From: Minisyncoccota bacterium
GTDB taxonomy: Bacteria; Patescibacteriota; Minisyncoccia; Phycocordibacterales; PALSA-1337
NCBI GenBank assembly: GCA_041663145.1
Contig: JBAZRG010000001.1
Span: forward strand, 74,467 to 138,466
DNA length: 64,000 nucleotides
Direction of reading: 5' to 3'
Shown here: positions 1 to 64,000 of the stretch, piece after piece
Layout: each line of letters begins with the position of its first letter
Position numbering within the stretch: position 1 is the first letter of the stretch
The notes under the pieces: model-generated
Databases searched by the model: none
The model's input: only the letters and a program-made list of their open reading frames with translations
Told to the model about the DNA's origin: nothing
Program-made: the position numbers and the translations under genes

Positions 1-421
1 TATCCAGACGATCGGTCGTGCGGCTCGAAATGCCGCCGGTCGCGTGATCTTATATGCCGATAGATTGACTGGTTCTATAAAATTCGCCATAGCGGAGACA
101 GATAGACGTCGTGCCATCCAGGTTGCATACAATAGGGAGCATGGTATTACTCCAAAAACAATAATAAAAAAGATTCACGATATTACCGATCAGTTGAGGA
201 CTGATCATGATAAGGCTGTCAATGCTCTTGTGGAAATAGATAGTGTATTGGCAGAGACCAATCCTCAATTATTGATAAAACAAAAGGAACAAGCTATGGC
301 AGAGGCAGTGAAAACCCTCGATTTTGAGACGGCCGCTTTGGTTCGGGATGAGATATCGGCTTTAGAAAAGAAATTCGGTCTAATTGTTGATAAAAAGAAA
401 GCACGTTCTAAGAGGATATGA
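1..421 (+). CDS. uvrB: Excinuclease ABC subunit B, C-terminal fragment (5' end lies outside the window)
   Basis: The frame is open from the window edge. The translation ends with a UVR domain ('LDFETAALVRDEISALEKK'), preceded by the UvrB-typical '...NREHGITPKTI' segment. Confidence 0.75.
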   Translation, partial: IQTIGRAARNAAGRVILYADRLTGSIKFAIAETDRRRAIQVAYNREHGITPKTIIKKIHDITDQLRTDHDKAVNALVEIDSVLAETNPQLLIKQKEQAMAEAVKTLDFETAALVRDEISALEKKFGLIVDKKKARSKRI

Positions 422-1251
422 TAGAATATGACAGCGACATTATGACTGAAACAAAAAAAATAAAAAAGGAGAAAATATTGGTTATAGCAGGTGATGGAGC
501 ATTCGGAGAAAAACTGACTGATCTCTTGAAAAAGGACGGATATCAGGAAGTGTTTTTGATGAAGAATGGTTCAGAAGGATTGAAACAAATTTATGATTTA
601 TTGCCACATCTTGTGATCATGGATGTAACTTTGCCTGGGATGAGTGGTTATGAGATCTTGGCTAAAAAGCTTGCTGAACCGTTATTGGCAAAGATTCCAG
701 TTTTTCTCTTGTCGACGCAAGGTTTACCGATCGATATTCGCAGTGTTCCAGCTGGAGCGGTAACCGAATATATCATGGCTTTGCACGCCGATCCTGTAGA
801 GATAGTTACGAAAGTTAATAGACATTTTTCATACGAGTCGGTAACGTCAGGCTCTCTCGAATCGGACGCCGCAGTCGAAAGGACAGGGAAGAAAAAGTTA
901 TTATGGGTCGAGGATGATAAGCTGATCGGCAATATTTTATCAAAGAAGCTAACTGCTTCAGGATTTGAACTTTTTCATGCACAAAATGGTGAAGGAGCTT
1001 TGGAAATATTAAAAACCGTTATGCCAAATGTGATTGTCGTTGACCTCATCTTGCCGGGTATGAGCGGTTTTGAGATTCTCCAAAAGATCAATGCTGATAT
1101 GAGTTTCCAAAAAATCCCGAAGATGGTTTTATCGAATTTGTCAAAGCCGTCAGACATAGAAAAAGCTCATGCTTTGGGTGCCACAAAGTTCTTGGTCAAA
1201 GCCGCTACGTCTCTGGATCAGATAGTGGCTGAAGTCAAAGCGATGTGTTAA
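418..1251 (+). CDS. Response regulator with two tandem receiver (REC) domains and no output domain
   Basis: Two CheY-like blocks are present: 'KILVIAGDG...LVIMDVTLPGMSGYEIL' and 'KLLWVEDD...VIVVDLILPGMSGFEIL'. Each has the phospho-acceptor Asp context. The start overlaps the uvrB stop (ATGA). Confidence 0.7.
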   Translation: MIEYDSDIMTETKKIKKEKILVIAGDGAFGEKLTDLLKKDGYQEVFLMKNGSEGLKQIYDLLPHLVIMDVTLPGMSGYEILAKKLAEPLLAKIPVFLLSTQGLPIDIRSVPAGAVTEYIMALHADPVEIVTKVNRHFSYESVTSGSLESDAAVERTGKKKLLWVEDDKLIGNILSKKLTASGFELFHAQNGEGALEILKTVMPNVIVVDLILPGMSGFEILQKINADMSFQKIPKMVLSNLSKPSDIEKAHALGATKFLVKAATSLDQIVAEVKAMC

Positions 1252-1309
1252 AGTTATTTTGCTCTAAAATAGCGTTATTGGAGTCATGTAACATATAGGT
1301 GGAATATAA

Positions 1310-1393
1310 GCGCAGGTGGCAGAGCGGTCAATTGCAATGGACTGTAAATCCATCGCCCTATGGGCTACGAAGGTTCAAATCCTTCCCTGCGCA
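1310..1393 (+). tRNA. tRNA-Tyr (GTA), type II with a long variable arm
   Basis: Hand-folded. Acceptor GCGCAGG/CCTGCGC. Anticodon stem ATGGA/TCCAT with loop CTGTAAA. Variable arm GCCC-TAT-GGGC. T-arm GAAGG-TTCAAAT-CCTTC. Confidence 0.8.
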
Positions 1394-1536
1394 CACGAAA
1401 AAACCGAGCTTTGCTCGGTTTTTGAGTGGGAGCAGAGCGACGCGACTGCTCGCGTCGCGAGGAAGGATTTGAAGAGTCTGAGCATGCGGCGCGAAGCGAA
1501 GCGAGCACAGCGCGAAGACTGTACCGAAGCTGTAAG

Positions 1537-1559
1537 CTTCAAATCCTTCCCTGCGCACT
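1537..1559 (+). repeat. Direct repeat duplicating the tRNA-Tyr 3' end (TTCAAATCCTTCCCTGCGCAC)
   Basis: A 21-22 bp identical copy of the tRNA-Tyr T-arm and acceptor 3' strand lies about 165 bp downstream of the gene. GC-rich hairpins lie between the two copies. Confidence 0.7.
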
Positions 1560-1699
1560 ACTTCGCAACTCGGCTAATCGCCGAGTTGCTTCGTAGTGGA
1601 GACCACACGAGAATATATTAGACAATCCATTTACATAAAAAAGACGCGGTTCTGATGTCCGCGTCGGTGTGTTTTTGTTGTCGTACAAAATCGTACGAA

Positions 1700-2080
1700 T
1701 TAGTTGCGATACATATCAATGTCGGCGAGTTCGTGTTCGAAATATGGATGAAGAAGTACTCCGTCTTTAGCATCGCACAACGACATCCATGAACCCACTT
1801 CTAAGTAGAGCAATTCTTGATAATATCGACGTTCTTCTTCCGTGATCGGACCCATAGGGTGATCGTCCCGCCACATTTTGATTTTGGCTCTGCTGTCTTG
1901 CCAATCGTACGTCAGTTCCTCGATTCTGGTCGATGGTTGTTTTTTACGAAGTATGAGTTTACTACGGATGGATGCGACAATGAACATGACGAGGCTAAAT
2001 ACAGAAAGCAAGATCAGTATCGTGAAAGAGAGTAAACAGCAATAAGTTATGAGGCTATTAACATCTGTCAACGTTTTCAT
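1700..2080 (-). CDS. Hypothetical small membrane protein (one N-terminal TM helix)
   Basis: ORF with a hydrophobic N-terminus. No recognisable family. Confidence 0.4.
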   Translation of the reverse strand: MKTLTDVNSLITYCCLLSFTILILLSVFSLVMFIVASIRSKLILRKKQPSTRIEELTYDWQDSRAKIKMWRDDHPMGPITEEERRYYQELLYLEVGSWMSLCDAKDGVLLHPYFEHELADIDMYRN

Positions 2081-2150
2081 AATCTGCTGAAATGCTACGC
2101 CCTTATGAAATACACGTCAAGATACGTGTGTGGATTGATTAGCACTTTAT

Positions 2151-3326
2151 TCAGTCGACAATAACTCTTTTCAATTCAGTCGGTATATGAACAACGATTT
2201 CATAAGGTATGGTTCCGCATAATTTGGCGATAGAATTGATCGAATTTTTGGCAGTTGGATCAGAACTGATAACTGTAACTGGTGTACCAATACTCACTTC
2301 ATTCATGTGTGATATGTCTATGGTTGTTATATTCATACTGACTCGGCCAATGATAGGGCAGGGAGTGTTCAGATCACCGACACCGATATATCCTTTATTG
2401 GAAAGTCGTCTATCGATACCTTCATAATAACCAGCGGGTATGTTTGCAATTCTCATATCTCGTGTTGCCTTGAATGTATTGTCGTATCCGACAGTTTCGT
2501 CACGTCTAAGTGTCTTTATGCCGGATATCAGAGTCTTCATCTCTAGTATGGGCTTGAGTGCCATTCCTCTCATATTTCCCAGACCATATAGACCCAATCC
2601 GAGTCTCGAACAATTGGCATCAAGATCGTGATCGATCCAATGTCCGTCCGTAGCAGATATATGGAAGTACTTTATATTTGAAAATTGAGATTTGAAATAT
2701 TCAACTGTTTTTTTCCATACATTGATTTGTGATTCGAGAGAAGTAGAATTTATATCACTGGTGTTGGAAAAATGAGACATTATTCCACAGAGTCTGATCA
2801 GGGGATTTTTGGATAATAGATCTACGGCGATACTTTCTTCTGCTGGCAATATTCCTTGTCGACGCATACCCGTATCGATTTTGAGATGAATTGAAATCAC
2901 CGAATCTGTATCTTCGATGCCACGGAGAGTTTCGACAGAACTAATTGTGAATATTATGTCGCGAAGTCTGTTTCCAAGAATTGTTTCGGGACGAGAATAA
3001 CCGATTATCAGGATTTTATCGCGTATACCAAATGATCGGAGAGCTACTGCTTCAAAAAATGAATCAACGACTATAAACGGTAGATTTTTCTCTCCTCTTA
3101 GTATATGAGCTACTTCGCGCAAACCGTGTCCATAAGCGTTACTTTTTAGTACTGGAGCAACATTATTTTGTGGTGCCAGTTTTCGGAATAGTGCGAGATT
3201 GTTCAATAGTCTGGAACGAGATATTTCGACGGTTATGAGTGGTTCATAGGGAAATCGACGTCGAGATAGCCATGTGAGGGGATTCATCATGCTTTTATTG
3301 TACTTTTTTGAGCATGTTGACGCCAC
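2151..3326 (-). CDS. alr: Alanine racemase (PLP-dependent)
   Basis: The PLP-lysine motif 'VAPVLKSNAYGHGL' is present. Length (391 aa) and overall pattern fit Alr. Confidence 0.8.
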   Translation of the reverse strand: MASTCSKKYNKSMMNPLTWLSRRRFPYEPLITVEISRSRLLNNLALFRKLAPQNNVAPVLKSNAYGHGLREVAHILRGEKNLPFIVVDSFFEAVALRSFGIRDKILIIGYSRPETILGNRLRDIIFTISSVETLRGIEDTDSVISIHLKIDTGMRRQGILPAEESIAVDLLSKNPLIRLCGIMSHFSNTSDINSTSLESQINVWKKTVEYFKSQFSNIKYFHISATDGHWIDHDLDANCSRLGLGLYGLGNMRGMALKPILEMKTLISGIKTLRRDETVGYDNTFKATRDMRIANIPAGYYEGIDRRLSNKGYIGVGDLNTPCPIIGRVSMNITTIDISHMNEVSIGTPVTVISSDPTAKNSINSIAKLCGTIPYEIVVHIPTELKRVIVD

Positions 3327-3786
3327 TTGACATATTATGTATATATGCTATAATAGCAAAGTACGAGGCTGTAGAGCCTCAATTTTGTTCCTTAAAACCA
3401 CATATGCTTGAGTAAAGCTTATTTCGCCTGTGGCGAGATTACATGTGTTTGAGGAAAACTGATAGGAAGAATATGAAAAATCGCAGGGTTACGTGGTATC
3501 ACTTTTGGGTCTTGTTGACAGTTGGCTTTCTGCTCATCATTGCGTCGAGACCATCGACGCCGATAATGACGCCGGAGCCGACGCCAGCTTCGCTTTCTCC
3601 CGAAGTGGGAGAAGTAAAGATGGTTGAGGAAGTTACAGTCCCTCAAGAAGGGATTGTGCCAACTTCGACAACGGAAACTCAAATTGTCAGCGTGATCTAT
3701 CACGCTGAACCGCAGATTCGGTGATTCAGTATTTGGTAAAATCAAACGCAGTAAAAACAAAAACAAACAAGAAAGGTAAAGGATAG

Positions 3787-4971
3787 ATGAAAATTAGAAA
3801 TCTGTTAGCGATTATTTCAGTCATTGCAATGTCGGTCTCCGGCCCAGTTGGTTACTCTCAATCGGTGCCAAGTGGCGGCGATGATACCAATGGTGGGAAT
3901 GAGCAGACCGGAAATCAGACCGGCGGTTCCGATGACTCCAGTGGTGGCTCCAATGGTGGGAATGGTCAGGTGGAGTGCCCTCCGGGGTTCATCTGCACGG
4001 ACACGGTACCTTCTGCCGTGCCATTGGCCTCTCCAGCGACACTGAAAGCCTATGCGCTGACACTTGTCAAACCAATCTCCGTACAGGTGTACGGGATGAG
4101 CGTTTCCGGCGACAATTATCGGTCGGTAGAATATACATCCGCAGACGCCGACCCTGCCAAAATGGCAGCGTTGGCTAGATCTCAACAATTGTCTTTCAAG
4201 GCAGCGGTTGGAGATCAGTTGTGGTCATATGTGAGTTACGACAGTCGGCCGATTCCTCTTATGGAGTCTAACGGCCAGTTGGTGAATTACACCTTCAACC
4301 TGTTCTCCGGTTCGAAAGCGTTCAAGCTCGAACCACAAAAGGGTGGTTGGGGCATTCCAGAGACCGCCTATAAGGTGGAACTCGACATGTCCTACGTCCC
4401 ATTCGTGGTGCCGGGCATGCAAGATGCTGTCATCGTAACGACCGATGAAAACGGGAATCAGACCGGTTGGTATAGTTTCCGCGAATCTTACGGAAACTAT
4501 GTTGACAGGGGTGTTCTCCTTTTAACCGAGGAGATGACTGGTCACAGAGGCCAGCTCATCATCACCATGAAGAATGGTGAGAAAATATCTTATAACCTCA
4601 AGAACGAACAACGGCAAGAGTCTGTCTCATTGCAGTTTACCGAAGTTCAGGCCACGATCAAGGGAGTGCGGTCGGTGCCGGCCACGGAAAATATTATGTA
4701 TGTGGCCGGTGATGAGATCATCCGCACTTCCGCAAAGGAAGATATGTGGTCATCGATCACGTTTCCTCCCGGACTCGATCGATACCCAGTCAAAGTCGCC
4801 GTCATTGAGACGGAGACACTGGGTCTCAACTGGAGCGCAGAATGGCTGGAGTTTAACCCTTATGTGGAGCCGGTCCGGTTCCTGATAAAGGCGAGTCAAC
4901 CTATTCTCATTCGCTTCGAGTATGAGACAGATCCAGAGCCACTGAACGGTGGCGGTATCGGAAAAAGCTAG
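3787..4971 (+). CDS. Secreted hypothetical protein with signal peptide and a Gly/Asn/Ser-rich low-complexity linker
   Basis: N-terminal 'MKIRNLLAIISVIAMSVSG' is signal-peptide-like, followed by a GGDDTNGGNEQTGNQTGGSDDSSGG linker. Confidence 0.5.
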   Translation: MKIRNLLAIISVIAMSVSGPVGYSQSVPSGGDDTNGGNEQTGNQTGGSDDSSGGSNGGNGQVECPPGFICTDTVPSAVPLASPATLKAYALTLVKPISVQVYGMSVSGDNYRSVEYTSADADPAKMAALARSQQLSFKAAVGDQLWSYVSYDSRPIPLMESNGQLVNYTFNLFSGSKAFKLEPQKGGWGIPETAYKVELDMSYVPFVVPGMQDAVIVTTDENGNQTGWYSFRESYGNYVDRGVLLLTEEMTGHRGQLIITMKNGEKISYNLKNEQRQESVSLQFTEVQATIKGVRSVPATENIMYVAGDEIIRTSAKEDMWSSITFPPGLDRYPVKVAVIETETLGLNWSAEWLEFNPYVEPVRFLIKASQPILIRFEYETDPEPLNGGGIGKS

Positions 4972-5146
4972 GCTCAAGCATATAGATTCACGAACCGCGG
5001 TTGCGCTAAGCATTCCGCGGTTCTTTTTATTTAGAATCAGATTTATATGTCAGATATAATCAATGCATATCTAGACCCACGAATCGCCCATTTGAATTTG
5101 CATTTTCATGTCAAATACGCTATATTGAGCCAACTAAATCAAAATC

Positions 5147-5305
5147 ATGGCCAAACAAACTCAACTTATACAGATCAAAAACAAATCTACCGGAGAGGTC
5201 TATTGGACGCGCAAAAACAAGAAGAAAGTCGAGCGCAAGGTAGAACTCAAGAAATACAGTGCCAAGCTCAGGAAACACGTCGTCTTCAAGGAGGCCAAAA
5301 AATAA
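5147..5305 (+). CDS. rpmG: 50S ribosomal protein L33
   Basis: A 53-codon ORF, too short for the ORF track, translates to MAKQTQLIQIKNKSTGEVYWTRKNKKKVERKVELKKYSAKLRKHVVFKEAKK, an L33 pattern. A Rho-independent terminator hairpin lies at about 5329-5365. The overlapping 90-aa track ORF 5047..5319 is in another frame. Confidence 0.8.
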   Translation: MAKQTQLIQIKNKSTGEVYWTRKNKKKVERKVELKKYSAKLRKHVVFKEAKK

Positions 5306-5437
5306 TCATTTCGTTATAGACTATTTTGTATGCGGACAAAGACATTGCGTTCTGTCCGCATTATTCGTACAATCTACTGGTGATTCTGTTAATTGATTAG
5401 CGTGTTAATCTGATCTTTGATGTGAACAAATGAGAAT

Positions 5438-5508
5438 GGGCGATTAGTTAAGTGGTATAACTGCGGTCTCCAAAACCGCTGTCGGAGGTCCGATTCCTCC
5501 ATCGCCCG
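5438..5508 (+). tRNA. tRNA-Trp (CCA)
   Basis: Acceptor GGGCGAT/ATCGCCC. Anticodon stem GCGGT/ACCGC with loop CTCCAAA. T-arm GGAGG-TCCGATT-CCTCC. The rpmG followed by tRNA-Trp arrangement is a common bacterial synteny. Confidence 0.8.
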
Positions 5509-5530
5509 CTGATGATCTGTACCCCATAAA

Positions 5531-6691
5531 GTGTATAATGCCCCCATGGAACCACTTGCCTCAAAAATCAGGCCGAAGTCGCTCGGAGAATTTGTCGGTC
5601 AAGAACATTTGGTCGGTAAAGATAAACCTTTGCGTACTGCCATAGAAGGTAAGCATCTATTCTCGTTCATTCTCTGGGGACCACCGGGAACCGGCAAGAC
5701 TACATTGGCTAGAATATACGCCGAATCTCTGAATGCACGATTGTATGAACTCTCGGCTGTTTCTGCCGGTAAAGACGATATACGTTCTATTGTAAATGAT
5801 CCAATATTACTCGACCAACGTCCCAAGCTATTATTCTTGGATGAAATACACAGATTCAATAAAGCACAACAAGATTTCCTCTTACCATTCGTAGAAAATG
5901 GTCAGCTAACTCTCATCGGCGCAACTACAGAAAATCCCAGTTTCGAGGTCATTCCCGCCTTGCTATCGAGATGTAGATTGTTTGTTTTGAAAAGTCTGTC
6001 GGATGAAGATCTGAAGAAAATAATCAAGAGAACAAAAATAAAACTGGATAAATCATCTGTCGATTGGCTTGCTTCGCTTGCGAATGGTGATGCTAGGATC
6101 GCCATAACTGCTCTCGAAAACACAAAGAGACTGTATGGTGCGGTTAATAGAGAAAATCTCAAAAACACATTTGAACATGCTTTCATACGATTCGATAAAA
6201 AAGGTGAGGAGCATTTCGATACGATTTCCGCCTATATCAAGAGTATGAGAGCGGGCGATGTTGATGCGGCCATTTATTATCTGGCCAGAATGGTAGAAGG
6301 CGGTCAAGATCCAAAATTTATTGCCAGAAGAATGGTTATCTTCGCCAGTGAAGATATAGGCTTGGCACAACCGACCGCTTTGGTCGTGGCCAATGAAGTG
6401 TTTCGCGCAGTAGAAACAATCGGCCTGCCTGAAGCAGGTATCAATCTCGCTCACGGCACGGCATATCTCGCTCTAGCCAAGAAAAACAGGGAAGCATACG
6501 ATGCCTATTTCGAAGCTCTCAGTGATGTACGCAAAACAGGCAATCTGCCTATACCACTTGAGATCAGGAATGCACCGACAAAGCTCATGAAAGAATTGAA
6601 TTATGGAAAAGGGTATGAGAAGTATCCTAAAAATAAATCATATTTGCCGGATAAGATAAAGGGGAAGAGGTATTTTAAGGATAAAGAATAA
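5531..6691 (+). CDS. rarA: Replication-associated recombination protein A (AAA+ ATPase, MgsA/RarA)
   Basis: Walker A 'GPPGTGKTTLA', Walker B 'LFLDEIHRFNKAQQD', and a RarA C-terminal domain ('YYLARMVEGGQDP'). Confidence 0.85.
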   Translation: MYNAPMEPLASKIRPKSLGEFVGQEHLVGKDKPLRTAIEGKHLFSFILWGPPGTGKTTLARIYAESLNARLYELSAVSAGKDDIRSIVNDPILLDQRPKLLFLDEIHRFNKAQQDFLLPFVENGQLTLIGATTENPSFEVIPALLSRCRLFVLKSLSDEDLKKIIKRTKIKLDKSSVDWLASLANGDARIAITALENTKRLYGAVNRENLKNTFEHAFIRFDKKGEEHFDTISAYIKSMRAGDVDAAIYYLARMVEGGQDPKFIARRMVIFASEDIGLAQPTALVVANEVFRAVETIGLPEAGINLAHGTAYLALAKKNREAYDAYFEALSDVRKTGNLPIPLEIRNAPTKLMKELNYGKGYEKYPKNKSYLPDKIKGKRYFKDKE

Positions 6692-6775
6692 ATTGCTCCA
6701 CATCGAGACTTAGAATATTTATCTTGAAGGAGAATAAAGTAATGCCAGCACGTCTATTACGTACTGGCATTGTGT

Positions 6776-7606
6776 TTATTTGTTTCTGTTCAGGAGATTC
6801 GTTACGACACTTATGGTCTCCCGGGCGTAGCCGTTTTGACAAAAACTGAAATGTCCGCCCCTGACCCGTATGTGTTCTTTGACTCCAAGAAGTTGGACTG
6901 TTTCCATTTGTGTATCGAATGGAACGAAGCCATCATCGCAGGTCACTATCATTGCTACGTGACAGCTGAGTGTGTTAACTTTCGGAGCCGGAATGCCGAG
7001 ACTCACTTCTCGTAATATGTGTCCCGACTCGGCCTGGATCTCAGCGTTTGACCCATCTTTCACCAAGATGGCATCGTCGGCCAATAGTCTGAATGGATGC
7101 CCGAATAATGCCCTCAAATAGTACGGCTTCACCATCCTTTTTACCAGACTCTTTGGCAACCCTACTCCTTTAGGGGGAGCCGCCGCGATCATACAGACGA
7201 ATTTCACTTTGTCCGGGCATTGTCTCGCTACTTCTAGGGCTACGAGTGAACCCAAAGAGTGTCCGACGATCGACACTTTTCCAAGTGAAGATCTGACTTC
7301 TTCGACTATTGATCTGACGAAGTCGCGAAAATGGACATCCGCCAGATTCATGGATAGATTATTGCTGTGGCCGGGGTATTCCGGATAATAAGCTCTGAAG
7401 CCGTCAAGAGGAAATCGGTTTCCCCATTGTCTCTTGTTTAGGCTGAACATTCCACCAAGGAAGAGAACTTCCTCTTTTCTAGTTACAACTCTAAACCTTT
7501 GAGGATTGAAATCCAGGTATTTCCTGGATTCCCGCAGGTTTAATGGCCGCGGGAGAAGCGGTATATTGGTTTTCATAGTGCAAATTTTCTCTTGCGATGA
7601 TAGCAT
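6776..7606 (-). CDS. Alpha/beta-fold hydrolase
   Basis: Nucleophile elbow 'IVGHSLGS'. Length and pattern are typical of the fold. Confidence 0.6.
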   Translation of the reverse strand: MLSSQEKICTMKTNIPLLPRPLNLRESRKYLDFNPQRFRVVTRKEEVLFLGGMFSLNKRQWGNRFPLDGFRAYYPEYPGHSNNLSMNLADVHFRDFVRSIVEEVRSSLGKVSIVGHSLGSLVALEVARQCPDKVKFVCMIAAAPPKGVGLPKSLVKRMVKPYYLRALFGHPFRLLADDAILVKDGSNAEIQAESGHILREVSLGIPAPKVNTLSCHVAMIVTCDDGFVPFDTQMETVQLLGVKEHIRVRGGHFSFCQNGYARETISVVTNLLNRNK

Positions 7607-7648
7607 CTATAGATAACTTTGTCAAATTAGCTATTTGACAACTATGCA

Positions 7649-7984
7649 TTGGTTGTGATACCATATATGAAGATAACCATGAAAACTCTAAGTGTATTTG
7701 CGGGAATGAGCAATTATTTTGCCATTCCCGCCAGCTTATCTCCAGAAGAAGAGAAAATCTTTATGAGAGAGGCTGAAAAAATCAACACCTTGATTGAGAA
7801 TGACATTTTCCGATCAAGAGAAGAAACATTCTCAGAGATTCTTGACGAATCAGGGGTGTCTGAGGAAGTCTTGAGGAAACTCCAGCATTTGGTCGAACTG
7901 ACCGGTCTCAGTTTCTATTATAGTCGAGACAATGGTAAGTGGCTTATCGGGATAAGCGCCCCGATTTACCAATGCTCGCAATAA
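7649..7984 (+). CDS. Hypothetical protein
   Basis: ORF followed by a strong terminator hairpin at about 7986-8025 (AGTCCGTGGAT...ATTCACGGACT plus T-run). Confidence 0.4.
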   Translation: MVVIPYMKITMKTLSVFAGMSNYFAIPASLSPEEEKIFMREAEKINTLIENDIFRSREETFSEILDESGVSEEVLRKLQHLVELTGLSFYYSRDNGKWLIGISAPIYQCSQ

Positions 7985-8078
7985 CACGAGTCCGTGGATT
8001 TGAAAAAGATTCACGGACTTTTTGTTTATCTATTTATCATAACGCAACCATACATATCCTTTTTCTTCCGAGAATATT

Positions 8079-8654
8079 TTGCGAACAATATGCCAGTATA
8101 TGAGCTTGACTACATACCTACTACACTGTAGATTTTCAATGGAGAAAGGACAAAAGATGTTTGATAATAACCATAAAATCCTATCAGACAATAGTTTCGT
8201 CAATATCACGGGCCTTTCGACGCAAGTTGCGACCGATGGTCCGGAAGGCTTTGTAAAAGCGTATATCAGACCGGAATCGTCCTGGATGGGTAAATGGACG
8301 ATAATCAGGGTATTTAATCGTAACTACATTGTTCTGGTCACCGATACAGGACAAATCTGGATCCGACCGAAATTTGAAAATGAAGATATTTCTGAGATAG
8401 AATATCTTCTCTGTGAGATCTGTCTGTGTGGTTACGATGAGAATATGGTCGAAAGATATTTCGATAAATTCTTTTCTGGATACCCTGGACATCCCGTCAT
8501 GAATGTTTCAGGTGTATTCGAGAGATTAGTTGATCCATACTGGTCCGAGCTCACAGTCAACACCAAAAGCAGTGCTCAGATTGAGAAAGAGGTTGCTGTT
8601 TGGCGCTACAATAACTCCGGTATGGAGCAATGGCCAAGGATTTGGATGATGTAA
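8079..8654 (+). CDS. Hypothetical protein
   Basis: ORF only. The true start may be the internal Met 'MEKGQKMF'. Confidence 0.35.
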   Translation: MRTICQYMSLTTYLLHCRFSMEKGQKMFDNNHKILSDNSFVNITGLSTQVATDGPEGFVKAYIRPESSWMGKWTIIRVFNRNYIVLVTDTGQIWIRPKFENEDISEIEYLLCEICLCGYDENMVERYFDKFFSGYPGHPVMNVSGVFERLVDPYWSELTVNTKSSAQIEKEVAVWRYNNSGMEQWPRIWMM

Positions 8655-8709
8655 ATACATTCAAATGGTGGGTGTAAATACATTTTTGATCAAACACAAA
8701 GCCCGTTCT

Positions 8710-9615
8710 TCACAAGGAGACGGGCTTAACTTTTTTCCATCTCTCAATGATTTCAAAAACTGGTTTTACATCATTTGCATCCATCCATACAATTTCTTTA
8801 TCTCTCTTGAACCAAGTCATTTGTCTCTTTGCGTACTGGCCGATCTTCACAGATAATTCCTTGATCATGCCAGCTTCGTCCAGCTCTCCTTTAAGGAGTT
8901 TTGCCAGGTATCTATATTCGAGACCCAATTCATCCATCCTTTCAAATGAAAGTCCGTTTTCATGGAGTCGGCGTGCTTCATCTATCATCCCAGATTCAAG
9001 TCGCTTTTTTAGTCTAATATAAATTCTATTTCGTAATTCAGTCGGTGGTAAGGTAAGGCCGATCTTTAGAGTATCGTATATCTTTTCACTTGGTTTTATC
9101 TCCGGCACTTTACCCAATGCTCTAGCAATGATGATGGCACGCACTATTCGTCTTTTGTTATTTCTATCAATATTTTTTGCTCGGTTAGGATCGATCGTCT
9201 CTAGAATAGTCACAAGCTCGGTCGGAGAAATTTTTTCGAGTGAAGCTTGTTCATCCTGGTCAGTTATGACTTCTGGAAAATCCATCCCATCTATAAGTGA
9301 AGAGATATAAAAACCAGTTCCACCGCAAATGATCGGTAATTTTCCTTTTGCAGAAATTTCTCGCACTACTTTCAGAGCCATATCCTTCCATTGTTTTGCA
9401 CTAAATCGCTCGGCAGGATCGACTATGTCGAGAAGATGATGTGGTACTCCTCGCATTTCTGAAGGAGTAATTTTACCCGTACCTATATCAAGACCCTTAT
9501 AGACCTGTCTTGAATCAGCGGAGATTATTTCACCATCGAATTTGAGAGCGCACTCTACTGCAAGGTCGCTTTTACCCGTGGCGGTGGGGCCGAGAATGGT
9601 GAGGACTTTGGTCAT
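8710..9615 (-). CDS. miaA: tRNA dimethylallyltransferase
   Basis: P-loop 'ILGPTATGKSDLA' and 'ISADSRQVYKGLDIGTGK'. Confidence 0.85.
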   Translation of the reverse strand: MTKVLTILGPTATGKSDLAVECALKFDGEIISADSRQVYKGLDIGTGKITPSEMRGVPHHLLDIVDPAERFSAKQWKDMALKVVREISAKGKLPIICGGTGFYISSLIDGMDFPEVITDQDEQASLEKISPTELVTILETIDPNRAKNIDRNNKRRIVRAIIIARALGKVPEIKPSEKIYDTLKIGLTLPPTELRNRIYIRLKKRLESGMIDEARRLHENGLSFERMDELGLEYRYLAKLLKGELDEAGMIKELSVKIGQYAKRQMTWFKRDKEIVWMDANDVKPVFEIIERWKKVKPVSL

Positions 9616-9616
9616 T

Positions 9617-10165
9617 TTAGGATTTGAACTTCATATCGTACCAATCAAGATTGTATATATCCTGTATGAGTATTCTCTCTCCTTTTGCCCATGTTTTGTT
9701 GTTTTCCATTTTGAGGAGTTTCATTGCTTTTTTAATGCTTGGCTCACTTGGACCCTCTATCTCTACAAATGCTGGCATGCCTGGATATTGATCTATATCG
9801 AACCTCCAATCATTTAATAAAAATGAAATGCGGATTTTCTCTTGGTGTGCGTATTTTTCTAAACCGATTTCCTGGAACAAATCGGATAATTGCTCTGGTG
9901 AATCGATATTAAAATTGATCTCTTTATGCTTTCGTACACCACTACGTATTTTTGATTTTGCTTTCCATGTCACCTCATGCCTTCCTTCAGAGTTAGATCT
10001 TATTCGAAGAAACCAAAGATCCTCACCTTCCTTTGTACCAATGGGTCGATACCAATCAACTGTTAATGTCGTTTCTTGAATCTTTTTGGCTTTTAATGAA
10101 ATAAGTAACCTGATTACCTGGTCCTTGTCGATATCTAATACCTTTGTTTCTATTTCTATAGCCAT
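9617..10165 (-). CDS. CYTH-domain protein (CyaB/thiamine-triphosphatase-like)
   Basis: N-terminal 'EIETKV' (an ExExK motif) and size about 180 aa. Confidence 0.5.
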   Translation of the reverse strand: MAIEIETKVLDIDKDQVIRLLISLKAKKIQETTLTVDWYRPIGTKEGEDLWFLRIRSNSEGRHEVTWKAKSKIRSGVRKHKEINFNIDSPEQLSDLFQEIGLEKYAHQEKIRISFLLNDWRFDIDQYPGMPAFVEIEGPSEPSIKKAMKLLKMENNKTWAKGERILIQDIYNLDWYDMKFKS

Positions 10166-10171
10166 AAAAAA

Positions 10172-10615
10172 TCAGATTTCGTTTCTTATAAGCTTTGCAA
10201 CTGCATGCAGTTCTTGCTCTGGGCTAGATTCTCTACTACCAGGTCGGTATAGGAATTTTCTTGGTTCATACTCGGTAATTCCATCATCGCCTTTTTTTCG
10301 AGGTAACATATGTAAATGAAAATGGGGAACAGATTGGCCTGCTATGTCGTTTTCATTCCAAGCATAATTGAATCCTTCTGCTTGAAATATCTTGATCAGT
10401 GCTTTCTTCATCTTATTACGAATATCGAAAATAGCAGACTTTTCCTCGTCTGTGAGATCTTCAAATAAAGCCACACAGCGTTTTGGTGCTATGAGGACAT
10501 GACCGGGTACTATTGGAATATTTGTGGGAAATGCCCATGCAAGATCGTTTTCACAAATCAGGCGTTTTTTGATCTCGGGAATCTCACAATAAACACAGCG
10601 AATTTTGTTACTCAT
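10172..10615 (-). CDS. HIT-family hydrolase
   Basis: Histidine triad 'VPHFHLHMLPR'. N-terminal Cys pair 'CVYC'. Confidence 0.6.
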   Translation of the reverse strand: MSNKIRCVYCEIPEIKKRLICENDLAWAFPTNIPIVPGHVLIAPKRCVALFEDLTDEEKSAIFDIRNKMKKALIKIFQAEGFNYAWNENDIAGQSVPHFHLHMLPRKKGDDGITEYEPRKFLYRPGSRESSPEQELHAVAKLIRNEI

Positions 10616-10698
10616 GTTTAGACTATATCAAAATGTTAATAGTTTATCTACTAAAAAAGGCGGCACGAATGGGATATGTGCCACCTGAAGATGATGCA

Positions 10699-11217
10699 TT
10701 ACTCGATGAATTCCGAGAATACCGTCATGTCGCGTTCGACCTCACCACGACTGGGAACATGAATGAAGTTATCGAAGGTGGTGATCTGTGATCTGCAGTT
10801 TGCATCTAGCAGAGTCATTGTGCGGTAACCAATCATTCTTGCAATACGGTACCTCCATGTGCTTTCATCACATAAAGTTGGATCATTGTGCGCTCCTTTG
10901 AACAAGTTAACTCTATCGATAGCATTTTCACCGTTTACTATCCAGAAACCTAGCTCCATATGTGCAAAGCAAGCGATCAAGGAGTTGAGGATGACCACTG
11001 GCAGATGTGGATACAGACGAATGAGATCCGATTCGCCGAGTTTTACCGGTTGTAAACCGGATTCAAACCATAGCCGTTTCGTTTCTTTAGGTCTGGTGGG
11101 TGCAAGCTGAAGGCTTAGTCCATCTTCAAGAATTGATTCTGATACCATGTTCACCACATAATCGAAGCGATTGTGATATGTGGGCAGTTTGAGTAGGACA
11201 GGAATTGTTTCATTCAT
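10699..11217 (-). CDS. Hypothetical protein
   Basis: ORF with no recognisable motifs. Confidence 0.35.
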   Translation of the reverse strand: MNETIPVLLKLPTYHNRFDYVVNMVSESILEDGLSLQLAPTRPKETKRLWFESGLQPVKLGESDLIRLYPHLPVVILNSLIACFAHMELGFWIVNGENAIDRVNLFKGAHNDPTLCDESTWRYRIARMIGYRTMTLLDANCRSQITTFDNFIHVPSRGEVERDMTVFSEFIE

Positions 11218-11404
11218 TTAGAGAGTCTTTCTTGGTTTGCTAATCAGGTGAGCTGAGTTGTCAATCTGTGTGTATATTGACACATCCTATCAAAGCCGTC
11301 AATCTTTTGATTGACAAATATTCTGTGCTTGCACTGCGTAGCTCGCGATTAGCGAGCGAAGTAGTCCTCCTTCGCTCGTAGGACACGAGCTTCGGAGGGA
11401 CAAG

Positions 11405-11486
11405 TGCCGGGAGGGAGAATCGAACTCCCATGGATTACTCCGCACGATTTTGAGTCGTGTGCGTCTACCAATTCCGCCATCCCGGC
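11405..11486 (-). tRNA. tRNA-Leu (CAA), type II
   Basis: Minus-strand reading GCCGGGA...TCCCGGC-A. Anticodon loop CTCAAAA, long variable arm, T-loop TTCGATT. Confidence 0.8.
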
Positions 11487-11546
11487 TATGCATACCAGTC
11501 TACTAGAAATCGCTTGAAAATCAAATATGATATATAATATTTCATT

Positions 11547-12521
11547 ATGACAAGCCAATATGTTAATGACGCTATTTTCTGGATTGAAATAGACAAAATC
11601 GCTCCAAATCCCTATCAACCTAGACGAGAATTTGATCCGCTGGCGCTCAAAGCTCTATCGGAATCGATTCGTATGTATGGTGTTTTGCAACCATTGGTTG
11701 TTACTCGAAAAGAGGTTTTTCGTGATGAGGGGGGAATGACGGTCGAGTATGAACTCATTTCCGGCGAGAGAAGATTGCGTGCCTCTAAGCTGGCTGGACT
11801 TCAGGCAGTGCCGGCCCTCATCAGAAATGGTGAAGAGAATGCTCAGGTCAAACTCGAAATGGCAATCATTGAGAATCTTCAAAGAGAGGATCTAAATCCA
11901 GTCGAAAGAGCGCGTTCATTCGAACGATTGTCAAAAGAGTTTGGTCTCAAACAATCCCAGATCGCAGATAAGATGGGTAAGAGTCGCGAATATGTTTCAA
12001 ATTCGATGCGCATACTTTCACTACCTGATGCCATGATCAATGCCTTGGAACAGGGTCGGATCTCCGAAGGGCATACCAGACCACTACTCATGCTCATCGA
12101 TCGTCCGGAAGAACAACAGGTATTGTTCATGGAAATCATGACGAAGAAATTGACCGTTCGCGAAGCCGAGTCTATGTCTCGACGAGTTGCCACCGAGAAG
12201 ATTCGCAATAAGAACAAATATCTCGATCCACAGATAATGGAAATGGAGAAAAATTTTACTCAGTCCTTGGGTACCAGAGTCAGGATAGAAAAGAATAAAG
12301 ACGGCGGAACCGTTACAATCGATTTCTTCAGTCCCGATGATCTGCGTGGTCTTCTTGAACGTTTGAGTAATGAGAAAAGTGAAGTTACGAAAACTGAAAA
12401 TAAGAGTTCAGATAAAAGCGATGTTCTTGGTGGCGAAAATGCTATCGATGATCGTGCTCCTCTCGAAGTGGAGAAAGAAGAAAATGAAGAGATCTATTCA
12501 TTAAAGAACTTCTCGATCTAG
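11547..12521 (+). CDS. parB: Chromosome partitioning protein ParB/Spo0J
   Basis: ParB box 'ISGERRLRASKLAGL' and an HTH region. The acidic/Lys-rich C-terminal tail is atypical. Confidence 0.8.
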   Translation: MTSQYVNDAIFWIEIDKIAPNPYQPRREFDPLALKALSESIRMYGVLQPLVVTRKEVFRDEGGMTVEYELISGERRLRASKLAGLQAVPALIRNGEENAQVKLEMAIIENLQREDLNPVERARSFERLSKEFGLKQSQIADKMGKSREYVSNSMRILSLPDAMINALEQGRISEGHTRPLLMLIDRPEEQQVLFMEIMTKKLTVREAESMSRRVATEKIRNKNKYLDPQIMEMEKNFTQSLGTRVRIEKNKDGGTVTIDFFSPDDLRGLLERLSNEKSEVTKTENKSSDKSDVLGGENAIDDRAPLEVEKEENEEIYSLKNFSI

Positions 12522-14842
12522 ATCTTTTCAACGACTTTCTTTTTTGCAAAACCTCTTTGCTTTTTCGGTTGAGCTAATATTTCCAACGCTCTCTCGAATG
12601 ACAATGAATAGATATCGTCAGGCGCTTTTACGGATCTAAAATCTGCATCATTTCTGACATACGGACCAAAACGTCCGATAGAGGCGACGATAGGATTGCC
12701 TGTTTTCGGATCAGTGCCGAGAGTTTTTGGCAGACTGAGATATTTGAGAGCGTCCGCTACTGTAACCTTCGAAGGATCCATCGTTTTTGGAATCGAAGCC
12801 ATTCTCGGTTTGATCGCTTTTACTATTTTTACTGGCTCTGTATCAATTCCGACGTCACCAGTTACTCCTATTGCACCTGTCACACTTGCTGATACAGCTT
12901 TTTTCGGCTTTTTTGCACGAGGTTTTTTGACTTTCGGCTCACGAATGCCTAGTTGTACATATGGACCGTATTTGCCATTCAATACAAATATCGGAAGGCT
13001 TGATTCCGGATCTACTCCGATCGGTTCGTCTTTTTTGAATTCGGTACCGTCCAACGTGAGCGCTCCATCGCAATCCGGATATTTTGAGCAGGAGAGGAAT
13101 TTGCCATTTTTACCCAACTTGATTTCCATCGGTGTGTTGCCACATTTCGGACATTTGTATTTCGGGTCTGCTGAGCCAAGATTGGTGATCTTTTCTATTT
13201 TGTCTTTTGATTTTACATCTTTATGAAATGGTCCATAAAAATCAGTCAGAGTTTTCAAATATGTTCGTGTTCCAGTCGCTATATCATCGAGCTTATCTTC
13301 CATCTCCGCGGTAAAAGAGTCGCTGATATAGGTAGGGAAATTTTGTTCTATGAATGAAGATACGACATCGCCGGTATCGGTCGGATGAAGTGATTTGTTT
13401 TCTTTGGAAACATAACCACGATCTTCGATGGTCTTCGATATCGATGCGTATGTCGAAGGACGACCGATGCCACGTTTTTCCAGTTCTTTGATAAGTCCGG
13501 CCTCGGTATATCTCGAAGGCGGTTCGGTCTGTTTTTCTTCTTTATCTACGCGCAGAAGATCGAGTTTTTCGTCCTTATTACATTTCGGCAATATATTTTG
13601 TTCGCCGACTGATTCTGGATCGGCTTTGAGCCAACCGTCGAAAATGACACGTGAGCCAGTGGCTTCAAAATCAGGAATGGTTGATTGACCAGCTTGAATA
13701 TTTGCGATTATTTTTGTTCTGGCAAGTTTGGCATCGGCCATTTGTGAAGCTACGGCACGTTGCCAGATCAGACGGTAAAGCTTTTTTTGCTCATCATTGT
13801 GACCGGCTGATTCTTTTACAAAATGAGAAGGACGAATAGCTTCGTGTGCTTCCTGGGCATTTTTACTTTTTGCTGCGTATTTTTGAAATTGGATGTAATT
13901 CTTACCATAAGTTTTCTCGATGACCGCACCGATCTGATCTAGAGCTTGTTGACCGAGATTTGTCGAATCCGTTCGCATGTAGGTGATATAACCGGACTCG
14001 TAGAGTTTCTGAGCGATGCCCATAGTACGTGATGGAGAAAAACCGAGTCGTGAACTGGCGGCTTGCTGGAGTGTGGATGTTATAAATGGAGCACGGGAAG
14101 AACGTTTCTGTTCTGATTCCTCTATATTTACAATATGCCACGGTTCCTTTCGGGCAATCTCAAGTATCGATTCGACTTCTTTGGAGTCGCGTGGTTCCTT
14201 GGAACAAAAAAGTTCTACTTCATCGCCGGAGACAGTTTTCCACATGCCGGAGATTCTCCAATAGGTTTCTGGAACGAATGCTCGGATCTCTCTTTCACGT
14301 TCCATGATGATGCGTAGTGCCGGAGATTGGACACGCCCGGCTGATAGGCCGTAACGGACTTTTTTCCAGATCAATCCGGAGAGATCATAACCGAACAGTC
14401 GGTCTAGGACGCGTCTGGCTTCTTGAGCTTCACGGAGATGTTCATCGATGTCGCGTGGCTGTTTCAAGGCTTCCATAACGGCATCTTTTGTGATCTCATG
14501 ATATGTGACACGCTTCATCTTCTTGGCGATGCCTGCACCGAGTCTTTCCTTCAGAACTTCGGCAATATGCCAAGCTATTGCTTCTCCTTCACGGTCGGGG
14601 TCTGTAGCGAGAATGATCTCATCGGCTTTGGCGGCATTCATGGCTATGTCAGCAATGACATTTTCTTTTTTAGCCACAACTTCATAGTGGGGAATAAAAC
14701 CACCTTCGATGTCTATAGCTTTCTTACTAGACTTTGGTAGGTCACGGACATGTCCAACTGAAGCACGTACCACAAATTCGTCTCCGAGATATTTGGAGAT
14801 TGTTTTTGATTTTGAAGGTGACTCGACGATCATCAATTTCAT
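12518..14842 (-). CDS. topA: DNA topoisomerase I
   Basis: TOPRIM N-terminus 'LMIVESPSKSKTISKYLG', active-site Tyr region, C-terminal Zn ribbons (CPKCG...C..C) and a Lys-rich tail. 774 aa. Confidence 0.9.
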   Translation of the reverse strand: MKLMIVESPSKSKTISKYLGDEFVVRASVGHVRDLPKSSKKAIDIEGGFIPHYEVVAKKENVIADIAMNAAKADEIILATDPDREGEAIAWHIAEVLKERLGAGIAKKMKRVTYHEITKDAVMEALKQPRDIDEHLREAQEARRVLDRLFGYDLSGLIWKKVRYGLSAGRVQSPALRIIMEREREIRAFVPETYWRISGMWKTVSGDEVELFCSKEPRDSKEVESILEIARKEPWHIVNIEESEQKRSSRAPFITSTLQQAASSRLGFSPSRTMGIAQKLYESGYITYMRTDSTNLGQQALDQIGAVIEKTYGKNYIQFQKYAAKSKNAQEAHEAIRPSHFVKESAGHNDEQKKLYRLIWQRAVASQMADAKLARTKIIANIQAGQSTIPDFEATGSRVIFDGWLKADPESVGEQNILPKCNKDEKLDLLRVDKEEKQTEPPSRYTEAGLIKELEKRGIGRPSTYASISKTIEDRGYVSKENKSLHPTDTGDVVSSFIEQNFPTYISDSFTAEMEDKLDDIATGTRTYLKTLTDFYGPFHKDVKSKDKIEKITNLGSADPKYKCPKCGNTPMEIKLGKNGKFLSCSKYPDCDGALTLDGTEFKKDEPIGVDPESSLPIFVLNGKYGPYVQLGIREPKVKKPRAKKPKKAVSASVTGAIGVTGDVGIDTEPVKIVKAIKPRMASIPKTMDPSKVTVADALKYLSLPKTLGTDPKTGNPIVASIGRFGPYVRNDADFRSVKAPDDIYSLSFERALEILAQPKKQRGFAKKKVVEKI

Positions 14843-14883
14843 ATGTTGAGTAAGTATTGCATGATAATTATTTTTTGCAAAAT

Positions 14884-15780
14884 CTATATAGACGTATTGA
14901 TCCTGTATTTACCTTCATCTTCGGTCACAAGATCTAGGAGTTCTAGCTGTGAGATCTCAATATTTAGAGCTGGAGATGAGATCTGGATCTTGTCCAGAAG
15001 TTCTGAGGAGTTTTGTGGAGCGTACCGGAGAATTTGAAGTATCTTCTTTTGTTCATCGGACAGGGACGCGGGTATTATAATCTCGGTTTGAGCGTCATCT
15101 TTTTTCATGGAGTTTTTGGGAATATCAAAACCGAGTGCATCTAGTATATCTTTGGCTGAGAACACCGGTATAGCGCCTTCTTTGAATAGATTGTGAGGAC
15201 CGACTGACAGATCGGAAAATATAGATCCTGGTACGACTAATACGTCCCGATTGAACTCCAGAGCGTGTTTGGCAGTGATGAGTGTACCCGAATCATGCCG
15301 ACCTTCGATAATGAGGGTTGCGTGAGAGATCCCGGCCATCAGACAATTTCTGACAGGGAATGTCCACATAGTCGCTCCCTGTTCGTATTCAAATGGAGAG
15401 AGCAATGTCTGACCTTCACGTATCATCTTATCAGCTAGTGATAGTCGAGTTCTGGGGTACAAAACTTCACGAGATAGACCAGAGCCTGGTATGCCGATCA
15501 CTCTCATGCCAACCTTGAGAGCTTCGGCATGGGCGATCGAATCTATGCCGATAGCCAGACCGGAGACAATGACGATCGGGTAGTCTTTTAGTCTACGAAT
15601 GAGTCTTACGCAAACATCATGCCCATATTTGCTATAATTGCGCGCGCCGACAACGCAAAGATATCGAAATTCTTCTTGGGACGGCGGTAAAGAGCCCGCA
15701 CAATACAGAGTTTTTGGAGGTTTATCTATTTCCAAAAGTAATCTAGGATATTGTGATTTGTTGAGCAATATGGTTTTCAT
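14884..15780 (-). CDS. dprA: DNA processing protein DprA/Smf
   Basis: Rossmann-like 'VVGARNYSKYGHDV...IVSGLAIGIDSIAHAEAL'. The dprA-topA pair is a conserved synteny. Confidence 0.75.
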   Translation of the reverse strand: MKTILLNKSQYPRLLLEIDKPPKTLYCAGSLPPSQEEFRYLCVVGARNYSKYGHDVCVRLIRRLKDYPIVIVSGLAIGIDSIAHAEALKVGMRVIGIPGSGLSREVLYPRTRLSLADKMIREGQTLLSPFEYEQGATMWTFPVRNCLMAGISHATLIIEGRHDSGTLITAKHALEFNRDVLVVPGSIFSDLSVGPHNLFKEGAIPVFSAKDILDALGFDIPKNSMKKDDAQTEIIIPASLSDEQKKILQILRYAPQNSSELLDKIQISSPALNIEISQLELLDLVTEDEGKYRINTSI

Positions 15781-15891
15781 CTATTTATTCGGTATGGAAT
15801 GTAATATCTTAACAGGTGTGATATGAAGAGATGTTCAAAAAAGTATAAAATTATGATAAAATCACTACTATATTAATACACGAACACGAAT

Positions 15892-17154
15892 ATGCTCGAC
15901 ATAAAATTTATCAGGGAAAATAAGGATCTGATTGCGCTTGCGGCAAAAAAGAAACATATCGAATTTGACGTAGAACAACTCATGGTTGTCGATGATAACA
16001 GGCGGACTCTCCAGATGAGTGTCGAGAAAAATCGCGCTTTACAAAATGTCGCTAGCGATAAGATAGCTAGCGCGACCACTCCTGATTTGCGTGCCACGAT
16101 CATAACCGAGATGAAGGAAGTCAAAAAGACTCTCGAAAAAGACGAAGAAGATCTGAAAAAAGTCATGATTGAATGGCAAGCTCTGATGTTAAAGGTTCCG
16201 AATATTCCAGATATGTCGGTACCAGATGGAGTAGATGATGCAGAGAACAAAGAGATCAAGACCTGGGGCGAACAAACAAAGTTTGATTTCGAAGCACGCG
16301 GTCACGAAGAAATCATGAATGGTTTGAAAATGATAGATCTCGAGAGAGGTGCAAAAGTCCACGGTTTCAGAGGATATTTTTTGACTGGTGATGGTGTTCG
16401 ACTTTGTTTTGCTATTTGGAATTATGCTTTGAAGTTTTTTGGCGATAAAAAGTTTACACCAGTTATTCCGCCTATCATTGTCCGCAGGATCAATCTTTTT
16501 GGAACAGGATATTTACCACAAGGTGAGGATGATCTATATAAGACGCAGGATGGGGATTTTCTGGCGGGAACAGCCGAAGTTCCGCTCATGGGTCTGCATG
16601 CCGATGAAGTTTTCAAAGCTGAAGAATTGCCAAAACGATATCTCGGTTTTTCGCCCTGTTACAGGAGGGAGGCTGGTTCACATGGCAAGGACGTCAGTGG
16701 TCTTATTCGAGTCCATGAATTTTATAAATTTGAACAAGTTGTTCTTTGTGAAGCCAATCATGAGACCTCGGTTACTTTCCATGATGAACTAAATCGTAAT
16801 ACGGAGGAATTCATCGAATCATTGGGTATACCATATAGAACCGTTATCAATTGCGGTGGTGATCTAGGTCTTGGTCAAGTCAAGAAATACGATATTGAAC
16901 TATGGGTGCCGAAAGAAGGCAAATATAGAGAAATTTCATCGGCTTCATATTTTCACGATTTCCAAACACGAAGACTAAATATCCGTTATCGTGATGCTGA
17001 GGGTGTGTCACGTTATGCTCACTCCCTAAATTCTACTGCAATACCGACACCGCGCATCCTGGTATCACTAATCGAAAATTATCAGCAAGCCGACGGCACC
17101 GTGCGAATTCCTGATGTTTTGATTCCTTATTATGGTGCAAATAAGATCGGTTGA
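15892..17154 (+). CDS. serS: Seryl-tRNA synthetase
   Basis: N-terminal coiled coil 'MLDIKFIREN', class II motifs ('FRREAGSHGKD', 'GLGQ'). 420 aa. Confidence 0.9.
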   Translation: MLDIKFIRENKDLIALAAKKKHIEFDVEQLMVVDDNRRTLQMSVEKNRALQNVASDKIASATTPDLRATIITEMKEVKKTLEKDEEDLKKVMIEWQALMLKVPNIPDMSVPDGVDDAENKEIKTWGEQTKFDFEARGHEEIMNGLKMIDLERGAKVHGFRGYFLTGDGVRLCFAIWNYALKFFGDKKFTPVIPPIIVRRINLFGTGYLPQGEDDLYKTQDGDFLAGTAEVPLMGLHADEVFKAEELPKRYLGFSPCYRREAGSHGKDVSGLIRVHEFYKFEQVVLCEANHETSVTFHDELNRNTEEFIESLGIPYRTVINCGGDLGLGQVKKYDIELWVPKEGKYREISSASYFHDFQTRRLNIRYRDAEGVSRYAHSLNSTAIPTPRILVSLIENYQQADGTVRIPDVLIPYYGANKIG

Positions 17155-18068
17155 TACAAAATATGCATTCGAGATCACGATTAACAGGTAAACAATCGAA
17201 ACGTTTTATAGAACGTAAACAATCACGATTGATCATCACGACGTTGCTCGTGATGATTAGTCTTGGAACTATCATATTTTCGATTTCTAGATTTTCGAGT
17301 CTGAATGCCTTGGCGATAAATTCTATTACAGTTTCTGGAGCAGATTCGGAAATAGACGGGATACTTAGCGCGGCCGCATACGACGCTTTGGATGGAAAAT
17401 ATCTAGGTCTATTTTCTAAATCAAATATTTTGATATATCCCAAAAAAGCGATACGAGAATCCGTCGAAAAGATCTCTTCCAGAATCGAATCAGTTTCGGT
17501 TTCGAGAGGTGAAGATAGGACACTAAACGTATCCGTAACTCTAAAACAGGCGGCGGCTCTGGTTTGCGCGAACCTACCGGACTTCTCGGACGATTCTACA
17601 GGCTGTTATCTCGCTGATTCTACAGGTCTTATCTTCAAACAATTTAGCGCATCTTCGACTCCGTTTATTAACAAATATTATATTCCTTGGATTTCAGAAA
17701 AGTACGGTGCGGATGGGGATGCTGTTGGTACTTTTGCAACTTCGACGGAATTGTTTTTGGAATTGCAAGAGATTTACAGTGTCATAAAAGAAGCTGGGAT
17801 CAACCTGTCCGGAATATTGGTTGATAAGGACGGCTACGAATTGTACGTTCAAGATTCAAATGATGACATGGAGACTATTTCGCCAAACGATACTTCTGTG
17901 ACCGTCATATATATGAATAATAGTGAAACACTTGCAAATCAGACTGTGAATCTGATTTCATTTTGGAAAAATATGATGGATGATGCCAAACATAACGGTG
18001 TTGTCAAAAAATTTGAATATATCGACGTTCGTTATGGGTCCAATGTATTTTATCGTCTGATAGAGTAA
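17151..18068 (+). CDS. Membrane protein with a POTRA-like domain, possible FtsQ/DivIB homologue
   Basis: One TM helix, then 'INSITVSGADSEIDGILSAA...VSVSRGEDRTLNVSVTLKQAAAL', which resembles the FtsQ POTRA pattern. Overlaps serS by ATGA. Confidence 0.4.
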   Translation: MIQNMHSRSRLTGKQSKRFIERKQSRLIITTLLVMISLGTIIFSISRFSSLNALAINSITVSGADSEIDGILSAAAYDALDGKYLGLFSKSNILIYPKKAIRESVEKISSRIESVSVSRGEDRTLNVSVTLKQAAALVCANLPDFSDDSTGCYLADSTGLIFKQFSASSTPFINKYYIPWISEKYGADGDAVGTFATSTELFLELQEIYSVIKEAGINLSGILVDKDGYELYVQDSNDDMETISPNDTSVTVIYMNNSETLANQTVNLISFWKNMMDDAKHNGVVKKFEYIDVRYGSNVFYRLIE

Positions 18069-18082
18069 AATGAACCTAAAAT

Positions 18083-19003
18083 ATGAGGAATTTCTTTACT
18101 ACAGTATTCGGTGGTTTGGCAGTCGTGGGTATCTTTATGATTTTGGTATCCGTGATCGGTCCTATCGTACAAAATATCAGCTCATGGACCGGTCATGCGG
18201 CTGATTTTTCTGATTCTGGTTGGGCACGCGTCATCAGATTTAGTGCGCTAGAAGAGGAAGATCCTCTGGAATCAGCAGTCCTCAGTATTTCTGATGGTTC
18301 ACTTGCAAAGATGACGGCGGAGGCGTACACCATTCGCGATCTGACTACTTCGAAGACGATTGTGACTAAAAACGTCGATCAATTACGTCCGATGGCTTCT
18401 CTCACAAAACTGGTAACGGCCGTGGTTGCCCGCAAACTTATATTACCAAATGAAAGGGTTACTATTACAAATGAGGTACTGGCGACATATGGAAATACGG
18501 CTGGTCTCAAAAATGGCGAGACATTTCAAGCTGAAGATCTGCAATATCCGTTACTTATGGTTTCGTCGAATGACGCGGCTGAGGCATTGGCTAGAAGCTA
18601 CGGACGGAGAAACTTCATCAAAGCCATGAATGAATTTACCCAGTCGATCGGCGCATACAGAACATACATGGTGGACCCTTCCGGACTTTCTCCGAAGAAT
18701 GTTTCGACTGCCAATGATCTTACAATCATCTTGGATTGGATAAGAAAAAACGACCCTTCCGTATTGCAGATGACGACATTGAAATCTAAAACAATCCGTG
18801 ATCATAGCTGGATAAATCCGACACATTTCCTATCGTGGTCGGACTATATAGGTGGTAAGAACGGTTATTTGCCGGAATCAGATCGCACCTCGGCGTCTCT
18901 GTTCAGTCTGGGTGATAATAAACATGTATATGCAATAGTCTTGCTTGGAAGTGAGACACGCGATGCTGATTGGGTTAGATTAGTTAGACAGGTGACGAAA
19001 TAG
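18083..19003 (+). CDS. Serine-type D-Ala-D-Ala carboxypeptidase (S11/PBP5-like)
   Basis: SxxK 'ASLTK', SxN 'SSND', and a KTG-like 'KNGY' box after the N-terminal TM/signal. Confidence 0.6.
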   Translation: MRNFFTTVFGGLAVVGIFMILVSVIGPIVQNISSWTGHAADFSDSGWARVIRFSALEEEDPLESAVLSISDGSLAKMTAEAYTIRDLTTSKTIVTKNVDQLRPMASLTKLVTAVVARKLILPNERVTITNEVLATYGNTAGLKNGETFQAEDLQYPLLMVSSNDAAEALARSYGRRNFIKAMNEFTQSIGAYRTYMVDPSGLSPKNVSTANDLTIILDWIRKNDPSVLQMTTLKSKTIRDHSWINPTHFLSWSDYIGGKNGYLPESDRTSASLFSLGDNKHVYAIVLLGSETRDADWVRLVRQVTK

Positions 19004-19023
19004 ATAGAGCTTGGTATAGTCAC

Positions 19024-20070
19024 TTGATGAAGAAAAAAGCGGTAAAGGCGCATATGGCTCCGAAAAAGCAGTCATTTTGGAATAAGCTTTGGAATAAGCT
19101 CGGGAGGCCTTTTTTCGTCTTGGCTCCTATGGCAAATGTGACTGATCTGGCATTTCGATCAATGATCGCCAAGTACGGTAAACCTGATGTGATGTGGACA
19201 GAGTTTGTCTCGGCCGATGGACTAGTCTCAGAAGGGAAAGTAAAATTGTTGATCGATCTTAAATTTAACAAAAAAGAAAGACCGATTGTTGCGCAATTGT
19301 TCACGGGTCATCCGGAAGTGATGAACAAAGCGGCGATGATCGTTCAAGATCTAAAGTTTGATGGTTTGGATATCAATATGGGTTGTCCAGATAGAAGTGT
19401 TGAGAAACAGGGAGGCGGCGCGGCTCTAATGAAAAATCCTCAAAAGGCGATTGAAGTGTTGAATGCTGCCAGAGAAGGTGCTCCCAAAATTCCAGTATCC
19501 GTAAAGACAAGGATCGGATATAACGCAATTGATATGGACTGGATTTGTACACTTTTGGAACAAAAATTACCGGTTCTGACTGTGCATTTGAGAACACGCA
19601 AAGAAATGTCGGATGTGCCCGCGCATTGGGATCTGATGCCGGAAATCATAAAGATGCGCGATTCTATCAGTCCGGATACTCTCATTATCGGTAATGGTGA
19701 TGTGGATTCTGTAGAAGATGGAATGAATAAATGTAAAGAAACTGGTTGTGATGGTGTGATGGTTGGTCGAGGTATATTTGGCAAACCCTGGTATTTTAGT
19801 TCGATTAAGAATCACAAAAAAACGATAAAATCAGAAAATCTTACAGAAGAGCGAAGTCCAGAATTTCGAATGAAATTGCTTTTAGAACACGCTATATTAT
19901 TTGAAAAAGCGTTTTGTGGCAAGAAGCGTCTAAAAAGTTTTGATGTAATGAAAAAACACTTCAAAGCTTATGTCTCTGGTTGGGATGGAGCAAAAGAGAT
20001 TCGGGTGGAATTGATGAATGCAGAAAATGCTGGTGATGTGAAAGTGGTAATTAGAAGATATCTGAAATAG
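19024..20070 (+). CDS. tRNA-dihydrouridine synthase
   Basis: TIM-barrel Dus motifs 'LAPMANVTDLAFR' and 'GLDINMGCP', with the catalytic Cys context. Confidence 0.8.
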   Translation: MMKKKAVKAHMAPKKQSFWNKLWNKLGRPFFVLAPMANVTDLAFRSMIAKYGKPDVMWTEFVSADGLVSEGKVKLLIDLKFNKKERPIVAQLFTGHPEVMNKAAMIVQDLKFDGLDINMGCPDRSVEKQGGGAALMKNPQKAIEVLNAAREGAPKIPVSVKTRIGYNAIDMDWICTLLEQKLPVLTVHLRTRKEMSDVPAHWDLMPEIIKMRDSISPDTLIIGNGDVDSVEDGMNKCKETGCDGVMVGRGIFGKPWYFSSIKNHKKTIKSENLTEERSPEFRMKLLLEHAILFEKAFCGKKRLKSFDVMKKHFKAYVSGWDGAKEIRVELMNAENAGDVKVVIRRYLK

Positions 20071-20118
20071 AGATAATGGGGAGTTGAAAAACAATTATCT
20101 CATGAATATTTTCTAAGA

Positions 20119-20268
20119 AGCTCGGCAAATACTGTCCTAAAATAACTCACAAGGTCACCCGCTCCAAATTGCAACCGTATTAGAGCAGATGGAACTACTC
20201 TAATACGGGCAATTTGTTCGGGGTTCAAATCGCATTGTGAGTTATTTTAGGACAGTATTTGCCGAGCT
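20119..20268. repeat. Perfect 34-bp inverted repeat (AGCTCGGCAAATACTGTCCTAAAATAACTCACAA) flanking an 82-bp core that contains an 11-bp-stem hairpin
   Basis: Arms at 20119-20152 and 20235-20268 are exact reverse complements. The inner hairpin CCGTATTAGAG...CTCTAATACGG is at 20175-20208. It sits between convergent genes. Confidence 0.85.
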
Positions 20269-20270
20269 CC

Positions 20271-21539
20271 CTAATATCTTGAGTACCAGACATCATTTCT
20301 CCAGACCCAGTTAGAATCCATACCGCCGAAGACGAATATTTTATCTTTGAATAGAAGTACAGAATGATCTTCACGACCAGTCCACTCTGGATCGATTTCT
20401 GTTTTTTTCCAGATCTTACCATCATCGGAATACCAGATATCGTTCACACCCTTGAGATCGGAATCATCTAGTCTACCTACTGTCCATAATTTATCTTTGT
20501 ATCCTATAAGCGAATATCCTTGTCGAGCCTGCCATGGCGGATTGTTTGTGACGAGTTCCCAGTCCATGCCGTCTGTCGAAGACCAAATATCGTCGAATGT
20601 ATCGCCAGATAGATTCATTCCGCCAGACAAATATATTTTATCTTTGAAAATTGCTGTATCGTGATCCCAGCGTGGTTTCCAAGGTGTAGGAGTTTTGACT
20701 TCTTTCCAAGTGATACCGTCTTCTGAATACCAGATGTCATTTTTGACTGATCTAGCATCATAATTCACACCTCCAAACATCCACAATTTATCTTGAAAGA
20801 CTTCCAGTGTCTGACCTTCACGAGCAGGCCAGTCGGCATTTGCTACGACTTTTTTCCAGTTTATACCATCAGTTGATTGCCATATATCGTTGGTGTATCC
20901 ACTCTTCACTCCGTATCCGCCGAGCATCCATAGTTTATCCTTGAAAAATGCAACCGACATGGATCTGCGAGCCGACCAGTCCGCGCTTTTACGTACCAAT
21001 TTCCAGTTTATACCATCATCGCTGTTCCAAATATCGTTGAAATGAGGAGCATCCCAATAGTGAACATTATGATTCTTATCGACTTCGGTATTTCCATTGA
21101 GACCTCCCATAGTCCACATCTTGTCTTTAAAGACAAAGCTGACCGCGGAATCTCGTGGTTGCCACTTTGCTTCGGCTGTAGCCATAGACCAGTCTAGTTT
21201 GGCTGGATCGAAAATGTTGGATTGGATTTGGGTTGCTTTGATTTCTGGAGTAGCATTGATTACAGGCGTTATAAGGGGAGTAACTATAGGCGTAACTCTG
21301 GCTCTAGGAGTAATGAGGGGTGTCATCGTGACTGCTGGTGTAGCCATAGGTGTGGTTCTAGGTAGAGGAGTGGCGAGCGCTAAGACCAAAGGAGTTTCGG
21401 TAGGATTTGATGGAGAAATGTTTTGGGCAGAAGCTTTTTTGTACAACTTTGCATTGTTATCTACCAGATAGTTTATGAGATAATCTGAGCCGAACTTGGT
21501 GCAGATGACAAGGATGAGGAGGAAAATCATTCCTTTCAT
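20271..21539 (-). CDS. Secreted Kelch-repeat beta-propeller protein with a Pro/Thr-rich linker
   Basis: Six repeats of '(N/D)DIW.S.DG..W' followed by 'W..R..H....FKDK(L/I)W..GG'. N-terminal signal 'MKGMIFLLILVICT'. PT-rich linker. The start at 21539 is chosen to avoid overlap with the dnaX start; the track ORF extends to 21671. Confidence 0.6.
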   Translation of the reverse strand: MKGMIFLLILVICTKFGSDYLINYLVDNNAKLYKKASAQNISPSNPTETPLVLALATPLPRTTPMATPAVTMTPLITPRARVTPIVTPLITPVINATPEIKATQIQSNIFDPAKLDWSMATAEAKWQPRDSAVSFVFKDKMWTMGGLNGNTEVDKNHNVHYWDAPHFNDIWNSDDGINWKLVRKSADWSARRSMSVAFFKDKLWMLGGYGVKSGYTNDIWQSTDGINWKKVVANADWPAREGQTLEVFQDKLWMFGGVNYDARSVKNDIWYSEDGITWKEVKTPTPWKPRWDHDTAIFKDKIYLSGGMNLSGDTFDDIWSSTDGMDWELVTNNPPWQARQGYSLIGYKDKLWTVGRLDDSDLKGVNDIWYSDDGKIWKKTEIDPEWTGREDHSVLLFKDKIFVFGGMDSNWVWRNDVWYSRY

Positions 21540-21643
21540 AAAAAAGATCAAACCTCTCTTATCAAACCGAGAATTATCCTCATTCATATGCGTACATAAT
21601 AACACAAGGCACAATCGTAAAATTTTTCGTTTTACGGTAAACT

Positions 21644-22684
21644 GTGGACATGGCAGTATTATATAGAACACACCGTCCTTCAGTCTGGAATGAAGTCGTC
21701 GGACAAGATCAGGTTACAGACTCGCTTAGAGATGCCGTAGACAGTGGACGTGTGGCACATGCCTATCTGTTTTCCGGATCACGTGGTACTGGCAAAACAT
21801 CGGTGGCTCGCATATTGGCTGGTGCTCTCTTAACATCTGGTGAAGATGTCTATGAGATCGACGCGGCCTCGAATCGTGGTATAGATGATATACGCGAACT
21901 CAGGGAACATGTTTCGATCTTACCTTTTAGCTCCAAATACAAAGTCTACATCATAGACGAAGTCCACATGCTCTCAAAAGAAGCTTGGAATGCGCTTCTG
22001 AAAACTCTGGAAGAACCGCCGGTACATGTTATCTTTATCCTTGCTACGACTGATTTGGACAAAGTTCCTGATACTATCATCTCCCGTTGTCAGACTTTTG
22101 TCTTTCGTAAGCCATCGAGAGAGATCTTGCGCAAGGAAGTGACGAGAATAGCAAAAAAGGAAGGTTATGATCTGGATCTCGGTGCCGCGGATCTCATAGC
22201 ACTACTTGGTGACGGCTCATTTCGAGATGCGCTCGGAATGTTGGAAAAAGTGATCTCTGCATCAGGGGACCAAAGTTCAAAGACAAGCAAGCAGATCAGT
22301 CGTGAAAAAGTCGAATCTATCACAGGTGCGCCTAGAGCAGAGCTGGTGAACTCTTTTATCGAAGGACTTATGGCAAAGAAGAGCGACGATACCCTTGGTG
22401 TTATATGCGAAGCGGAAAAAGCTGGTATCTCGATGAATATTTTTGTGACTCTGATATTGGAAAAATTACGTTTCATCCTGATCATGACACATTCAAAGTC
22501 ATCTGAGGTGAATATTAAAGATCGCCTCTCGCCGGATGATCTAGAATTCGTAAAAAAGCAGGCAGAAACCAAACTTCTGACTCCATCCATGCTCTACGCC
22601 ATGCTCGAAGCGGCTGAAGGCGTTTCTCGAGCAAAAATCGAGCAATTGCCCCTAGAGTTGGCTGTCGTGAAGATTTGTGGTTAA
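21644..22684 (+). CDS. dnaX: DNA polymerase III subunit gamma (short form, no tau extension)
   Basis: 'YRTHRPSVWNEVVGQD', Walker A 'GSRGTGKTS', 'DEVHML', and sensor 'SRCQ'. Confidence 0.8.
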   Translation: MDMAVLYRTHRPSVWNEVVGQDQVTDSLRDAVDSGRVAHAYLFSGSRGTGKTSVARILAGALLTSGEDVYEIDAASNRGIDDIRELREHVSILPFSSKYKVYIIDEVHMLSKEAWNALLKTLEEPPVHVIFILATTDLDKVPDTIISRCQTFVFRKPSREILRKEVTRIAKKEGYDLDLGAADLIALLGDGSFRDALGMLEKVISASGDQSSKTSKQISREKVESITGAPRAELVNSFIEGLMAKKSDDTLGVICEAEKAGISMNIFVTLILEKLRFILIMTHSKSSEVNIKDRLSPDDLEFVKKQAETKLLTPSMLYAMLEAAEGVSRAKIEQLPLELAVVKICG

Positions 22685-22865
22685 ATTGTGAAGATGCGAT
22701 AGTGTGTAGTAACATTTACAATCTTGCGGGCTCCTCCTTCGCTCTTGCAGAGCTACGGAGGACACAGTCGTCTAATGGGTGGGTCGCCTACGCTTGCTGT
22801 CGCAAGCTTCGGCGGACCGAAGTCGTCTTGGTGATCGTTATACTGTGTAGTTACATTTACAACTT

Positions 22866-22936
22866 TGCGGGCTCGTCTAATGGTAGGACTCCTCCCTTTG
22901 AAGGAGGCTATTGGGGTTCGAATCCCTGGCCCGCAG
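22866..22936 (+). tRNA. tRNA-Gln (TTG)
   Basis: Acceptor TGCGGGC/GCCCGCA. Anticodon stem CCTCC/GGAGG with loop CTTTGAA. T-loop TTCGAAT. Confidence 0.75.
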
Positions 22937-23081
22937 CAAATAAATTACATAAAACAATAATATGAAAAATAAAACTCAAGTATTCATGATTCACGGAGGA
23001 ATGACTTTCAAAAACAAGAGAGATTATTTACATTTAGAATCAATAAATTAAATAATATGGCAACAATATCATATAATATCT

Positions 23082-23597
23082 ATGAGTAAAAAATATATAT
23101 GTGACGGAACAAAATATGAGATTGGTGGCCCGAAGGCTGATACAATAGGTTTACCAGTTTCTATTATGGGTCAACCTTTAAAGATAAGTGTAGAAGGCTA
23201 TGAATTACAGTTAAAATCATCATTCCACATTAGTCTCGTTTGTATCGGTAAGATGATTGAGAAGCATAAGATATCTATTCCTGATTTTGTAAATAAAGTC
23301 ATTGAAGACTTCTGTAGCTATGTTAGTACTACGGAAATAAATTTTTTGAAATATCGTAATGAATTTAGATTCGTCTCACAAAATGAAAGGCGAACCATTG
23401 TTGCAATGTGTGATATTTCTAATCTAAAAGAGTTTTTTGACTTGATTAACAAAAAGTATTCCTTGAAAGTTGAATATCAACCTACACATGTAACTATCTA
23501 TACCTTGCAACCAGAATTAGGCATCTTTCTATCTGACAGTAATGATTTACGGGAGCTTACAAAGGTAATTCCTAAGCCTGAAGGTGTGAATATATAG
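23082..23597 (+). CDS. Possible 2H-phosphoesterase (LigT-like) family protein
   Basis: Two H-x-S/T-x motifs ('FHISLV' and 'THVTIY') spaced about 90 aa apart. A 29-codon ORF upstream (about 22985-23075, 'MKNKTQVFMIHGGMTF...') looks like a gene fragment. Confidence 0.35.
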   Translation: MSKKYICDGTKYEIGGPKADTIGLPVSIMGQPLKISVEGYELQLKSSFHISLVCIGKMIEKHKISIPDFVNKVIEDFCSYVSTTEINFLKYRNEFRFVSQNERRTIVAMCDISNLKEFFDLINKKYSLKVEYQPTHVTIYTLQPELGIFLSDSNDLRELTKVIPKPEGVNI

Positions 23598-23675
23598 TTG
23601 TTCCAGCAGCGTCCCATCCGGCCAGCAAAATGATCTGTACCTCATAAAGCAGAATTTTTTGGGCACTAGTGAGCT

Positions 23676-25031
23676 TTATGCTATTCTTTTTAGTGGCATA
23701 GAAGCCTCAAGTAATTTTTGGGCTTTGCCATTCTTAAAATTTGTGAACACTGCCTCTTCATCGTACGAACCGTAAACGTATTTGGATTTCATTACGAAAG
23801 TGTGTGGTGACGAAGTGGGAATAAATCTATGAGCGCCCTTTAAGGGATTATTAGTCTTAGGACCATAGCTTATCAGGATATCTTTGATTCTAGATATCAC
23901 ACTGTCTCCCCAAACGCTTCGATATATACCTTCATATTTCGCATAAGATATTTTTGAGTGACTGGAATAATCCTTAGATTTATTTATGATCATGTCTATA
24001 GAATCCAGTAATCCATCTGTTATCCGGCTTGCATTTGAATCCAGGGTATTTGTAAGGACGACAACGCCGATATCATTTTTTGTGTCAAAGGCGGTACGCG
24101 TAATAAAACCATTGAAACCACCTCCGTGCCCGATAATCTTCCGGCCATTAAGATAATTGATATCTAGACCCAACCCGTATTCATCACCGTCTTCTGTCTT
24201 GGCGTGTGGTCTGCTCATCTCTTTAACAGATTCTCGGTTGATGACATGCAGTGGGTTGTGATTTAGCGAAAGAGACGAAATGAATTTTATCAGATCAGTT
24301 GCATTTGAAACGAAGCCTGTGGCTGGCGCATAGGCATTTGTGGCGTAATGGTTAAACACTATTCTATTTTGATCCGGTGTTTCAGAACCATACCCAGTAG
24401 CTATGTGCTTTATTTCTTTCTTGTAATCTACATATGTATTCTTCATGCCGAGCGGTTTGAGAATCATTTTTATCACATATTCCTCATACGACATTCCAGA
24501 GGCCTTTTCAATCACTAATCCCAGAAGTGAATAGCCGTAATTGGTATATTTGAACGTAGTCAGGTTTTCAATGACTAATGACTTGGAAGAAAAAGATTTC
24601 TTCAAATCTTTTGGAAATTTACCATTTTCCCAATGTGGCGTATCTCCATCACGGAAAACACCCGCTGTATGTGATAACAATTGACGAACAGTGATATGAG
24701 AAGCGTCACTATGTTTAGTTTTGGCCTTAAACCAGTCTATATAGTCAGAAACATGATCATCGAGCCTGAGGTTACCTTCCTCGACAAGCTTCATAATAGC
24801 AACCGCCGTAAACATTTTTGAATGCGAGGCGATATGATACAAAGTATCGGCGCCTGCTTTTTGCTTATGTTCAACATCTGCAAAACCAAAACCCTTTGCG
24901 TAAATGATTTTACCGCCATGAGAAATAGCGATCGAAATTCCTGGTGTCTTATCGTATTTAATTTTCATGGGAATCCATGCGTCTACGATATGACCGATCT
25001 GTTGTATTGCCGTTGAGATTTGGTTATTCAT
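23676..25031 (-). CDS. Beta-lactamase-family serine hydrolase (class C / PBP-like)
   Basis: SxxK 'SHSK', Y-x-N 'YTNYGY', and a C-terminal KTG-like region. 451 aa. Confidence 0.6.
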   Translation of the reverse strand: MNNQISTAIQQIGHIVDAWIPMKIKYDKTPGISIAISHGGKIIYAKGFGFADVEHKQKAGADTLYHIASHSKMFTAVAIMKLVEEGNLRLDDHVSDYIDWFKAKTKHSDASHITVRQLLSHTAGVFRDGDTPHWENGKFPKDLKKSFSSKSLVIENLTTFKYTNYGYSLLGLVIEKASGMSYEEYVIKMILKPLGMKNTYVDYKKEIKHIATGYGSETPDQNRIVFNHYATNAYAPATGFVSNATDLIKFISSLSLNHNPLHVINRESVKEMSRPHAKTEDGDEYGLGLDINYLNGRKIIGHGGGFNGFITRTAFDTKNDIGVVVLTNTLDSNASRITDGLLDSIDMIINKSKDYSSHSKISYAKYEGIYRSVWGDSVISRIKDILISYGPKTNNPLKGAHRFIPTSSPHTFVMKSKYVYGSYDEEAVFTNFKNGKAQKLLEASMPLKRIA

Positions 25032-25138
25032 AACGTATTTAATCTACATCCACCTGAGCTCTAAGTCAAAAGAATGTAGAGAAGTCGGCAACGGAAACAA
25101 AATATCTAATATGTCGAAATGCGTGCTACTATAATGTA

Positions 25139-25804
25139 ATGCAAAATAAAATAGATAAAAATATCAAGAAAGTCGTCTATTTTATTAGACACGGACAAAG
25201 TGAACATAATATTGCGCCAGTTTTTCAGTCTCCAGATTCACCACTAAATGAACTTGGTAGGAAGCAGGCCTTGTCAATTGCAAAGCGAGTATCCAAGATA
25301 CCATTTGAAGCTCTGATTTCTAGTCCATTTGCGAGAACAAAAGAAACTGCTGATATTATTTCCAAAGCGACAGGTAAGGAATATGAACTTTCTGATTTGT
25401 TTGTCGAGCGTGTGAAGCCGACTATTGTAAATGGTAAACCCTATGAAGACAAGGAGGCAAATGAAATCTGGAAAGAATGGGAAAAGAGTCTTTACACCCG
25501 GGGTGTGCGCGTTGCTGACGGTGAAAATTTTGATGATCTAGTAACTCGTGCTGATAAGGCTCTTAAATTTCTTCAGGATAGACCGGAAAAATCTTTAGTA
25601 GTGGTAACGCACGGCTTTTTTCTGCGAACATTGATTGCTAGAATACTTATTGGTGACTTTTTATCCGGAGAAGCATTCTTCAGATTTCAAAAGAGTGCAT
25701 CCATGGAAAATACCGGCATAACGGTCATACGCTATCAATCAAGTTTCGAACAGACAGATAATTGGCGTCTATGGATCTATAACGACCACGCTCATCTAGG
25801 ATAA
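25139..25804 (+). CDS. Histidine phosphatase family protein (phosphoglycerate-mutase-like)
   Basis: The 'VYFIRHGQSEHN' RHG motif and a second His region 'VVVTHGFF'. Confidence 0.7.
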   Translation: MQNKIDKNIKKVVYFIRHGQSEHNIAPVFQSPDSPLNELGRKQALSIAKRVSKIPFEALISSPFARTKETADIISKATGKEYELSDLFVERVKPTIVNGKPYEDKEANEIWKEWEKSLYTRGVRVADGENFDDLVTRADKALKFLQDRPEKSLVVVTHGFFLRTLIARILIGDFLSGEAFFRFQKSASMENTGITVIRYQSSFEQTDNWRLWIYNDHAHLG

Positions 25805-25977
25805 AGTATCAATAACGGCTTAAATCCCTTCGGATAACATCCCCACGACCAGCAGTCAACATAGTATTGGGAGTCCGGGGAGTTAATTTTACTTGTAATT
25901 TTCTGCGGTTATGATAGTGTATAGATACAAACGGCTTCGGCCCGACTCTACCGCAAGGTAGAGGTAACAAGAAGGAT

Positions 25978-26172
25978 TCAGGGTAGCAATGCCTTGAATT
26001 TTTTATAAATGATAACAGGACGGAGATAGTCTTCACCTCCGCCATCTTGCTCAAATCCAACATTCACTCCAAGAGTACACCACCAAATTTCTCCTTCATG
26101 GAAAAAGGGGCGCTTTTCGATCTGGTCAATTACGAATTTCTTATCATGCCACTTTTGAAAGTCTTTTTTCAT
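25978..26172 (-). pseudogene. Truncated paralogue of the MazF/PemK-like toxin at 28447..29082
   Basis: The 64-aa product 'KDFQKWHDKK...EGEIWWCTLGVNVGFEQDGGGEDYLRPVIIY' aligns to residues about 85-150 of the 211-aa copy and then terminates. It shares the upstream 'ATTTCCAAATAAAT..AATTTTGTTA' promoter-like block and the downstream hairpin block. Confidence 0.6.
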
Positions 26173-26443
26173 TGATTTATATTATACTTGTAATTACCAT
26201 GTCTTAACAATCCTGAATCAGTTGAGGTCAGAAATGCTCATTTACATTTCCAAATAAATTTAATTTTGTTAAAATACTGAAAGTTCTTGTAAATAGAAGG
26301 GGGTGAGGGGGAGGACTCCCCAATAAAGGTTGGCGCTGAGGAGGTCCGTAAATGCGCCGTAAACCCTTGTCCCCTTATGTTTATAAGATTTTGAACAGAG
26401 TCTGATCATTTGCCATTAATTGTTGATTTGAGTTAGTATTCAC

Positions 26444-26860
26444 GTGAATACCATAAATAGCACTACTATGAAATCCGTAACAATATGTTCAAGCAATAAG
26501 TTTGCAAAAGAAGCACTGGCCTTTGCTGAAGAATTAAAGAAGCTTGGCGTTACCGTCCTTGCTCCACATTATTATGCTTATAATTACGGGGATGTGGACA
26601 AGGTTGAGGGTCACAATAAGAAATTCATAGCTATGGGGCTCACGCATGATCATTTCAATAAAATCAAGAAAGGGGATGTCATATTCATCTTCAATAAGGA
26701 CGGCTATAGTGGCAACAGTGTCACACTTGAACTTGGCTATGCAACGGCTTTGGGGAAAATTATTTATGCTCTTTCTGATAAGGATCCTGAGACATGCAGA
26801 GATATATTATTTACCGGGTATGCAGATACACCGGAGAAGCTAGCTAAATTACTCAAATGA
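26444..26860 (+). CDS. Nucleoside 2-deoxyribosyltransferase-like (NDT/Rcl fold) protein
   Basis: C-terminal 'SVTLELGYATALGKIIYAL' contains the catalytic-Glu motif of the NDT family. The likely start is Met 'MKSVTIC'. Confidence 0.55.
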   Translation: MNTINSTTMKSVTICSSNKFAKEALAFAEELKKLGVTVLAPHYYAYNYGDVDKVEGHNKKFIAMGLTHDHFNKIKKGDVIFIFNKDGYSGNSVTLELGYATALGKIIYALSDKDPETCRDILFTGYADTPEKLAKLLK

Positions 26861-27306
26861 AATCAAAAGTAAAAATTTACGTACTTGGAAGTAGTCATTT
26901 CCAAGAAGAAATGGTTAAGTGTTCTGAACAATTGCGTACCTTGGGGCACGGTGGATGGATCCATCCAGATTATGAGGCCTTTGTGCGAGGTGAGAAACAA
27001 GACATTGTTAGTCGTTGGTTAAGTGGTGAACATGCCGCAGTTAAACGAGAGAATAATTATCTAAAGGAACATTACGAGCATATCTTGGAAAGTGATGCGA
27101 TCCTCATAGTAAATGCCGAAAAGAATGGCGTTAAAAACTATATCGGTGGAAATGTGCTAATTGAAATGGGACAAGCTTTTGTCAATAACAAGAAAATCTT
27201 CTTCCTCTATGGTATGCCTACAAAGTCTGCATATCTAGATGAAATTGAGTGTATGGATCCTATTTGTCTAAACGGAAAATTGGCGGATATTAAGAAGTAT
27301 TTATAG
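26857..27306 (+). CDS. Nucleoside 2-deoxyribosyltransferase-like protein, second paralogue
   Basis: 'KIYVLGSS' N-terminus and 'GGNVLIEMGQAFVNNKKIFFL' Glu motif. Overlaps the upstream gene by ATGA. Confidence 0.55.
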   Translation: MKSKVKIYVLGSSHFQEEMVKCSEQLRTLGHGGWIHPDYEAFVRGEKQDIVSRWLSGEHAAVKRENNYLKEHYEHILESDAILIVNAEKNGVKNYIGGNVLIEMGQAFVNNKKIFFLYGMPTKSAYLDEIECMDPICLNGKLADIKKYL

Positions 27307-27309
27307 ATA

Positions 27310-28050
27310 ATGGCTTAACAAAGCCAGATTTAGCATATCCTATTGGACAAAGTGTCAAAATGCTTGACAAATGCTGTGGGTATGCTATACTTGTCGTGTC
27401 AGGATAAGGTATTGGATACAATCTTGATGTGCTTAGTAGGCACTTTCTTCAGTACATTGTAAGTCAAGTCAGTTTCGAGGGCGCGAAGCATTTCTTCTTC
27501 GCCCTCGTCTTTGCGGTTTGGCGCTTCGGGGGTTCGTCCCACGTGCTACCGGCCGCATGTAAAAGGGCAGTTCTGGCTATAGCCTCTCTATCAGAAAGAG
27601 CCAGATAAGTGAAATTGGGTTGCAGGTATTTGTGAGAAACAAATACCACGCATGCGTTTCACTTAAGGAGATTCATTTCTCTTACCTCCATGCTTTGGCA
27701 CAAAAAGTGGAGGCGGACAACAGTTAGAATGTGTCTTGCTCGATACCCCTGAAAGAGAAAATCTGAAAGCAATATTTCAGGAAGGGGATTGAGGACAGAA
27801 TCATCTCGCGAGGATTCTATGTGGGGGTAGTAAGTGGCAAGTCGCCCACCTTCATGACCCGTCAAGCTTTCATGCGAACAAGGTTTGCCGCATGAGCCAC
27901 CCAGCATCATCTGGTGTTGGTTACAAAAGAATTTCCGAGTGGAAGTTCTGCAAACCATTAGTTACCTGCCCCTGAGCTGCGCCACATTTTGGCGATGGCT
28001 CGGGGGTTTTCTTTTTATACTAATCATAGTGGTGGAATGAAAGCTGTACA
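27310..28050. other. About 740 bp non-coding, GC-enriched, hairpin-rich region (candidate structured RNA or decayed foreign DNA)
   Basis: No ORF longer than 99 aa in any frame. GC is roughly 50% against about 38% in flanking genes. There are strong hairpins, for example CGAGGGCGCGAAG...CTTCGCCCTCG at 27477-27510, and a GGGGGTTTTCTTTTT terminator-like run at 28003-28017. Confidence 0.4.
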
Positions 28051-28055
28051 AAAAA

Positions 28056-28355
28056 GTGTTAAATTTAGTGTTACATAGGAACGAGATAATACGCCCAATG
28101 ATATATTACACTTACATTCTCAGATGTGCCGATGATTCTCTGTATGTTGGGTGTACGAACGATCTTGAAAAACGTCTTTTTCAACATAACAATTCTAAGC
28201 GAGGCGCGCACTACACGAAGATCAGAAGACCTGTAATATTGGTATACCACGAGAAATTCGTCACTCTGAGGAAAGCTCGAGGAAGGGAAGCAGAGCTCAA
28301 AAGTTGGAGAAGAGAACAAAAATTGGCGTTGGTGGGTACTAAGAAAAAGGCATAA
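28056..28355 (+). CDS. GIY-YIG nuclease superfamily protein (YhbQ/UPF0213-like, about 90-100 aa)
   Basis: 'YYTYILRCADDSLYVGCTNDLEKRLFQHN...GAHYT' GIY-YIG core. The start is probably the Met at about 28098. Confidence 0.65.
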   Translation: MLNLVLHRNEIIRPMIYYTYILRCADDSLYVGCTNDLEKRLFQHNNSKRGAHYTKIRRPVILVYHEKFVTLRKARGREAELKSWRREQKLALVGTKKKA

Positions 28356-28446
28356 CGAAATTGCTTTTTATTCATTAATTTGCTATTGTATGGACACAAG
28401 TGGCTTCGGCCTCACCTCCGAAAGGAGGAGAACAGGTGGAAAAATG

Positions 28447-29082
28447 TCAGAATAAATTTCTGGCATTTTTTCTTAATTCCTCAAATTTTTCTTTATCAAG
28501 AAAGCCTATTTTTTCGACATGACGTCGAGTATCGATTGATCGTATTTGAGAAAGAAGAGCTGACGCATGCTTTGTGTCGACTAGTCCAACAGGTATACGT
28601 AGATGATGTTTGTTGGGAGATGATGTTAGGGGGATAACCATGCATATTCTTGGTCCAAATTCTCGAATGATTACACATGGACGTAGAAATTCTTCACCAC
28701 TTCCGTCTTGTTCAAAACCAATATTGACTCCTAATCTACACCACCATATCTCTCTTGTTGTATATAGACGCTTCTCTTCAAGTTCTGCTTTTTTCTTTTT
28801 TGAATTCCATTTATCAAAATCTTTAGAATCAAGGTCTTTGTCAATCAAAGAAAATCTTATCCCATATTCTACTTCATATTCCAGATCTTTAATATGATTT
28901 TCAGCTTTATCTATTGCCAATCTTATAAAGTTAAAATCGCCGAGATGTTGTATATCCAAATCACTTTCATAATCTTTCTCAGAAACCCTAAATTTATCTA
29001 AGGAAATTTCTTCGATTTTTATATAATTGTTTGCACTCATAATAATTTGGGATAATTTTATTCTTAATTTTAGAAATAGCAA
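28447..29082 (-). CDS. MazF/PemK-family toxin fused to an acidic N-terminal extension of about 100 aa
   Basis: C-terminal 'REIWWCRLGVNIGFEQDGSGEEFLRPCVIIREFG...ICMVIPLTSS...HLRIPVG' matches the MazF/Kid pattern. The N-terminal 100 aa are D/E-rich. No separate antitoxin ORF is adjacent. Confidence 0.65.
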   Translation of the reverse strand: MLFLKLRIKLSQIIMSANNYIKIEEISLDKFRVSEKDYESDLDIQHLGDFNFIRLAIDKAENHIKDLEYEVEYGIRFSLIDKDLDSKDFDKWNSKKKKAELEEKRLYTTREIWWCRLGVNIGFEQDGSGEEFLRPCVIIREFGPRICMVIPLTSSPNKHHLRIPVGLVDTKHASALLSQIRSIDTRRHVEKIGFLDKEKFEELRKNARNLF

Positions 29083-29120
29083 GACAGACTTATATTTACC
29101 ATTTCCAAATAAATATAATT

Positions 29121-29438
29121 TTGTTAGAATACAAAATCATGACAAAAAACCCTTACCTCAACGCACTCATTGCTTCGCTTTACATCGTCTTTGTCGTACT
29201 CCTTATAACTTACGGTCCCATGTTTGTCAGAGAAAAACCGGATACAATTCTCGCTCCTATGGCGATGCTTAGCTTATTAGTTCTATCGGTTGCTTTTATG
29301 GGTTACACTTTCATCTTTCGACCGGCACTCATGTATATGGATGGACAAAAAAGTGAGGCGATAGGGCTTTTCACTAGGACATTACTTACGTTTTCTATTA
29401 TAACCGCTGTGATAGTTATTGTTGCCTTTTCCGTCTAG
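29121..29438 (+). CDS. Small membrane protein (3 predicted TM helices)
   Basis: Hydrophobic segments 'LIASLYIVFVVLLITY', 'LAPMAMLSLLVLSVAFMGY' and 'LTFSIITAVIVIVAF'. Confidence 0.45.
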   Translation: MLEYKIMTKNPYLNALIASLYIVFVVLLITYGPMFVREKPDTILAPMAMLSLLVLSVAFMGYTFIFRPALMYMDGQKSEAIGLFTRTLLTFSIITAVIVIVAFSV

Positions 29439-30355
29439 TCGAATATATTCACGAGATACTCATCAATCTTGCGTTGATCGAGATCGTAAAAAGTCTTATC
29501 TTGATTTCGAATGTCGGTTGCTAGTTTGACACCGACGAATCGCCAATGCCACGGTTCGTAGACATAGTAGCCGTTGTTTTTTGGATATGACAGGACGAAA
29601 CCATACTTATAGGCATTCCTTTGCATCCATTCGAAAGCCGGAGTGCTTTCGAAGCCGTCAATATTACCACCCAGACCGGAAGTGATCATGTCTAGAGTTG
29701 TGCCGAGTTGATGTTCGGAGTAACCCTGATCGGCTGAAAATGAATTGGCGGTGCCAGCTCCATAGGTTAGGGAGTAATTGCCTTTTAGAGCTTTTTGCTC
29801 GGCGAATGACCTATAAGCGGAAGAAACATAGAGATTGATTTTGGAAGAAGAGGCGTTCTTTAGCATGTCTATCAAATGAGGCAGAATATCGGAGTGGATG
29901 AGCATCTGCTTGCTTTCACTGTATTGATAGGTGAGCGGTATCTCCGAGAGGCGTGCTGGCACGTAATTTTCATTTAGGAAATAAGCTTTGGAATATTTTT
30001 TAAGAAGTTCCGGATCAGTTTGAGCTAGCTTCTGAAGATTGGTGAGTGTGCCTGATAGTGTGCCATATTGATTTTGGACACCGCCGAGCTGTTCCGTGAT
30101 AGCACCGACTTTTTTCTGTTCTATCGATAAGGCATTGAAAAGTGAATTGTTCGTGTCTTTTATCGAAGCTTGTAAAACTTCAGTCGTAGATGATAAAGCT
30201 GTGGAAAGAGTCAAAATATTTGCATTCAAATCCGAAACTTTGAGAGAAAGCGAATTCATCCGAAAATGAGAATATATTAGTGTAAAGACTAGGACTATAG
30301 AGACAGAAGCGAATAAGAAAGTATTTGATTTTGGTGTGAAATTTAATGGTGTCAT
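29435..30355 (-). CDS. D-alanyl-D-alanine carboxypeptidase, peptidase M15 (VanY-like)
   Basis: 'SAYRS...EQ', 'SEHQLGTTLD' and 'EPWHWR' zinc-ligand motifs. N-terminal TM. Confidence 0.7.
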   Translation of the reverse strand: MTPLNFTPKSNTFLFASVSIVLVFTLIYSHFRMNSLSLKVSDLNANILTLSTALSSTTEVLQASIKDTNNSLFNALSIEQKKVGAITEQLGGVQNQYGTLSGTLTNLQKLAQTDPELLKKYSKAYFLNENYVPARLSEIPLTYQYSESKQMLIHSDILPHLIDMLKNASSSKINLYVSSAYRSFAEQKALKGNYSLTYGAGTANSFSADQGYSEHQLGTTLDMITSGLGGNIDGFESTPAFEWMQRNAYKYGFVLSYPKNNGYYVYEPWHWRFVGVKLATDIRNQDKTFYDLDQRKIDEYLVNIFD

Positions 30356-30431
30356 GGTTATAATCTATACGATTATCACTTTACACACAAATCATGAGAT
30401 GTGAGTAATTTTCTTAGAACATTTGTAATGT

Positions 30432-30935
30432 CTATATAGTGCTTGCGAAAGTTCCGACAATGAGACCGAGAATGATAGCGATGCCACCAATCACAACGAC
30501 GCGGATTCCATTCAATAAAAGATTTCCTTTGGAGATCTTTGCTCCGACCAGACCGAGAACAAAAAGGGCGATTGTCGAGAATAGTATGGAATAGTATAGA
30601 GCTTGGCCAACTGGCAAAAATAGATATGAAGAAAGAGGAATGAACCCGGAGATAAAATACGAAATGAACATGACTAATCCCGAAAAGATGTTTTTGAGAG
30701 TCACTTTTTCTTTACCGGTCGTAAATTCGTCCGCTGAAGATTCGGCGATAAATGAACCGGCACCCATTGAGAATGCTTCAACGAAGATAAGGACTATGCC
30801 AGTAAGGAAGATGTCCTCTTTTGACATTCCAGCGACGGCAATTCCAGACAAGAGACCGACTGTCGATACCAGACTGTCTTCTACGCCGAAAATGAAATTC
30901 CTAAAATACGAAACCGGATATTTGTGTTTGAACAT
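30432..30935 (-). CDS. VIT1/CCC1-family membrane protein
   Basis: 'FGVEDSLVSTVGLLSGIAVAG' VIT signature and multiple TM helices. Confidence 0.6.
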   Translation of the reverse strand: MFKHKYPVSYFRNFIFGVEDSLVSTVGLLSGIAVAGMSKEDIFLTGIVLIFVEAFSMGAGSFIAESSADEFTTGKEKVTLKNIFSGLVMFISYFISGFIPLSSYLFLPVGQALYYSILFSTIALFVLGLVGAKISKGNLLLNGIRVVVIGGIAIILGLIVGTFASTI

Positions 30936-30983
30936 GTCTATAGTTTAACACACTCCATAACGATATCGATTTAGGGTGTCTAT

Positions 30984-31379
30984 CTATTCAGTTGTTTTTC
31001 CTTCGAATTTGTCTGTTGTATCAGCTTCACCCAGAACTTTGGTCTTATGAACAACTCCGTCACGATGATGGGGTGGCATGTAGAGAGTATAGAGCTTCAT
31101 TGGCTCGGATCCAGTATTTACAATATTATGCTTTGTTCCGAGTGGCACGATAACGACACTACCATTTTCAAGAGGGTGAGAAATGCCATTTACGATTGCC
31201 TTGCCAGTACCTTTTTCGATTCGAAAGAACTGATCGACAGTGTGAGTCTCCTCGCCGATGTCTTCGTTTGGGAGAAGAGACATCAAAACAAGCTGACTAT
31301 TCTTCGCAGTATAAAGAACCTTTCTGAAGTTATCATTTTCTAGAGTGAGTTTTTCTATATTAGTGGTATATCCTTTCAT
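30984..31379 (-). CDS. Cupin-domain protein
   Basis: Two cupin motifs: 'HTVDQFFRIEKGTGKAIVNG' and 'PLGTKHNIVNTGSEP'. Confidence 0.6.
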   Translation of the reverse strand: MKGYTTNIEKLTLENDNFRKVLYTAKNSQLVLMSLLPNEDIGEETHTVDQFFRIEKGTGKAIVNGISHPLENGSVVIVPLGTKHNIVNTGSEPMKLYTLYMPPHHRDGVVHKTKVLGEADTTDKFEGKTTE

Positions 31380-31430
31380 GGGTGTATTATCTCATATTTC
31401 AATCGAGTATTCAAATATAAAAAGACCACC

Positions 31431-31862
31431 TCAAAACCGAAATTCTGAGGTGGGTCGAAGCTCAATCAATACTTTGTGCGATTCTTCGAATATATCAGGA
31501 AGTCTGTTTGTCCCACCATTTTTTTCTAATTTTATAGTACCAGTCCGGTGCACCGAATTGTATATAGCGGTGAACTGAAACCTGTCATCAGACATAGGAT
31601 CAATGACATGTCCCTCTAATGACCAAAGCGATGTGAGGGAGGTTGGATGACGTTTGACCGAATCAATCACCGTTGCCACTCGCATGACGAGAGTTGCGGC
31701 AACGGTGGCTGATGCTTCGAAAATGCAAGCAGTCACAAACTCAGCTTTATTTCGCGAAATTTCCCGGACATTGCAATTGGGCCTAAATAGGGAAAACATG
31801 ATGTCTTTTTCGCCCGGGCCTCTTATGATTTCAAGCCTATCGGTCCCATCTTTTTTGAGTGC
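31431..31862 (-). CDS. Hypothetical protein
   Basis: ORF with likely start 'MALKKDG'. No motif recognised. Confidence 0.35.
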   Translation of the reverse strand, partial: ALKKDGTDRLEIIRGPGEKDIMFSLFRPNCNVREISRNKAEFVTACIFEASATVAATLVMRVATVIDSVKRHPTSLTSLWSLEGHVIDPMSDDRFQFTAIYNSVHRTGTIKLEKNGGTNRLPDIFEESHKVLIELRPTSEFRF

Positions 31863-32049
31863 CATACAACACCTTTCTGTATCGAACAAGGATTATTAGA
31901 TGAATCCCACACATCCATATTTCTCATCTTATGATGCAAGAAACGACTTAACCATACAGTTAAGGATCTGAGTATAAATTACCATGTGATTATTGTTGTG
32001 TCAAACATCCAGTTCCGTATTCAATCGTTGACCATGATGACATTCTTTC

Positions 32050-32523
32050 TCATGAGTTTAGTATCCAAATCATAAAGTTCAGATATCCAGCGAAGCTGAC
32101 CCAGAGTATGTAGGGAAGAAGTAGCCACATCGCAGGTTTTGATATTTTGTAGAAGAGAAACATCGTCCAGATGATCGTAAACCACATGAAAGCGATATCG
32201 ACAAATGCCCAGAGGGGGCTATGCAAACCAAAGAAAATGATTGACCATGCGGCATTGAGAACAAGTTGAAGTCCAAAGACAGCAAGAGCTTTTCGTACGT
32301 CTTTACGATCCAAACCTTTATTCCAGACTAGGAATGCTGCGATACCCATAAGGAGATAAAGTGTCGTCCAGACTGGACCGAATAACCAACTAGGTGGATT
32401 GAGAGCGGGTCTAGTGAGTGTGGCGTACCATGTAGGGATCGCAGAGATAGTAAAGACTGAACCGATGATGCCGGCAAGCTCTGAGACGATGATTGCAACT
32501 GCGAGTTTTATAGATTTATGCAT
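32050..32523 (-). CDS. tspO: TspO/MBR tryptophan-rich sensory protein
   Basis: 'WYATLTRPALNPPSWLFGPVWTTLYLLMG', five TM helices, Trp-rich. Confidence 0.8.
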   Translation of the reverse strand: MHKSIKLAVAIIVSELAGIIGSVFTISAIPTWYATLTRPALNPPSWLFGPVWTTLYLLMGIAAFLVWNKGLDRKDVRKALAVFGLQLVLNAAWSIIFFGLHSPLWAFVDIAFMWFTIIWTMFLFYKISKPAMWLLLPYILWVSFAGYLNFMIWILNS

Positions 32524-32643
32524 GTGTATATATTATCTCATATTTACATTACTTACTATGTATATAAAAAAGACCACTTCAGAACACTCGTCTTGAAGTG
32601 GTTGACTGTTGACTGTCCCGTAGATAGTCACGAAGTGATAAAG

Positions 32644-32862
32644 CTAGTCTTTGTTCGCTTGAACATGAGGCCTTGTGAGCATTACGATCGCTCTGATGGG
32701 GATGTAATTTCTGCCTATCTTGTCAATCTGGATGCAATCCAGACCGACGGAGATAATCGTCACTTTGATTTTGTCTCCGGACGATAAACTTAGGCAAACT
32801 TCTTTGTTAACGTTGCGTTCCAGAATTTCATGGAACGTTCTCGATGGATCCATTCGTATCAT
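32644..32862 (-). CDS. Small hypothetical protein (beta-rich, Sm/DUF2642-like pattern)
   Basis: 72-aa ORF with the pattern 'KVTIISVGLDCIQIDKIGRNYIPIRAIVML'. Confidence 0.35.
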   Translation of the reverse strand: MIRMDPSRTFHEILERNVNKEVCLSLSSGDKIKVTIISVGLDCIQIDKIGRNYIPIRAIVMLTRPHVQANKD

Positions 32863-32895
32863 TTAAACACCCTTCTTTGTGTTAGCAGTGCGTCG

Positions 32896-33300
32896 CTAGT
32901 CCTCCTCACGCGGTTCCGTGCGGCGCGGGAGATAGCGGAGGTTGCGACTGTTTCCTCCTTGTTCGCACCTGGTCGCCACACTACTAAAGATTTCGCGTGC
33001 AGTGAGGTCAGTGAGAGCTTCGTCGATCTGCTCATCAGTGACCTCAATTCGATCCTGATAGGCCACATCCCATCGGTCGGCACGATCCGGATTTGGACCG
33101 ATAAAGATAACTTCCTTCCCATTTGGTAATGTGATTACCTCATTTGGGTGTGGTAAGTGACTATTAACAGTAATGCAACTGGTTTGCACTGCGGTATGTA
33201 GCGTTCGTGCTGCATATCGACCGTCATCCATACATTCGAAGACAACGAGGGAAGTCTTGCCTTCACGTGGAATACGCTGCCCTACATCGTATTTGTTCAT
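32896..33300 (-). CDS. Hypothetical protein (GC-rich ORF)
   Basis: A 134-aa ORF in a locally GC-rich stretch with no motif. It may be foreign or may be spurious. Confidence 0.3.
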   Translation of the reverse strand: MNKYDVGQRIPREGKTSLVVFECMDDGRYAARTLHTAVQTSCITVNSHLPHPNEVITLPNGKEVIFIGPNPDRADRWDVAYQDRIEVTDEQIDEALTDLTAREIFSSVATRCEQGGNSRNLRYLPRRTEPREED

Positions 33301-33395
33301 AAAGTCCTTTGATTTTTAGTTGTGCAAGTTGACTATATGAAATCTTATCACAGTTAAAGTCAGATGTCAACTCTATCGTGGACAAGTTCAGAACC

Positions 33396-33995
33396 CTACT
33401 TTAGTAATGTAGGCTGGATTTTTTCAAAGTCAAAAAGCTCAGAGTTCCTTATTAGAATGGTTTTATTTGTTGTAAATGATATTCCCTTATTAGGATTGTC
33501 TTCAAAGCCTAAATATATGCAACTTACAGTCCTATCACGGATTTCCTTAATGGCAGGCTGTAAATCAGAATCAGAACTCGCCAATATAATTTCTTTTACC
33601 TTTTTATCGCAAGAATAACTGACCATATCCACCGCAATCTTCACGTCAACACCTTTTTCTTTGAATACCAGTACTTTTTTACCGTTAAAGCCATCTTCCA
33701 TCTGTCCTCTAACCCTACCGCTTAATATAACCTCGAATCCCTGAGCTTCGAGATGTGTTTTTAGTAAACGCTGTTCCTCAATTAGCTCTTGGGATTTGTC
33801 GTGGCTATCTTGGTGTGCCTTTATGCGGGCAAAATAAAATACTTTTCTATCTATATTTATATCTTTCAGGACTTTATCAAAAAGCCCTTTGAAGTTGTAT
33901 TCATTCCAGACGATTTTCTTTTTACGAGCGTCCTTGAAAACAGTTCGAATTTTGCCTTTGAAGTTTTCGCCGTCAATGAATAGCACTGTTTGCAT
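33396..33995 (-). CDS. NYN-domain (LabA-like) protein
   Basis: 'MQTVLFIDGENF' N-terminus and '...KGVDVKIAVDMV...ILASSDSDLQPAI', which is the NYN/PIN-like Asp constellation. The start is moved to the Met at 33995; the track ORF extends to 34133. Confidence 0.6.
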   Translation of the reverse strand: MQTVLFIDGENFKGKIRTVFKDARKKKIVWNEYNFKGLFDKVLKDINIDRKVFYFARIKAHQDSHDKSQELIEEQRLLKTHLEAQGFEVILSGRVRGQMEDGFNGKKVLVFKEKGVDVKIAVDMVSYSCDKKVKEIILASSDSDLQPAIKEIRDRTVSCIYLGFEDNPNKGISFTTNKTILIRNSELFDFEKIQPTLLK

Positions 33996-34339
33996 AATAA
34001 GGCCTATTTTAGCAGAAAATGGCTCAGCAACGCAAAACCCCAGCGGACCGTTAGGCTGGCTGGGGCGTGTATATAGACACTTTACTCTTTTTGACATTAA
34101 AGTCAATCGAGTAACTGTGGATACCTGAAGCACCCATTTGTAAGACGATTGCTTGAATGGTTTGCTGCACTTACTTGTTGAACTTACTGAGTTCTAGACT
34201 GAAGCTCGTAAATTCAATTCCTATCTCCAGTTACGAAATTAACCCATACTATGATCAGCACAAATCCGCCAAATGATGTATAGTAACGCAGCTAATGGCA
34301 AAATAGTCCAAAAAATGATTAAAAACATAAAACAAATTA

Positions 34340-34789
34340 ATGAGAGAATTCAATAAAAATTTCGGAGGAAGGCAGAATTTCGGTAAGAGGCCGGAGAATT
34401 TTAAAATGTTCACGACTACTTGTGCAGAATGCGGCAAGTCGTGTGAAGTGCCATTTAAGCCAAATGGATCGAGGCCGGTATATTGCAAGGAATGTTTCGG
34501 AAAACAAGGCGGATCACATAATGTATCTCATAGCCGAAATTCATTTAGGGACGCATCTACTCGTGATCCACAAGGTGGAAATGGCCCCTTGAATGATATA
34601 AAAACTGCACTTTCCATGATTAACATAAAATTGGATAAAGTGCTTTCTGCAATAGAAAGTGCAACTGACGAAATCGAAGAAGCAGATTCTGGTGAATTTC
34701 ATGCAGTTCCAGAAGAAGTGGTCAAAGAAGTTGTAACAGAGAAACCCTTAAAGCCAACAAAAAAGAAGTCTTCGAAAAAGAGGGATTGA
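34340..34789 (+). CDS. CxxC-x17-CxxC zinc-ribbon protein with an acidic/Lys-rich tail
   Basis: 'CAECGKSCEVPFKPNGSRPVYCKEC', a small zinc-ribbon family that is common in many bacteria. Confidence 0.55.
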   Translation: MREFNKNFGGRQNFGKRPENFKMFTTTCAECGKSCEVPFKPNGSRPVYCKECFGKQGGSHNVSHSRNSFRDASTRDPQGGNGPLNDIKTALSMINIKLDKVLSAIESATDEIEEADSGEFHAVPEEVVKEVVTEKPLKPTKKKSSKKRD

Positions 34790-35020
34790 TAACAAAAGGT
34801 TCAACAATATGTTTAGAGTCGTGCGTCTGGTTCCCTCTAGTGGACGAGTTCAGAACTGTGAATTGGAAGGAAATTGAAAGGGAATTGGTCTTTTTTTACA
34901 ATTATTCAATCGAGTATATAAAATGCCACTTCAGAACTTCCTGAAAAATCGAGATACAGATTAATTATCCTAAAAGAAAAAAAGCGCACATCATCGAAGA
35001 TGTACGCTCCGTGCACATAA

Positions 35021-35833
35021 TCACCTACGTACAGCGAGAAAGAGAGTGTTTGTTCCGCTGGGCAGCTCATGCGACGGCGTGTTCAGTCTTATTATCGGTC
35101 CGGACGAAACAATACCATCGGCTGCATTGGGGCCGAACTCACCTGAAAACTCGAAGAGTCTCCATTTAGGACCGTCCTTTGACGGCACCAAACCGAGGAA
35201 GTAGATGGAATTTCTGTTCACAACTGCTTCCTGCGTGGCAATGACGACATTCCAACTCAAAAAATGGTGATCTAAAACGTGACTTTGTTTTTTGAGCTGG
35301 CACAAATCCCAGATGCTTCCAGGTGTATAACCTGCTGACTTGAAGTTGCTTTCAACCTCTTGAAGCTGTACACCAGGATTGTTCCTCATGAGGAATGAAA
35401 GCTCAACGCGGCGCACCTCCTTGGGCCTTTCGGGGCGGTAGAAGGGCGTGAGAGTAATCCTTATTCCATCGTTCCAGACACCGGTCATTAGATAGGTGAA
35501 TGGATCTGAGTAATCGACGACTGCCTGCAGAACTGCTCCAGAGGGGTTAAACTCGCCAGCGGTCGTGTGAATCTGTTCAGTTCTGTCAACCCAATTTACC
35601 CACTTCTTCGAAAATACTGGTAAACCGAGATGTAGCCTCATTTGGTCGATTACTTCTGAGTCTTCGAGATCGAGGCTAGAAAATTTTACCGCATCCAGCA
35701 CCGAACTGAACAGCTTGTTCTCAATCAATCTTCTCTGAAGTTCATTACAATCTAGCTGCTTTTGCAGGATCAGGTTAAGCACCTGATTCCCTTGTGCTAG
35801 GGTTGTGTCTTTCACACAATTCCTTTCTTTCAA
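35021..35833 (-). CDS. Hypothetical protein
   Basis: A 270-aa ORF inside the repeat-bounded islet. No motif recognised. Confidence 0.4.
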   Translation of the reverse strand: MKERNCVKDTTLAQGNQVLNLILQKQLDCNELQRRLIENKLFSSVLDAVKFSSLDLEDSEVIDQMRLHLGLPVFSKKWVNWVDRTEQIHTTAGEFNPSGAVLQAVVDYSDPFTYLMTGVWNDGIRITLTPFYRPERPKEVRRVELSFLMRNNPGVQLQEVESNFKSAGYTPGSIWDLCQLKKQSHVLDHHFLSWNVVIATQEAVVNRNSIYFLGLVPSKDGPKWRLFEFSGEFGPNAADGIVSSGPIIRLNTPSHELPSGTNTLFLAVRR

Positions 35834-36005
35834 TTTTTAGGAACAGATGTCAGGGAAATCCCTGGTTCCAGAATTACAATACCATTTAAACAAAGATGGT
35901 GTCAATATTGTACAACCCGACATTGAAAATTAATTATGTTTAGAACATATATAAAAGAAAGAACCCGCCAGCGAACTGAGCGAGTCTCTCATGTTCGGGC
36001 GGGTG

Positions 36006-36416
36006 CTATTTGATTCTACGCAATGATTTGACAATGATCTTGGTGGCGTCTGCAATCGAGACGATTTCGACTGTTCCTGCTTTATTTATCTTGATTACCC
36101 ACTCACCGTTGAGTCGTTCGATTGTGAATGAGTATTCTGAGAGTGGTACAGATACAAGATTTACATCCAGTTCAATATCGTCCGAAACAAAGTCGATCGC
36201 TCTGCATTGTTTGCAGAGGAAGACATTGATTTCGATGATCGTCTCTTCTGGTCTGTTAGTGTAGTATCCTTGGCCGTACTTGGACCTTACAGACCAGATG
36301 AGTTCCCGGGCGTGAGATTTGGTCTTTAATGTTTGACCAAGGTACATGTTTAAATCCAGCAGGATAGCGAAAAGCTTGCCTGCTTCAGGGTGATGCACAA
36401 ATATCTTTGCTTTCAT
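36006..36416 (-). CDS. Hypothetical protein
   Basis: A 136-aa ORF inside the islet. Confidence 0.4.
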   Translation of the reverse strand: MKAKIFVHHPEAGKLFAILLDLNMYLGQTLKTKSHARELIWSVRSKYGQGYYTNRPEETIIEINVFLCKQCRAIDFVSDDIELDVNLVSVPLSEYSFTIERLNGEWVIKINKAGTVEIVSIADATKIIVKSLRRIK

Positions 36417-36605
36417 AGAACAGAACTGATAGTTGTTGTTTGTTTCATTTCAAAGACTGCTACACTGTAGCATGGCATACTACAATCGATTTGTCAAACT
36501 CACGAACGCACTGGCTAGAGGACGTTCGAACCTATTTTAAGGAGTCTCTGCCCATCTATTCTGTGTTGTTTCCTAATCCAAAATTAATTCTGTTATAATT
36601 GAATT

Positions 36606-37204
36606 ATGAAAAAGAAGATCATCAAAAAAGAAGTAGTTATCTATCAAGCAAAGAACGGAGCGATCGAGTTGCGGGGTGATTTTACACATGAGACCGTGTG
36701 GGCAAATCGTATGCAAATGGCACTGATGTTCGATGTAAATCCACAAGCAATTTCGAAGCATATTCAAAATATTTATAATGAGAAGGAATTAGAGAGAAAA
36801 GCAACTAGTTCCAAAATGGAACTAGTTCAAAAAGAGGCCGGAAGGCAAGTGCACCGAGATGTAGATATGTAGATATTTTTGGAATAGAAAGAAGTCAAGG
36901 ATCTATAGCTGGAATTGTTGGCAATGTAATGCAGTCTTTCGAAGGTAAAGATCTCTATGAAAGTGCTGAAGAAAAAGCTTCGCACTTGTTGTACTTCATG
37001 GTAAAAAATCATCCATTCACTGATGGAAATAAAAGGAGTGGTGCTTTCGCTTTTGTATGGTTCTTGAAACAAGCCAATATTTTGGATGTATCCAAGCTTA
37101 CACCTTCGGCACTTACCGCACTCACGATCCTCGTTGCAAGTAGTAACCCGAAAGATAAAGATAAGGTTGTGGCTTTGATTCTGAATTTGATTGCTAGAAA
37201 ATAA
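36606..37204 (+). pseudogene. rhuM: Fragmented rhuM-like virulence/Fic-Doc family gene (two ORF pieces)
   Basis: Piece 1 (36606..36872): 'VIYQAKNGAIELRGDFTHETVWANRMQMALMFDVNPQAISKHIQNIY' matches the RhuM N-terminal domain. Piece 2 (36929..37204): 'EKASHLLYFMVKNHPFTDGNKRSGAFAFVWFL' matches the Fic/Doc HPFx(D/E)GNKR motif. Normally these are one protein of about 330 aa; here the middle is missing and the frames differ. Confidence 0.6.
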
Positions 37205-37465
37205 CTGCTCTCGTTCGTGGACGTGTTCAGAACTGCCAACTGGCGCAAAATCAATTGTTATTTGTATATATTTTGTAATATATGCTAGTATTATCGTTAC
37301 AAATGAAAAAGACAGTCGTTAGACTAAATAATTGGCACCATAACCACGTTTTTAACGAAGGGGTTTATTGGCATGTCTCAAACTAACTACTAATCAGTAT
37401 TTCTAGAGACAAAAACACCCTTCAGAATTGTTGGGTGTTTTTGTTTTACTAACTAAATAACTATT

Positions 37466-38593
37466 ATGAAAAAATTAACAAAGAGCGAATTTGTAGGAGA
37501 TTTATCAAAATTGGTGTCGATTGAGACACTTACTTCTGATATCGAGCAAAATACAAAAGCCTTAGATTATATAGAATCTAAGATCGACAAAAGGACGAAC
37601 ATCAAGCGTATTAAAAATGGTAAGGCAGAATGTCTCATTGCTTGCAATATAGATACACGTACGCCAGATATTTGCTATTTAGCACACATTGATGTGGTTG
37701 CTGGGAGGTCAGATCAATTCAATATGATAGTGAAAGGAAGCATTGCATATGGTCGTGGCGTAAGTGACATGAAATTCTCGATTCCAATAGGTTATACACT
37801 TCTCAATAATCTGATCGATAGTAAGTCAAAACTATCATTCGCTTTTGTTGTTACCACAGACGAAGAAACTGGTGGCTATGATGGTTGTGCGTACTTGGTC
37901 AATGAATACGGGTTCAAACCAAAGGTACTTATCGTACCTGATGGCGGCGACAATCTCATATTTGTTAATAAGTCGAAAGGAGTTTGTGCTCTGAGAATAG
38001 ATTCGATTGGAAAGCCGGTACACTCTTCCAGAATATGGGATGGTAAAAATGCTTTAGAACCGCTGATTAAACTCTGTGGAGAAATACTTAGAAGATACGA
38101 GAAAAATAATAAAAAGGAATCGTGGAAGACGATGATAAATATCGGAAAATTACAAGGGGGTACATTTGTCAACCAAGTTTGTCCTGAGGCTTATGTAACT
38201 CTCGACTTTAGATTTCCTGAGACAACGACTTCAGATGCGATTATTGATGAAGTCTCTGCTATTGCCAAGAAAATTGATTCTTCACTAAAAATATCAAAAA
38301 GTTCAGTCGGTAAGCCGACATTCGTCGATATGAAGAATCTAATAGTAAAACTCTTTATTGAGAGTCTTGAGAAAACTTTTGATCAAAAGATCAAAATCAA
38401 AGGGACATATGGTGCTTCTGATGCCAGACACTTTGCTGATCTAAATATTCCAATACTGATGATAAAACCAATTGGCGGTGAAATACATGGTGAAAATGAG
38501 AATATTGATATTGATTCATGCCTTTTATTCTATTCTGCTCTAAATAATTTTCTAATCGAATTTGAAGAGAAAAAATTACAATTGCATCGGTAA
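37466..38593 (+). CDS. M20-family metallopeptidase (ArgE/DapE-like)
   Basis: 'AHIDVV', 'GVSDMKFSI' and 'TTDEETGG' motifs. Terminator hairpin at 38606-38645. Confidence 0.7.
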   Translation: MKKLTKSEFVGDLSKLVSIETLTSDIEQNTKALDYIESKIDKRTNIKRIKNGKAECLIACNIDTRTPDICYLAHIDVVAGRSDQFNMIVKGSIAYGRGVSDMKFSIPIGYTLLNNLIDSKSKLSFAFVVTTDEETGGYDGCAYLVNEYGFKPKVLIVPDGGDNLIFVNKSKGVCALRIDSIGKPVHSSRIWDGKNALEPLIKLCGEILRRYEKNNKKESWKTMINIGKLQGGTFVNQVCPEAYVTLDFRFPETTTSDAIIDEVSAIAKKIDSSLKISKSSVGKPTFVDMKNLIVKLFIESLEKTFDQKIKIKGTYGASDARHFADLNIPILMIKPIGGEIHGENENIDIDSCLLFYSALNNFLIEFEEKKLQLHR

Positions 38594-38601
38594 ATATTGA
38601 T

Positions 38602-38865
38602 CTAAAACAACCCCGTCCGCTTGCGGCGGGGTTGTTGATTTTTTCTGATAATGAAGACAATACCACCGAGTACCAAAGCCCAAATGATAATTTTACCGAT
38701 TATACTTCCTAGATTACCCGATGAGACTGCGGATATGGAGCTTAGTAATATGAAAGCAAGACCTAAAATAAATATAGCCATGATTGGTTGAAAAGGATCA
38801 CGGTATCCTCCACGGCGACGGTGATGATAGTAGTATGGTTTTCGATAGTTGCGGTAGTAGCTCAT
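38602..38865 (-). CDS. Small hypothetical membrane protein (Tyr/Arg-rich N-terminus, 2 TM helices)
   Basis: ORF. The C-terminal end overlaps the M20 terminator hairpin. Confidence 0.3.
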   Translation of the reverse strand: MSYYRNYRKPYYYHHRRRGGYRDPFQPIMAIFILGLAFILLSSISAVSSGNLGSIIGKIIIWALVLGGIVFIIRKNQQPRRKRTGLF

Positions 38866-39158
38866 TGATATGGGTTCGATTATACCTCTAGTCCTTAAGT
38901 GAAATTACTTGAAGTCCTTTTTCCTCAATATCTTTTCGTGGCCAAAACTTGATTAGATCATTTATTTTCCATATCCCGACATAGCCAACTTGTTTTTCCA
39001 ACTCCCGTCCAGTGTAATCTTTTGTTGCAGGATTCCATTCTTTTAACACTATTGAATTTATGTTAAATGGGAGCTAAACATTTTCAATATTATGCAAATG
39101 AAAAACCCGCTGCGACGAGTCCTTCAGTGAAGACTGTTGCGAGCGGGTGAACACCTGT

Positions 39159-39878
39159 CTAGATGACAATTTCTCCCGGATTGAATACGTGGAACCCGGA
39201 TTCAGCGGTTCTTCCGCCATCGTTGGAATTCCGATAGCTTCCTTGTCCCACAATAGTACCGGATTTTTGTGCTCTTATGAGAACAGTAGGACCATAAGGT
39301 CCCTCAACCCAATCACCTGAGTTTCCGTCCTCACTTAGACGGAATGTGCTGATTTTGTTGTTTCCTATTGAGTCTGAATCATCCTTCTTCTCAATTTTAC
39401 ACCCCAATTTTCTGCCAAGTTGGAATTGGCACCAGACTGTTCGTGCTTCCTGCCATCCAGGCGGTAAGCTTTTCCTCTTATATTTCCACTCCACCACTCT
39501 CGTAGTAAGAGATGTGTTATTGGCGAAGCGGAATACCCAATCGTCGGTGTTAAATGCAGAGTGTCCTACAAATACACCACTACCGGCCACTGGTCGTATC
39601 TCCGGCTTTTTCTCGCTAACTTCTGTTGCCTCTGGTACGAGTTGCAGATGCGCGAGCCCATCTCCATTTTTGGTGAAGATGTGGAAAGTTTCAGGCAATC
39701 GATAAAAGTCGTTAGCGATCATCTCTTTTGCCTCGCTACTGCATTGCACAAACCGTGTTGCCTCTTCAAATTTGGCGCGAAAGTTTGTGTCATCAGCGCG
39801 GAATTCGGTCCTTTGAAGACCATTTTCTAATACATAACACACCCTGAATTTCATTTGTTTCCTTTTTTTAATGAGCAT
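39159..39878 (-). CDS. Hypothetical protein (GC-rich ORF)
   Basis: A 239-aa ORF with locally elevated GC. No motif recognised. Confidence 0.35.
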   Translation of the reverse strand: MLIKKRKQMKFRVCYVLENGLQRTEFRADDTNFRAKFEEATRFVQCSSEAKEMIANDFYRLPETFHIFTKNGDGLAHLQLVPEATEVSEKKPEIRPVAGSGVFVGHSAFNTDDWVFRFANNTSLTTRVVEWKYKRKSLPPGWQEARTVWCQFQLGRKLGCKIEKKDDSDSIGNNKISTFRLSEDGNSGDWVEGPYGPTVLIRAQKSGTIVGQGSYRNSNDGGRTAESGFHVFNPGEIVI

Positions 39879-40162
39879 TTGCGGTTGCTCGTCTTACCGT
39901 CCAGTCATCATAGTCGAAGTCTCTGGAAGACTTTGGGTGCACGCATCTCTTCATGAGCGCATGCACTAACGAGTCGAAACGAACAGTTTCAACCCAACGT
40001 CCCAATTAGGGAAATGTTTACTATACTCTTAGAGTGTAGCTTTACAGGAACTATTAAAAGTGCCCATAAAGCTACACAAGAAAAGTTGTGTGTATACTTG
40101 TTATAATATGTCAAAAAACTATATGCTAACATCATAGCATATTCGATATATAATGTCAAGTG

Positions 40163-40235
40163 CTCCGCGGGTAGGATTCGAACCTACGACCAATCCCTTA
40201 ACAGGGGACCGCTCTACCAACTGAGCTACCGCGGA
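40163..40235 (-). tRNA. tRNA-Asn (GTT)
   Basis: Minus-strand reading TCCGCGG...CCGCGGA-G. Anticodon loop CTGTTAA. T-arm GGTTCGAATCC. Confidence 0.8.
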
Positions 40236-40478
40236 ATGTTGTATCTATATGGTTTTAAATATTTCGTGATGTGTCTACTTGTCCTTCGTAGCTCCGAGTT
40301 TTACGAGGAGCGAAGGAGGACCAAGACAGCTACCGCGGAATATGTTTTACACTGGAACGATCTTCACTATCAAATGTCAAGCTATGTTTCTCGCGCTCGA
40401 CATGAGAGAATGTACCATATAGTCATGACGAAATCAAAATCATCGAACTGGATTAGTGTCATAATAGAAGACTAGGAT

Positions 40479-40691
40479 ATGTTGATCAAAGTAAAAGTAA
40501 TAACAGAGGCCAAGAGGGAATCTATAAAGGAGGTGACTCACGATAGTTTCCGAGTATCTTTGACTGAAGCGGCGGAGCAAGGTCGGGCCAATGGACGTTT
40601 ATTGGAAATAATGAGAAAATTGTACGCAAAGAGATCAATTAAAATAATAAAAGGTCATCATTCGAGGAGTAAGATTTTGGAAATTGTATAG
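40479..40691 (+). CDS. DUF167/YggU-family protein
   Basis: The 70-aa sequence 'IKVKVITEAKRESI...AAEQGRANGRLLEIMRKL...IIKGHHSRSKILEI' fits the UPF0235 pattern. Confidence 0.55.
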   Translation: MLIKVKVITEAKRESIKEVTHDSFRVSLTEAAEQGRANGRLLEIMRKLYAKRSIKIIKGHHSRSKILEIV

Positions 40692-40767
40692 AAAGCAGTA
40701 TAGTAGATATAGGAGTAGTTCCTTTGTTCATTAATAGCAAGTCGCCGCGTAATACATAAAAACAAAC

Positions 40768-41151
40768 ATGAACATAAACATCAAGACTACATCGATCACT
40801 CTCACTCCGGCAATTTCAGAATACGTTGCAAAGCGCCTAGATAAGATCGGTAAATTGCTGGGTAACGATCCTTCGATTCAGTGCGATGTTGAATTGGCTA
40901 GGACAACTGAACATCATCAGAAAGGTAATATATTTCGCGCCGAGATTCACATAGTAGGTTCAGCCAAAAATGCTTATGCCAGTTCAGAGGAGACCGATCT
41001 ATATTCCGCTATTGATACCGTCCGTGATGAAATCCTGCAGGAGATTCGAGTCGGTAAAGGTAAAAAAATATCTCTGATTCGACGCAGTGGAGCCAGATTG
41101 AAAAATATGGTAAAGGGTCTTTGGTCTTGGAGACGATCAAAGTCATTGTAA
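40768..41151 (+). CDS. hpf: Ribosome hibernation promoting factor / RaiA family
   Basis: 'MNINIKTTSITLTPAISEYVAKRLDKIGKLL' is typical of the S30AE/HPF N-terminal domain. Confidence 0.7.
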   Translation: MNINIKTTSITLTPAISEYVAKRLDKIGKLLGNDPSIQCDVELARTTEHHQKGNIFRAEIHIVGSAKNAYASSEETDLYSAIDTVRDEILQEIRVGKGKKISLIRRSGARLKNMVKGLWSWRRSKSL

Positions 41152-41392
41152 AAAGTTCGCGTGATGGACTAAAGAGTCTTATCGCATTATAATATTCTTA
41201 TATGAATAAAACTTTTTTTAGTGCGAGTGAGATGAAACAACCAGTCAATCAGTGGATATGCATAGCTTTTATGTTGGTATTTTGTTTTTGGACAGTACTA
41301 TTTTATTCCGTAGAAAAAGCCAAAGATATTGGCAATGAATTTATTGCTCAAGGAGCATCGATCGATCTTGCGAATTAACAAGTAAAGATATA

Positions 41393-42247
41393 TCAGGAAG
41401 GCAATGTGATCCCATAGCCATTCTGAAAGTCGGCAAAAGACATTATTTTTGCGCCCTCAGGCAATACTTTTTCTATAATAAGTTTATCGTTTTTATATGA
41501 AGCCTCGATGATCTTGACCCGAATACTTCGGCCATCTCTTTTGTAGATGAAATATGCCTGTGGCCATGAATGATATGCTTGAATTTTTCGAAAATTGGTA
41601 TATGGATTTGCAGAAAGATCTATGAGACCGTCTTCTTTGGTGACCTTTTTGGTGTAAGTGGCATATTCATGTTTTTGTGGAAGAGCGGTAACACTGCCGT
41701 CCATCCATTTTGGTAATATTTCTACCAATAGACGAGCTCCTTCTCGAGCCATCATTTCTTCGAATTTCTCATAGGTCGGCCATTCGGTAACGATTACATT
41801 TTTTTGGGCAACGATCGGACCATGGTCCATTTCCGAATCGAGTACCATGATAGACACTCCCGTTTCTTTCACATCATCAATCATCATGGTTGGCAGTGGT
41901 GAAGGACCTCGATATTCTGGAAGAAGGGAGGGGTGAATATTCAGTGTCTGTTTTTTGGGTATATCAAGCAAAGATTTTGGCAAGATGCGTCCATAGGATG
42001 CAACAATGAATACATCTACATTCAAGTTTGCAAGTTCCGGACCTAGCTCCTTTGGTGAAGAATCAAAAACTTTTATATTTCTTTCCACCCCCCATTGTTT
42101 CGTGACATTAGGTGTTAGTATTTGTTTTCTTCCAACTGGCTTATCCTTAGTCGTCACGATACATTTAGGTAACATATGTGCTTTCTCCAATTCGTCCAAG
42201 ACGATGATTGAAAATCTCGATGAACCGAAGAAGGCAAAATTAATCAT
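41393..42247 (-). CDS. fmt: Methionyl-tRNA formyltransferase
   Basis: N-terminal formyltransferase fold ('FFGSSRFS', 'HPSLLPEYRGPSP') plus a C-terminal domain. Overlaps def. Confidence 0.8.
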   Translation of the reverse strand: MINFAFFGSSRFSIIVLDELEKAHMLPKCIVTTKDKPVGRKQILTPNVTKQWGVERNIKVFDSSPKELGPELANLNVDVFIVASYGRILPKSLLDIPKKQTLNIHPSLLPEYRGPSPLPTMMIDDVKETGVSIMVLDSEMDHGPIVAQKNVIVTEWPTYEKFEEMMAREGARLLVEILPKWMDGSVTALPQKHEYATYTKKVTKEDGLIDLSANPYTNFRKIQAYHSWPQAYFIYKRDGRSIRVKIIEASYKNDKLIIEKVLPEGAKIMSFADFQNGYGITLPS

Positions 42248-42779
42248 GATTTTGTGTCTGTAACTCCTCGATTTCTTCGGGAGTCATTTCCCAGACTTCC
42301 TTGGCATTGTCTATGAATAATACGCCTTTCAAATGATCTATCTCATGTTGAAAAACTTGAGCCAAAATACCGCTTGCTCCACGCTCGATCTTTTTTCCAG
42401 TTTCATCATAAGCGCTTATGATGACTCTTTTTGCTCGACGAACCTTGCCATAGAACCAACGCACGGATAGGCATCCTTCTTCGACATCATGTTTTTCTTT
42501 TGAGATTTTGAGTAAAACAGGATTGATGAAAATAAGATCCGATCCATCGCCTCGATATGAAGGGTCGGCTTGCTTCAAGACTGTTCCGGAAACTACAAAA
42601 ATTTGCAGGTCAACACCGATCTGAGGAGCTGCGATAGCGATGCCGTCTTTTTGTTTACCCATCGCGGTACGCATCTTGGCGATTACAGAATTGATAGCTG
42701 GACTGCCAATATCTGAAATGGGTACAGGTCTCGCTGTCTGTCTCAATATGGGATGATCTTTGTCGACGATTTCGTTCAT
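42240..42779 (-). CDS. def: Peptide deformylase
   Basis: 'GIAIAAPQIG', 'EGCLS' and 'QHEIDHLKG' motifs. Confidence 0.9.
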   Translation of the reverse strand: MNEIVDKDHPILRQTARPVPISDIGSPAINSVIAKMRTAMGKQKDGIAIAAPQIGVDLQIFVVSGTVLKQADPSYRGDGSDLIFINPVLLKISKEKHDVEEGCLSVRWFYGKVRRAKRVIISAYDETGKKIERGASGILAQVFQHEIDHLKGVLFIDNAKEVWEMTPEEIEELQTQNHD

Positions 42780-42814
42780 TTATATACTATAACAGTGTTA
42801 TGATGATTAGTAAA

Positions 42815-43070
42815 ATTACATCTGCAACCTCTCACACATCATTACATATGTATAGACCCCAACATAATGTTCCCGCCACAATCCTGCGTAATCGCTTCTC
42901 AAATTACAACCGTGTTTGGTTCCAAGGCTTCACCAAACACGGGTAATTTTTCGAAGCTCAATCGCATACTCGGATTGTTTCGGGAACATTATGTTGGGGG
43001 TCATGACATAAGCATAAGTTCGCAAAATGTTCTCGGAAGACAAAAATGATGTGTGAGGGGTTGCAGATGG
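42815..43070. repeat. Composite palindromic MITE-like element, copy 1 (inner TIR element 42855-43004 nested in an outer 27-bp inverted repeat)
   Basis: Inner TIRs GACCCCAACATAATGTTCCCG / CGGGAACATTATGTTGGGGGTC. Outer IR ACATCTGCAACCTCTCACACATCATT / AATGATGTGTGAGGGGTTGCAGATG. An internal hairpin CCGTGTTTGGT...ACCAAACACGG is also present. A second copy lies at 55355-55536. Confidence 0.8.
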
Positions 43071-43089
43071 GTTACAACTCAAATTACGA

Positions 43090-45015
43090 CTAGAGTAAAC
43101 TTTCTGGATTTATCTTGACACTGACATCTGGTGGCATTTGGCGGATCTTATCGATCAGTACTGGATCAGGCCATGAATGAGATTCTATAGATAAGAGTCC
43201 GTGGATCACAGATTTACCTCTGACTGTTGAAGTAAAAGCTGGAAAGATATTTAGATCGGCCGGGTCTAAGATTTTTTGGATCACAGCCATCTGTTTTGAG
43301 ATCTTTTCTTTTTCACCTTCTATCGTGATTTTGACCAAGACAGTATATGGCGGATATTGAAATTGCTTTCGTTCGGCGAGAGCTGATCGATAAAAATCGG
43401 ACAGATTGCCTTTTAGACCGTATTCAAATACTTTTTCGGATATATGACGCGTTTGGACCATGATCGTACGCGAAGCCATGCCACGAAGACGTACTAGTGT
43501 ATGCATGATTTTTTCTTGGATTCGAAAATCCGGTAGAGCAAAAAGGGAATCCAATGAAGCTATTGCTACATGATCGATCCGATCTAACAAATACAATGCC
43601 GCCATATCAGTTCCGAGTAATATACTACCGGGGTGGCTCTTAAATTTATCTAATGTATCATTTACTTTTTTATCGGTTTCAGTCAGGTCCTTGTCGATCT
43701 GGAATAAATCTATGTCTGGAAATTTAGTTTTGATTTCCAGAGCAACCTTGTCTATACCGATACCTAGTGGAGTCAATCTCCAACTTCCACATGATATGCA
43801 ATTTTCTTCGGCATCACATCTCTCACCACATTTGTGACACATAAAGAAATTTCTACCACTTTCTGTTGAAGTATGGAGTACGACTGGCGCAGAACAGTTT
43901 TTGCACATTACGATAGTCTCACAATCATCACATACGGTGAGAGGCGAATGTCCACGACGCAAAGTCAAGATGAATAAATGAGTGTTTTGTTCTTGATTGG
44001 CGCGAATCAACTCCTCAAGTTCTTTTGAAAGTATCCGAAAACCGTCGGCTTTAGCTGTTTTTATCTTCATATCAACCAATTTATCCTGTGCGGTCGATAT
44101 TGATCTCCATTTGAAAGGTGATCCTTCTTCGATATTTTCAGTCTCCAATCTATGCAAAGTCTCGATTGAAAGCAGACTGTCAGCTAGATATATACTCTGT
44201 TTTGATTGTAAACCGATAGTTTCCAAAGCGTGTCTTATATCCAAATAAGGCGCTTTCAAAGTTCGCCAATTTCTAGAATTTTCTCTTTCAATAATGATTG
44301 TGTCGATATCGTCTCGTGGCAAGATGGGGAATGATCCGGTTGCGATGACGACGATGGGGTGCAGAGTCTCAGAGATTTTAGTCCATGTTTCGACAATCTG
44401 TTTTTTTGTTAGATCACCATTCAACTTGAATATATAACCCTCTATTCCTTTTTCCAGTACTTTATAAAAATATTCAGAGTCGGCTATGGTTGGAGTGTAT
44501 ATGACTATAGATCGCTTACGGGCAAATTCCTGACGGATGAGACTGCGCCATGAACTGATCCTGTCGAGATCATTTGCCTGTATCGCAAAAATATTATTCT
44601 TGGCCATGATCGGATCGGAATTTTTCGGCTTTGCAGTTTCAAATGAGTTTTGCCTAGGCAAAGGAGGTCTGATCTTGTCTGATTGATCTAAGATAGTTCT
44701 AGCAACCATAGTGTCGATGATGGCACCGATCGTTGTGGCATAGTGTATAGACAATTTATTTGAGGCTGCTATAAATGCTGGAGGGAAGAACATCACAGCT
44801 TTGATCTTGCCTAGTTTGCGGATAATGAATCCAGCTTTTTTGATATCCATCTTTTGATCGACAGCATCTTCGCTTTTCGTAACTACGGCGTGAATGCTCT
44901 TTGATCGAAGTGGAACGGTTACGATAGCGCCTATTGGGACATCGGTAGAAGTGAAATATGACAGTTCTCCGGATATCTTCGAATTTGAAAGCGGTATGAC
45001 CGTAATGATGTTCAT
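43090..45015 (-). CDS. priA: Primosomal protein N' (PriA-like) with a Cys-rich zinc-binding insert; helicase motifs look degenerate
   Basis: N-terminal 3'-DNA-binding-domain-like segment, Cys cluster 'CDDCETIVMCKNC...CHKCGERCDAEENCISCGS', and a PriA C-terminal region. I could not find a GxGKT Walker A or a DExH box by eye. Confidence 0.65.
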   Translation of the reverse strand: MNIITVIPLSNSKISGELSYFTSTDVPIGAIVTVPLRSKSIHAVVTKSEDAVDQKMDIKKAGFIIRKLGKIKAVMFFPPAFIAASNKLSIHYATTIGAIIDTMVARTILDQSDKIRPPLPRQNSFETAKPKNSDPIMAKNNIFAIQANDLDRISSWRSLIRQEFARKRSIVIYTPTIADSEYFYKVLEKGIEGYIFKLNGDLTKKQIVETWTKISETLHPIVVIATGSFPILPRDDIDTIIIERENSRNWRTLKAPYLDIRHALETIGLQSKQSIYLADSLLSIETLHRLETENIEEGSPFKWRSISTAQDKLVDMKIKTAKADGFRILSKELEELIRANQEQNTHLFILTLRRGHSPLTVCDDCETIVMCKNCSAPVVLHTSTESGRNFFMCHKCGERCDAEENCISCGSWRLTPLGIGIDKVALEIKTKFPDIDLFQIDKDLTETDKKVNDTLDKFKSHPGSILLGTDMAALYLLDRIDHVAIASLDSLFALPDFRIQEKIMHTLVRLRGMASRTIMVQTRHISEKVFEYGLKGNLSDFYRSALAERKQFQYPPYTVLVKITIEGEKEKISKQMAVIQKILDPADLNIFPAFTSTVRGKSVIHGLLSIESHSWPDPVLIDKIRQMPPDVSVKINPESLL

Positions 45016-45093
45016 GGTCTATTTATACCTCATTTATTTGTTAATTCCCACAGGAGCGTTTACAATGAGACAACAAACTATAATATCAAAAAC

Positions 45094-46401
45094 ATGAAAA
45101 ATAAAAGTGCAATATTAGAAATTGAAGGTATTGGTCAGGAAAAATCATTAAAAGGATCGATAAAAATCAACGGAGCCAAGAATGCGGCCTTGAAAGCCAT
45201 GGCCGCGGCTATCCTTTTCGATGGACCGGTAACTCTCAATAATATACCTGATAATGAAGACGTAAAGACTATGTCAGATATTCTGTCGAAGCTGGGGGCA
45301 AAGGTGATTAACGACGGTAAGCATTGTCTCAAGATCGACACGTCAAAGATACATTCGACAGCTATAGATCCGAAATTGGCAAGTAGTATGCGTGCCTCGA
45401 TAGTGTTGTCAGGTCCGATGCTCGGTCGTTTTGGTAAATTGACATTTCCAGCTCCAGGTGGCTGTGTGATCGGTTCGAGACCGATAGATCTATTCATCGA
45501 TGGATATGAAAAGCTCGGCGCTTCGACTACAGAAACCGAATGTATATATGAGATGAATGCTCCAAAGGGTCTAACTGGATCGGAAATCACTTTCAAGAAA
45601 ATATCGGTCGGAGCTACCGAAACGCTCATGATGGCGGCAGTTATGGCAAAGGGTACAACGACTTTGAATAATTGCGCCAAGGAGCCGGAAATCGTAAATG
45701 TAGCGGACTGGCTCAATGCTTGTGGTGCCAAAATAATGGGTCAGGGAACATCGACGATTACTATCGAAGGAAATGCTGGCCGCTTGCTTACCCCTAAAGT
45801 GCCATATACCGCGATTCCGGATCGTATCGAAGCCGGAAGTTATCTATTATTAGGAGCGATGCTCGCAAGTGACATTCGTATCGAAAATTGTAGGCCAGAT
45901 CATCTCGGGGCAGTTATCGATCTACTTCGTAAGTCTGGAGTTGAAATTAAGACCGGAGATGGTTTCGTACATATAGTGAATAATAAACCGAATAAAAATT
46001 ATGTAAGTGTCGACATAGAGACTCGAGAATACCCGGGATTTCCGACTGATCTACAAGCACAAGCAGTCACATTTCTGACACAGGTAACAGGAACAAGTAC
46101 TGTTACTGAAACGATTTTCGAAGGAAGATTCAAATACGTGCAAGATTTGATCAGTCTCGGTGCTAGGATCGATCAAGTTTCGGCTCATGAAATAAAAGTC
46201 CACGGTCCTACACCGTTCACACTTTCACCGTTGGATCAAATATTCAAAGCACATGATATTCGTGCTGGATTCGCATTGATCATGGCTTTGATCGCCGGAA
46301 AAGGAAAGTATTCGATAAAGGATATTCATCTAGTCGATCGCGGATACGAGCATATTGAAAATCGCTTGAAAGAGCTTGGTGTAAATGTAAAGAGAGTTTG
46401 A
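45094..46401 (+). CDS. murA: UDP-N-acetylglucosamine 1-carboxyvinyltransferase
   Basis: 'KINGAKNAALKAMAAAIL' N-terminus, catalytic Cys region, and an EPSP-synthase fold pattern across the protein. 435 aa. Confidence 0.9.
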   Translation: MKNKSAILEIEGIGQEKSLKGSIKINGAKNAALKAMAAAILFDGPVTLNNIPDNEDVKTMSDILSKLGAKVINDGKHCLKIDTSKIHSTAIDPKLASSMRASIVLSGPMLGRFGKLTFPAPGGCVIGSRPIDLFIDGYEKLGASTTETECIYEMNAPKGLTGSEITFKKISVGATETLMMAAVMAKGTTTLNNCAKEPEIVNVADWLNACGAKIMGQGTSTITIEGNAGRLLTPKVPYTAIPDRIEAGSYLLLGAMLASDIRIENCRPDHLGAVIDLLRKSGVEIKTGDGFVHIVNNKPNKNYVSVDIETREYPGFPTDLQAQAVTFLTQVTGTSTVTETIFEGRFKYVQDLISLGARIDQVSAHEIKVHGPTPFTLSPLDQIFKAHDIRAGFALIMALIAGKGKYSIKDIHLVDRGYEHIENRLKELGVNVKRV

Positions 46402-46423
46402 CGCGTTCGAACCTTCCAGAAGG

Positions 46424-46508
46424 AACTTCCCTCCCGTGCTCCGAGGACGGGTAGCTAGCGATTAGCGCCCGCAGGAGACGGGAGGGAAGTTCCTTCTGGA
46501 AGGTTCCT
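46424..46508. repeat. GC-rich 26-bp perfect inverted repeat with a 30-nt loop (intergenic murA-mreB)
   Basis: CCTTCCAGAAGGAACTTCCCTCCCGT ... ACGGGAGGGAAGTTCCTTCTGGAAGG. The loop carries 'GCGATTAGCG'. Confidence 0.8.
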
Positions 46509-46548
46509 GGATCGCTATCTTTTATAAATTTTGTGTTATAGTGCAAAT

Positions 46549-47562
46549 ATGAGTTTTTTTTCGCCAAAATTGGGAATAGATCTCGGTACTGCCAATACCC
46601 TAGTATTCGTGCCGAAAAAGGGAATAGTCTTGAATGAACCGTCGGTTGTGGCTGTTTCTGAGGTTGATAAAAAGGTCATGGCTGTGGGTTTTGAAGCCAA
46701 AGAAATGATCGGCCGCACTCCGGACGGTATCGTTGCCTATAGACCGATGCGTGATGGTGTAATCGCTGACTATAAAGTGACTGAGGCAATGCTTCGATAT
46801 TTTATCGATAAAGCATTGGGTAGATTTGCACTGTTAAAACCGGAGGTGATGCTATCTGTACCAGCCAATATAAGTTCGACTGAAAGACGTGCGGTGATCG
46901 AGGCAGCACTTCGGGCAGGTGCTCGAGCGGCATTCGTTGTCAAAGAACCAGTCTTGGCGGCAATCGGTGCAGGTATTCCTATTCATGAAGCCAAAGGTCA
47001 TATGGTTGTTGATATTGGTGGTGGTACTACTGACGTAGCAGTCATATCGCTCGGAGGTATAGTTTCCTCGACATCAGTAAAATGTGCCGGTACAAAGATC
47101 GATGCCGCCATAGCCGAATATGTAAAAAGGACTTTCAATCTAGCTGTTGGAGATCATATGGCAGAGATCATCAAGATCAATATTGGATCCGCCGTGCCTC
47201 TCGATCAGGAACTTTCTATGATAGTAAAGGGTCGTGACTATATCTCCGGATTGCCTAGATCTACGGAGATAAAGACAAATGAGATAGTCAAAGCTATTTC
47301 GATCGAACTTCGAGACATGATAAAAGCGATAAAGGATGTATTGCAGGAAACCCCACCAGAATTGGCGGCTGATATTATCGATCAGGGAATCATGATGACT
47401 GGCGGCTCATCACTGCTTCGAAACCTGCCCGAGCTAGTCTTTCGCCGTACCGGAGTCAAAGCTCAATTGGCGGAAGAACCGCTTCTCTGTGTCGTGAAGG
47501 GCACCGGCATCGCTCTCGATCATTTGGATCTGTATAAGAAATCGATCATTACAAAGAGGTAA
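46549..47562 (+). CDS. mreB: Rod shape-determining protein MreB
   Basis: 'LGIDLGTANTLVFV', 'VVDIGGGTTDVAV' and 'IMMTGGSSLLRNL' actin-fold motifs. The start is moved to Met 'MSFFSPK'. Confidence 0.9.
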   Translation: MSFFSPKLGIDLGTANTLVFVPKKGIVLNEPSVVAVSEVDKKVMAVGFEAKEMIGRTPDGIVAYRPMRDGVIADYKVTEAMLRYFIDKALGRFALLKPEVMLSVPANISSTERRAVIEAALRAGARAAFVVKEPVLAAIGAGIPIHEAKGHMVVDIGGGTTDVAVISLGGIVSSTSVKCAGTKIDAAIAEYVKRTFNLAVGDHMAEIIKINIGSAVPLDQELSMIVKGRDYISGLPRSTEIKTNEIVKAISIELRDMIKAIKDVLQETPPELAADIIDQGIMMTGGSSLLRNLPELVFRRTGVKAQLAEEPLLCVVKGTGIALDHLDLYKKSIITKR

Positions 47563-47568
47563 TGACTT

Positions 47569-48291
47569 ATGTATAATTGTGGAATGGATACCACGAATGA
47601 ATTAAAGAATCTGTCCCATCACTCTTTTTGTTTGATTGGCGGAGATGCGATATGGGATGAACTTAGACTATTTCTCGATAAGGAACATAGTTTGAAGATG
47701 ATCGGCAATCCTGATTATTTTTACAGGCATTATGAGAGTTTGTCGATAGATGATGCTCGCGAGATAAAAACAGCACACTCTATGCGGCCGACTTCTATGC
47801 TAGGGAAGAAGGTTTTTGTTATAAAAATGAATGCCATAACAATCGAAGCCCAGAATGCTCTACTCAAATTACTTGAAGAACCGGCTGAATATGCCTATTT
47901 CTTCCTCATCATTCCCGGAGAACATTTATTGTTACCTACGGTAAAATCTAGACTCTCATTTATTCGATCGAAAATATCAAGAAGACAGGACGAAGGAGAC
48001 AACTCGACTGCTTCTGATACTTCATCATTGGAAATAAAAAACTTTGTGAAAGGAACATATGTCAAACGTCTGGATATCGTAAAAAAATTGTTAGATCAGA
48101 TCACCAAAGAAAAAAAGACCAAACAAGATGCTATAGATTTTCTAGATGGAGTGCAATCGTTCATTTACAATGAAAAAAATGATAAAAAACGAAACGAATC
48201 ATTGACGATCATAGAAAACGCAAGAAAATATATGAACGATCGATCTCCGTCAATCAAAATTCTACTCGAGTACGTTGCTGTCAATTTGTGA
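47569..48291 (+). CDS. holB: DNA polymerase III delta-prime-like clamp-loader subunit
   Basis: 'AQNALLKLLEEP' and 'TVKSRL' clamp-loader motifs with no Walker A. Overlaps/abuts mreB. Confidence 0.55.
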   Translation: MYNCGMDTTNELKNLSHHSFCLIGGDAIWDELRLFLDKEHSLKMIGNPDYFYRHYESLSIDDAREIKTAHSMRPTSMLGKKVFVIKMNAITIEAQNALLKLLEEPAEYAYFFLIIPGEHLLLPTVKSRLSFIRSKISRRQDEGDNSTASDTSSLEIKNFVKGTYVKRLDIVKKLLDQITKEKKTKQDAIDFLDGVQSFIYNEKNDKKRNESLTIIENARKYMNDRSPSIKILLEYVAVNL

Positions 48292-48350
48292 TATAATCGA
48301 CAGTAATAGAGTATTAGTGGCCGGATTCTTATTCATCTAAATATAAAAAT

Positions 48351-48902
48351 ATGGCATACGATTTCAATCCGCTAAAAAAACAATTATCCGGTGTCGATGA
48401 ATGGCTGAAAAAGGAATTTTCGACTATTAGAACCGGTATGGCTTCTCCACAGATCTTGGACGGTGTTCGAGTAGAGATTTATGGTGCCCCAATGTCTATA
48501 AAAGAGCTCGGCAGTGTCATGATCGAAGGTGCTCGAACTCTTCGAGTTACACCTTGGGACAAAAGTCAGGTGAAAAGTATTGAAAAAGCTATCACAGTCG
48601 CCAATCTCGGAGTTTCCGTAATCGTTGATGATCAGGGACTTCGAGTGATTTTCCCAGAACTGACCGAGGATAGACGAAAAGATATCGTAAAGGTTGCCAA
48701 GGAAAAAGTTGAAGAAGGTAAAAAACAGATTCGCCAACATCGTGAAGCTGTGATCAGAGATCTAGATAGTCAGGAAAAAACCGGTGGCATGGGTAAGGAT
48801 GATGTCTTTCGTTTGAAACATGAAACTCAAAAAATCGTTGATGAGGCCGTCAAAAAAACCGATGAAACATTTACTAGAAAGGAAAAAGAAATACTCGGTT
48901 AA
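48351..48902 (+). CDS. frr: Ribosome recycling factor
   Basis: 'LKKEFSTIRTGMASPQILDGVRVEIYG' and 'TEDRRKDIVK' are typical of Frr. 183 aa. Confidence 0.9.
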   Translation: MAYDFNPLKKQLSGVDEWLKKEFSTIRTGMASPQILDGVRVEIYGAPMSIKELGSVMIEGARTLRVTPWDKSQVKSIEKAITVANLGVSVIVDDQGLRVIFPELTEDRRKDIVKVAKEKVEEGKKQIRQHREAVIRDLDSQEKTGGMGKDDVFRLKHETQKIVDEAVKKTDETFTRKEKEILG

Positions 48903-48911
48903 TATAAATAA

Positions 48912-50021
48912 ATGATAACAGTTGTAATATTCCTTGCTGTCCTCGCAATACTTATATTTGTTCATGAATTGGGCCATTTTCTATTGGCTAGGATGAACGG
49001 TATCAGGGTAGATGCATTCAAGATCGGCTTTGGTCCGAGAATACTTTCCTGGGTGCGAGGAGAAACAGAATACGGTCTAAATCTCATACCATTTGGTGGA
49101 TATGTGAAGATTCATGGAGAGGATCCGGATGAGGAGTCGCTGACTGGTGTGGATAAAGAACGCAGTTTTGCAAATAAAAATCGCTTGCGTCAGGCGACGG
49201 TACTCGTTGCTGGAGTTTTCTTTAATTTTATTTTTGCTTGTCTACTGTACATCATCATATTCGCTTCAGGTGTGACTGTTGCTGGTGACGTATTCCCAAA
49301 TTATGCTGAGCATCAATATGACCCCAGAGTACTCATCACTCACATAGAACCAGGATCACCAGCTGAAGATTCAGGTCTTATAGTAGGCGATACTATTGTA
49401 GGTGTTGGAAATCTAAATAAAGAGCCAGCCGAAAATATTTCAAAAATAGAAACTATTCAAAATAATATAAATGACAGTGCTGGTAAAGATACACAATTTA
49501 CATATAGTCGTAATGGACAGGATTATTCCGTAAATGTGATACCGATAAACAGTATAGTCGAAGGAAAATACGCAATCGGCATCACCATGAGTGATGTTGT
49601 AGATATGCGATTGCCGATATTATCGTCTATTTATGAAGGATTCCGTTATACCGGTATTATGATTTGGCAGACAACTGTCGGACTCATTTCATTTTTCGCT
49701 GACATATTCCGTGGACAAGCCGACTTTGCAACTGTCACAGGTCCTATAGGTATTGCAGGCATCGTTGGCGATGCCGCTTCGATGGGAATCATAGAGCTTC
49801 TAATGATCACGGCTATCATCTCCATAAATCTCGGTGTGATAAATCTATTGCCATTTCCGGCATTGGATGGTGGGAGACTACTATTTGTCATTATCGAAGG
49901 TGTCATACGCCGACGAATACCATCTAAGTTCACAAATATCGTAAACACGGTTGGCTTTGTACTCCTTATGATACTTATGCTCATAGTTACTTATAAGGAT
50001 ATATTCAAATTGTTGAAATAG
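48912..50021 (+). CDS. rseP: RIP metalloprotease RseP (site-2 protease, with PDZ)
   Basis: HExxH 'FVHELGHFLLAR', a PDZ region, 'NLLPFPALDGGRLLF' (LDG motif), and TM helices. Confidence 0.85.
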   Translation: MITVVIFLAVLAILIFVHELGHFLLARMNGIRVDAFKIGFGPRILSWVRGETEYGLNLIPFGGYVKIHGEDPDEESLTGVDKERSFANKNRLRQATVLVAGVFFNFIFACLLYIIIFASGVTVAGDVFPNYAEHQYDPRVLITHIEPGSPAEDSGLIVGDTIVGVGNLNKEPAENISKIETIQNNINDSAGKDTQFTYSRNGQDYSVNVIPINSIVEGKYAIGITMSDVVDMRLPILSSIYEGFRYTGIMIWQTTVGLISFFADIFRGQADFATVTGPIGIAGIVGDAASMGIIELLMITAIISINLGVINLLPFPALDGGRLLFVIIEGVIRRRIPSKFTNIVNTVGFVLLMILMLIVTYKDIFKLLK

Positions 50022-50071
50022 TGAGAAGACCAGGCATTGATTAAGAGGGTGTTTATCGGTAATATATTGTC

Positions 50072-51310
50072 ATGAAGCAAACAGAATTATTCACAAAAAC
50101 TCGCCGGGAAGCACCGAGCGATGAAGTTGCCAAGAATGCGCAATTGTTGATCCGAGCCGGTTTTATCCACAAGGAGATGGCTGGTGTGTATTCTTATTTA
50201 CCTCTAGGTTTACGTACGTTAAATAAGATCATCGGCATTATACGTGAAGAGATGAATGCTATCGGAGGACAAGAAGTTCACCTATCCGCTCTTCAAGACA
50301 AAAAATCATGGGATGCCTCGGGCAGATGGGATGATTCTGTCATCGATATTTGGTTCAAGACAAAACTCCGAAATGGCAGTGAGGTTGGTCTGAGTTTTAC
50401 TCATGAAGAACCTCTAACAGCTCTTATGCGAGATCATATAAGTTCATTTAGAGATTTACCGCGAGCCGTATATCAATTTCAAACAAAATTTCGAAATGAA
50501 GAACGAGCCAAGTCCGGCATACTTCGCGGTCGGGAGTTTTTGATGAAGGATTTGTATTCATTCAATGTCGATGAAGAAAGTCATCAGAAGTTTTATGAAA
50601 AAGCCAAACAGGCTTATATACGCATATTCGACAGAGTCGGTCTCGGCAATGAAACATATCCAACTTTTGCAAGTGGTGGATCGTTCTCAAAATATTCACA
50701 TGAATTTCAAACTCTGACTGGTGCGGGAGAAGATACTATATTTGTAGATGAAAAAAAGAAGATCGCGGTCAATAAAGAAGTGATGAATGATCAAGTTCTA
50801 GCCGATCTGGGTATTTCTAGAGAAGATCTTGTCGAAAAGAAAGCTGTTGAAGTCGGTAATATATTTAGTCTGGGAACTAAATTTTCCGAACCATTGCATC
50901 TGACATACAAAGACGCATCCGGTGTTGTCGTACCGGTAGTTATGGGTAGCTATGGTATCGGACCGGGCAGAGTGATGGGTACGATCGCCGAGATCAAAGC
51001 TGATGAGCGAGGTCTAGTCTGGCCGGAATCAGTTGCTCCATTTGCGATTCATCTTGTGGCATTGTTTGGCGACAATGAAGAGGTTCGAAATACGGCAAAT
51101 AAACTCTACGAATCTCTGATCGCCAAAGGGAAGGACGTTCTCTATGATGACAGGGAAACCAGTGCCGGTGATAAGTTTGGCGATTCGGACCTGATCGGAA
51201 TACCAACTCGCTATGTTATCAGTGCAAAAACTTTAAAAAATGCTGAGATCGAAGTCAAAGATAGGTTGACTGGCAATGTGACGATGAATCCTATTTCGGA
51301 GGTTATGTAA
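50072..51310 (+). CDS. proS: Prolyl-tRNA synthetase (short form without the editing insertion)
   Basis: 'YSYLPLGLRTLNKI', class II motif 2 'FRNEERAKSGILRGREF', motif 3 'GSYGIGPGRVMG', and a C-terminal anticodon-binding domain. Confidence 0.85.
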   Translation: MKQTELFTKTRREAPSDEVAKNAQLLIRAGFIHKEMAGVYSYLPLGLRTLNKIIGIIREEMNAIGGQEVHLSALQDKKSWDASGRWDDSVIDIWFKTKLRNGSEVGLSFTHEEPLTALMRDHISSFRDLPRAVYQFQTKFRNEERAKSGILRGREFLMKDLYSFNVDEESHQKFYEKAKQAYIRIFDRVGLGNETYPTFASGGSFSKYSHEFQTLTGAGEDTIFVDEKKKIAVNKEVMNDQVLADLGISREDLVEKKAVEVGNIFSLGTKFSEPLHLTYKDASGVVVPVVMGSYGIGPGRVMGTIAEIKADERGLVWPESVAPFAIHLVALFGDNEEVRNTANKLYESLIAKGKDVLYDDRETSAGDKFGDSDLIGIPTRYVISAKTLKNAEIEVKDRLTGNVTMNPISEVM

Positions 51311-51397
51311 TAATTTCTAATTAATATTCGTGGATGCTTAAGTGGCGCAATTGATTGTTGAACTCTGGAACTACCATGTTGACTGTTTGACAAAGTC

Positions 51398-52510
51398 ATG
51401 ATAGTACAGTTATGGTCATTAGCTCTTCGAAATAACTCGACAGAGCCGATCTATAATACAGAAAGGTTAGTCGTCATGAAGATAACAAGTAAGACAAGAC
51501 GGATACTGGCCCCCCTGTCAATTCACAGGAGTCAGTTAATGAACAAATGTGCCACTCCGGCGAAGATGAACATTGGTGGTGGATGGTCAGGTGATCCAAA
51601 CACACCAATAATATCGCACGCCGACTTCGTTGCTGACGCAGTATTGCCAGCACTTGAAGCGGCCTGTACACGTTTTGGTCAGGAACAAGTCGCGGCTGAA
51701 ATTGTAGATGTGACACTTCCTATATACGAACGGGAAGTGCTATATGTACATGGCAAGGCCGAGATGCCGAGCGGTGAAGCTGCCGCCTTTCTGTCATGTA
51801 CATTGCGTGGTGGAGACGAACGGGGAAACATATCAGCGAATGTTGTAAATCCCTTGCTTGCAAAGAAATACGGCATCAAGCGTGTTTTTGGACCGATCTC
51901 AGAGTTAGGGATTGTCCATCAAACAACAAGGGTCTTTGAACCGGCAAAGTTTTTCCATCACCACGCCTGTAGAATGGGTGAAGTGGTCGATAACTTCAGT
52001 GAAGCTGACTATCTCGCCTACATTAAAGTGTGCGAGAATCTTCTCAAGCACGGCGTTTACGACTGGAGCATTGAAAATAATCCCGAGCAATGGGGAATGC
52101 TTCGTCCATCGATTCGACTTTACGGCATGTCGGCCGTACTTACACCAATTGCACAGGCGATGATCGATATCGCTCATCTACCTGGCACAAAGGAAGTGAA
52201 GTATCAATACTCCATGATGTGTTTGACGATTTATGGTCTGTACCCGATCATGATGCCTAGGGTTCGAAAAAACGGCGTCGATGAGATCAGCAAAATGCTC
52301 CAACCCATTACCGATTTCGTCCTGGGGTTGTCAAAAGAAGGTGTATTCATGGATAAGGACAGAAATAACTTTTACGAAGAACGCCAGTTCTTCAGATCGC
52401 TCGGGAACGATTACATCGACGACATCAGAGAGAAGGGTATTCAACAGGCTCTCAAAGAGTTACGATGTTATTGGCTCAAACGGTTGACAAAAAATAAGAA
52501 CAAGTCGTAG
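51398..52510 (+). CDS. Hypothetical protein (GC-rich relative to neighbours)
   Basis: A 370-aa ORF with no motif recognised. Terminator hairpin CGGTTACCAATAATGGTAACCG plus T-run at 52541-52572. The likely start is an internal Met. Confidence 0.4.
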   Translation: MIVQLWSLALRNNSTEPIYNTERLVVMKITSKTRRILAPLSIHRSQLMNKCATPAKMNIGGGWSGDPNTPIISHADFVADAVLPALEAACTRFGQEQVAAEIVDVTLPIYEREVLYVHGKAEMPSGEAAAFLSCTLRGGDERGNISANVVNPLLAKKYGIKRVFGPISELGIVHQTTRVFEPAKFFHHHACRMGEVVDNFSEADYLAYIKVCENLLKHGVYDWSIENNPEQWGMLRPSIRLYGMSAVLTPIAQAMIDIAHLPGTKEVKYQYSMMCLTIYGLYPIMMPRVRKNGVDEISKMLQPITDFVLGLSKEGVFMDKDRNNFYEERQFFRSLGNDYIDDIREKGIQQALKELRCYWLKRLTKNKNKS

Positions 52511-52653
52511 GCTTTGCAACAGTTCAGTATCGTTTCAAACACGGTTACCAATAATGGTAACCGCGTTTTTATTCTGTGTCGACCGTTTTATTTTGGTGAA
52601 AAATTACAATGCATACATTGACTGAATCTTCGTTTTCGTAGTACAATACCGCC

Positions 52654-55332
52654 ATGCCTCCACTTCAGAAACTAACTACAAAAGCTAGAGAAGCCTTGCG
52701 CAGAGCCCATGAATTGGCTATTGAACGCGGACAAAATCACGTAAATCCGGTGCATTTATTGTGCGCCCTTATTTTGCAAGAAGAGAGTATGGTTGCTTCT
52801 ATTCTAGATCGAATGGAAGTCGACACTCCGATGCTCACAGATGTCGTATTGGAGCATATCGAAGCTCCTGAAGGCTCTAACGTCCTTTCACCATCGTATC
52901 AGATATACCTCACACCTGACCTTGCCCAGATTCTCGATAATTCAGTAAAAGTAGCGGCAAGTCTCAAAGATGAATTTATTTCTACAGAACATTTATTCTT
53001 GTCCATTTTTGATATACCATGCATGGCTCGTGATATTTTGGCTCGATTTAAGATAGAGAAGGAAGCTGTGACAAAAATCATTACCGAATTGAAATCAAAT
53101 CCACCATCGAAAGACGCAGAACCAAAGAAGTTTAGGACTCTGCTCAAATACGCCAGATCTCTCACCAAACTTGCTCGTGAAAATAAGCTGGATCCGGTGA
53201 TAGGACGTGATGCAGAAATCATGCGCATCATCCAGATTCTTTCCAGACGCACAAAAAACAATCCGATTCTGATCGGTGAAGCCGGTGTCGGTAAAACGGC
53301 GATCGTCGAAGGTTTGGCTTTGCGAATGGCTCAAGGCGATATTCCGGAATCGTTACGCGACAAAGAACTAGTCTCACTTGATCTAGGTTCGCTTATTGCT
53401 GGTACGAAATATCGTGGTGAATTTGAGGAAAGACTGAAAAATATTTTGAAAGAAGTAGAACGTTCTGATGGCAAAATCATTCTATTCGTTGATGAGATAC
53501 ACACTCTAGTTGGAGCCGGAGCATCGGAAGGATCAATGGACGCCTCGAATATGCTCAAACCTGCCTTGGCCAGAGGTGAACTCCGAGCCATAGGAGCAAC
53601 AACCATAAAGGAGTATCAAAAATACATCGAAAAAGATCCGGCTTTGACACGAAGGTTCCAACCGGTGTTTGTGAATGAACCTTCTCAAGATGACGCTGTT
53701 TCCATTTTACGTGGACTGAAAGAAAAATATGAACTATTTCATGGTGTGCGAATCACTGACGATGCGATCATGGCCGCGGTCAATCTTTCCAGTCGTTACA
53801 TAGCGGACAGATTCCTGCCTGACAAAGTCGTCGATCTCATAGATGAAGCTTCGTCTTCGTTGCGCATTTCACTTGAAAATATGCCTCCGGAACTCGAGGA
53901 GACGAGGAGAAAGATCATGCGACTAGAGATCGAACGTGAGGCTCTCAAAAAAGAGACTGATAAAGTTGCAAAACAACGTCTGAGTAAGATCGAAGAAGAA
54001 ATAGCAAATCTCAAAGAAGGTACTTCCGAACTCGAACTCAAATGGAAAAATGAAAAAGAAACCATTGCCGATATCAAACGTCTAAAAACGGAGATCGAGG
54101 CATTGCGCATTGAAGGTGAAGGAGCCGAGGCGCGTGCTGATCTAGCAAAAGCCGCCGAGATTCGCTATGGCAAATTACCTCAAATCGAAAAAGAGCTGGA
54201 ACAGAAAAATCGCCGACTAAAGAAACTGCAATCTTCTAGGCGCATCTTGAAGGAAGAGATCAATTCTGAAGACATAGCAGGTGTTGTATCGCGCTGGACA
54301 GGTATACCAGTCTCGCGCATGTTGGAGTCTGAAGCAAAGAAATTGACTCGCATGGAAGAAGAATTGGAAAAGAGAATAGTTGGTCAAAGTGAAGCAGTAA
54401 AGAAGATTTCGGATACGATCAGGAGATCGAGAGCCGGCGTAGCTGATCCAAATCGTCCGATCGGTTCATTCATCTTTCTTGGACCTACTGGTGTCGGAAA
54501 AACCGAGCTCACCAAGGCTTTGGCTGAATTCCTATTCAACGACGAACGATCTCTCATACGAGTCGATATGTCGGAGTTCATGGAAAAACATTCTGTATCA
54601 AAACTTATTGGCGCGCCTCCTGGCTATGTCGGTTACGACGAATCTGGAGGTCTTACAGAATCCGTAAGACATCGACCGTACTCCGTAATACTTTTTGATG
54701 AAATCGAAAAGGCGCATCCAGAAGTATTCAACGTGCTTTTACAAGTTCTGGACAATGGCCGACTCACGGATTCGAAGGGGCGTGTGGTAAATTTCAGAAA
54801 TACAGTCATAATCATGACATCGAATATCGGTGCTCAACATATCGAACGAATGGAGAAATTTGGTTTCTCCCGCAATAGCGACGATCATGACCGAGAGAAC
54901 TATGTCGAAGCCAAAAATAAGATCAATAACACGCTTAAGGACTACTTCCGTCCGGAATTTTTGAATCGCCTCGACGACATCATCATCTTTGATATTTTGT
55001 CCGAAGAGGCAATAAGAAAGATTGTTGATATTCAGGTTACTCAAGTCACGAAGCGTCTCTCCGATAAACAGATCGAACTTTCTCTCATGCCGGCTGTTTA
55101 CGAATATCTAAGCAAACAAGGTTACAATCCACAGTATGGAGCACGTCCACTCAAACGCTTGATACAAAATATGATTCTAAATCCTGTAGCTAATATGCTC
55201 ATCGGTCAAGAAGTGGCTAAAGGCGGACAGATCGTAGTCGATTATCGAAATGAAAAATTCACTTTTGAGGTTCGCAAGAAGAAGCGCGGTGAGAGTCCTA
55301 TTATTGTCCGCGACATAATGATGCAGAAGTAG
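52654..55332 (+). CDS. clpB: ATP-dependent chaperone ClpB
   Basis: Two AAA+ modules ('[15 protein letters not shown]' and '[15 protein letters not shown]'), a long middle coiled coil, and a Clp N-domain. 892 aa. Confidence 0.95.
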
Positions 55333-55354
55333 TCTAAGGAATTCATCTTTAGTG

Positions 55355-55536
55355 CACGTGACCCCCAACATAATGTTCCCGCCACAATCCTGCCCAGTAG
55401 GCGATCGTGCTCGATCGCGTAATCGCTTCTCAAATTACAACCGTGTTTGGTTCCAAGGCTTCACCAAACACGGGTAATTTATCGAAGCTCAATCGCATAC
55501 TCGGATTGTTCTGGGAACATTATGTTGGGGGTCACG
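55355..55536. repeat. MITE-like element, copy 2 (26-bp perfect TIR CACGTGACCCCCAACATAATGTTCCC)
   Basis: Same core as 42855-43004, about 90% identical, with a roughly 30-bp internal insertion (CCAGTAGGCGATCGTGCTCGATCGC). Confidence 0.85.
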
Positions 55537-55555
55537 TGTAGCACGAAAAGAGCGT

Positions 55556-55715
55556 GATTTACACAGACAAGACCTAACATCTGTCTTTTTCTTCCGAGAA
55601 TAATCTGCGAAACAATATACCAATACATTTTCCAAAGGACTCGCGAATCCTTGTAGCGAGTCCTTTGTGAAAATGTTGGTATATTGTGAGCAGAGTTCGA
55701 GGATGAAAAAGACAG
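55556..55715. repeat. Second nested palindromic element (28-bp IR ACAGACAAGACCTAACATCTGTCTTTTT), containing a 12-bp-stem hairpin
   Basis: IR arms at 55556-55585 and 55685-55715. Inner hairpin CAAAGGACTCGC...GCGAGTCCTTTG. A 40-bp block inside ('CTTTTTCTTCCGAGAATA.T.TGCGAA.CAATAT.CCA.TA') is repeated at 8047-8090. Confidence 0.8.
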
Positions 55716-55725
55716 ATGTTAGGTC

Positions 55726-58446
55726 TTGTCTGTAAATTTACTTGTCGAATTAGTAAAATTGTGCTACTATCCGCCCACTATGTCCGGACAAAAGCGTCAT
55801 CAAATAGAGGTTAAAGAGAACTCTCGTATAGGTCACGACAAAATCGTGGTCAAGGGAGCGCGTACCCACAATCTCCGAAATATCACAGTAGAGATGCCTA
55901 GAAATGCAATGATTGCAGTTACCGGACTCTCTGGTTCCGGAAAATCATCATTGGCATTCGATACCATATTTGCTGAAGGACAGAGACGTTACGTCGAATC
56001 ACTTTCCGCATATGCTCGTCAATTTCTCCATAAGATGCAAAAGCCGGATGTCGATGAGATCATTGGACTGTCGCCGGCTATTTCCATCGATCAAAAATCG
56101 AGATCAAACAATCCTCGATCGACAGTAGCAACTATCACTGAGATATACGACTATATGCGCGTGCTTTTTGCTCGAGTCGGAAAACCACACTGTCTCGTAT
56201 GTGGTCGCGCCATACATCGCATATCGAAAGAAGAAATCCTGAATACTATTCTAAATACGGTAAATACAAAAACTGGTAAAGCAAAAAAAGTGTTCGGTGT
56301 GGAGATACGTCAAGCTAAAATTCAGATTTATGCGCCGATCGTAGTCGGTCGAAAGGGTGAATACTATCAGATGCTATACGATCTATTGGGTAAAGGTTAT
56401 GATCGTGTGCGAATCGATGGAGTTGGATACAGACTGCGCGACCGAATTATTCTAGAAAAGAATCACAAACATGATATAGATATTTTAGTCGATGAAATAT
56501 TCCTGTCAGAATTTGAGGGAGCCGGAAAAGAAAACGCCAAAGAAAGATTGTCAGAATCGTTGGAGCAGGCGATAAGAGAGGCTGACGGTCTGATCAAGAT
56601 AGAATATCCAAAATCAGCACAGTCAGATGGTGGAAATAGCAAATCCTCATCCACTGAAGTAGATGGAAAACTGATGTCGGTCAAATTCATGTGCCCGTAC
56701 GATGGATTTTCATATCCGGAAGTTGAACCTCGACTGTTTTCTTTCAATTCTCCGTACGGAGCATGTCCTGAATGTAATGGTCTAGGCACGGAAAGTATTT
56801 TTTCCGAAAAACCTTGTCCGAAATGCAAAGGCGCTCGTCTGCGCGAAGAAGCTCTCAAGGTTATGATAGACAACAAAAATATTGTGGACATAACAAATAT
56901 GTCCATAGAAAAAGCCATTGTTTATTTTAAGGATATCTCTCTTTCCGATACTGAAAAAGAGATTGCCAAAGTCGTACTAAAGGAAATTTCATCCAGACTG
57001 TCATTTATGGTAAACGTCGGTATCGAATATCTGACTCTGGATCGGAGAGCCCATACACTTTCTGGAGGTGAAGCACAGCGCATCAGACTGGCATCTCAGC
57101 TTGGTTCAGGCCTGGTTGGCGCTCTCTATGTACTCGATGAACCGACGATCGGTCTCCACCAAAGAGACAATGATCGATTGATCCAGACATTGCTTCGTCT
57201 CCGAGATCTGGGCAATACTATAATAGTAGTGGAACACGATGAAGATACGATGTTTTCATCCGACTATATCATCGACATTGGTCCTGGCGCCGGAGTGGCA
57301 GGCGGTCGAGTGGTAGTTTCTGGTTATCTAGATGAATTGCTCACAGCCAAAACAAATCCTTCCAAATCGCTGACTTTGGCATATTTGCGCGGCGAAGAAT
57401 CTATCCCAGTACCTGTAAGAAGACGTGAACCAAAAGGAAAGATATCTATTCGAAACGGAAATGTTTTCAACATCAAAGATATGAATGTCGACATTCCATT
57501 GTCATCGTTGAATGTTATCACGGGTGTTTCCGGATCTGGTAAATCGTCTCTGATGTATGAAATTCTGTATAGAAATCTTGAAGCTCGTTTTGAACGCAGA
57601 AATAGAAGTGATGAGACGATAAATTGTAAAAGTTTTACTGGATCGGAGTATGTTGGAAGAGTGATTCTCATCGATCAGTCGCCGATCGGTAGAACACCGC
57701 GTTCAAATCCCGCCACCTATACCGGTGCTTGGACGCATATCCGTGATCTATTCGCCGCCGAATCAGAATCGAGAGCTAGAGGGTGGGGTGCCGGCAGATT
57801 TTCATTCAATAGACCCGGTGGCCGATGTGAGGCCTGTGAAGGTAATGGGGAAATAGCTGTTGAAATGCATTTTTTGCCGACCGTCTATGTGACGTGTGAT
57901 GTCTGTGGCGGTACTAGATTTACAAAAGAAACTCTCGATATCAAATTCCGAGGAAAAAATATTCACGAAGTTTTGGAATTGACTATAGAAGAAGGACTAA
58001 GTTTCTTTGCGGATATTCCGGCTGTTGAAGATAGATTGAAGACCCTGATCGATGTGGGACTAGGATATGTTCGACTGGGTCAATCCGCAACGACACTTTC
58101 GGGTGGTGAAGCGCAACGTGTAAAGATATCATCCGAGCTCTACAGAGCGCATTTGCAAAAAACCATATATCTTCTGGACGAACCAACAGTTGGACTTCAT
58201 TATGAAGATGTTCGAAAATTGATCGATATCCTTCAACAGTTGGTGAATAAGGGTAATACTGTAGTTGTTATAGAACACAATCTGGACCTGATAAAAAATG
58301 CCGATTACGTTATCGATATCGGACCTGAAGGAGGCGATCGAGGTGGAAAGATCGTGGCAAAAGGCACGCCCGAAGATGTTGCAAAAAGCGAGCTTAGTTA
58401 CACTGGAAAATATTTGAAGAAGTCACTGAAGACAAAAAAGCCATAG
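55726..58446 (+). CDS. uvrA: Excinuclease ABC subunit A
   Basis: Two ABC modules ('[14 protein letters not shown]', '[13 protein letters not shown]'), Zn fingers ([10 protein letters not shown]; CEACEGNG), and signature 'LSGGEAQR' twice. The probable start is Met 'MSGQKRHQ' at about 55780. Confidence 0.95.
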
Positions 58447-58716
58447 CGTAAGCTAAGGCATTGCAACTAGCAATAATAGGCCAAACTTGATCATAAGTGA
58501 CGAATTCTGTGAATGTAGCGTCGAGGCGGTCTAGTTAAAACAGTCAGAAGTTGAAATGTTCCAAGTATTAGGCAGCCTATTATGGTTACTATGAATGTGG
58601 CAATAAGTAGGAATGGGCCGACAAATTCTTTGTTCTTTAGCCTAGAATTACATTGTTCCAAAATAACATATTCGTTCATATTTCCTTGTATGTTGGCAGT
58701 TTGAATCGAAAGATCA

Positions 58717-59991
58717 TTGCGTTATTTCCATAATTACAATACTCTTAAAATAATGAAGCGTCAACAAATCGTAAAACAGAATATGCCTGATTCACCGGGG
58801 ATTTATATTTTTCGGGATTACAGAAAACGTCCCATGTATATCGGCAGAGCCACCTCTCTTAACGATCGTGTTAAGAGTTATTTTAGCTATGATCTCATCG
58901 AAACACGCGGTCCGAGAATCGTCGATATGGTCACAAAAGCAAAGTCTTTGACTTGGCAAGTTACAGGTTCTGTTTTGGAAGCAATTCTTTTGGAGAGCAA
59001 TCTGATCAAGCGATATCAGCCTTTTTATAATGTAGATGAAAGAGATGATAAGAGTTCTCAATATGTAGTGATAACCGACGAGCCGTGGCCTAGAATATTT
59101 TTGGAACGTGTTAGGACATTTGATCAGACAAAAGATCAGAATCAATTACCGTATAAGGTGCTCCGATATTTCGGCCCATTCACGGAGATCGGTCTCATAA
59201 AAGAAGCGATGAGAATAATGCGCAAATTGTTTCCGTTTAGGGATAGAAAATCTCGCGATCCGAGACATGAAGAATTTTATAGATCTATAGGCAGATCTCC
59301 GCAAAACACCGATGAAAAATCACATGAAGAATATCTAAAAACCATCAAACATCTCATCTTATTTTTCGAGAGTAAAAGTGACAAACTTATCAAGACTATT
59401 GAAAAGGAAATGAATGCTAATGCCAAACTATTACGATTTGAAAAGGCGGAAGAGAATAGGCGGCTTCTATTTGCTTTGAAACACATAAATGACATGGCTT
59501 TATTGAAACGTCATGCCAATAATTCAGATGGAGTGAATGATCCGTCGAGATCTTTTCGGATTGAATGTTTCGATATAGCCCATCTCTCCGGAACAAATGT
59601 AGTTGGTGTAATGGCGGTCAATATAAATGGAGAGTCAGCAAAATCAGAATATCGGAAATTTTACCTATCGAAACAGGTTAATGATGATCTTCTGGGGCTC
59701 ATGGAAATTGTTTCTAGACGTCTCAATCATTCGGAATGGGCATATCCAGATCTTATAGTTGTTGATGGGAGCGAAAATCATGTCAAAGTGGTGGAATCGA
59801 TATTAAAATCGAGGAGAATCAATATTCCTGTTGTGGCGGTTACAAAAGATGATAGGCACAAGGCTTCACGATTTATCGGGTCAGCGGACTTAATAGAGAA
59901 ATACAAAAATGAAATAATTGCAGTCAACGCTGAAGCGCATCGATTTGCTATAACTTATCATCGACAGAAGAGAAAAATAAAAATCACATAA
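58717..59991 (+). CDS. uvrC: Excinuclease ABC subunit C-like (GIY-YIG plus RNase-H-like endonuclease domains, no C-terminal HhH)
   Basis: GIY-YIG 'PGIYIFRDYRKRPMYIGRATSLNDRVKSYF', a UvrB-interacting region, and 'FRIECFDIAHLSGTNVVGVMAV' endonuclease domain. Only 424 aa. Confidence 0.7.
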   Translation: MRYFHNYNTLKIMKRQQIVKQNMPDSPGIYIFRDYRKRPMYIGRATSLNDRVKSYFSYDLIETRGPRIVDMVTKAKSLTWQVTGSVLEAILLESNLIKRYQPFYNVDERDDKSSQYVVITDEPWPRIFLERVRTFDQTKDQNQLPYKVLRYFGPFTEIGLIKEAMRIMRKLFPFRDRKSRDPRHEEFYRSIGRSPQNTDEKSHEEYLKTIKHLILFFESKSDKLIKTIEKEMNANAKLLRFEKAEENRRLLFALKHINDMALLKRHANNSDGVNDPSRSFRIECFDIAHLSGTNVVGVMAVNINGESAKSEYRKFYLSKQVNDDLLGLMEIVSRRLNHSEWAYPDLIVVDGSENHVKVVESILKSRRINIPVVAVTKDDRHKASRFIGSADLIEKYKNEIIAVNAEAHRFAITYHRQKRKIKIT

Positions 59992-60084
59992 AAAATCCCG
60001 AACAACTCACACCTGTCCCTAATAAGCACGTGAATTGCTCTGCAGAGCAATTCACTCTGTCCTCAGTACATCTATACACTATGA

Positions 60085-61107
60085 ATGGTTGGATTGCTAA
60101 TGTACAATATGGTCATGAATCATCGTCTACGAGTCGGAGTATTGCGTGGTGGTCCTTCCAACGAGTATGAGGTATCTCTCAATTCGGGCTCAGCTGTATT
60201 GTCCGCACTGAATAAACATTTTGAAGATCGATACAAACCTCATGACATATTCATCGATCGTGCCGGAACGTGGCATATGGAAGGTTTGGTAATAAAACCC
60301 GAAAATGTAACTCATAAAGTTGATGTGATAGTGAATGCTCTTCATGGTAACTATGGCGAGGACGGCAAAATACAGTCATTCTTGGAATCTCACGGCATAC
60401 CTTTTACTGGTTCAGGTTCTTTGGGATCGGCTATCGGTATGAATAAGAGTTTGACTAAAAAAATACTCAAAGATCACGGAATAAAAAGTCCTTATGGTAT
60501 CGAAATACCATCAAACCGAATACGAGATAATGTTTCAAGTGTTAGAGATGAACTATTTCGATCTTTTTCAATGCCGGCAGTTGTAAAACCAACATCTAGT
60601 GGTTCATCCGTCGGTGTATCGATCGTCAAATATTATGATAGTTTAGTACCAGCTCTCGAGGAAGCGGCCAAACATTCAGGATCTGTTCTAGTTGAAGAAT
60701 TTATCCCTGGTATTGAAGCAACGTGCGGTGTTATCGAGGGATTTAGAGGCAGTGATCTATACGCTTTGCCACCGATAGAGATTCGACCGCAAACTCATTT
60801 CTTTGATTATGAAGCAAAATATTCTGGCAAATCACAGGAAATAGTCCCGGCAACATTTTCTCAAAAGATAAAATCAGCTATTGAGGATATAACAAAAAAG
60901 ATCCACAGCGCTCTGGGTCTCCGTCATTATTCGAGATCCGACTTCATCATTCATCCGAGACGCGGAATCATCTTACTTGAAGTGAATACGTTACCGGGAC
61001 TTACGAACGAATCATTGATACCAAAATCACTGAGAGCCATTGGCAGTGACACGCATGAATTCGTAGATCATCTGATTGGATTGGCGATGGGGAAGAGGAG
61101 GGTGTAG
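60085..61107 (+). CDS. ddl: D-alanine--D-alanine ligase
   Basis: 'RVGVLRGGPSNEYEVSLNSG', 'VNALHGNYGEDGKIQSFLE' and ATP-grasp motifs. The probable start is Met 'MNHRLRV'. Confidence 0.85.
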   Translation: MVGLLMYNMVMNHRLRVGVLRGGPSNEYEVSLNSGSAVLSALNKHFEDRYKPHDIFIDRAGTWHMEGLVIKPENVTHKVDVIVNALHGNYGEDGKIQSFLESHGIPFTGSGSLGSAIGMNKSLTKKILKDHGIKSPYGIEIPSNRIRDNVSSVRDELFRSFSMPAVVKPTSSGSSVGVSIVKYYDSLVPALEEAAKHSGSVLVEEFIPGIEATCGVIEGFRGSDLYALPPIEIRPQTHFFDYEAKYSGKSQEIVPATFSQKIKSAIEDITKKIHSALGLRHYSRSDFIIHPRRGIILLEVNTLPGLTNESLIPKSLRAIGSDTHEFVDHLIGLAMGKRRV

Positions 61108-61224
61108 TCGCTCACTGCGTTCGCTCCTTATTTTCGGGTGTTTGTTTGAAAAAATCAAAACCCATTTTGCGGAAAACCCTGACCGAATTAGAGATAATGT
61201 TTTAGGATTTTTTTGTTCATAAAT

Positions 61225-62166
61225 TTACTTTTGAATACAATGTTGGATGAATACCATTACCAGATTTAAGACTAAGCGAGCATTTTTTTCGTTCGCGTAC
61301 TCTTGTTTAGGATGAGCGTCTCCGCTTTTTCCTCGTTCTCGCATAAGAACGGCATCTAAATTTTTAAATATTTCAGAAGAAAATTTGTCCGCTGGTATGG
61401 CGTCTTTTTCTTGTGCTTTTTTTACCAAACTTATAATTCCTTCCGAGCTACCGGATTTACCATCCACGATAATTTGCAAAAAAGCCTGCAGAGCAGTTAC
61501 TGCATGGGTGATTGAATTGCTATAACCCTGGTCGGTTTTTTCTTGATATGCCTTAAATGCGTCTCGCAGGTCACGGTTTACAGGTGCCCATTGTTCTGCT
61601 GACAGAAACTGCAAAACTGGTATATAAATTTCTTTCGTTATCTTTTCATCTTGACGTGGGATAAACTCTTGTCGGGTTAACAATACATTTACACCGTAAT
61701 GCTCGAACACGTCATTTAATCTTTCTGCAAATTTATCAAAATCCTTGTATCGATATTCATTTAGTCTATTTTCAAATTCTTCGTCCGTTTCATTACTTGA
61801 TCTGTATAATGCCTTATCAGCTCTTTCCGCTAAAATTGCTTGGCAAAAACACGAGAACAATTCGAGAAGAACATTTTGCGATTCATTTCTAAAGATGTGT
61901 TCGAAATCCATCCGAGCACTTTGCTCTGTTTGTTCATGTAAAAAATGTTTTCCATACGATCGGTATTTATGATTTTCGTTTAGATAATGAATAGCAAAAA
62001 ATGTCCTTAAATTCTCATCCGAAAAATAATTTTTCAAGTAATGCCAAACATTGTCTTTTTCTTGAATTGAAAGCTCATCCCAGCTTCTGTGGCCAAGTGT
62101 TGGATGTAACTCTTTAAGAGCTTCTGATTGTGTCGCACTCCAAAATTTAAAAATTGAATTACTCAT
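61225..62166 (-). CDS. Hypothetical protein with a C-terminal HEPN-like Rx4-6H motif
   Basis: A 313-aa helical protein. 'RGKSGDAH' (R-x6-H) lies about 30 aa before the C-terminus, as in HEPN nucleases. It is immediately downstream of, and translationally coupled to, an XRE-HTH gene. Confidence 0.4.
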   Translation of the reverse strand: MSNSIFKFWSATQSEALKELHPTLGHRSWDELSIQEKDNVWHYLKNYFSDENLRTFFAIHYLNENHKYRSYGKHFLHEQTEQSARMDFEHIFRNESQNVLLELFSCFCQAILAERADKALYRSSNETDEEFENRLNEYRYKDFDKFAERLNDVFEHYGVNVLLTRQEFIPRQDEKITKEIYIPVLQFLSAEQWAPVNRDLRDAFKAYQEKTDQGYSNSITHAVTALQAFLQIIVDGKSGSSEGIISLVKKAQEKDAIPADKFSSEIFKNLDAVLMRERGKSGDAHPKQEYANEKNARLVLNLVMVFIQHCIQK

Positions 62167-62168
62167 AA

Positions 62169-62369
62169 CTATTTCTTCAGTAAATCATCAACCGATACAT
62201 CAAGGGCTTTCGCAATCCTTTGAATCGTCTCAATGGTAGGGTTAGGACTTTCGTCTAACTCTATCTTAACAATCGTATTGAGCGACAAATCGGCAAGTTT
62301 AGAGAGTTTATCTTGCGAAAGCCCTTTATCTAGCCTGTATCGTTTGATGTTTTTGCCTATTGTGGACAT
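62169..62369 (-). CDS. XRE-family helix-turn-helix transcriptional regulator
   Basis: 'IKRYRLDKGLSQDKLSKLADLSLNTIVKIE' is a Cro/C1-type HTH. 66 aa. Confidence 0.75.
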   Translation of the reverse strand: MSTIGKNIKRYRLDKGLSQDKLSKLADLSLNTIVKIELDESPNPTIETIQRIAKALDVSVDDLLKK

Positions 62370-62491
62370 AGTAGATTATAATATATGGAAAGTGATATAA
62401 TACTTTTATCACTTGCAAATCAATAATATCAATTCTCCATTCTTTTTTCAATGTAGCCGCCGGGTTTTTTCGCCGAAAATCTGAAATTTTG

Positions 62492-62562
62492 TGGACCCAG
62501 GGAGAATCGGACTCCCGTCTCGGCAATGCGAATGCCGTGTCATACCACTAGACCATAGGCCC
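62492..62562 (-). tRNA. tRNA-Ala (CGC) with a G3:U70 pair
   Basis: Minus-strand reading GGGCCTA...TGGGTCC-A. Anticodon stem CGGCA/TGCCG with loop TTCGCAT. T-arm GGGAG-TCCGATT-CTCCC. The G3:U70 identity pair is present. Confidence 0.65.
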
Positions 62563-62615
62563 CCATAGTTATTTTATTTAACATAACTATCTTAGCTCAA
62601 TTCTAACCTAAAATG

Positions 62616-62686
62616 TCGGGCTGCCGGGAATCGAACCCGGACCTCACACTCCCGAAGCGTGTATACTACCACTATACTACAGCCCG
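62616..62686 (-). tRNA. tRNA-Pro (CGG); anticodon-stem register is ambiguous and a TCG (Arg) reading is not fully excluded
   Basis: Minus-strand reading CGGGCTG...CAGCCCG-A. D-stem GTAT/ATAC. Anticodon stem CACGC/GTGTG with loop TTCGGGA. T-arm CCGGG-TTCGATT-CCCGG. Confidence 0.6.
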
Positions 62687-62743
62687 ATTCGTAAAATGAG
62701 AATATCAGTTATTGGATGATTAGTCCATGAATAATTTGCAGTC

Positions 62744-63208
62744 TTAAATTATATTCAATTCCTTGAACCATTCATACATCACCACTTCTAAACCTGGTGA
62801 TTTTTGCCACTCATCTTCGGAGATTTTTCCTTTTAAATATTCTTCTGTTTTTTCAGCCAGAGCTTTGATTTGTTTTTGGTCATACCATCCTGCTTGTTTT
62901 GTCTCATCTTGGCTTCTATTTAATTCACCAGTTGTCTGAATCTCGTATATCTTCCAGAGGTGCCATGAGCCATCTTCTCTCCTGCATTTATTTTCTTTTC
63001 TGCCTTCTATTATCAATTTCAAATTTTTCGCATCCAGACCAACCTCTTCATTGAGTTCACGTATGGCGGCATCTTCAAAACTAGAATCACCGTCAACATG
63101 ACCTGCTGGAATAGCGAATCCATACGGTTCTCTTCCTCGTTCAATGAGAAGAATCTTATCACCATTTTTAACTATCATTCCAACGCTTTTATGATCACAG
63201 ATTTTCGT
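62744..63208 (-). CDS. NUDIX hydrolase
   Basis: Nudix box 'GHVDGDSSFEDAAIRELNEEVGL'. The start is moved to Met 'MTKICDHK'; the track ORF extends to 63325. Confidence 0.7.
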   Translation of the reverse strand, partial: TKICDHKSVGMIVKNGDKILLIERGREPYGFAIPAGHVDGDSSFEDAAIRELNEEVGLDAKNLKLIIEGRKENKCRREDGSWHLWKIYEIQTTGELNRSQDETKQAGWYDQKQIKALAEKTEEYLKGKISEDEWQKSPGLEVVMYEWFKELNII

Positions 63209-63363
63209 CATGTTTATATTGTATTTAAGTCTGACTCGTTCGTTTGAATGATAACTAAAGAAATTTGTTTTCGCAATAAAATTTGCTCTTTGAATTTTTG
63301 TAAAAAAGAAAATGGTGAGAATCATACTGAATTCTCACCACAGTGAACTTATGTTGACGCGAT

Positions 63364-63963
63364 CTAGTTTTGACTGTTTTCGACGTGAAAAGTCATTGCC
63401 TCTTCGACTGATGTGATGTCAAAATCAGCGATTAGCCACAGACCGTCTGGGTCCGCGCTGGAATCGTAGCCGACGATGAGCGGATCGCCCTTCGGAAGTG
63501 GGGTAACCTCATTGAGTGTGAAGCTCCCTGGTTCGGCGATGATGAAAATCATATCGCCGAACAGCTCTCGCGCTTTCTTGATTTTCTCGCGAACTTCACA
63601 CGGAATCAAACCTTTGAACTGGCAGATCAGCTCCAGTCCTTTCCGCGCTGGGCGTTTGGCCGCGAGAAGTTGCAGAACATCCTTGTACTGCTTCGCGATG
63701 TTCCTGGGTAAGTCTGGTTCGATTTTGAAGTCATTACCAGGCATTGCCACCAGACGGCAGGTTGAAGAAGTTAGACTGAAGACCACTAGTCTTGGGAACC
63801 CCTGTGCATCTCTCCATGTCAATGGTTCGAGGCTGAGATGCTGATAGACACTACAAATCCTATTGAGCTTTTGGAGCTGTTCACCCTTTTCTGCGAGAGT
63901 ACGGTGATGATTTTGTACGTCGTGAAGATGAGATGTGAGTGTTCGACTCGCTTCGGCCTCCAC
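63364..63963 (-). CDS. Hypothetical protein (GC-rich ORF; may extend past the window end)
   Basis: A 199-aa ORF with about 50% GC and no motif recognised. Confidence 0.3.
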   Translation of the reverse strand: MEAEASRTLTSHLHDVQNHHRTLAEKGEQLQKLNRICSVYQHLSLEPLTWRDAQGFPRLVVFSLTSSTCRLVAMPGNDFKIEPDLPRNIAKQYKDVLQLLAAKRPARKGLELICQFKGLIPCEVREKIKKARELFGDMIFIIAEPGSFTLNEVTPLPKGDPLIVGYDSSADPDGLWLIADFDITSVEEAMTFHVENSQN

Positions 63964-64000
63964 ACCAAGAAGACCCTCGAGCAGACCTTCGGTGTGGTTA

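Follow-up and report, generated by a model that had tools for sequence, protein, structure and literature searches.

A convergent small RNA as candidate antitoxin of a solitary MazF-family toxin in Patescibacteria

Anatomy of the locus

The window (the whole 64-kb stretch of DNA analysed here) carries an apparently solitary MazF-family gene and, at its 3' end, an element of two hairpins with UUCG and GNRA tetraloops which recurs at a second toxin gene. What restrains such a toxin, and does the hairpin element take part? An earlier note on this DNA had put the element forward as a candidate RNA partner of the toxin, in the role of an antisense or ToxI-like antitoxin or of a 3'-UTR stabiliser.

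The toxin gene ends with a stop codon at 28447-28449 (minus strand), and its start is most likely the ATG at 29040, rather than the TTG at 29082 from which the gene had been counted before. The 197-aa product was 100% identical to database protein P0001 and comprises a beta-beta-beta-alpha-beta domain (aa 1-70), a helix with the motif KDFDxWNxxKK (aa 73-86) and a MazF fold (aa 96-196). The catalytic motifs (Arg of RP and Thr of PLT(T/S)S) are conserved: R120-P121 is invariant and T139 nearly so, and the Arg and the Thr correspond to R25 and T48 in B. subtilis MazF (4mdx, profile match). With both catalytic residues retained, the toxin looks active. The top Foldseek matches of its AF2 model were MazF structures; database records label the proteins of the family "type II toxin-antitoxin system PemK/MazF family toxin", and PADLOC defence-system models gave no match. 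Toxin sizes in the family range from 127 to 197 aa, and the N-terminal domain, which is not MazE-like, is missing from most members; since 127-aa toxins without the domain carry the same RNA, its fusion is irrelevant to the pairing. The window gene has no Shine-Dalgarno (SD) sequence, as is the case across the family, where the -10 box lies near the ATG; an SD-like motif was found in merely four of the 56 long ORFs of the window.

Table 1. Features of the toxin-RNA loci in the window
Feature	Position	Strand	Basis
-10-like element of copy B, TAGTGT	25915..25920	+	at family position
sRNA copy B, 78 nt	25927..26004	+	covariance-model match and folding
Second MazF-family gene, remnant, 64 aa	25978..26172	-	translation aligned to P0038
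-35 element of copy A, TTGCTT	28361..28366	+	family promoter profile positions -34..-29 (TTGAC[A/T])
-10 element of copy A, TATTGT	28384..28389	+	17 nt past -35; family profile -11..-6
sRNA copy A, predicted 76-nt transcript	28396..28471	+	covariance-model match and folding
Hairpin 1 of copy A, GGC-UUCG-GCC	28402..28411	+	sequence and folding
Hairpin 2 of copy A, CCUCC-GAAA-GGAGG, GNRA loop	28415..28428	+	folding
Third hairpin and U-tract of copy A, intrinsic terminator of the sRNA	28439..28471	+	sequence and folding
MazF/PemK-family toxin gene, 197 aa	28447..29040	-	Pfam PF02452, E 2e-13
Promoter-like site of the toxin gene, TTGCTA-16-TAAAAT	29055..29082	-	14 nt ahead of ATG
33-nt element upstream of the toxin	29100..29132	+	94% identity to 26245-26277

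Copy A of the element, at the 3' end of this gene, reads on the plus strand as a 5' ACAAGU tail, two hairpins, a purine-rich linker and a terminator (Table 1). Its -10 element sits where the family profile places it, so transcription is predicted to start at A28396. The 3' end, at 28471, lies 25 nt inside the MazF-like ORF, and the terminator is used in reverse by the toxin gene, covering the last seven codons and the stop codon of the toxin. The earlier note had placed the element at 28386-28450: its hairpins stand, but its extent does not, as the unit spans from the promoter (28361) to the end of the terminator (28471), and the note had mentioned neither the sRNA promoter and terminator nor that the RNA runs into the toxin ORF. 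A covariance model built from relatives matched copy A at 28395-28471 (82.7 bits, E 3.4e-14), and the plus strand folded at -29 kcal/mol with a z-score of -4.46 (minus strand, -3.2). Copy A starts 6 nt past the stop codon of an upstream plus-strand GIY-YIG gene.

The same covariance model matched copy B (40.7 bits, E 4.5e-6) and, within the 64-kb window, only copies A and B, both at toxin 3' ends. Likewise GGCTTCGGCC had exactly two plus-strand occurrences in the window (28402-28411 and 25933-25942) and none elsewhere in it, and was followed by CCTCC-GAAA-GGAGG (28415-28428) in copy A and by CTCTACC-GCAA-GGTAGAG (25946-25963) in copy B. Counted from the loop, pair 3 of hairpin 2 is U-A in copy A and A-U in copy B, and pair 4 is C-G and U-A respectively: the two fully compensated stem pairs reported before were confirmed. 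Copy B consists of hairpin 1 (25933-25942), hairpin 2 (25946-25963) and a terminator (25971-26004), folded at -31.8 kcal/mol on the plus strand (z -5.47, versus -1.1 on the minus strand), and belongs to a subclass marked by GGCCCGACUCU and found at loci L004 and L041 too. A promoter scan gave another promoter candidate for copy B, TTTACT-16-TATGAT, at 25888-25915.

The gene at copy B had been described as a truncated paralogue. Truncation holds, the catalytic core of the 25978-26172 remnant being gone by internal deletion while the C-terminus (KFKALLP and stop) and the shared terminator were kept; the remnant, however, derives from a different, P0038-like toxin subfamily than the copy A toxin. 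The 33-nt element at 29100-29132 resembles a plus-strand promoter (TTTCCA-17-TAGAAT) and is part of a duplicated cassette, with 26245-26277 as its only other copy in the window. At gathering thresholds, Rfam 15 identified only tRNAs in the whole window and nothing for the hairpin element, and in 25500-29500 the sole match at E<=10 was a chance mir-84 on the other strand.

An RNA family linked to the toxin

Covariance-model analysis of homologous loci, the check proposed along with the candidate, revealed strong covariation: 94.7% of the cells in the family alignment were paired, versus 38-58% with partners slid, and double-sided changes were present in 22 of 23 pairs (238 cells), a level that none of 500 shuffles reached. 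The family RNAs are 73-88 nt long (~77 nt), and in folding 74 of 83 sequences formed the three hairpins unaided. In hairpin 1, the closing C-G pair was present in all 80 of 80 sequences, and the middle pair was G-C in 50 and C-G in 28. Hairpin 2 comprised ~30 distinct stems of 3-8 bp, with GNRA loops in 60 of 83 and compensated C-G to U-A exchanges, while in the terminator hairpin all 14 model pairs covaried and frequent G-U pairs favoured the sRNA strand. Moreover, the sequence of the 45-nt 5' module was conserved, unpaired bases included, across toxins merely 43-50% identical. Hairpin 2 is polarised, with the pyrimidine strand 5', and its window copy UCACCUCC resembles the 3' end of 16S rRNA. 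A small protein-coding gene was rejected: no frame of the RNA is preferentially open, and the RNA lengths show no 3-periodicity.

The family promoter consists of a -35 of TTGAC[A/T], a TG and a -10 of TAtAcT, then 7 nt to the A of ACA, all at fixed spacing. Conservation was high in the -10 profile (T 73/83, A 72/83 and last T 76/83) and in the 5' ACA (A 81/83, C 70/83 and A 80/83). On a scale of 12, sRNA promoters scored 9.6, toxin promoters 7.8 and random sequence 7.2; thus toxin promoters were near random across the family, while the sRNA promoter is predicted to be of sigma-70 type, near-consensus and strong. A DnaA-box-like site (TTATCCACA) lies upstream of 19 of the 83 sRNA promoters, hinting at regulatory input.

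Tetraloops, G-U pairs and folding z-scores all favoured the plus strand (the sRNA strand). On the toxin strand, hairpins 1 and 2 lie beyond the terminator, the tetraloops are lost and the G-U pairs become A-C mismatches. Together with the fixed-distance consensus promoter on the plus strand, these results bear out the proposal of an RNA on the plus strand that converges on the toxin gene in antisense orientation and whose tetraloops are read on that strand only. On the other hand, the proposed role as 3'-UTR stabiliser is rejected, since in the toxin transcript the terminator precedes both hairpins, and promoter, tetraloops and G-U pairs are specific to the other strand. Judged by its sequence, each copy is a complete and independent small-RNA gene on the plus strand with its own promoter and terminator.

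Toxin-first sampling, with one locus per species and all loci from MAGs titled Patescibacteria-group or unclassified bacterium, found the RNA, at the 3' end of the toxin, in all 78 of the homologous toxin loci that could be assessed, supporting the candidate partnership at the family level. RNA-first sampling found a convergent toxin at 108 of 122 assessable metagenome matches of the RNA pattern, a pattern that finds only RNAs with an intact 5' module and so biases the evidence on "orphan RNAs". Among the 14 exceptions, six had toxin remnants or pseudogenes (L081, L085, L092, L100, L152 and L190); three had a second promoter and a downstream variant RNA, two of these three (L091 and L153) facing a distant MazF-like ORF; at five (L090, L148, L149, L183 and L185) no toxin remnant was recognisable. 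Thus no toxin was found without the RNA, but RNAs were found without an intact toxin, the asymmetry that is expected of an antitoxin. At 65 of 68 loci, RNA and toxin CDS had 25 nt in common, with the stop codon within the shared hairpin. Among species-representative genomes, at least 503 loci of this MazE-less MazF subfamily were confirmed.

No other neighbour was shared: no flanking ORF family occurred in more than nine of 80 loci, small ORFs within 450-550 nt grouped into families only where their frames run over the RNA, the DNA ahead of the toxin was unrelated between loci, and the upstream genes all differed. A protein or peptide antitoxin (MazE/PemI) was rejected, none being conserved upstream or downstream, in agreement with the absence of an adjacent one noticed at the window locus. 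Phage origin was rejected as well, as the RNA pattern had no match in viral contigs.

Candidate modes of action

A toxin without a neighbouring protein antidote and with a tail-to-tail RNA in hundreds of species points to an RNA antidote, and the sRNA is probably the antitoxin of this solitary MazF subfamily. The overall best explanation, to which we give an even chance, combines this role in a two-gene module with a preference for protein binding; that direct protein binding is the main mode of inhibition seems, taken by itself, a little short of evenly likely. The sRNA (~77 nt) would be transcribed from its own strong sigma-70-type promoter toward the 3' end of the MazF-family gene, and the two would share one bidirectional terminator holding the last seven codons and the stop of the toxin. 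The 5' module would consist of i) a single-stranded pppACA(A/G)NU tail; ii) a C(UUCG)G hairpin; iii) a pyrimidine/purine-polarised GNRA hairpin; iv) a purine-rich linker, and would bind the toxin protein as a pseudo-substrate, blocking its RNA groove in the manner of type III systems, while the subfamily-specific basic helix KDFDxWNxxKK may aid RNA binding. The antisense terminator overlap would keep both genes physically inseparable and may also destabilise the toxin mRNA.

In favour of protein binding, the duplex energies of the 5' module with the toxin mRNA were no better than those of shuffled RNA, with a mean z of 0.10 for the whole mRNA and -0.28 for its first 60 nt (n=71). Masking of an SD by the C-rich strand of hairpin 2 was rejected, since an SD is missing from the toxin genes, where a -10 box lies near the ATG. 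Two further observations point the same way as the duplex energies: L057 and L066 (and only these) have two tandem copies of the two-hairpin module, and the KDFDxWNxxKK helix is common to Campylobacterota toxins with convergent sRNAs. On the other hand, the UUCG and GNRA hairpins may be conserved merely for high stability and not as a protein-binding surface, and the conserved ACA could reflect a preference in transcription initiation. Against ACA-based binding, k-mer analysis gave no sign of ACA specificity: depletion of ACA or UACA was not seen in the toxin ORFs, in a test confounded by conserved codons.

It is conceivable, though doubtful, that the sRNA is a type I-like antisense antitoxin acting solely by pairing with the 3'-terminal, terminator-bearing part of the toxin mRNA: kissing between loops would lead to a duplex and RNase III cleavage, leaving a non-stop mRNA without its 3' hairpin and hence no toxin, and the 5' hairpins, of a kind known as classic stabilisers, would merely stabilise the RNA. 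The invariant overlap geometry, with 25 nt of CDS and the stop codon in the hairpin, argues that antisense pairing matters, and convergent antitoxin RNAs with 3' overlaps are known. Furthermore, an RNA antitoxin of the C. jejuni plasmid pVir is classed as type I (PMC10470494). However, the complementarity is limited to ~35 nt, locked in 14-bp hairpins on both RNAs, while the conserved 45-nt 5' module has none to the mRNA, and tandem duplication of this non-overlapping module would add nothing for pairing. Moreover, the toxin is an enzyme of 127-197 aa and not a small membrane peptide.

That the sRNA is linked to the toxin without being its antitoxin appears improbable. It would then be a decoy or sensor RNA, an RNase cofactor or a trans-acting regulator carried on the cassette, and the toxin would be restrained by an unlinked protein, by its own N-terminal regions or by low expression. 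Low expression alone might be tolerated given the weak toxin promoters; the polarity of hairpin 2 would be unusual in an element with a structural role only, as would the likeness of its window copy to the 16S rRNA 3' end, and the DnaA-box-like sites would fit with regulatory input. Yet the loss is asymmetric, with no intact toxin lacking the RNA in 78 loci and RNAs outlasting decayed toxins, the signature of an antidote; there is no other conserved neighbour, and most family members do without the N-terminal domain.

Finally, it is very improbable that there is no separate RNA gene, only a bidirectional terminator or 3' UTR of the toxin or the upstream gene, a dispersed repeat or a small CDS: the third hairpin resembles a terminator whichever strand is read and copy A follows closely on the GIY-YIG stop codon, but the near-consensus promoter keeps its distance although the upstream genes all differ, hairpins 1 and 2 lie past the terminator on the toxin strand with tetraloops and G-U pairs lost, the window has two copies only, both at toxin 3' ends, and no reading frame is conserved.

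Relation to known toxin-antitoxin systems

The closest known case is the MazF-family gene CJJ81176_pVir0047 (WP_011117588.1) of C. jejuni 81-176 pVir, with its convergent sRNA CJpv3. Like the window toxin, its product belongs to the same MazF subfamily, has an N-terminal FDEWNxxKK helix and is annotated without an adjacent protein antitoxin; hhalign of the toxin alignment (A2) with the pVir protein gave a probability of 99% (E 2.4e-18, 122 columns including the helix). The sRNA CJpv3, of 77 nt, has been seen on a Northern blot (Dugar et al. 2013, PMC3656092, Table S12). Similar to copies A (76 nt) and B (78 nt), it is convergent, ~77 nt long and equipped with its own promoter (an extended -10), and in folding it forms a terminator and two hairpins, of which one has a GAAA loop. 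On the other hand, it shows no detectable homology to the window RNA (6 bits and E 1.2 with the Patescibacteria model, filters off) and lacks the 5' ACA and the UUCG hairpin, both present in the Patescibacteria RNA. CJpv3 (31119 to 31043, minus strand) abuts the toxin CDS (30634-31038), ending 5 nt past the toxin stop, whereas the Patescibacteria RNA overlaps it; and the pVir pair is plasmid-borne in Campylobacterota, whereas the present loci come from Patescibacteria-group MAG contigs. Helicobacter plasmids have the same layout as CJpv3, and a Nitratiruptor plasmid has one hairpin ahead of the terminator.

The CJpv3/pVir0047 pair may be a published one, and in that case CjrA may be the Campylobacter counterpart of the Patescibacteria RNA: a type I pair, CjrA/CjpT, was reportedly described by Shen et al. 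in 2016 (Mol Microbiol 101:909). The literature assigns CjrA, an RNA antitoxin of pVir, to type I (PMC10470494, PMC7826846). In the search, which covered other papers and database names, no link of CjrA/CjpT to pVir0047 was found. CJpv2, also on pVir, was considered as an alternative candidate for CjrA.

Type III systems (ToxIN, CptIN and TenpIN) resemble the present one in an endoribonuclease toxin, the lack of a protein antitoxin and a small structured RNA beside the gene, with single-stranded tails that might fill the RNase groove and an occasional tandem module. The fold of ToxN is Kid/MazF-like (reviewed in PMC5086642). Type III antitoxins, however, are direct-repeat arrays, upstream on the same strand with a terminator in between and processed by the toxin, whereas the present RNA is a single unit, downstream and convergent, with its own promoter, and the toxin is a true PF02452 MazF and not a ToxN/AbiQ of type III. 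Direct RNA-toxin binding, the type III criterion, we infer from the conservation of unpaired bases, the absence of a target in the mRNA and the subfamily-specific basic helix.

Convergent type I antitoxin RNAs with 3' overlaps include B. subtilis txpA/RatA and bsrG/SR4 and E. faecalis par RNA I/RNA II; in par, both RNAs share a bidirectional terminator as their first contact, and SymE/SymR is a case of antisense control over an RNase-like toxin. Like these, the present system has a convergent RNA gene (its transcription predicted) antisense to the 3' end of the toxin mRNA, with a 25-nt CDS overlap. Type I toxins except SymE, however, are membrane peptides of <60 aa, unlike the soluble MazF-fold RNase here, and known overlaps are 75-120 nt or have extra complementary repeats, compared with ~35 nt of terminator only. 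With type II MazEF/PemIK the system shares the PF02452 domain, the MazF fold and the catalytic Arg and Thr, but it has no MazE/PemI gene and has an extra N-terminal helix, plus an extra domain in the 197-aa forms.

An RNA-partnered MazF in Patescibacteria is undescribed in the searched literature, where nothing was found on MazF with a convergent sRNA in this group. A more far-reaching reading, which we offer tentatively, is that this would be the first RNA directly inhibiting a bona fide MazF: a single-unit, convergent antitoxin, type III-like, that would plug the RNase groove with its 5'-triphosphate ACA tail and both tetraloop hairpins and have been recruited along with the subfamily-specific RNA-binding helix, in an architecture common to Patescibacteria chromosomes and Campylobacterota plasmids, with the supply coupled to DnaA in part of the family via the DnaA box ahead of the sRNA promoter.

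MazF is the standard example of a type II toxin; in the present case, an entire MazF subfamily is without MazE and has a dedicated small RNA at each assessable locus. Patescibacteria, with tiny genomes and hardly any described regulatory RNAs, gain an abundant and easily recognised sRNA class, and elements of an uncultured lineage are linked to an experimentally detected sRNA of a Campylobacter virulence plasmid. The pair is compact, an RNase of ~127 aa with an RNA of ~77 nt, and, if the antitoxin role is true, the same toxin fold can change between protein and RNA antidotes.

The toxin and the two RNA copies in the window

The product of the MazF-like gene is 100% identical to an NCBI protein from Candidatus Paceibacterota (Patescibacteria/CPR), and its residues 96-195 match PemK/MazF (PF02452, E 2e-13). 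The toxin family profile matched B. subtilis MazF/EndoA (4mdx; E 3.7e-7), with the catalytic Arg (RP motif, R120) and Thr (PLTTS, T139) conserved and aligned with the 4mdx residues. An AlphaFold2 model showed a MazF fold (pLDDT 84), the best Foldseek matches of which were MazF from S. aureus, M. tuberculosis and B. subtilis, and all family members carried an extra N-terminal helix (KDFDxWNxxKK). The truncated gene beside copy B of the RNA is a remnant of a subfamily resembling the database protein P0038: the catalytic core is gone while the original C-terminus (KFKALLP, then stop) is kept.

The earlier note had described, from sequence alone, two hairpins beyond each toxin gene, and this description was correct: GGCTTCGGCC occurred exactly twice in the window, each time followed by a GNRA hairpin (hairpin 2), the stems of which differed between copy A and copy B by two fully compensated pairs. 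The real unit is larger than had been proposed, however, as a promoter-like sequence lies 5' of both copies and a third hairpin, then a six-T run, lies 3'. Folding of the plus strand yielded three clean hairpins (z -4.46 for copy A and -5.47 for copy B), whereas the minus strand folded more poorly (z -3.20 and -1.10 respectively). A covariance model of the family matched only these two copies in the window.

Coordinates of RNAs, toxin genes and neighbouring features
Feature	Sequence	Position	Strand	Description
Copy A sRNA (predicted)	window	28396-28471	+	
GGCTTCGGCC, copy A	window	28402-28411	+	
Hairpin 2, copy A	window	28412-28431	+	CCUCC-GAAA-GGAGG (28415-28428); GNRA loop, 3' of GGCTTCGGCC
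Third hairpin, copy A	window	28445-28465	+	UGUCAGAA-UAAAU-UUCUGGCA; toxin stop codon and last codons inside
MazF-like toxin gene	window	28447-29040	-	197 aa
33-nt element, copy A	window	29100-29132		
Copy B sRNA (predicted)	window	25927-26004	+	
GGCTTCGGCC, copy B	window	25933-25942	+	
Hairpin 2, copy B	window		+	CUCUACC-GCAA-GGUAGAG; GNRA loop, 3' of GGCTTCGGCC
Remnant toxin gene	window	25978-26172	-	
33-nt element, copy B	window	26245-26277		
Resembling stretch	window	26278-26445		downstream of conserved TTTCCA-17-TAAAAT promoter
Intergenic hairpin stretch	window	27306-27660		intergenic
Best promoter match of region	window	27364-27391		TTGACA-16-TATACT with TG
Three toxin genes	L014	22-402, 608-997, 1212-1565		
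Two toxin genes	L038	3001-3381, 3391-3918		
Tandem two-hairpin module	L057	about 416-560	-	within one sRNA
Tandem two-hairpin module	L066	about 3357-3490	-	within one sRNA
Toxin CDS	pVir	30634-31038	+	
CJpv3 sRNA	pVir	31119->31043	-	77 nt

Upstream of both toxin copies lies a 33-nt element that is 94% identical between them, versus 78% for the coding sequence. It was found at only these two places within the window and was missing from L001, the closest relative; it reads as a plus-strand promoter, which at copy A faces a divergent membrane-protein gene at 29140.

In copy A, hairpin 2 has UCACCUCC as its 5' strand, similar to the 16S rRNA 3' end, opposite GGAGGAG on its 3' strand. Toxin genes typically had no Shine-Dalgarno (SD) sequence upstream, which is normal for this genome (an SD-like motif preceded only 4 of the 56 long ORFs of the window), and in the window and L001-L080 many genes, toxin genes included, had a TAnnnT box a few nt ahead of the ATG. 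Together the scarce SD motifs and these boxes suggest that initiation in the organism is mostly leaderless or SD-independent. Since the genome hardly uses SD, an SD-related role of hairpin 2 would seem unlikely.

Conservation, covariation and linkage

Scanning GTDB with a single genome per species confirmed at least 503 toxin relatives, of which the best 80 loci (L001-L080) were kept. By record title these were MAGs of the Patescibacteria group (Parcubacteria candidate phyla, e.g. Kaiserbacteria, Lloydbacteria, Taylorbacteria and Yanofskybacteria, and many "uncultured Candidatus Saccharibacteria") or of unclassified bacteria. Nearly every locus presented a common layout opposite the toxin strand: i) TTGACA/T, 16-17 nt, TATACT, 8 nt and an ACA tail, (U)ACA(A/G)NU; ii) G[G/C]C-UUCG-G[G/C]C (hairpin 1), then a C-rich/G-rich hairpin with a mostly GNRA loop; iii) AGAA with a purine-rich linker, then AAAAGCCGUCAGAG...CUCUGACGGCUUUU. 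A covariance model built from 64 of the locus RNAs found the RNA in 78 of the 80 loci, the other two being a contig end (L052) and N-masked (L070); all 78 assessable toxin loci carry it. Surplus matches within loci corresponded to tandem toxin genes or remnants (three toxins in L014, two in L038). Toxin-sRNA modules there form head-to-tail arrays of two or three, with an RNA of its own detected for 2/3 toxins in L014 and 2/2 in L038.

In a model-based alignment of 83 RNAs, itself fitted to the model, standard pairs filled 94.7% of cells, versus 38-58% when 3' partners were slid by 1-3 columns; double-sided changes were present at 22 of the 23 pairs (238 cells), and none of 500 shuffles reached the observed covariation values. 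Two model-independent checks were made: a plain MAFFT alignment already yielded hairpin 1 and the terminator with covariation, and single-sequence folding gave exactly three hairpins in 74/83, with UUCG as loop 1 in 66 of the 74, GCAA, GAAA or GUAA as loop 2 in 60, and ~30 distinct hairpin-2 stems of 3-8 bp. The compensatory conservation claimed from the two window copies therefore extends to the family. An added pair, C19-G45, was not supported, as 30 sequences were unpaired there. Hairpin 2 covaried chiefly by C-G to U-A exchange, and nearly all sequences of the RNA family alignment kept a pyrimidine 5' strand and a purine 3' strand in it. In the tandems of L057 and L066, the first module differs in its tetraloops (UACG or UUCG, plus GAAA), and L065 has that variant module only.

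Linkage was also sampled through the RNA: metagenome contigs were searched for exact matches to the pattern of the 5' module by itself (ACA tail to purine-rich linker), a search that finds only RNAs whose 5' module is intact. Among 123 occurrences on 120 contigs, 108 had a convergent MazF-family ORF ending within the RNA, one was too near a contig end to assess and 14 had no such ORF: i) six lay beside frameshifted or truncated toxins (L081, L085, L092, L100, L152, L190); ii) five had no recognised toxin remnant, some with a different terminator (L090, L148, L149, L183, L185); iii) in L091, L153 and L181 a second consensus promoter came after a 5' module that had no terminator. L181 contained no recognisable toxin. 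The second promoter of L091 and L153 drives another small RNA (UUCG hairpin, a further hairpin, U-tract), which converges on a MazF-like ORF lying farther away (140 or 178 aa); RNA-toxin pairing may thus reach further MazF subfamilies. No intact toxin without the RNA was seen in assessable sampled loci, and RNAs remain next to decayed toxins, as with copy B. An antidote would be expected to show such a pattern, found here by a search limited to intact 5' modules.

A predicted independent transcription unit

The sRNA promoters showed a sharp profile at fixed distance: a -10 hexamer (T 73/83, A 72/83, T 76/83), TTGAC 17 nt 5' of it, and ACA (A 81/83, C 70/83, A 80/83) with its A as the seventh base past the -10. 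The mean sigma-70 consensus match (of 12) was 9.6 for sRNA promoters, 7.8 for toxin promoters and 7.2 for random windows. Terminator G-U pairs were common on the sRNA strand (e.g. 29 sequences have U-G at one pair and 19 have G-U at a second) and would be A-C mismatches on the toxin strand, which favours the sRNA strand. Moreover, genes upstream of the promoter vary from locus to locus. On this evidence the element is neither a toxin-gene 3' UTR nor an upstream gene's terminator nor a dispersed repeat; the 3'-UTR stabiliser offered earlier as one role hence falls, while that of an RNA partner of the toxin stands. A coding gene was also rejected, each frame being open in only 35-40% of the RNAs, with lengths of 73-88 nt lacking 3-periodicity.

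A motif resembling a DnaA box (TTATCCACA, allowing up to 1 mismatch) preceded 19/83 sRNA promoters (L012, L028, L011, L062 and 15 more). It lies 48-52 nt (in a few cases as much as 61 nt) 5' of the sRNA start, ~7 nt ahead of the -35, and 18/19 have the same orientation; the rate in random 55-nt windows of the same loci was 1.8%. It is missing at both window sRNA promoters; copy A has TTATTCATT between -35 and -10. The best promoter match of the region precedes G+C-rich hairpins in the intergenic stretch at 27306-27660, which partly resembles 26278-26445 (e.g. TTGGCGCTTCGGGGGTTCGT vs TTGGCGCTGAGGAGGTCCGT). Neither stretch matched Rfam, and both may be further small RNAs.

No protein antitoxin was found adjacent, in agreement with the earlier note: among ORFs of 60 aa or more lying up to 2 kb away, no family was common to more than 9/80 loci, and ORFs sized 30-130 aa and up to about 500 nt away recurred only as frames across the sRNA itself. 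Toxin upstream sequences were unrelated between loci, typically with a -10-like box 3-14 nt before the ATG.

Mechanism and related systems

In 65/68 loci the toxin CDS and the sRNA 3' end share exactly 25 nt, so that the stop codon always lies inside the shared hairpin. Such invariance argues for antisense, type I-like action on the toxin mRNA, a reading only slightly below direct binding of the toxin. However, several observations speak against a purely antisense role: i) complementarity is confined to the terminator (about 35 nt); ii) the 45-nt 5' module keeps its sequence even where the toxins share only 43-50% identity; iii) this module has no excess pairing to the toxin mRNA (mean z 0.10) or to the start region of that mRNA (mean z -0.28; n = 71 for both); iv) it is tandemly duplicated in L057 and L066. 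MazF by nature binds single-stranded RNA, and the basic N-terminal helix is an acquisition of this subfamily. ToxN, of MazF-like fold, is inhibited by the RNA ToxI (reviewed in PMC5086642). By these analogies we prefer, only slightly, that the sRNA would bind the toxin protein directly; the antisense overlap would add to this or link the two genes. Toxin ORFs showed no depletion of the ACA k-mer, a specificity test confounded by conserved codons.

The sRNA matched no Rfam family and no PADLOC model, and the searched literature held neither a description of this sRNA class nor a MazF with a convergent sRNA in Patescibacteria. By tblastn of plasmids, the same toxin subfamily was found in Campylobacterota (28-36% identity), including pVir of C. 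jejuni 81-176, the toxin of which resembles the Patescibacteria family (hhalign probability 99%, E 2.4e-18, FDEWNEVKK helix aligned). On pVir the Northern-detected sRNA CJpv3 (Dugar et al. 2013, PMC3656092, Table S12) is, by its coordinates, convergent to the toxin CDS and ends 5 nt past the stop codon. It starts 6 nt past a TGnTATAAT box, and its fold has a terminator and two hairpins, GAAA forming the loop of one. Plasmids of Helicobacter suis and Helicobacter sp. share this layout with compensating stem differences, whereas a Nitratiruptor plasmid has a shorter RNA with a single hairpin ahead of the terminator. These unannotated sRNA-like units (L203, L204, L202) lie convergent and downstream of MazF-like genes, with an extended -10 box, one or two hairpins, a terminator and conserved stretches (CCAGAGCUU, UUGCCCUGUCCUAGUUGCAGGG). 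The architecture is common to the pVir and Patescibacteria pairs, but RNA homology is not detectable (the Patescibacteria model gave CJpv3 only 6 bits). The antisense sRNA CjrA is reported to be the antitoxin of a pVir type I system (Shen et al. 2016, as cited in PMC10470494 and PMC7826846); CjrA/CjpT may be the CJpv3/MazF-like pair.

We class the sRNA-MazF pair as a candidate RNA-antitoxin TA module, with the pVir pair as its closest relative in architecture. Linkage, covariation, an own promoter and the lack of a protein antitoxin support the candidate RNA partner suggested earlier: the element is a widespread sRNA class and the obligate partner of a solitary MazF subfamily, of which, we infer, it is most likely the RNA antitoxin.

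What the first reader, a model, noticed from the sequence alone, without database searches (positions are those of the whole stretch)
28447..29082. MazF/PemK-like endoribonuclease fused to an acidic N-terminal domain of about 100 aa, with no separate antitoxin gene
The C-terminal 110 aa carry the MazF/Kid signature (EIWWC.LGVN.GFEQDG...RPCVII...ICMVIPLTSS). The N-terminal 100 aa are D/E-rich, like the MazF-binding tails of MazE antitoxins. This could be a single-chain toxin-antitoxin fusion or a regulatory domain. The same fusion boundary (KDFxKW...) is retained in the truncated paralogue, so the extension is ancestral and not an ORF-calling artefact.
Basis: partly seen in the sequence, partly recalled or inferred. 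Interest (0 to 1): 0.55.

Follow-up and report, generated by a model that had tools for sequence, protein, structure and literature searches.

The report
MazF toxin with antisense RNA partner
This gene from an uncultured Paceibacterota (CPR) bacterium really does fuse a small acidic domain to a MazF RNA-cutting toxin, but the partner conserved across the whole toxin clade is an undescribed ~76-nt antisense RNA gene at the toxin's 3' end, which is probably the missing antitoxin.

Summary
**Gene.** It is real and intact at 28447..29040 (-), 197 aa, starting at the ATG. The TTG at 29082 is the -35 box of its own promoter. Residues 96-197 are a catalytically complete MazF. Residues 1-64 form a folded acidic b-b-b-a-b domain with no known family.

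**The extension is not ancestral.** Most relatives are 127 aa and start at MxKDFDxWN, as does the window's truncated paralogue. In some relatives the N-domain is a separate gene 4-14 nt upstream of mazF, the classical antitoxin position. Distant homologues occur alone, including one on a viral contig.

**Main result.** Every usable locus of this CPR MazF clade carries a convergent small RNA gene: sigma-70 promoter, UUCG hairpin, GNRA hairpin, and a bidirectional terminator overlapping the mazF stop codon. In the window it lies at about 28397-28472 (+). A second copy sits beside the paralogue.
- Thirteen of 18 base pairs show compensatory changes.
- An RNA-first metagenome search found MazF opposite 55 of 63 copies.
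- At least four of the other eight lie beside mazF remnants with the RNA intact.

**Reading.** An RNA-controlled MazF module with type I-like architecture, the N-domain being an optional protein partner. All of this is computational.

The parts
28447..29040 (-). Fused gene, 197 aa (ATG 29040, stop 28447-28449): N-domain + linker + clade-specific helix + MazF core
   Evidence: ORF. Identical 197-aa protein P0001 named PemK/MazF family toxin, Candidatus Paceibacterota. Alignment of 25 full-length homologues.
28849..29040 (-). N-domain, residues 1-64: acidic b-b-b-a-b domain (MSANNYI..EYGIRF), no known family
   Evidence: AF2 pLDDT 84, pTM 0.72, strands 5-13, 16-23, 29-36, helix 39-51, strand 60-64. 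No Pfam/NCBIfam/PHROG hit. No PDB fold match below E 0.05. Profile search finds 185 representative clusters, most of those listed stand-alone at 58-80 aa.
28825..28848 (-). Linker, residues 65-72 (LIDKDLDS), variable in length and sequence among homologues
   Evidence: Alignment A1. pLDDT below 50 for residues 68-73.
28756..28824 (-). Clade-specific N-terminal segment of the MazF family, residues 73-95 (KDFDKWNSKKKK...). This is the N-terminus of the usual 127-aa form.
   Evidence: Invariant K73, F75, W78, K82. The 127-aa homologues start MxKDFDxWN. Not covered by PF02452 or PDB MazF matches.
28450..28755 (-). MazF/PemK endoribonuclease core, residues 96-197, catalytic R120 and T139 present
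   Evidence: PF02452 E 2e-13. Profile match to B. subtilis EndoA 4mdx. Foldseek matches to S. aureus, M. tuberculosis, B. subtilis and E. coli MazF.
29055..29082 (-). mazF promoter: -35 TTGCTA (29082-29077), 16 nt, -10 TAAAAT (29060-29055). Leader of only ~8 nt, no Shine-Dalgarno.
   Evidence: Promoter scan. Across 59 loci a >=5/6 TATAAT hexamer ends 4-12 nt before the mazF ATG in 25, against ~3 expected. An SD-like tetramer is present in 2 of 59.
28361..28389 (+). Promoter of the antisense sRNA: -35 TTGCTT (28361-66), 17 nt, -10 TATTGT (28384-89). Weaker than in most relatives.
   Evidence: A TTGnnn-16..18-TAnnnT pattern at the same place in 75 of 79 loci, mostly TTGAC[AT]...TAtAcT. The window's copy falls below the consensus scan's threshold.
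28397..28472 (+). Antisense sRNA (~76 nt; CM hit 28394-28480): HP1 28402-11 (GGC-UUCG-GCC), HP2 28415-28 (CCUCC-GAAA-GGAGG), purine-rich linker, terminator hairpin
   Evidence: CM R1 92.3 bits, E 7e-25. MFE -31.8 kcal/mol, z -5.2. On seed A4, 96.8% of cells paired and 13 of 18 pairs with compensatory change, 0/500 shuffles. No Rfam family.
28440..28471 (.). Bidirectional intrinsic terminator shared by mazF and the sRNA: A-tract, hairpin 28445-28465, U-tract 28466-71. It contains the mazF stop codon and last ~7 codons. This is the only region of sense/antisense overlap (~33 nt).
   Evidence: Sequence. Fold. HP3 covariation, 8 of 10 pairs. GAAAAGCCGUCA..UGACGGCUUUUC symmetry across loci.
25978..26172 (-). 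Truncated mazF paralogue of a second subtype, 64 aa: in-frame internal deletion (..YKKF|KALLP*), short form starting MKKDFQKW
   Evidence: ORF and upstream stop. 88% identical to residues 73-132 of P0038, and its last 8 residues match the last 8 of P0038.
25925..26012 (+). Second copy of the antisense sRNA, beside the truncated paralogue. Promoter TTGTAA(25893-98)-16-TAGTGT(25915-20). HP2 is CUCUACC-GCAA-GGUAGAG.
   Evidence: CM 38.3 bits, E 8e-9. MFE -32.5 kcal/mol, z -5.25. Promoter pattern.

Best explanation
The locus is a toxin module of a MazF clade found in CPR (Patescibacteria) genomes. Its conserved partner is an RNA, not a protein.

Shown by computation:
- mazF is transcribed from its own promoter as a leaderless or nearly leaderless mRNA. 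It ends at an intrinsic terminator that includes its stop codon.
- A convergent ~76-nt sRNA gene starts ~50 nt beyond the stop. It is driven by its own sigma-70 promoter and folds into a UUCG hairpin and a GNRA hairpin. It ends at the same terminator read from the other side.
- The two RNAs are therefore perfectly complementary over ~33 nt. That stretch covers the stop codon and the last ~7 codons.

Inferred:
- The sRNA is the antitoxin or repressor. Loop-loop contact at the shared terminator hairpins would extend to a duplex.
- Duplex cleavage (for example by RNase III) would remove the stop codon and 3' end of the mazF mRNA. MazF synthesis would then be blocked or its product degraded.
- This is type I-like, as in txpA/RatA, bsrG/SR4 or par Fst RNAI/RNAII.
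- The invariant 5' hairpins either stabilise the sRNA or add direct MazF binding.

N-terminal domain:
- In this gene it is an optional third component. It is a small acidic protein that is a separate upstream gene in some relatives and is fused here.
- It most likely binds the basic MazF as a cis inhibitor or regulator, giving a second, protein-level lock. This is inferred, not shown.
For: **MazF identity.** Pfam, catalytic residues and fold all agree.

**No conserved protein antitoxin.** None is found upstream of the 127-aa forms or next to this gene.

**sRNA gene.**
- Promoter in 75 of 79 loci.
- Three helices with 96.8% pairing and 13 of 18 covarying pairs.
- HP1 flips GGC/GCC to GCC/GGC in 25 of 60 sequences.
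- The CM finds it antisense at the mazF 3' end in all 78 genome loci with usable sequence there. In the window it occurs only at the two mazF loci within 64 kb.
- Both window copies fold with z about -5.2.

**Reciprocal test.** An RNA-only pattern retrieved 72 copies from metagenomes. Of the 63 with enough flank, 55 have MazF on the opposite strand. The C-terminus lies 48-59 nt from the pattern start in 47 of them.

**Decay pattern typical of toxin-antitoxin pairs.** mazF is repeatedly truncated or internally deleted while the RNA stays intact. Examples are the window paralogue, L086, L095/96, L110, L120, L150, L165 and the orphan in L001.

**N-domain as a partner.** It is a separate upstream gene in L087/88/89/167/168. 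It is fused to two MazF subtypes. Its net charge is -9.
Against: - No expression data. All evidence is comparative.
- The overlap is short (~33 nt) and lies inside stable hairpins.
- In a divergent subtype (L089, L167) the shared terminator lies outside the ORF.
- No second, cognate-specific pairing with the mazF 5' end was found (p 0.4).
- The most conserved RNA part (UGGCUUCGGCCUC) lies beyond the mazF terminator. Antisense pairing does not explain it, which favours protein recognition.
- The window's sRNA promoter is sub-consensus (TTGCTT, TATTGT) and is not called by the scan.
- Seed A4 was chosen for uniform HP2 length, and CM alignments lean to the model.
- For the N-domain: most clade members lack it, distant homologues occur without MazF, and AF2 gives no confident interdomain packing (pTM 0.49).
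Confidence: 0.55

Rival explanations
1. Type III-like mechanism. The sRNA neutralises MazF by binding the protein directly as a structured pseudo-substrate or decoy. The antisense overlap would be only a consequence of sharing a terminator.
For: - The invariant element UGGCUUCGGCCUC and HP2 lie outside the region complementary to mazF mRNA. They are nevertheless the best conserved part, with structure-preserving flips.
- The element persists in the divergent subtype, where the overlap misses the ORF.
- Orphan RNA copies persist without a target.
- The clade has a unique basic N-terminal segment (KDFDxWNxxKK) that co-occurs with the RNA.
- ToxN, the toxin of the type III ToxIN system, is reported to have a Kid/MazF-like fold (established knowledge).
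Against: - No tandem repeats and no upstream repeat array as in ToxI.
- The RNA is encoded convergently, not upstream.
- No binding data.
- 5' hairpins are also common simple stabilisers of antisense RNAs.
Confidence: 0.25
2. The N-domain is the sole antitoxin, making a single-chain type II toxin-antitoxin. The downstream RNA element is just a terminator or insulator.
For: - The N-domain is a separate gene in the antitoxin position in five relatives.
- It is retained after MazF deletion.
- It is acidic, facing a basic toxin.
Against: - 77 of the 80 best genome loci have neither the fused nor a nearby separate N-domain, yet keep an intact MazF with catalytic residues. Another neutraliser must therefore exist.
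- The RNA has its own conserved promoter and two hairpins that a terminator does not need.
- Fused and two-gene loci still carry the RNA.
- The N-domain has no recognisable DNA-binding or MazE-like features.
Confidence: 0.15
3. The N-domain is not an inhibitor. It is a sensor, adaptor or oligomerisation module, possibly of phage origin, that tunes when MazF fires. An analogy is the trigger-sensing antitoxin domain described for the fused toxin-antitoxin CapRelSJ46.
For: - Homologues stand alone in phage-like gene strings and on an IMG/VR viral contig inside a replication module.
- The domain is fused to unrelated C-terminal regions in other proteins, such as P0150, P0224 and P0249.
- The structural neighbours are small uncharacterised phage proteins (best E 1.8e-3).
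Against: - The tight bicistronic arrangement with mazF is the classical antitoxin layout.
- No trigger or ligand is identifiable.
- The structural matches are weak.
Confidence: 0.3
4. This MazF clade is not a toxin. It would be a housekeeping or processing RNase, with the sRNA as its substrate or cofactor.
For: There is no protein antitoxin. The clade is widespread in reduced CPR genomes, with several copies per genome.
Against: - Variable genomic neighbourhoods.
- Multiple paralogues per genome.
- Frequent independent inactivating deletions with RNA retention. This is typical of selfish toxin modules, not of essential enzymes.
Confidence: 0.07

Closest known systems
MazF/PemK/EndoA endoribonuclease toxins of type II MazEF systems (PF02452; e.g. 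B. subtilis EndoA, PDB 4mdx)
   Same: Sequence family, fold and catalytic Arg/Thr.
   Different: - No MazE/AbrB/RHH-type antitoxin gene.
- An extra ~23-aa N-terminal segment (KDFDxWNxxKK) in the whole clade.
- Here also a 64-aa fused N-domain.
- A conserved convergent sRNA gene.
Type I toxin-antitoxin systems with 3'-overlapping or terminator-sharing antisense RNAs (B. subtilis txpA/RatA, bsrG/SR4; E. faecalis par Fst RNAI/RNAII)
   Same: - Convergent toxin mRNA and small antisense RNA, each with its own promoter.
- The overlap is at the 3' ends.
- As in par, a shared bidirectional terminator.
   Different: - The toxin is a 127-197-aa MazF RNase, not a small membrane peptide.
- The overlap is only ~33 nt.
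- No second complementary region such as the par direct repeats.
- The RNA has conserved non-complementary hairpins.
SymE/SymR (E. coli), a type I system with a nuclease-like toxin of the MazE/AbrB fold (PMC1891008)
   Same: A cis-antisense RNA controls a non-peptide, RNA-cleaving toxin related to type II components.
   Different: SymR overlaps the 5' end and RBS of symE. SymE is AbrB-fold, not MazF-fold.
Type III ToxIN (ToxN toxin with reported Kid/MazF-like fold, ToxI RNA repeats)
   Same: A MazF-fold RNase paired with an RNA rather than a protein antitoxin.
   Different: - ToxI is a tandem repeat array upstream of toxN, processed by the toxin.
- Here there are no repeats, and the RNA is a convergent stand-alone gene.
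aMEF antisense RNA of E. coli mazEF (PMC8749433) and the asRNA-co-regulated 'type IIb' RelBE of M. tuberculosis (PMC9325379)
   Same: An antisense RNA associated with a type II-family toxin locus.
   Different: Those loci keep a protein antitoxin and the RNA only tunes expression. In this clade most loci have no protein partner at all.
Fused single-chain toxin-antitoxins (CapRelSJ46, EzeT)
   Same: A domain that is a separate gene in relatives is fused in cis to the toxin.
   Different: - The domain is N-terminal and unrelated in sequence.
- Neutralisation is untested.
- An RNA partner is present as well.

Membership tests
MazF/PemK toxin family (PF02452) | Sequence match above the curated threshold | tested here: met
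   50.9 bits against a cut-off of 23.1, E 2e-13, residues 96-195.
MazF/PemK toxin family (PF02452) | Catalytic Arg (loop b1-b2) and Thr/Ser conserved | tested here: met
   R120 is invariant. T139 is nearly invariant (T in at least 90% of sequences). They align with the Arg of GGVRPV and the Thr of AAITAQ in B. subtilis EndoA.
MazF/PemK toxin family (PF02452) | MazF/CcdB-type SH3-like barrel fold | tested here: met
   Foldseek of the AF2 model gives 129 PDB matches with E<=0.001. All 50 listed are MazF-family structures, with TM on target 0.60-0.76.
MazF/PemK toxin family (PF02452) | Sequence-specific endoribonuclease activity and toxicity | not testable with these tools
   Needs expression and cleavage assays.
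Type II toxin-antitoxin (MazEF-like) | Adjacent co-transcribed protein antitoxin gene | tested here: not met
   - None in the window.
- No conserved upstream ORF in 127-aa loci.
- A minority of relatives have the N-domain as an upstream gene.
Type II toxin-antitoxin (MazEF-like) | Antitoxin with DNA-binding domain plus toxin-binding tail | tested here: not met
   The N-domain has no Pfam/NCBIfam match and no AbrB/RHH/HTH fold. It is a compact b-b-b-a-b domain.
Type I toxin-antitoxin | Small antisense RNA gene with own promoter and terminator, complementary to the toxin mRNA | tested here: met
   Promoter in 75 of 79 loci, covarying structure, terminator with U-tract, ~33-nt overlap including the stop codon.
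Type I toxin-antitoxin | Toxin is a small hydrophobic peptide (usual, with exceptions such as SymE and RalR) | tested here: not met
   The toxin is a 127-197-aa MazF RNase.
Type I toxin-antitoxin | The RNA represses toxin synthesis | not testable with these tools
   Needs genetics or RNA work.
Type III toxin-antitoxin (ToxIN-like) | Tandem-repeat RNA antitoxin upstream of the toxin gene | tested here: not met
   No tandem repeats in 28000-29500. The RNA is convergent and downstream.
Type III toxin-antitoxin (ToxIN-like) | The RNA binds and inhibits the toxin protein | not testable with these tools
   Needs binding assays or a protein-RNA complex prediction.
Fused (single-chain) toxin-antitoxin | The fused domain is homologous to a free-standing partner gene of related two-gene loci | tested here: met
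   The separate N-domain genes upstream of mazF match window residues 1-65/68 at 48.5% (L087/L088) and 57% (L089) identity. L167 and L168 show the same layout.
Fused (single-chain) toxin-antitoxin | The fused domain neutralises the toxin in cis | not testable with these tools
   AF2 gives no confident interdomain geometry (pTM 0.49).
Rfam RNA families | Match at gathering score to any of the 4227 models | tested here: not met
   No match at the locus. The best sub-threshold match is RsaF at 29 bits against 60.

The most novel reading that the evidence does not exclude
A large CPR-wide clade of MazF toxins forms a previously unrecognised class of toxin-antitoxin module.
- A type II-family endoribonuclease is kept in check by a dedicated, structured, convergently encoded sRNA that shares its terminator. 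The result is a type I/III-type hybrid.
- An optional small acidic protein can be fused to the toxin (as here), encoded just upstream, or carried alone by phages. The phage copies would be possible anti-toxin mimics.
- The module repeatedly decays by deletion of the toxin while the RNA is kept.
Probability: 0.4. Interest if true: 0.85.

Novelty: new variant of a known kind. Interest (0 to 1): 0.72.

Why it matters
- MazF is one of the best-studied toxins and is, in the described systems, paired with a protein antitoxin. Here hundreds of apparently solo MazF genes in CPR bacteria, annotated only as 'type II PemK/MazF family toxin', carry a conserved RNA gene that annotation pipelines and Rfam miss.
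- If the RNA is the antitoxin, the line between type I, II and III systems is blurred for a canonical toxin family.
- It would also explain how orphan MazFs are tolerated in minimal genomes.
- The system offers a compact RNA-controlled RNase switch.
- The fused, split and phage-borne forms of the N-domain offer a natural series for asking how protein and RNA control layers are combined. They also allow a test of whether phages counter such modules with mimics.

Tried and rejected
- **Missed upstream protein antitoxin.** ORFs upstream of 127-aa homologues are short and not conserved between loci. The window gene has a divergent neighbour.
- **Internal start at the junction.** There is no Met, GTG or TTG context. 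All fused homologues read through.
- **Known RNA.** Nothing in Rfam at gathering score or at relaxed E-values, and no tRNA or tmRNA at the locus.
- **HicB-like N-domain**, suggested by the b-b-b-a-b topology. Foldseek against the PDB gave only generic RNase H-like or actin-like subdomains at E>=0.05. A sequence profile against the PDB gave nothing. BFVD gave weak matches to unnamed small phage proteins.
- **Second sRNA-mRNA pairing site at the mazF 5' end**, as in par. Cognate pairs are no better than non-cognate ones.
- **Tandem repeats, as in type III.** None.
- **Terminator scan.** The hairpin has too few G-C pairs in this AT-rich copy to be called. It is G+C-rich in most relatives.
- **Literature.** Four full-text searches found no description of a MazF with only an RNA partner, nor of CPR MazF modules.

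Full report
**1. The observation**

The minus-strand ORF ending at 28447 is real. Its product is identical to a database protein of 197 aa. That protein is named 'type II toxin-antitoxin system PemK/MazF family toxin, Candidatus Paceibacterota bacterium' and sits on a 357-kb contig. The window is therefore from a CPR/Patescibacteria genome.

All homologues start at MSANN. The ATG at 29040 is the start. The TTG at 29082 that opens the 211-aa ORF is the -35 hexamer of a TTGCTA-16-TAAAAT promoter.

Residues 96-195 match PF02452 (E 2e-13). A family profile aligns to B. subtilis EndoA with the catalytic Arg and Thr conserved as R120 and T139. The AF2 model matches solved MazF structures.

Residues 1-72 carry 18 acidic against 9 basic residues. 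They match nothing in Pfam, NCBIfam or PHROGs.

**2. The extension is a folded domain, is derived, and is sometimes a separate gene**

- *Fold.* Predicted alone, the extension is a confident b-b-b-a-b domain (pLDDT 84, pTM 0.72). Foldseek found no PDB relative below E 0.05. The top hits are generic RNase H-like or actin-like subdomains. Against BFVD it found only weak similarity to small uncharacterised phage proteins.
- *Frequency.* About 40 of the 120 best-scoring protein clusters carry it, out of 442 hits. The rest listed are mostly about 127 aa and begin MxKDFDxWN. Among the 80 best genome loci only L006, L007 and L009 have it.
- *The paralogue.* The window's truncated paralogue (25978..26172) is of the short type. 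It starts at M-KKDFQKW with a stop four codons upstream. It is an in-frame internal deletion..YKKF|KALLP*, of a second MazF subtype.
- *Distribution of the domain.* A profile of the domain finds 185 representative clusters. Most of those listed are stand-alone proteins of 58-80 aa. Their contexts fall into three groups:
  - *Separate gene.* It lies 4-14 nt upstream of a 127/137-aa mazF in L087, L088, L089, L167 and L168.
  - *Fused genes that lost the MazF domain.* Examples are L086 (..SKDF|SLRKV*) and L165.
  - *Distant homologues with no MazF.* These sit in strings of small unknown genes (L090-L093). One sits in the replication module of an IMG/VR viral contig (L094). Others are fused to unrelated C-terminal regions.
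- *Domain shuffling.* In P0038 the same N-domain (72% identical in N-domain alignment A2) is joined to the second MazF subtype.

**3. The conserved partner is an RNA gene**

Upstream of the 127-aa forms there is no conserved ORF. Immediately downstream of the stop codon the DNA is conserved across loci with unrelated neighbours.

Read on the strand antisense to mazF, this DNA contains the following elements:
- a TTGAC[AT]-16..18-TAnnnT promoter, in 75 of 79 loci;
- about 7 nt, then ACAAGU;
- a GGC-UUCG-GCC hairpin (HP1);
- a second hairpin of variable sequence, usually with a GNRA loop (HP2);
- a purine-rich linker;
- a hairpin flanked by an A-tract and a U-tract (HP3), which contains the antisense of the mazF stop codon and last ~7 codons.

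Support for the structure:
- On a 26-sequence seed, 96.8% of cells pair and 13 of 18 pairs show compensatory changes. No shuffle of 500 reaches this, and no slid register reaches it either.
- In an unselected 60-sequence alignment, HP1 flips G-C to C-G in 25 sequences. HP3 covaries at most positions.

Distribution of the covariance model:
- It scores 92 bits at 28394-28480 (+) and 38 bits at 25925-26012 (+) beside the paralogue. There are no other credible hits in the 64-kb window.
- It finds the RNA antisense at the mazF 3' end in all 78 genome loci with usable sequence there. It also finds a few orphan copies.
- Both window copies fold as predicted (z about -5.2).
- Rfam has no such family.
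- A divergent MazF subtype (L089, L167) has a shorter variant. This variant has the same promoter and the same UGGCUUCGGCCUC hairpin, then a single GAAA-loop terminator abutting the stop codon.

**4. Reciprocal and decay evidence**

Searching metagenomes with an RNA-only pattern gave 72 copies in 70 loci. Of the 63 copies with enough flank, 55 have a MazF gene on the opposite strand. The C-terminus lies 48-59 nt from the pattern start in 47 of them.

At least four of the other eight, and several partial matches, are mazF remnants with the RNA intact. They include C-terminal fragments, truncations and internal deletions joining the N-terminal helix to the last residues (L095/96, L110, L120, L150). 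One orphan lies beside HicA/HicB-like ORFs (L152).

Repeated loss of the toxin with retention of its partner is the usual decay pattern of toxin-antitoxin modules. The window itself shows it at 25925-26172.

**5. How it probably works**

Shown by computation:
- Two convergent transcription units share one bidirectional terminator. The RNAs are therefore complementary over ~33 nt (28440-28472).
- mazF has a -10 box 4-12 nt before its ATG in 25 of 59 loci, against ~3 expected. It has no Shine-Dalgarno sequence. This leaves no 5' leader to regulate.

Inferred:
- The sRNA is the antitoxin or repressor, acting at the 3' end as in txpA/RatA, bsrG/SR4 or the terminator-sharing par locus. Duplex cleavage would strip the stop codon.
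- I found no second pairing site at the 5' end.
- The invariant 5' hairpins are not explained by antisense pairing. Direct binding of MazF (type III-like) is therefore a serious rival or an additional layer.
- The N-domain is most simply an optional protein partner of MazF. It is possibly a cis inhibitor, fused here and split elsewhere, with phage-borne relatives. AF2 gives no confident interdomain packing (pTM 0.49). Neutralisation is untested.

**6. Comparison and novelty**

By every testable criterion the protein is a member of the MazF/PemK family. The module fails the defining feature of type II systems (protein antitoxin operon) in most loci. It meets the architectural definition of type I apart from toxin type. 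It fails the repeat-array definition of type III.

Known antisense RNAs at type II loci, aMEF (PMC8749433) and the M. tuberculosis RelBE asRNA (PMC9325379), coexist with protein antitoxins. SymE/SymR (PMC1891008) is the nearest conceptual precedent. Four literature searches found no description of this module.

I rate it a new variant of a known kind, with interest 0.72. The RNA is the finding.

**7. Caveats**

- Nothing here shows expression, toxicity or neutralisation.
- The window's sRNA promoter is weaker than the family consensus.
- CM E-values are rough.
- The seed alignment was selected for equal HP2 length.

Noticed in passing
window 27306-28056: A 750-bp stretch without credible ORFs. 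It has a near-consensus promoter (TTGACA-17-TATACT at 27365-27392, + strand) and G+C-rich hairpins such as GAGGGCGCGAAGCATTTCTTCTTCGCCCTC. No Rfam match at E<=0.01. It may be an unannotated structured RNA or a decayed gene.
   Followed up: partly
L001 2836-2925 (-); also L055 2108-2201, L017 967-1053, L011 2975-3072, L036 2897-2992: Extra or orphan copies of the sRNA not paired with an intact mazF. The L001, L055 and window-paralogue copies share a distinct subtype (ACAAACGGCUUCGGCCCGACUC...).
   Followed up: partly
L110, L150, L120, L095/L096, L086, L165: Independent internal or 5' deletions of mazF that keep the first and last few codons and the intact sRNA. L150 would encode roughly MEKNFDQWNEVKKRTKALL. 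The deletions seem to respect the sRNA terminator embedded in the mazF 3' end.
   Followed up: partly
L094 3001-3192 (IMG/VR viral contig, 51 kb): A stand-alone 63-aa N-domain homologue (MSANNYILIKK...EYGIDIQL) inside a phage replication-type gene cluster: a helicase-like 307-aa ORF, a 290-aa putative initiator and a small HTH protein. It could be an anti-toxin mimic.
   Followed up: no
P0150 (143 aa), P0224 (165 aa), P0249 (133 aa), P0235 (119 aa): The N-domain also occurs fused to unrelated C-terminal regions. P0150 has a Cys/His-rich tail. P0249 has a weak Peptidase_M15_4 match. The domain is therefore modular and not MazF-specific.
   Followed up: no
L089 3180-3260 and L167 2135-2215 (minus strand): A short variant of the sRNA in a divergent 137-aa MazF subtype with a separate N-domain gene. 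It has the same promoter and UUCG hairpin but a single GAAA-loop terminator that ends at the stop codon. The CM scores it only 18 bits or misses it.
   Followed up: partly
L152 (oriented fragment, about 260-750): An orphan sRNA copy lies next to HicB-like and HicA-like ORFs, suggesting a small toxin-antitoxin island.
   Followed up: no
window 28056-28355; L167 2344-3207; L087/L088 4821-5186: Small nuclease-type genes (GIY-YIG here; NYN and GIY-YIG in L167; DUF559 in L087/L088) recur within 1-2 kb of these mazF modules. The significance is unknown.
   Followed up: no
P0038 compared with window 25978-26172 and 28825-29040: P0038 joins an N-domain 72% identical to the window's (N-domain alignment A2) to a MazF part 88% identical to the window's truncated second-subtype paralogue. 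This implies recombination at the conserved KDFxKW junction between paralogous modules.
   Followed up: partly

Follow-up and report, generated by a model that had tools for sequence, protein, structure and literature searches.

How does a complete tRNA gene come to be preceded by a second copy of its own 5' end, with a hairpin between the two? The question is raised by the tRNA-Asn locus of a Paceibacterota genome, in a stretch of 64,000 nucleotides that was analysed as a whole and is called the window here.

The tRNA-Asn locus

The locus is made up of the following features.

40162-40235, minus strand: intact tRNA-Asn gene, anticodon GUU, CCA not encoded (ARAGORN; Rfam tRNA model, 72.6 bits)
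40224-40237, minus strand: proximal copy of a direct repeat, tRNA nucleotides 1-12 with 2 leader nucleotides, contiguous with the rest of the tRNA
40238-40327, minus strand: 90-bp insert between the repeats, with a 7-nt linker (GTCTTGG), a hairpin and a 43-nt AT-rich tail
40277-40322, minus strand: CTWCG-family hairpin, on the tRNA-Asn strand (regex scan; covariance model R1, 42.6 bits, E=1.5e-9)
40328-40341, minus strand: distal orphan copy of tRNA-Asn nucleotides 1-12 with 2 leader nucleotides

The repeated unit is the 14-mer AGCTACCGCGGAAT, which occurs exactly twice in the window (40224-40237 and 40328-40341). The initial annotation had recognized this repeat, and had placed it one base too low (40223-40236 and 40327-40340). 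It had also read the whole 14-mer as the first nucleotides of the tRNA; actually, these are tRNA nucleotides 1-12 and two bases upstream of the gene. The recurrence is not due to chance, since the copies are exact and only 104 bp apart, and shuffled sequences give 0.28 matches even when two mismatches are allowed. A weaker similarity extends over 22 nt with three central mismatches (40216-40237 against 40320-40341, 86%), so that the distal orphan continues in degenerate form to 40320 (D-loop TTGGT). It also reaches 5 nt further upstream (AACAT) with a 2-nt indel.

The insert, previously given as roughly 90 bp, measures exactly 90 bp, and both named hairpin arms are present in it. On the tRNA strand it contains GTCCTCCTTCGCTCC-tcgtaaaactc-GGAGCTACGAAGGAC. 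The hairpin core, CTTCG.CTCC.loop11.GGAG.CTACG, occupies 40287-40315, and the 41-nt stem-loop occupies 40281-40321. It is predicted to fold as a hairpin both as DNA and as RNA. Neither a promoter-like nor a terminator-like site was found in the 90 bp.

The arrangement is not an artefact of one assembly, because Logan contig L001, assembled independently from short reads of the same sample, is identical through the orphan, the hairpin and the start of tRNA-Asn. Exact-protein look-ups retrieved one further assembly besides this one, also from that sample; the genome is thus carried by a single sample.

Other tRNA genes in the window

The order of direct repeat, hairpin insert, and direct repeat with tRNA had been likened to the tRNA-Gln locus of the same window. 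Both the order and the likeness are real. Hairpins of the same family also lie beside tRNA-Leu and tRNA-Tyr.

1536-1603, plus strand: orphan 3' end of tRNA-Tyr (last 21-23 nt, 1536-1558), abutted by a CTWCG hairpin (1554-1603)
11327-11404: two head-to-head CTWCG hairpins directly 3' of tRNA-Leu(CAA) (11327-11368 on the minus strand, 11363-11404 on the plus strand)
11404-11486, minus strand: tRNA-Leu(CAA)
22703-22732, plus strand: tRNA-Gln orphan, upstream region and first tRNA nucleotides, 27/30 identical
22730-22767, plus strand: CTWCG hairpin 1 of tRNA-Gln, inside the orphan at about tRNA nucleotide 8/9 (47.8 bits)
22781-22821, plus strand: CTWCG hairpin 2 of tRNA-Gln, abutting the orphan end at about tRNA nucleotide 22 (35.5 bits)
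22844-22937, plus strand: functional repeat copy (22844-22873) leading into intact tRNA-Gln (22866-22937)

After hairpin 1, the tRNA-Gln orphan resumes as the D-loop-like GTCGTCTAATGGGTGGG (22767-22783). At tRNA-Leu and tRNA-Tyr the hairpins are 3' of the tRNA, not 5'. The tRNA-Tyr orphan lies 141 nt downstream of the intact gene (1310-1394). The DNA between them opens with a hairpin resembling an intrinsic terminator (about 1396-1424) and includes an inverted copy of the T-arm at 1461-1474.

The hairpin family

Members of the family share a signature: an outer stem, CTWCG, a perfect but variable inner stem-loop, CTWCG again, and the other side of the outer stem. The window contains six such hairpins, against 0.12 in shuffled sequences. 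Every one of them lies at a tRNA gene, and four of the seven tRNA loci are involved (Asn, Gln, Leu, Tyr). A filter-free covariance-model scan of the window gave no further ones; three of the seven tRNAs have none. Compensatory changes affect 11 of the 15 stem pairs, and the observed covariation scores were reached in 0 of 500 shuffles. The CTWCG hairpins are a genuine family, in whose consensus a 3x3 internal loop and an outer stem of 7 bp are preferred.

The motif is also abundant elsewhere, the initial annotation having named its absence as the result that would tell against a common element. More than 120 metagenome contigs, with a GC content of 0.30-0.70, match the pattern of one subfamily. 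The proposal of a tRNA-targeting element family proved sound as to the family and too narrow as to the target, since, in metagenome loci, a detected tRNA is found within 250 nt of only some 13% of the hairpins. Near tRNAs in these loci, both orientations occur with similar frequency. Other hairpins are located at a 5S rRNA gene, nested in one another, or in frame within protein genes. For instance, one Fmt protein (L078) has an in-frame hairpin insertion relative to seven orthologues, and a SOD-like ORF (L081) contains another in frame.

The mature CCA end is directly abutted by a hairpin at at least six loci. More generally, the sequence abutting the 5' end of a hairpin recurs within 450 nt downstream for 28 of 143 hairpins, compared with 3 of 143 in an offset control, and in most of the 28 the repeat is offset from the hairpin by 0-1 nt. 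None of 123 solitary hairpins is flanked by a 4-8-bp duplication. Insertion of a hairpin alone therefore does not duplicate its target.

The family is widespread and apparently undescribed. Only tRNAs in the window match Rfam at the gathering threshold, and in nine related loci the hairpins and inserts are not covered at E<=1. Literature searches with the hairpin sequence, with translated peptides, and on MITEs, tRNAs and Patescibacteria found no description. The consensus hairpin had no BLAST match among PLSDB plasmids. Of ten pattern matches in viral contigs, most lay in low-complexity coding sequence or were solitary copies, and two junction-specific scans of such contigs gave one chance match and one uninformative match. 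These scans thus provide no evidence for a phage-borne attP.

Two other identities for the hairpin were rejected. It is not an intrinsic terminator: there is no U-tract, the tail reads CAAG, and no terminator-like site is found in 39900-40800 or 22500-23100. The Asn hairpin can also be drawn as the hBHBh' motif of archaeal introns and split tRNAs (GTCC/TCC/TTCG/CTCC...GGAG/CTA/CGAA/GGAC), in which a 4-bp helix lies between two 3-nt bulges and whose excision joins two tRNA exons. However, the tRNA is complete without splicing and the family consensus has the 3x3 internal loop. An archaeal origin is likewise rejected, as PriA, Fmt, DnaX and sigma-70-like promoters mark this Paceibacterota genome as bacterial.

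The same architecture in metagenome contigs

An orphan of tRNA nucleotides 1-12, a hairpin, a spacer and a complete tRNA follow one another at seven loci, namely the window tRNA-Asn and six contigs. The architecture recurs in unrelated metagenome contigs, at tRNA-Arg (L101), Lys (L111), Glu (L121), Met (L143), Pro (L189) and one more tRNA. In the first five, tRNA nucleotides 1-12 run directly into TCCTCC... upstream of the complete tRNA. The sixth (L169) has tRNA-like nucleotides 1-12 followed by the same TCCTCC..., and its downstream gene is not called by ARAGORN. The window tRNA-Asn differs from all six in its 7-nt linker between repeat and hairpin. The junction falls after tRNA nucleotide 12 in all seven loci, and tRNA nucleotides 13-76 do not follow the hairpin in any of them.

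One element, E1, is a doublet of hairpins 105 nt long. It is present at four different tRNAs in four contigs (L101, L111, L121, L169; the contigs are Ga0210015_1002082, Ga0315294_10000279, Ga0210057_1001926 and Ga0315273_10006661). The copies in L101 and L111 are 96% identical, and each time the flanking 12-nt repeat matches the local tRNA. Because near-identical copies of E1 carry each tRNA's own 12 nt, the repeat comes from the target and not from the element. In L101 and L121, E1 forms tandem arrays of n elements with n+1 repeats. Its ends match at 11 of 16 positions (CCNNCTWCGCTC), and it aligns to its own reverse complement. Convergent hairpin doublets 30-110 nt apart are found in L101, L125, L135, L169, L171, L177 and L209.

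On the 3' side, four inserts (the window tRNA-Tyr, L191, L006 and L030) open with a terminator that immediately follows the restored tRNA, and close with an orphan 3' end of 16-23 nt, after which the native downstream sequence follows. In L006 and L030, where the repeats are 16-17 nt, this native sequence is a cTTGACA/gTTGAC motif, which directly follows tRNA-Asn in the window.

Orthologous tRNA-Asn loci

Outside this genome, the closest Fmt homologue shares 63% identity. Since relatives are too distant for intergenic alignment, orthologous loci were compared by architecture only. Thirteen fmt-linked tRNA-Asn loci of other CPR genomes were compared, and in ten of them the 5' end is not duplicated. 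In the remaining three (L007, L027, L030), the 5' end is again duplicated around different inserts, and these inserts lack the CTWCG hairpin. Duplication may thus be a process separable from the hairpin family. L031, which is related to L027 and L030, has no insert at tRNA-Asn. Where relatives have no insert, the 14-mer region is present only once; it is therefore not a conserved promoter element, the alternative raised with the initial annotation.

Models for the origin of the arrangement

The best explanation, with a probability of about 0.5, is that a small non-autonomous REP/REPIN- or MITE-like element was inserted between nucleotides 12 and 13 of the tRNA gene, with duplication of the target and an intact tRNA as the result. 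The hairpin family would be REP/REPIN- or MITE-like in kind and unusually dense in this Paceibacterota genome, where it flanks tRNA-Gln, Leu and Tyr as well.

In this model, a DNA element of approximately 90 bp, with the conserved CTWCG hairpin as its leading end, enters tRNA-Asn and copies its target, consisting of tRNA nucleotides 1-12 and a few leader bases. The insertion itself would make the duplication, by staggered cuts about 12-19 bp apart that are then filled in. The upstream 14-mer would be the orphaned duplicate. Because the duplicated segment extends to the first tRNA nucleotide, the downstream copy of tRNA-Asn is complete. The old promoter would then transcribe on through orphan, hairpin and spacer, which is possible because the insert has no terminator-like site, and RNase P would free a normal tRNA-Asn. 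Selection would retain only those events that restore the tRNA.

Mobilisation would be in trans. Among the 58 window ORFs scanned there is no transposase, integrase, reverse transcriptase, Cas1, HUH or Y1_Tnp (RAYT) domain, and neither cas1 nor polB. No recombinase domain was found in ORFs neighbouring the inserts, and about 2 Mb of fetched loci yielded no autonomous element, sought as a gene between two inverted hairpins.

Several observations count against the insertion model. Solitary hairpins are not flanked by a 4-8-bp duplication, and duplications of the tRNA-Asn 5' end also surround inserts that have no CTWCG hairpin. The repeats are of very different lengths, namely 12, 14, 17, 19, 27 and about 44 nt for duplicated 5' ends and 16-23 nt for duplicated 3' ends, which is atypical for a single transposase. 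The simple picture of an element between target duplicates fails at L192, where a 5S rRNA gene has its genuine 3' end and its processing stem between the repeats.

Another model, which is unlikely, is integration of the Campbell type. A circle carrying the tRNA-Asn 5' end as attP would have recombined with the gene, and the repeats would be attL and attR blocks. The element would have shrunk since to about 90 bp, or would be a mini-element mobilisable in cis. Elements that integrate into tRNA genes typically leave identity blocks of variable length, from the crossover to just past the tRNA end. Likewise, the repeats here end at a variable distance upstream of nucleotide +1, and the four 3'-side inserts, running from terminator to orphan 3' end, resemble attL...attR. 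Duplicated ends are over-represented at tRNA-Asn (4 of 13, compared with 1 of 28 other tRNAs, in unbiased loci), and the site used in the related L027 and L030 is empty in L031. However, an attP borne by the element cannot explain why copies of E1 that are 96% identical have, at each of two tRNAs, the first 12 nt of that tRNA as their flanks. Insertion on the 5' side is also unlike known tRNA-targeting integrases, for which we know of no sublocation there. Furthermore, the 64-kb window yielded no integrase, and a unit of 90-117 bp is too small for a plausible recombining circle.

The arrangement could also be the product of two processes, although this is rather improbable. Slippage, unequal exchange or repair at a highly transcribed gene would first duplicate the 5' region of the tRNA locally and in tandem, and REP-like hairpins would then colonise and erode the upstream copy, which is dispensable. 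Hairpin 1 of tRNA-Gln indeed sits in a longer pseudo-copy with a D-loop-like continuation, without a duplication of its own, and in L093 the repeat is longer and its upstream copy holds an additional hairpin. The lack of flanking duplications at solitary hairpins, the duplications around non-CTWCG inserts, and the nested and in-ORF hairpins, which look like independent invaders, fit this order of events. Against it stand the exact 12|13 junction at seven independent loci, which random erosion of a duplicated gene would not give, a 0-1 nt offset between repeat and hairpin in most of 28 cases, and the same 105-nt element between repeats at four different tRNAs.

A similarly low probability attaches to a system that recognizes tRNA genes by their structure. 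Such a system would join a tRNA-like palindrome after nucleotide 12 or after CCA, and copy the adjacent 12-23 nt. It might be a "ruler" integrase resembling Cas1 or casposase that acts on the 5' side. Alternatively, the joining might happen at the level of RNA or single-stranded DNA, or by a template switch onto the 3' ends of tRNA fragments. On this view the elements would form a tRNA-derived family spread over bacterial phyla including CPR. The orphans do match the boundaries of 5' and 3' tRNA fragments, and the hairpin arms read like tRNA nucleotides 1-13. An RNA-mediated origin was also probed by asking if any orphan has a CCA that its gene lacks; the tRNA-Tyr orphan of the window ends like its gene, and CCA is encoded anyway in those contigs that have a CCA|hairpin junction.

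It is very improbable that the arrangement is a functional pre-tRNA leader. The hairpin would mimic the acceptor stem and D-arm, and together with a decoy 5' strand would modulate processing or folding, for example RNase P entry, the cleavage site, or protection of the 5' and 3' ends. Its inner stem, GCUC...GAGC, is as in the D-stem of tRNA, and the reverse complement of its 3' arm (TCCTCCGTAGCTC) reads like tRNA nucleotides 1-13. At the loci with a hairpin abutting CCA, an RNase P-like cut would make the tRNA 3' end. The tRNA-Asn leaders of L017 and L011 have an inverted copy of tRNA nucleotides 1-13 or 4-16. In L027 and L030 the orphans are still identical to the tRNA despite inserts that are about 40% diverged, and in predicted folds the orphan can pair with the 3' acceptor strand. 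Yet such a leader is dispensable, as 10 of the 13 orthologous loci lack it. Three of the seven window tRNAs have no hairpin. Hairpins near tRNAs also show no preferred orientation, and most copies are far from tRNAs, some of them inside ORFs.

Finally, the probability of a chance repeat or an assembly artefact is negligible: short-read contigs of the same sample do break inside the tRNA-Asn, Gln and Tyr loci, which are hard to assemble, but the exact 14-mer 104 bp from its copy, the identical contig L001, and an architecture common to many unrelated contigs all oppose it.

Comparison with known systems

REP and REPIN sequences. The REPIN concept is that of two papers (PMC3116915, PMC3337134). 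Like REPs, which are mobilised by RAYT (a Y1 HUH enzyme), the hairpins are short imperfect palindromes of 30-45 nt with a conserved mismatch or internal loop. They are also extragenic, repeated many times and non-autonomous, form inverted doublets with a short spacer (E1, L125, L135, L171, L177), and have single copies without a short target duplication. Unlike REPs, they have the CTWCG core on both arms, range over contigs of GC 0.30-0.70 including CPR bacteria, and have no RAYT in the 64-kb window; in REP systems the cognate RAYT is a single-copy gene that REPs usually flank. As to the GTAG-type head that RAYT recognizes 5' of the palindrome, the complementary strand reads CGWAG, so GTAG appears only where W is A on that arm. 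To our knowledge there are no reports of REPs that are flanked by 12-23-nt duplicates of tRNA ends, nested, or located in frame in ORFs.

MITEs. These are deletion derivatives of DDE insertion sequences. The ends of E1 are terminal inverted repeats, and a single hairpin may be viewed as two facing ones. In contrast to MITEs, the CTWCG hairpins lack a short target duplication of fixed length; where repeats are present, they are variable (12-44 nt). The 2 Mb of loci offered no autonomous partner and the window no transposase.

Casposons and Cas1. Casposons produce a target duplication of 14-15 bp at the end of a tRNA gene, with nothing but the duplicated segment between tandem insertions (PMC9939771). 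The casposase can integrate short oligonucleotides or single-stranded DNA with the right ends (PMC9939771). The present case is alike in its long duplication (12-19 bp) of terminal tRNA nucleotides beside a hairpin arm, and in the E1 arrays of L101 and L121, parted by the repeat. However, casposons target the 3' end (T-arm side), whereas the commonest site here is the 5' end (12|13, D-arm side). They are self-synthesising elements of 8-20 kb with cas1 and polB, and mostly archaeal; here the units are 40-150 bp, the window ORFs contain no cas1, and the duplication length is inconstant (14 nt at Asn, 12 at E1, up to 44).

Elements with tRNA attB sites. Phages, ICEs, genomic islands and CIMEs likewise create direct repeats of tRNA ends, a restored tRNA and a far orphan. 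They favour tRNA-Asn as a target, as is seen here, where the 3'-side inserts open with a terminator. Known integrases replace the 3' part of the gene, whereas it is the 5' part that is duplicated here. The inserts measure 90-160 bp and contain no integrase, and one element (E1) has several locus-specific repeats.

Rickettsia palindromic elements. RPEs are 100-150 bp long and restricted to Rickettsia. They share with the CTWCG hairpins a small palindromic form and a location in frame in protein genes and in or near RNA genes, and are unrelated to them in sequence. We know of no description of RPEs associated with duplication of tRNA ends.

Implications

Orphan tRNA fragments and hairpins break short-read assemblies at tRNA loci. 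They also give rise to spurious ORFs and to in-frame peptide insertions, and could be mistaken for split or intron-containing tRNAs. The precise junction between nucleotides 12 and 13 offers a handle for tracing the enzyme responsible.

If the insertion model is true, CPR and other environmental bacteria harbour tiny palindromic mobile elements that annotation has missed. These would enter essential single-copy tRNA genes without killing them, because the 12 nt at the start of the gene (or the 16-23 nt at its end) are copied in the process. Such insertion would be a 5'-side mirror of the 3'-side targeting of tRNA genes known from integrases and casposases.

The tRNA-Asn locus

The window comes from the chromosome of a Candidatus Paceibacterota (CPR/Patescibacteria) MAG, and its genes are bacterial housekeeping genes, including PriA, Fmt, Def, HPF, DnaX, TopA, ClpB, UvrABC, MreB and SerRS. 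It also encodes a 211-residue protein (28447-29082, minus strand), whose PemK/MazF toxin domain is C-terminal and preceded by a long N-terminal extension, and an NYN-domain protein (33396-34133, minus strand). None of the seven tRNA genes encodes CCA. The locus of interest is a 243-bp divergent intergenic region between tRNA-Asn on the minus strand and a DUF167/HPF operon on the plus strand.

40162-40235, minus strand: tRNA-Asn(GUU)
40224-40237 and 40328-40341: the 14-mer AGCTACCGCGGAAT, exactly two occurrences in the window

The initial annotation described this repeat one base to the left of its true positions and took all of it for the first nucleotides of the tRNA. The recurrence is exact, but only nucleotides 1-12 belong to the tRNA. 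Read along the tRNA strand, the repeat is AT+TCCGCGGTAGCT, of which the first two bases are leader. The copies are spaced exactly 90 bp apart, and the hairpin insert reported between them is present. On the tRNA strand it consists of GTCTTGG, the hairpin GTCCTCCTTCGCTCC-tcgtaaaactc-GGAGCTACGAAGGAC and a 43-nt AT-rich tail.

Weak similarity extends from the repeat in both directions, into the D-loop (22 nt at 86%) and, with a 2-nt indel, upstream to AACAT. The repeat far exceeds chance expectation. The insert and the orphan, the extra partial copy of the tRNA end, have an identical sequence in an independent assembly of the same sample. Three Logan short-read contigs (L001, L214 and L215; SRR18595301) terminate within the tRNA-Asn, tRNA-Gln and tRNA-Tyr loci, which fits repeats that disrupt the assembly graph there.

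CTTGACAT is part of a 22-nt motif with three copies on the minus strand (40094-40115, 40139-40160 and 40360-40381). One copy, directly 3' of tRNA-Asn, is an 11/12 sigma-70-like promoter (TTGACA-17-TATGAT), and another precedes the orphan by about 20 nt.

The CTWCG hairpin family

The hairpins first noticed by eye do form one family. In each, a perfect inner stem of 3-9 bp closes a loop of 3-11 nt, and on either arm CTWCG connects this stem to an outer stem of about 5-7 bp. Since the same pentamer stands on both arms in direct orientation, the hairpin has a symmetric 3x3 internal loop of pyrimidines, in which UUC faces UWC and which C-G and G-C pairs close. A regular expression for the signature finds six copies in the window, compared with 0.12 in shuffles.

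1561-1593, plus strand: hairpin at tRNA-Tyr
11337-11361, minus strand, and 11370-11394, plus strand: hairpins at tRNA-Leu
22737-22757 and 22788-22811, plus strand: hairpins at tRNA-Gln
40287-40315, minus strand: hairpin at tRNA-Asn

A covariance model was seeded with 42 family members, including these six, and run filter-free over the whole window. It finds the six (E<=1.6e-7) and no further hairpin below E=0.1. Every window copy is thus located at one of four tRNA loci, and the other three (tRNA-Trp, Ala and Pro) have none. In the 42-sequence alignment, 11 of 15 pairs change on both sides. The covariation scores were reached by none of 500 shuffles and slid registers score far lower. As part of the arms had been fixed by the search pattern, the variable inner-stem extension contributes most of this signal. 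DNA or RNA parameters predict the expected hairpin for five of the six window copies, and for the second tRNA-Leu hairpin folding supports the inner stem only (z-score -0.5).

Duplications of the tRNA 5' end

For 28 of 143 hairpins, the sequence abutting the 5' end is repeated within 450 nt downstream of the hairpin, compared with 3 in an offset control. On six contigs, tRNA nucleotides 1-12 abut the hairpin and the downstream copy starts a complete tRNA. The junction follows nucleotide 12, as it does at tRNA-Asn in the window.

L101: tRNA-Arg-GCG, two tandem units, junction after nt 12
L111: tRNA-Lys-CUU, junction after nt 12
L121: tRNA-Glu-CUC, two tandem units, junction after nt 12
L143: tRNA-Met, junction after nt 12
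L189: tRNA-Pro, junction after nt 12
L169: downstream tRNA-like gene uncalled by ARAGORN, junction after nt 12

In the gene not called by ARAGORN (about 13600-13730, minus strand; GGCCGATGTAGCTCAGTTGGCAGAGCAACTCCATGG...), the anticodon region may be followed by an intron or other long insertion. Unlike these loci, tRNA-Gln in the window has a degenerate orphan of about 44 nt (roughly -22 to +22). Hairpin 2 is located where this orphan ends; hairpin 1 was inserted secondarily at nt 8/9.

A larger unit is E1, a 105-nt doublet of hairpin A, a spacer and inverted hairpin B, which lies upstream of the L169 gene among others. E1 occurs at four different tRNAs on four contigs, and the L101 and L111 copies are 96% identical. 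Its flanking 12-nt repeat is in each case the local tRNA's own, beginning exactly at nt +1, and arrays of n elements have n+1 repeats. Together, these features argue that the repeat was copied from the target when the element inserted.

The 3' side of tRNA genes

Hairpins also abut the CCA end of tRNAs exactly (contigs L096, L155, L135, L209, L150 and L191). L135 and L209 also carry a second tRNA 3' end, a copy of 21-23 nt, 30-50 nt further on. The L096 case stands after the last tRNA-Pro of an array of about 25-30 tRNA genes (about 380-3520; contig GC 0.67).

At tRNA-Tyr in the window and in L191, the order is tRNA, an insert opening with a terminator, a 16-23-nt orphan 3' end and the hairpin. 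The tRNA-Tyr insert (141 nt, 1395-1535) has one hairpin resembling a terminator, a second, GC one of 9 bp (GCGACGCGA...TCGCGTCGC) and an inverted T-arm copy (1461-1474) able to pair with the orphan fragment. Its layout is the same as 3' of tRNA-Asn in the CPR genomes L006 and L030, where 155-nt inserts consist of a terminator, an inverted tRNA 3'-end copy and a 16-17-nt orphan. There a promoter-like cTTGACA/gTTGAC follows the orphan; in the window it directly follows tRNA-Asn, which makes the window an empty site for this event.

In contig L192 (about 1550-1900), a 23-nt copy of sequence from inside a 5S rRNA gene abuts a hairpin downstream of that gene, which is itself intact and bordered by a long processing stem.

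Orthologous tRNA-Asn loci

The comparison with relatives proposed initially covered 13 other CPR genomes with tRNA-Asn downstream of fmt. Ten have a single 5' region (L002, L005, L006, L011, L014, L016, L017, L018, L023 and L031), and three have the 5' end duplicated around a different insert. In L007 the repeat spans about -4 to +23 and the insert 150 nt; in L027 and L030 it spans about -4 to +13, with homologous inserts of about 100 nt. L031, without the duplication, is as near to these two as they are to each other. The L007 5' insert and the L006 3' insert have a 24-nt block (87.5%) and a 10-nt block in common, in the same order.

Among 112 tRNAs, the 5' end is repeated upstream in 10 and the 3' end downstream in 5, while the mirrored control, a 5' end repeated downstream or a 3' end upstream, gave none. 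A conserved promoter element is ruled out as the source of the 14-mer by this empty control and the single copy in most relatives. The only conserved leader feature is AYAT directly before nt +1, which explains the repeat's two extra bases. The 14-mer marks a recurrent insertion site.

Two single-copy leaders have inverted tRNA-Asn copies and could pair with the tRNA 5' end: nt 1-13 in L017 (about 19125-19190; GAGCTACCGCGGA, 9 nt before +1) and nt 4-16 in L011 (about 12290-12355). The CPR-like contig L007 also has a strong match to the Rfam LOOT RNA (14783-14904, minus strand; 83 bits, E=3e-14).

Models for the duplication

The favoured model, with a probability of about 0.5, is that a non-autonomous hairpin element inserted between nucleotides 12 and 13 and duplicated its target. 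The initial reading, a small tRNA-targeting element, was largely right but too narrow. Selection would admit only events whose duplicate reaches nt +1, leaving the downstream gene whole. The original promoter would read through orphan and insert, as neither a terminator nor a convincing internal promoter was found in the insert region, and the proximal nt +1 would be the RNase P cleavage site.

The closest mechanistic precedent is integration by the Cas1 casposase, which duplicates 14-15 bp of terminal tRNA gene nucleotides beside a tRNA hairpin arm, leaves tandem insertions parted by the duplication alone and integrates short oligonucleotides (PMC9939771). The casposase acts on the 3' side, whereas tRNA-Asn is affected on the 5' side; cas1 was not found in the window.

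Several observations count against simple insertion. Solitary hairpins have no flanking duplication, the repeats range in length from 12 to 44 nt, inserts that lack the hairpin can also be flanked by duplications, the DNA between the L192 repeats contains the genuine 3' end and processing stem of the 5S gene, and the window ORFs include no candidate enzyme. These points keep three other models alive.

An att scar left by an integrase is unlikely. It is strongest for the 3'-side inserts, which open with a terminator, but is contradicted by the locus-specific repeats of E1. Somewhat more doubtful is a local duplication of the tRNA 5' region that hairpins colonised later: hairpin 1 of tRNA-Gln fits this, the fixed 12|13 junction does not. 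A functional leader or processing signal is improbable, being missing from most orthologues and used in both orientations, despite the tRNA-like hairpin design, the exact CCA abutment, the inverted copies of tRNA nt 1-13 or 4-16 in the L017 and L011 leaders and a predicted fold in which the orphan pairs with the 3' acceptor strand.

Nature and spread of the element

The inner stem of the hairpin, GCUC...GAGC, is the one usual in tRNA D-stems. Reverse-complemented, the 3' arm (TCCTCCGTAGCTC) resembles tRNA nucleotides 1-13 (a 7-nt acceptor strand, U8, A9 and GCUC), and the 5' arm is the same with TTC replacing GTA. Nested copies are joined after GCTC(T), the equivalent position in the hairpin, and tandem copies after a 4-nt tail (CAGG/CAAG) in the place of NCCA. 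The insertion points in tRNAs, after nt 12 and after CCA, thus mirror those in the element. This likeness suggests that some machinery may recognise a feature common to tRNA genes and the element.

The consensus reads (g)TCCTCC-TTC-GCTC-loop-GAGC-TWC-GGAGGAC-AAG, with a favoured 5' flank of C at -2 and A/T at -1. The subfamily pattern TCCTCCTTCGCTC-N(3-25)-GAGCTWCG occurs on at least 120 metagenome contigs (GC 0.30-0.70) and 10 viral contigs. Other CPR genomes have only about 5-10 copies in 1.22 Mb (covariance model; loci fetched by Fmt homology), so the window genome is roughly ten-fold enriched. Rfam has no matching family, the plasmid database gave no match and literature searches returned nothing relevant.

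Most copies are distant from any detected tRNA. Some are nested or tandem, many form convergent inverted doublets, and at least two lie in frame within ORFs. One of these (contig L078, 2980-3012) encodes an insertion, SPFAKA..., in Fmt that is missing from seven orthologues, and 10 residues beyond it lies another palindromic insertion, RHPELVSGSISEKDPDIRQD; the other in-frame hairpin is inside a SOD-like ORF (contig L081, 11799-11831). In L003, another long palindrome (gtcattcccgcgaaggcgggaatccaggatc ... gatcctggattcccgccttcgcgggaatgac; about 2380-2470) adjoins a CTWCG hairpin, which points to several palindromic repeat families co-resident in CPR genomes.

This range of contexts is characteristic of selfish palindromic elements such as REP/REPIN, MITE or RPE. 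Small palindromic non-autonomous repeats are already known; this family appears new in four features, namely the conserved CTWCG core, the spread into CPR bacteria, the precise 12|13 junction in tRNAs and the tRNA 5'-end duplication that goes with it.
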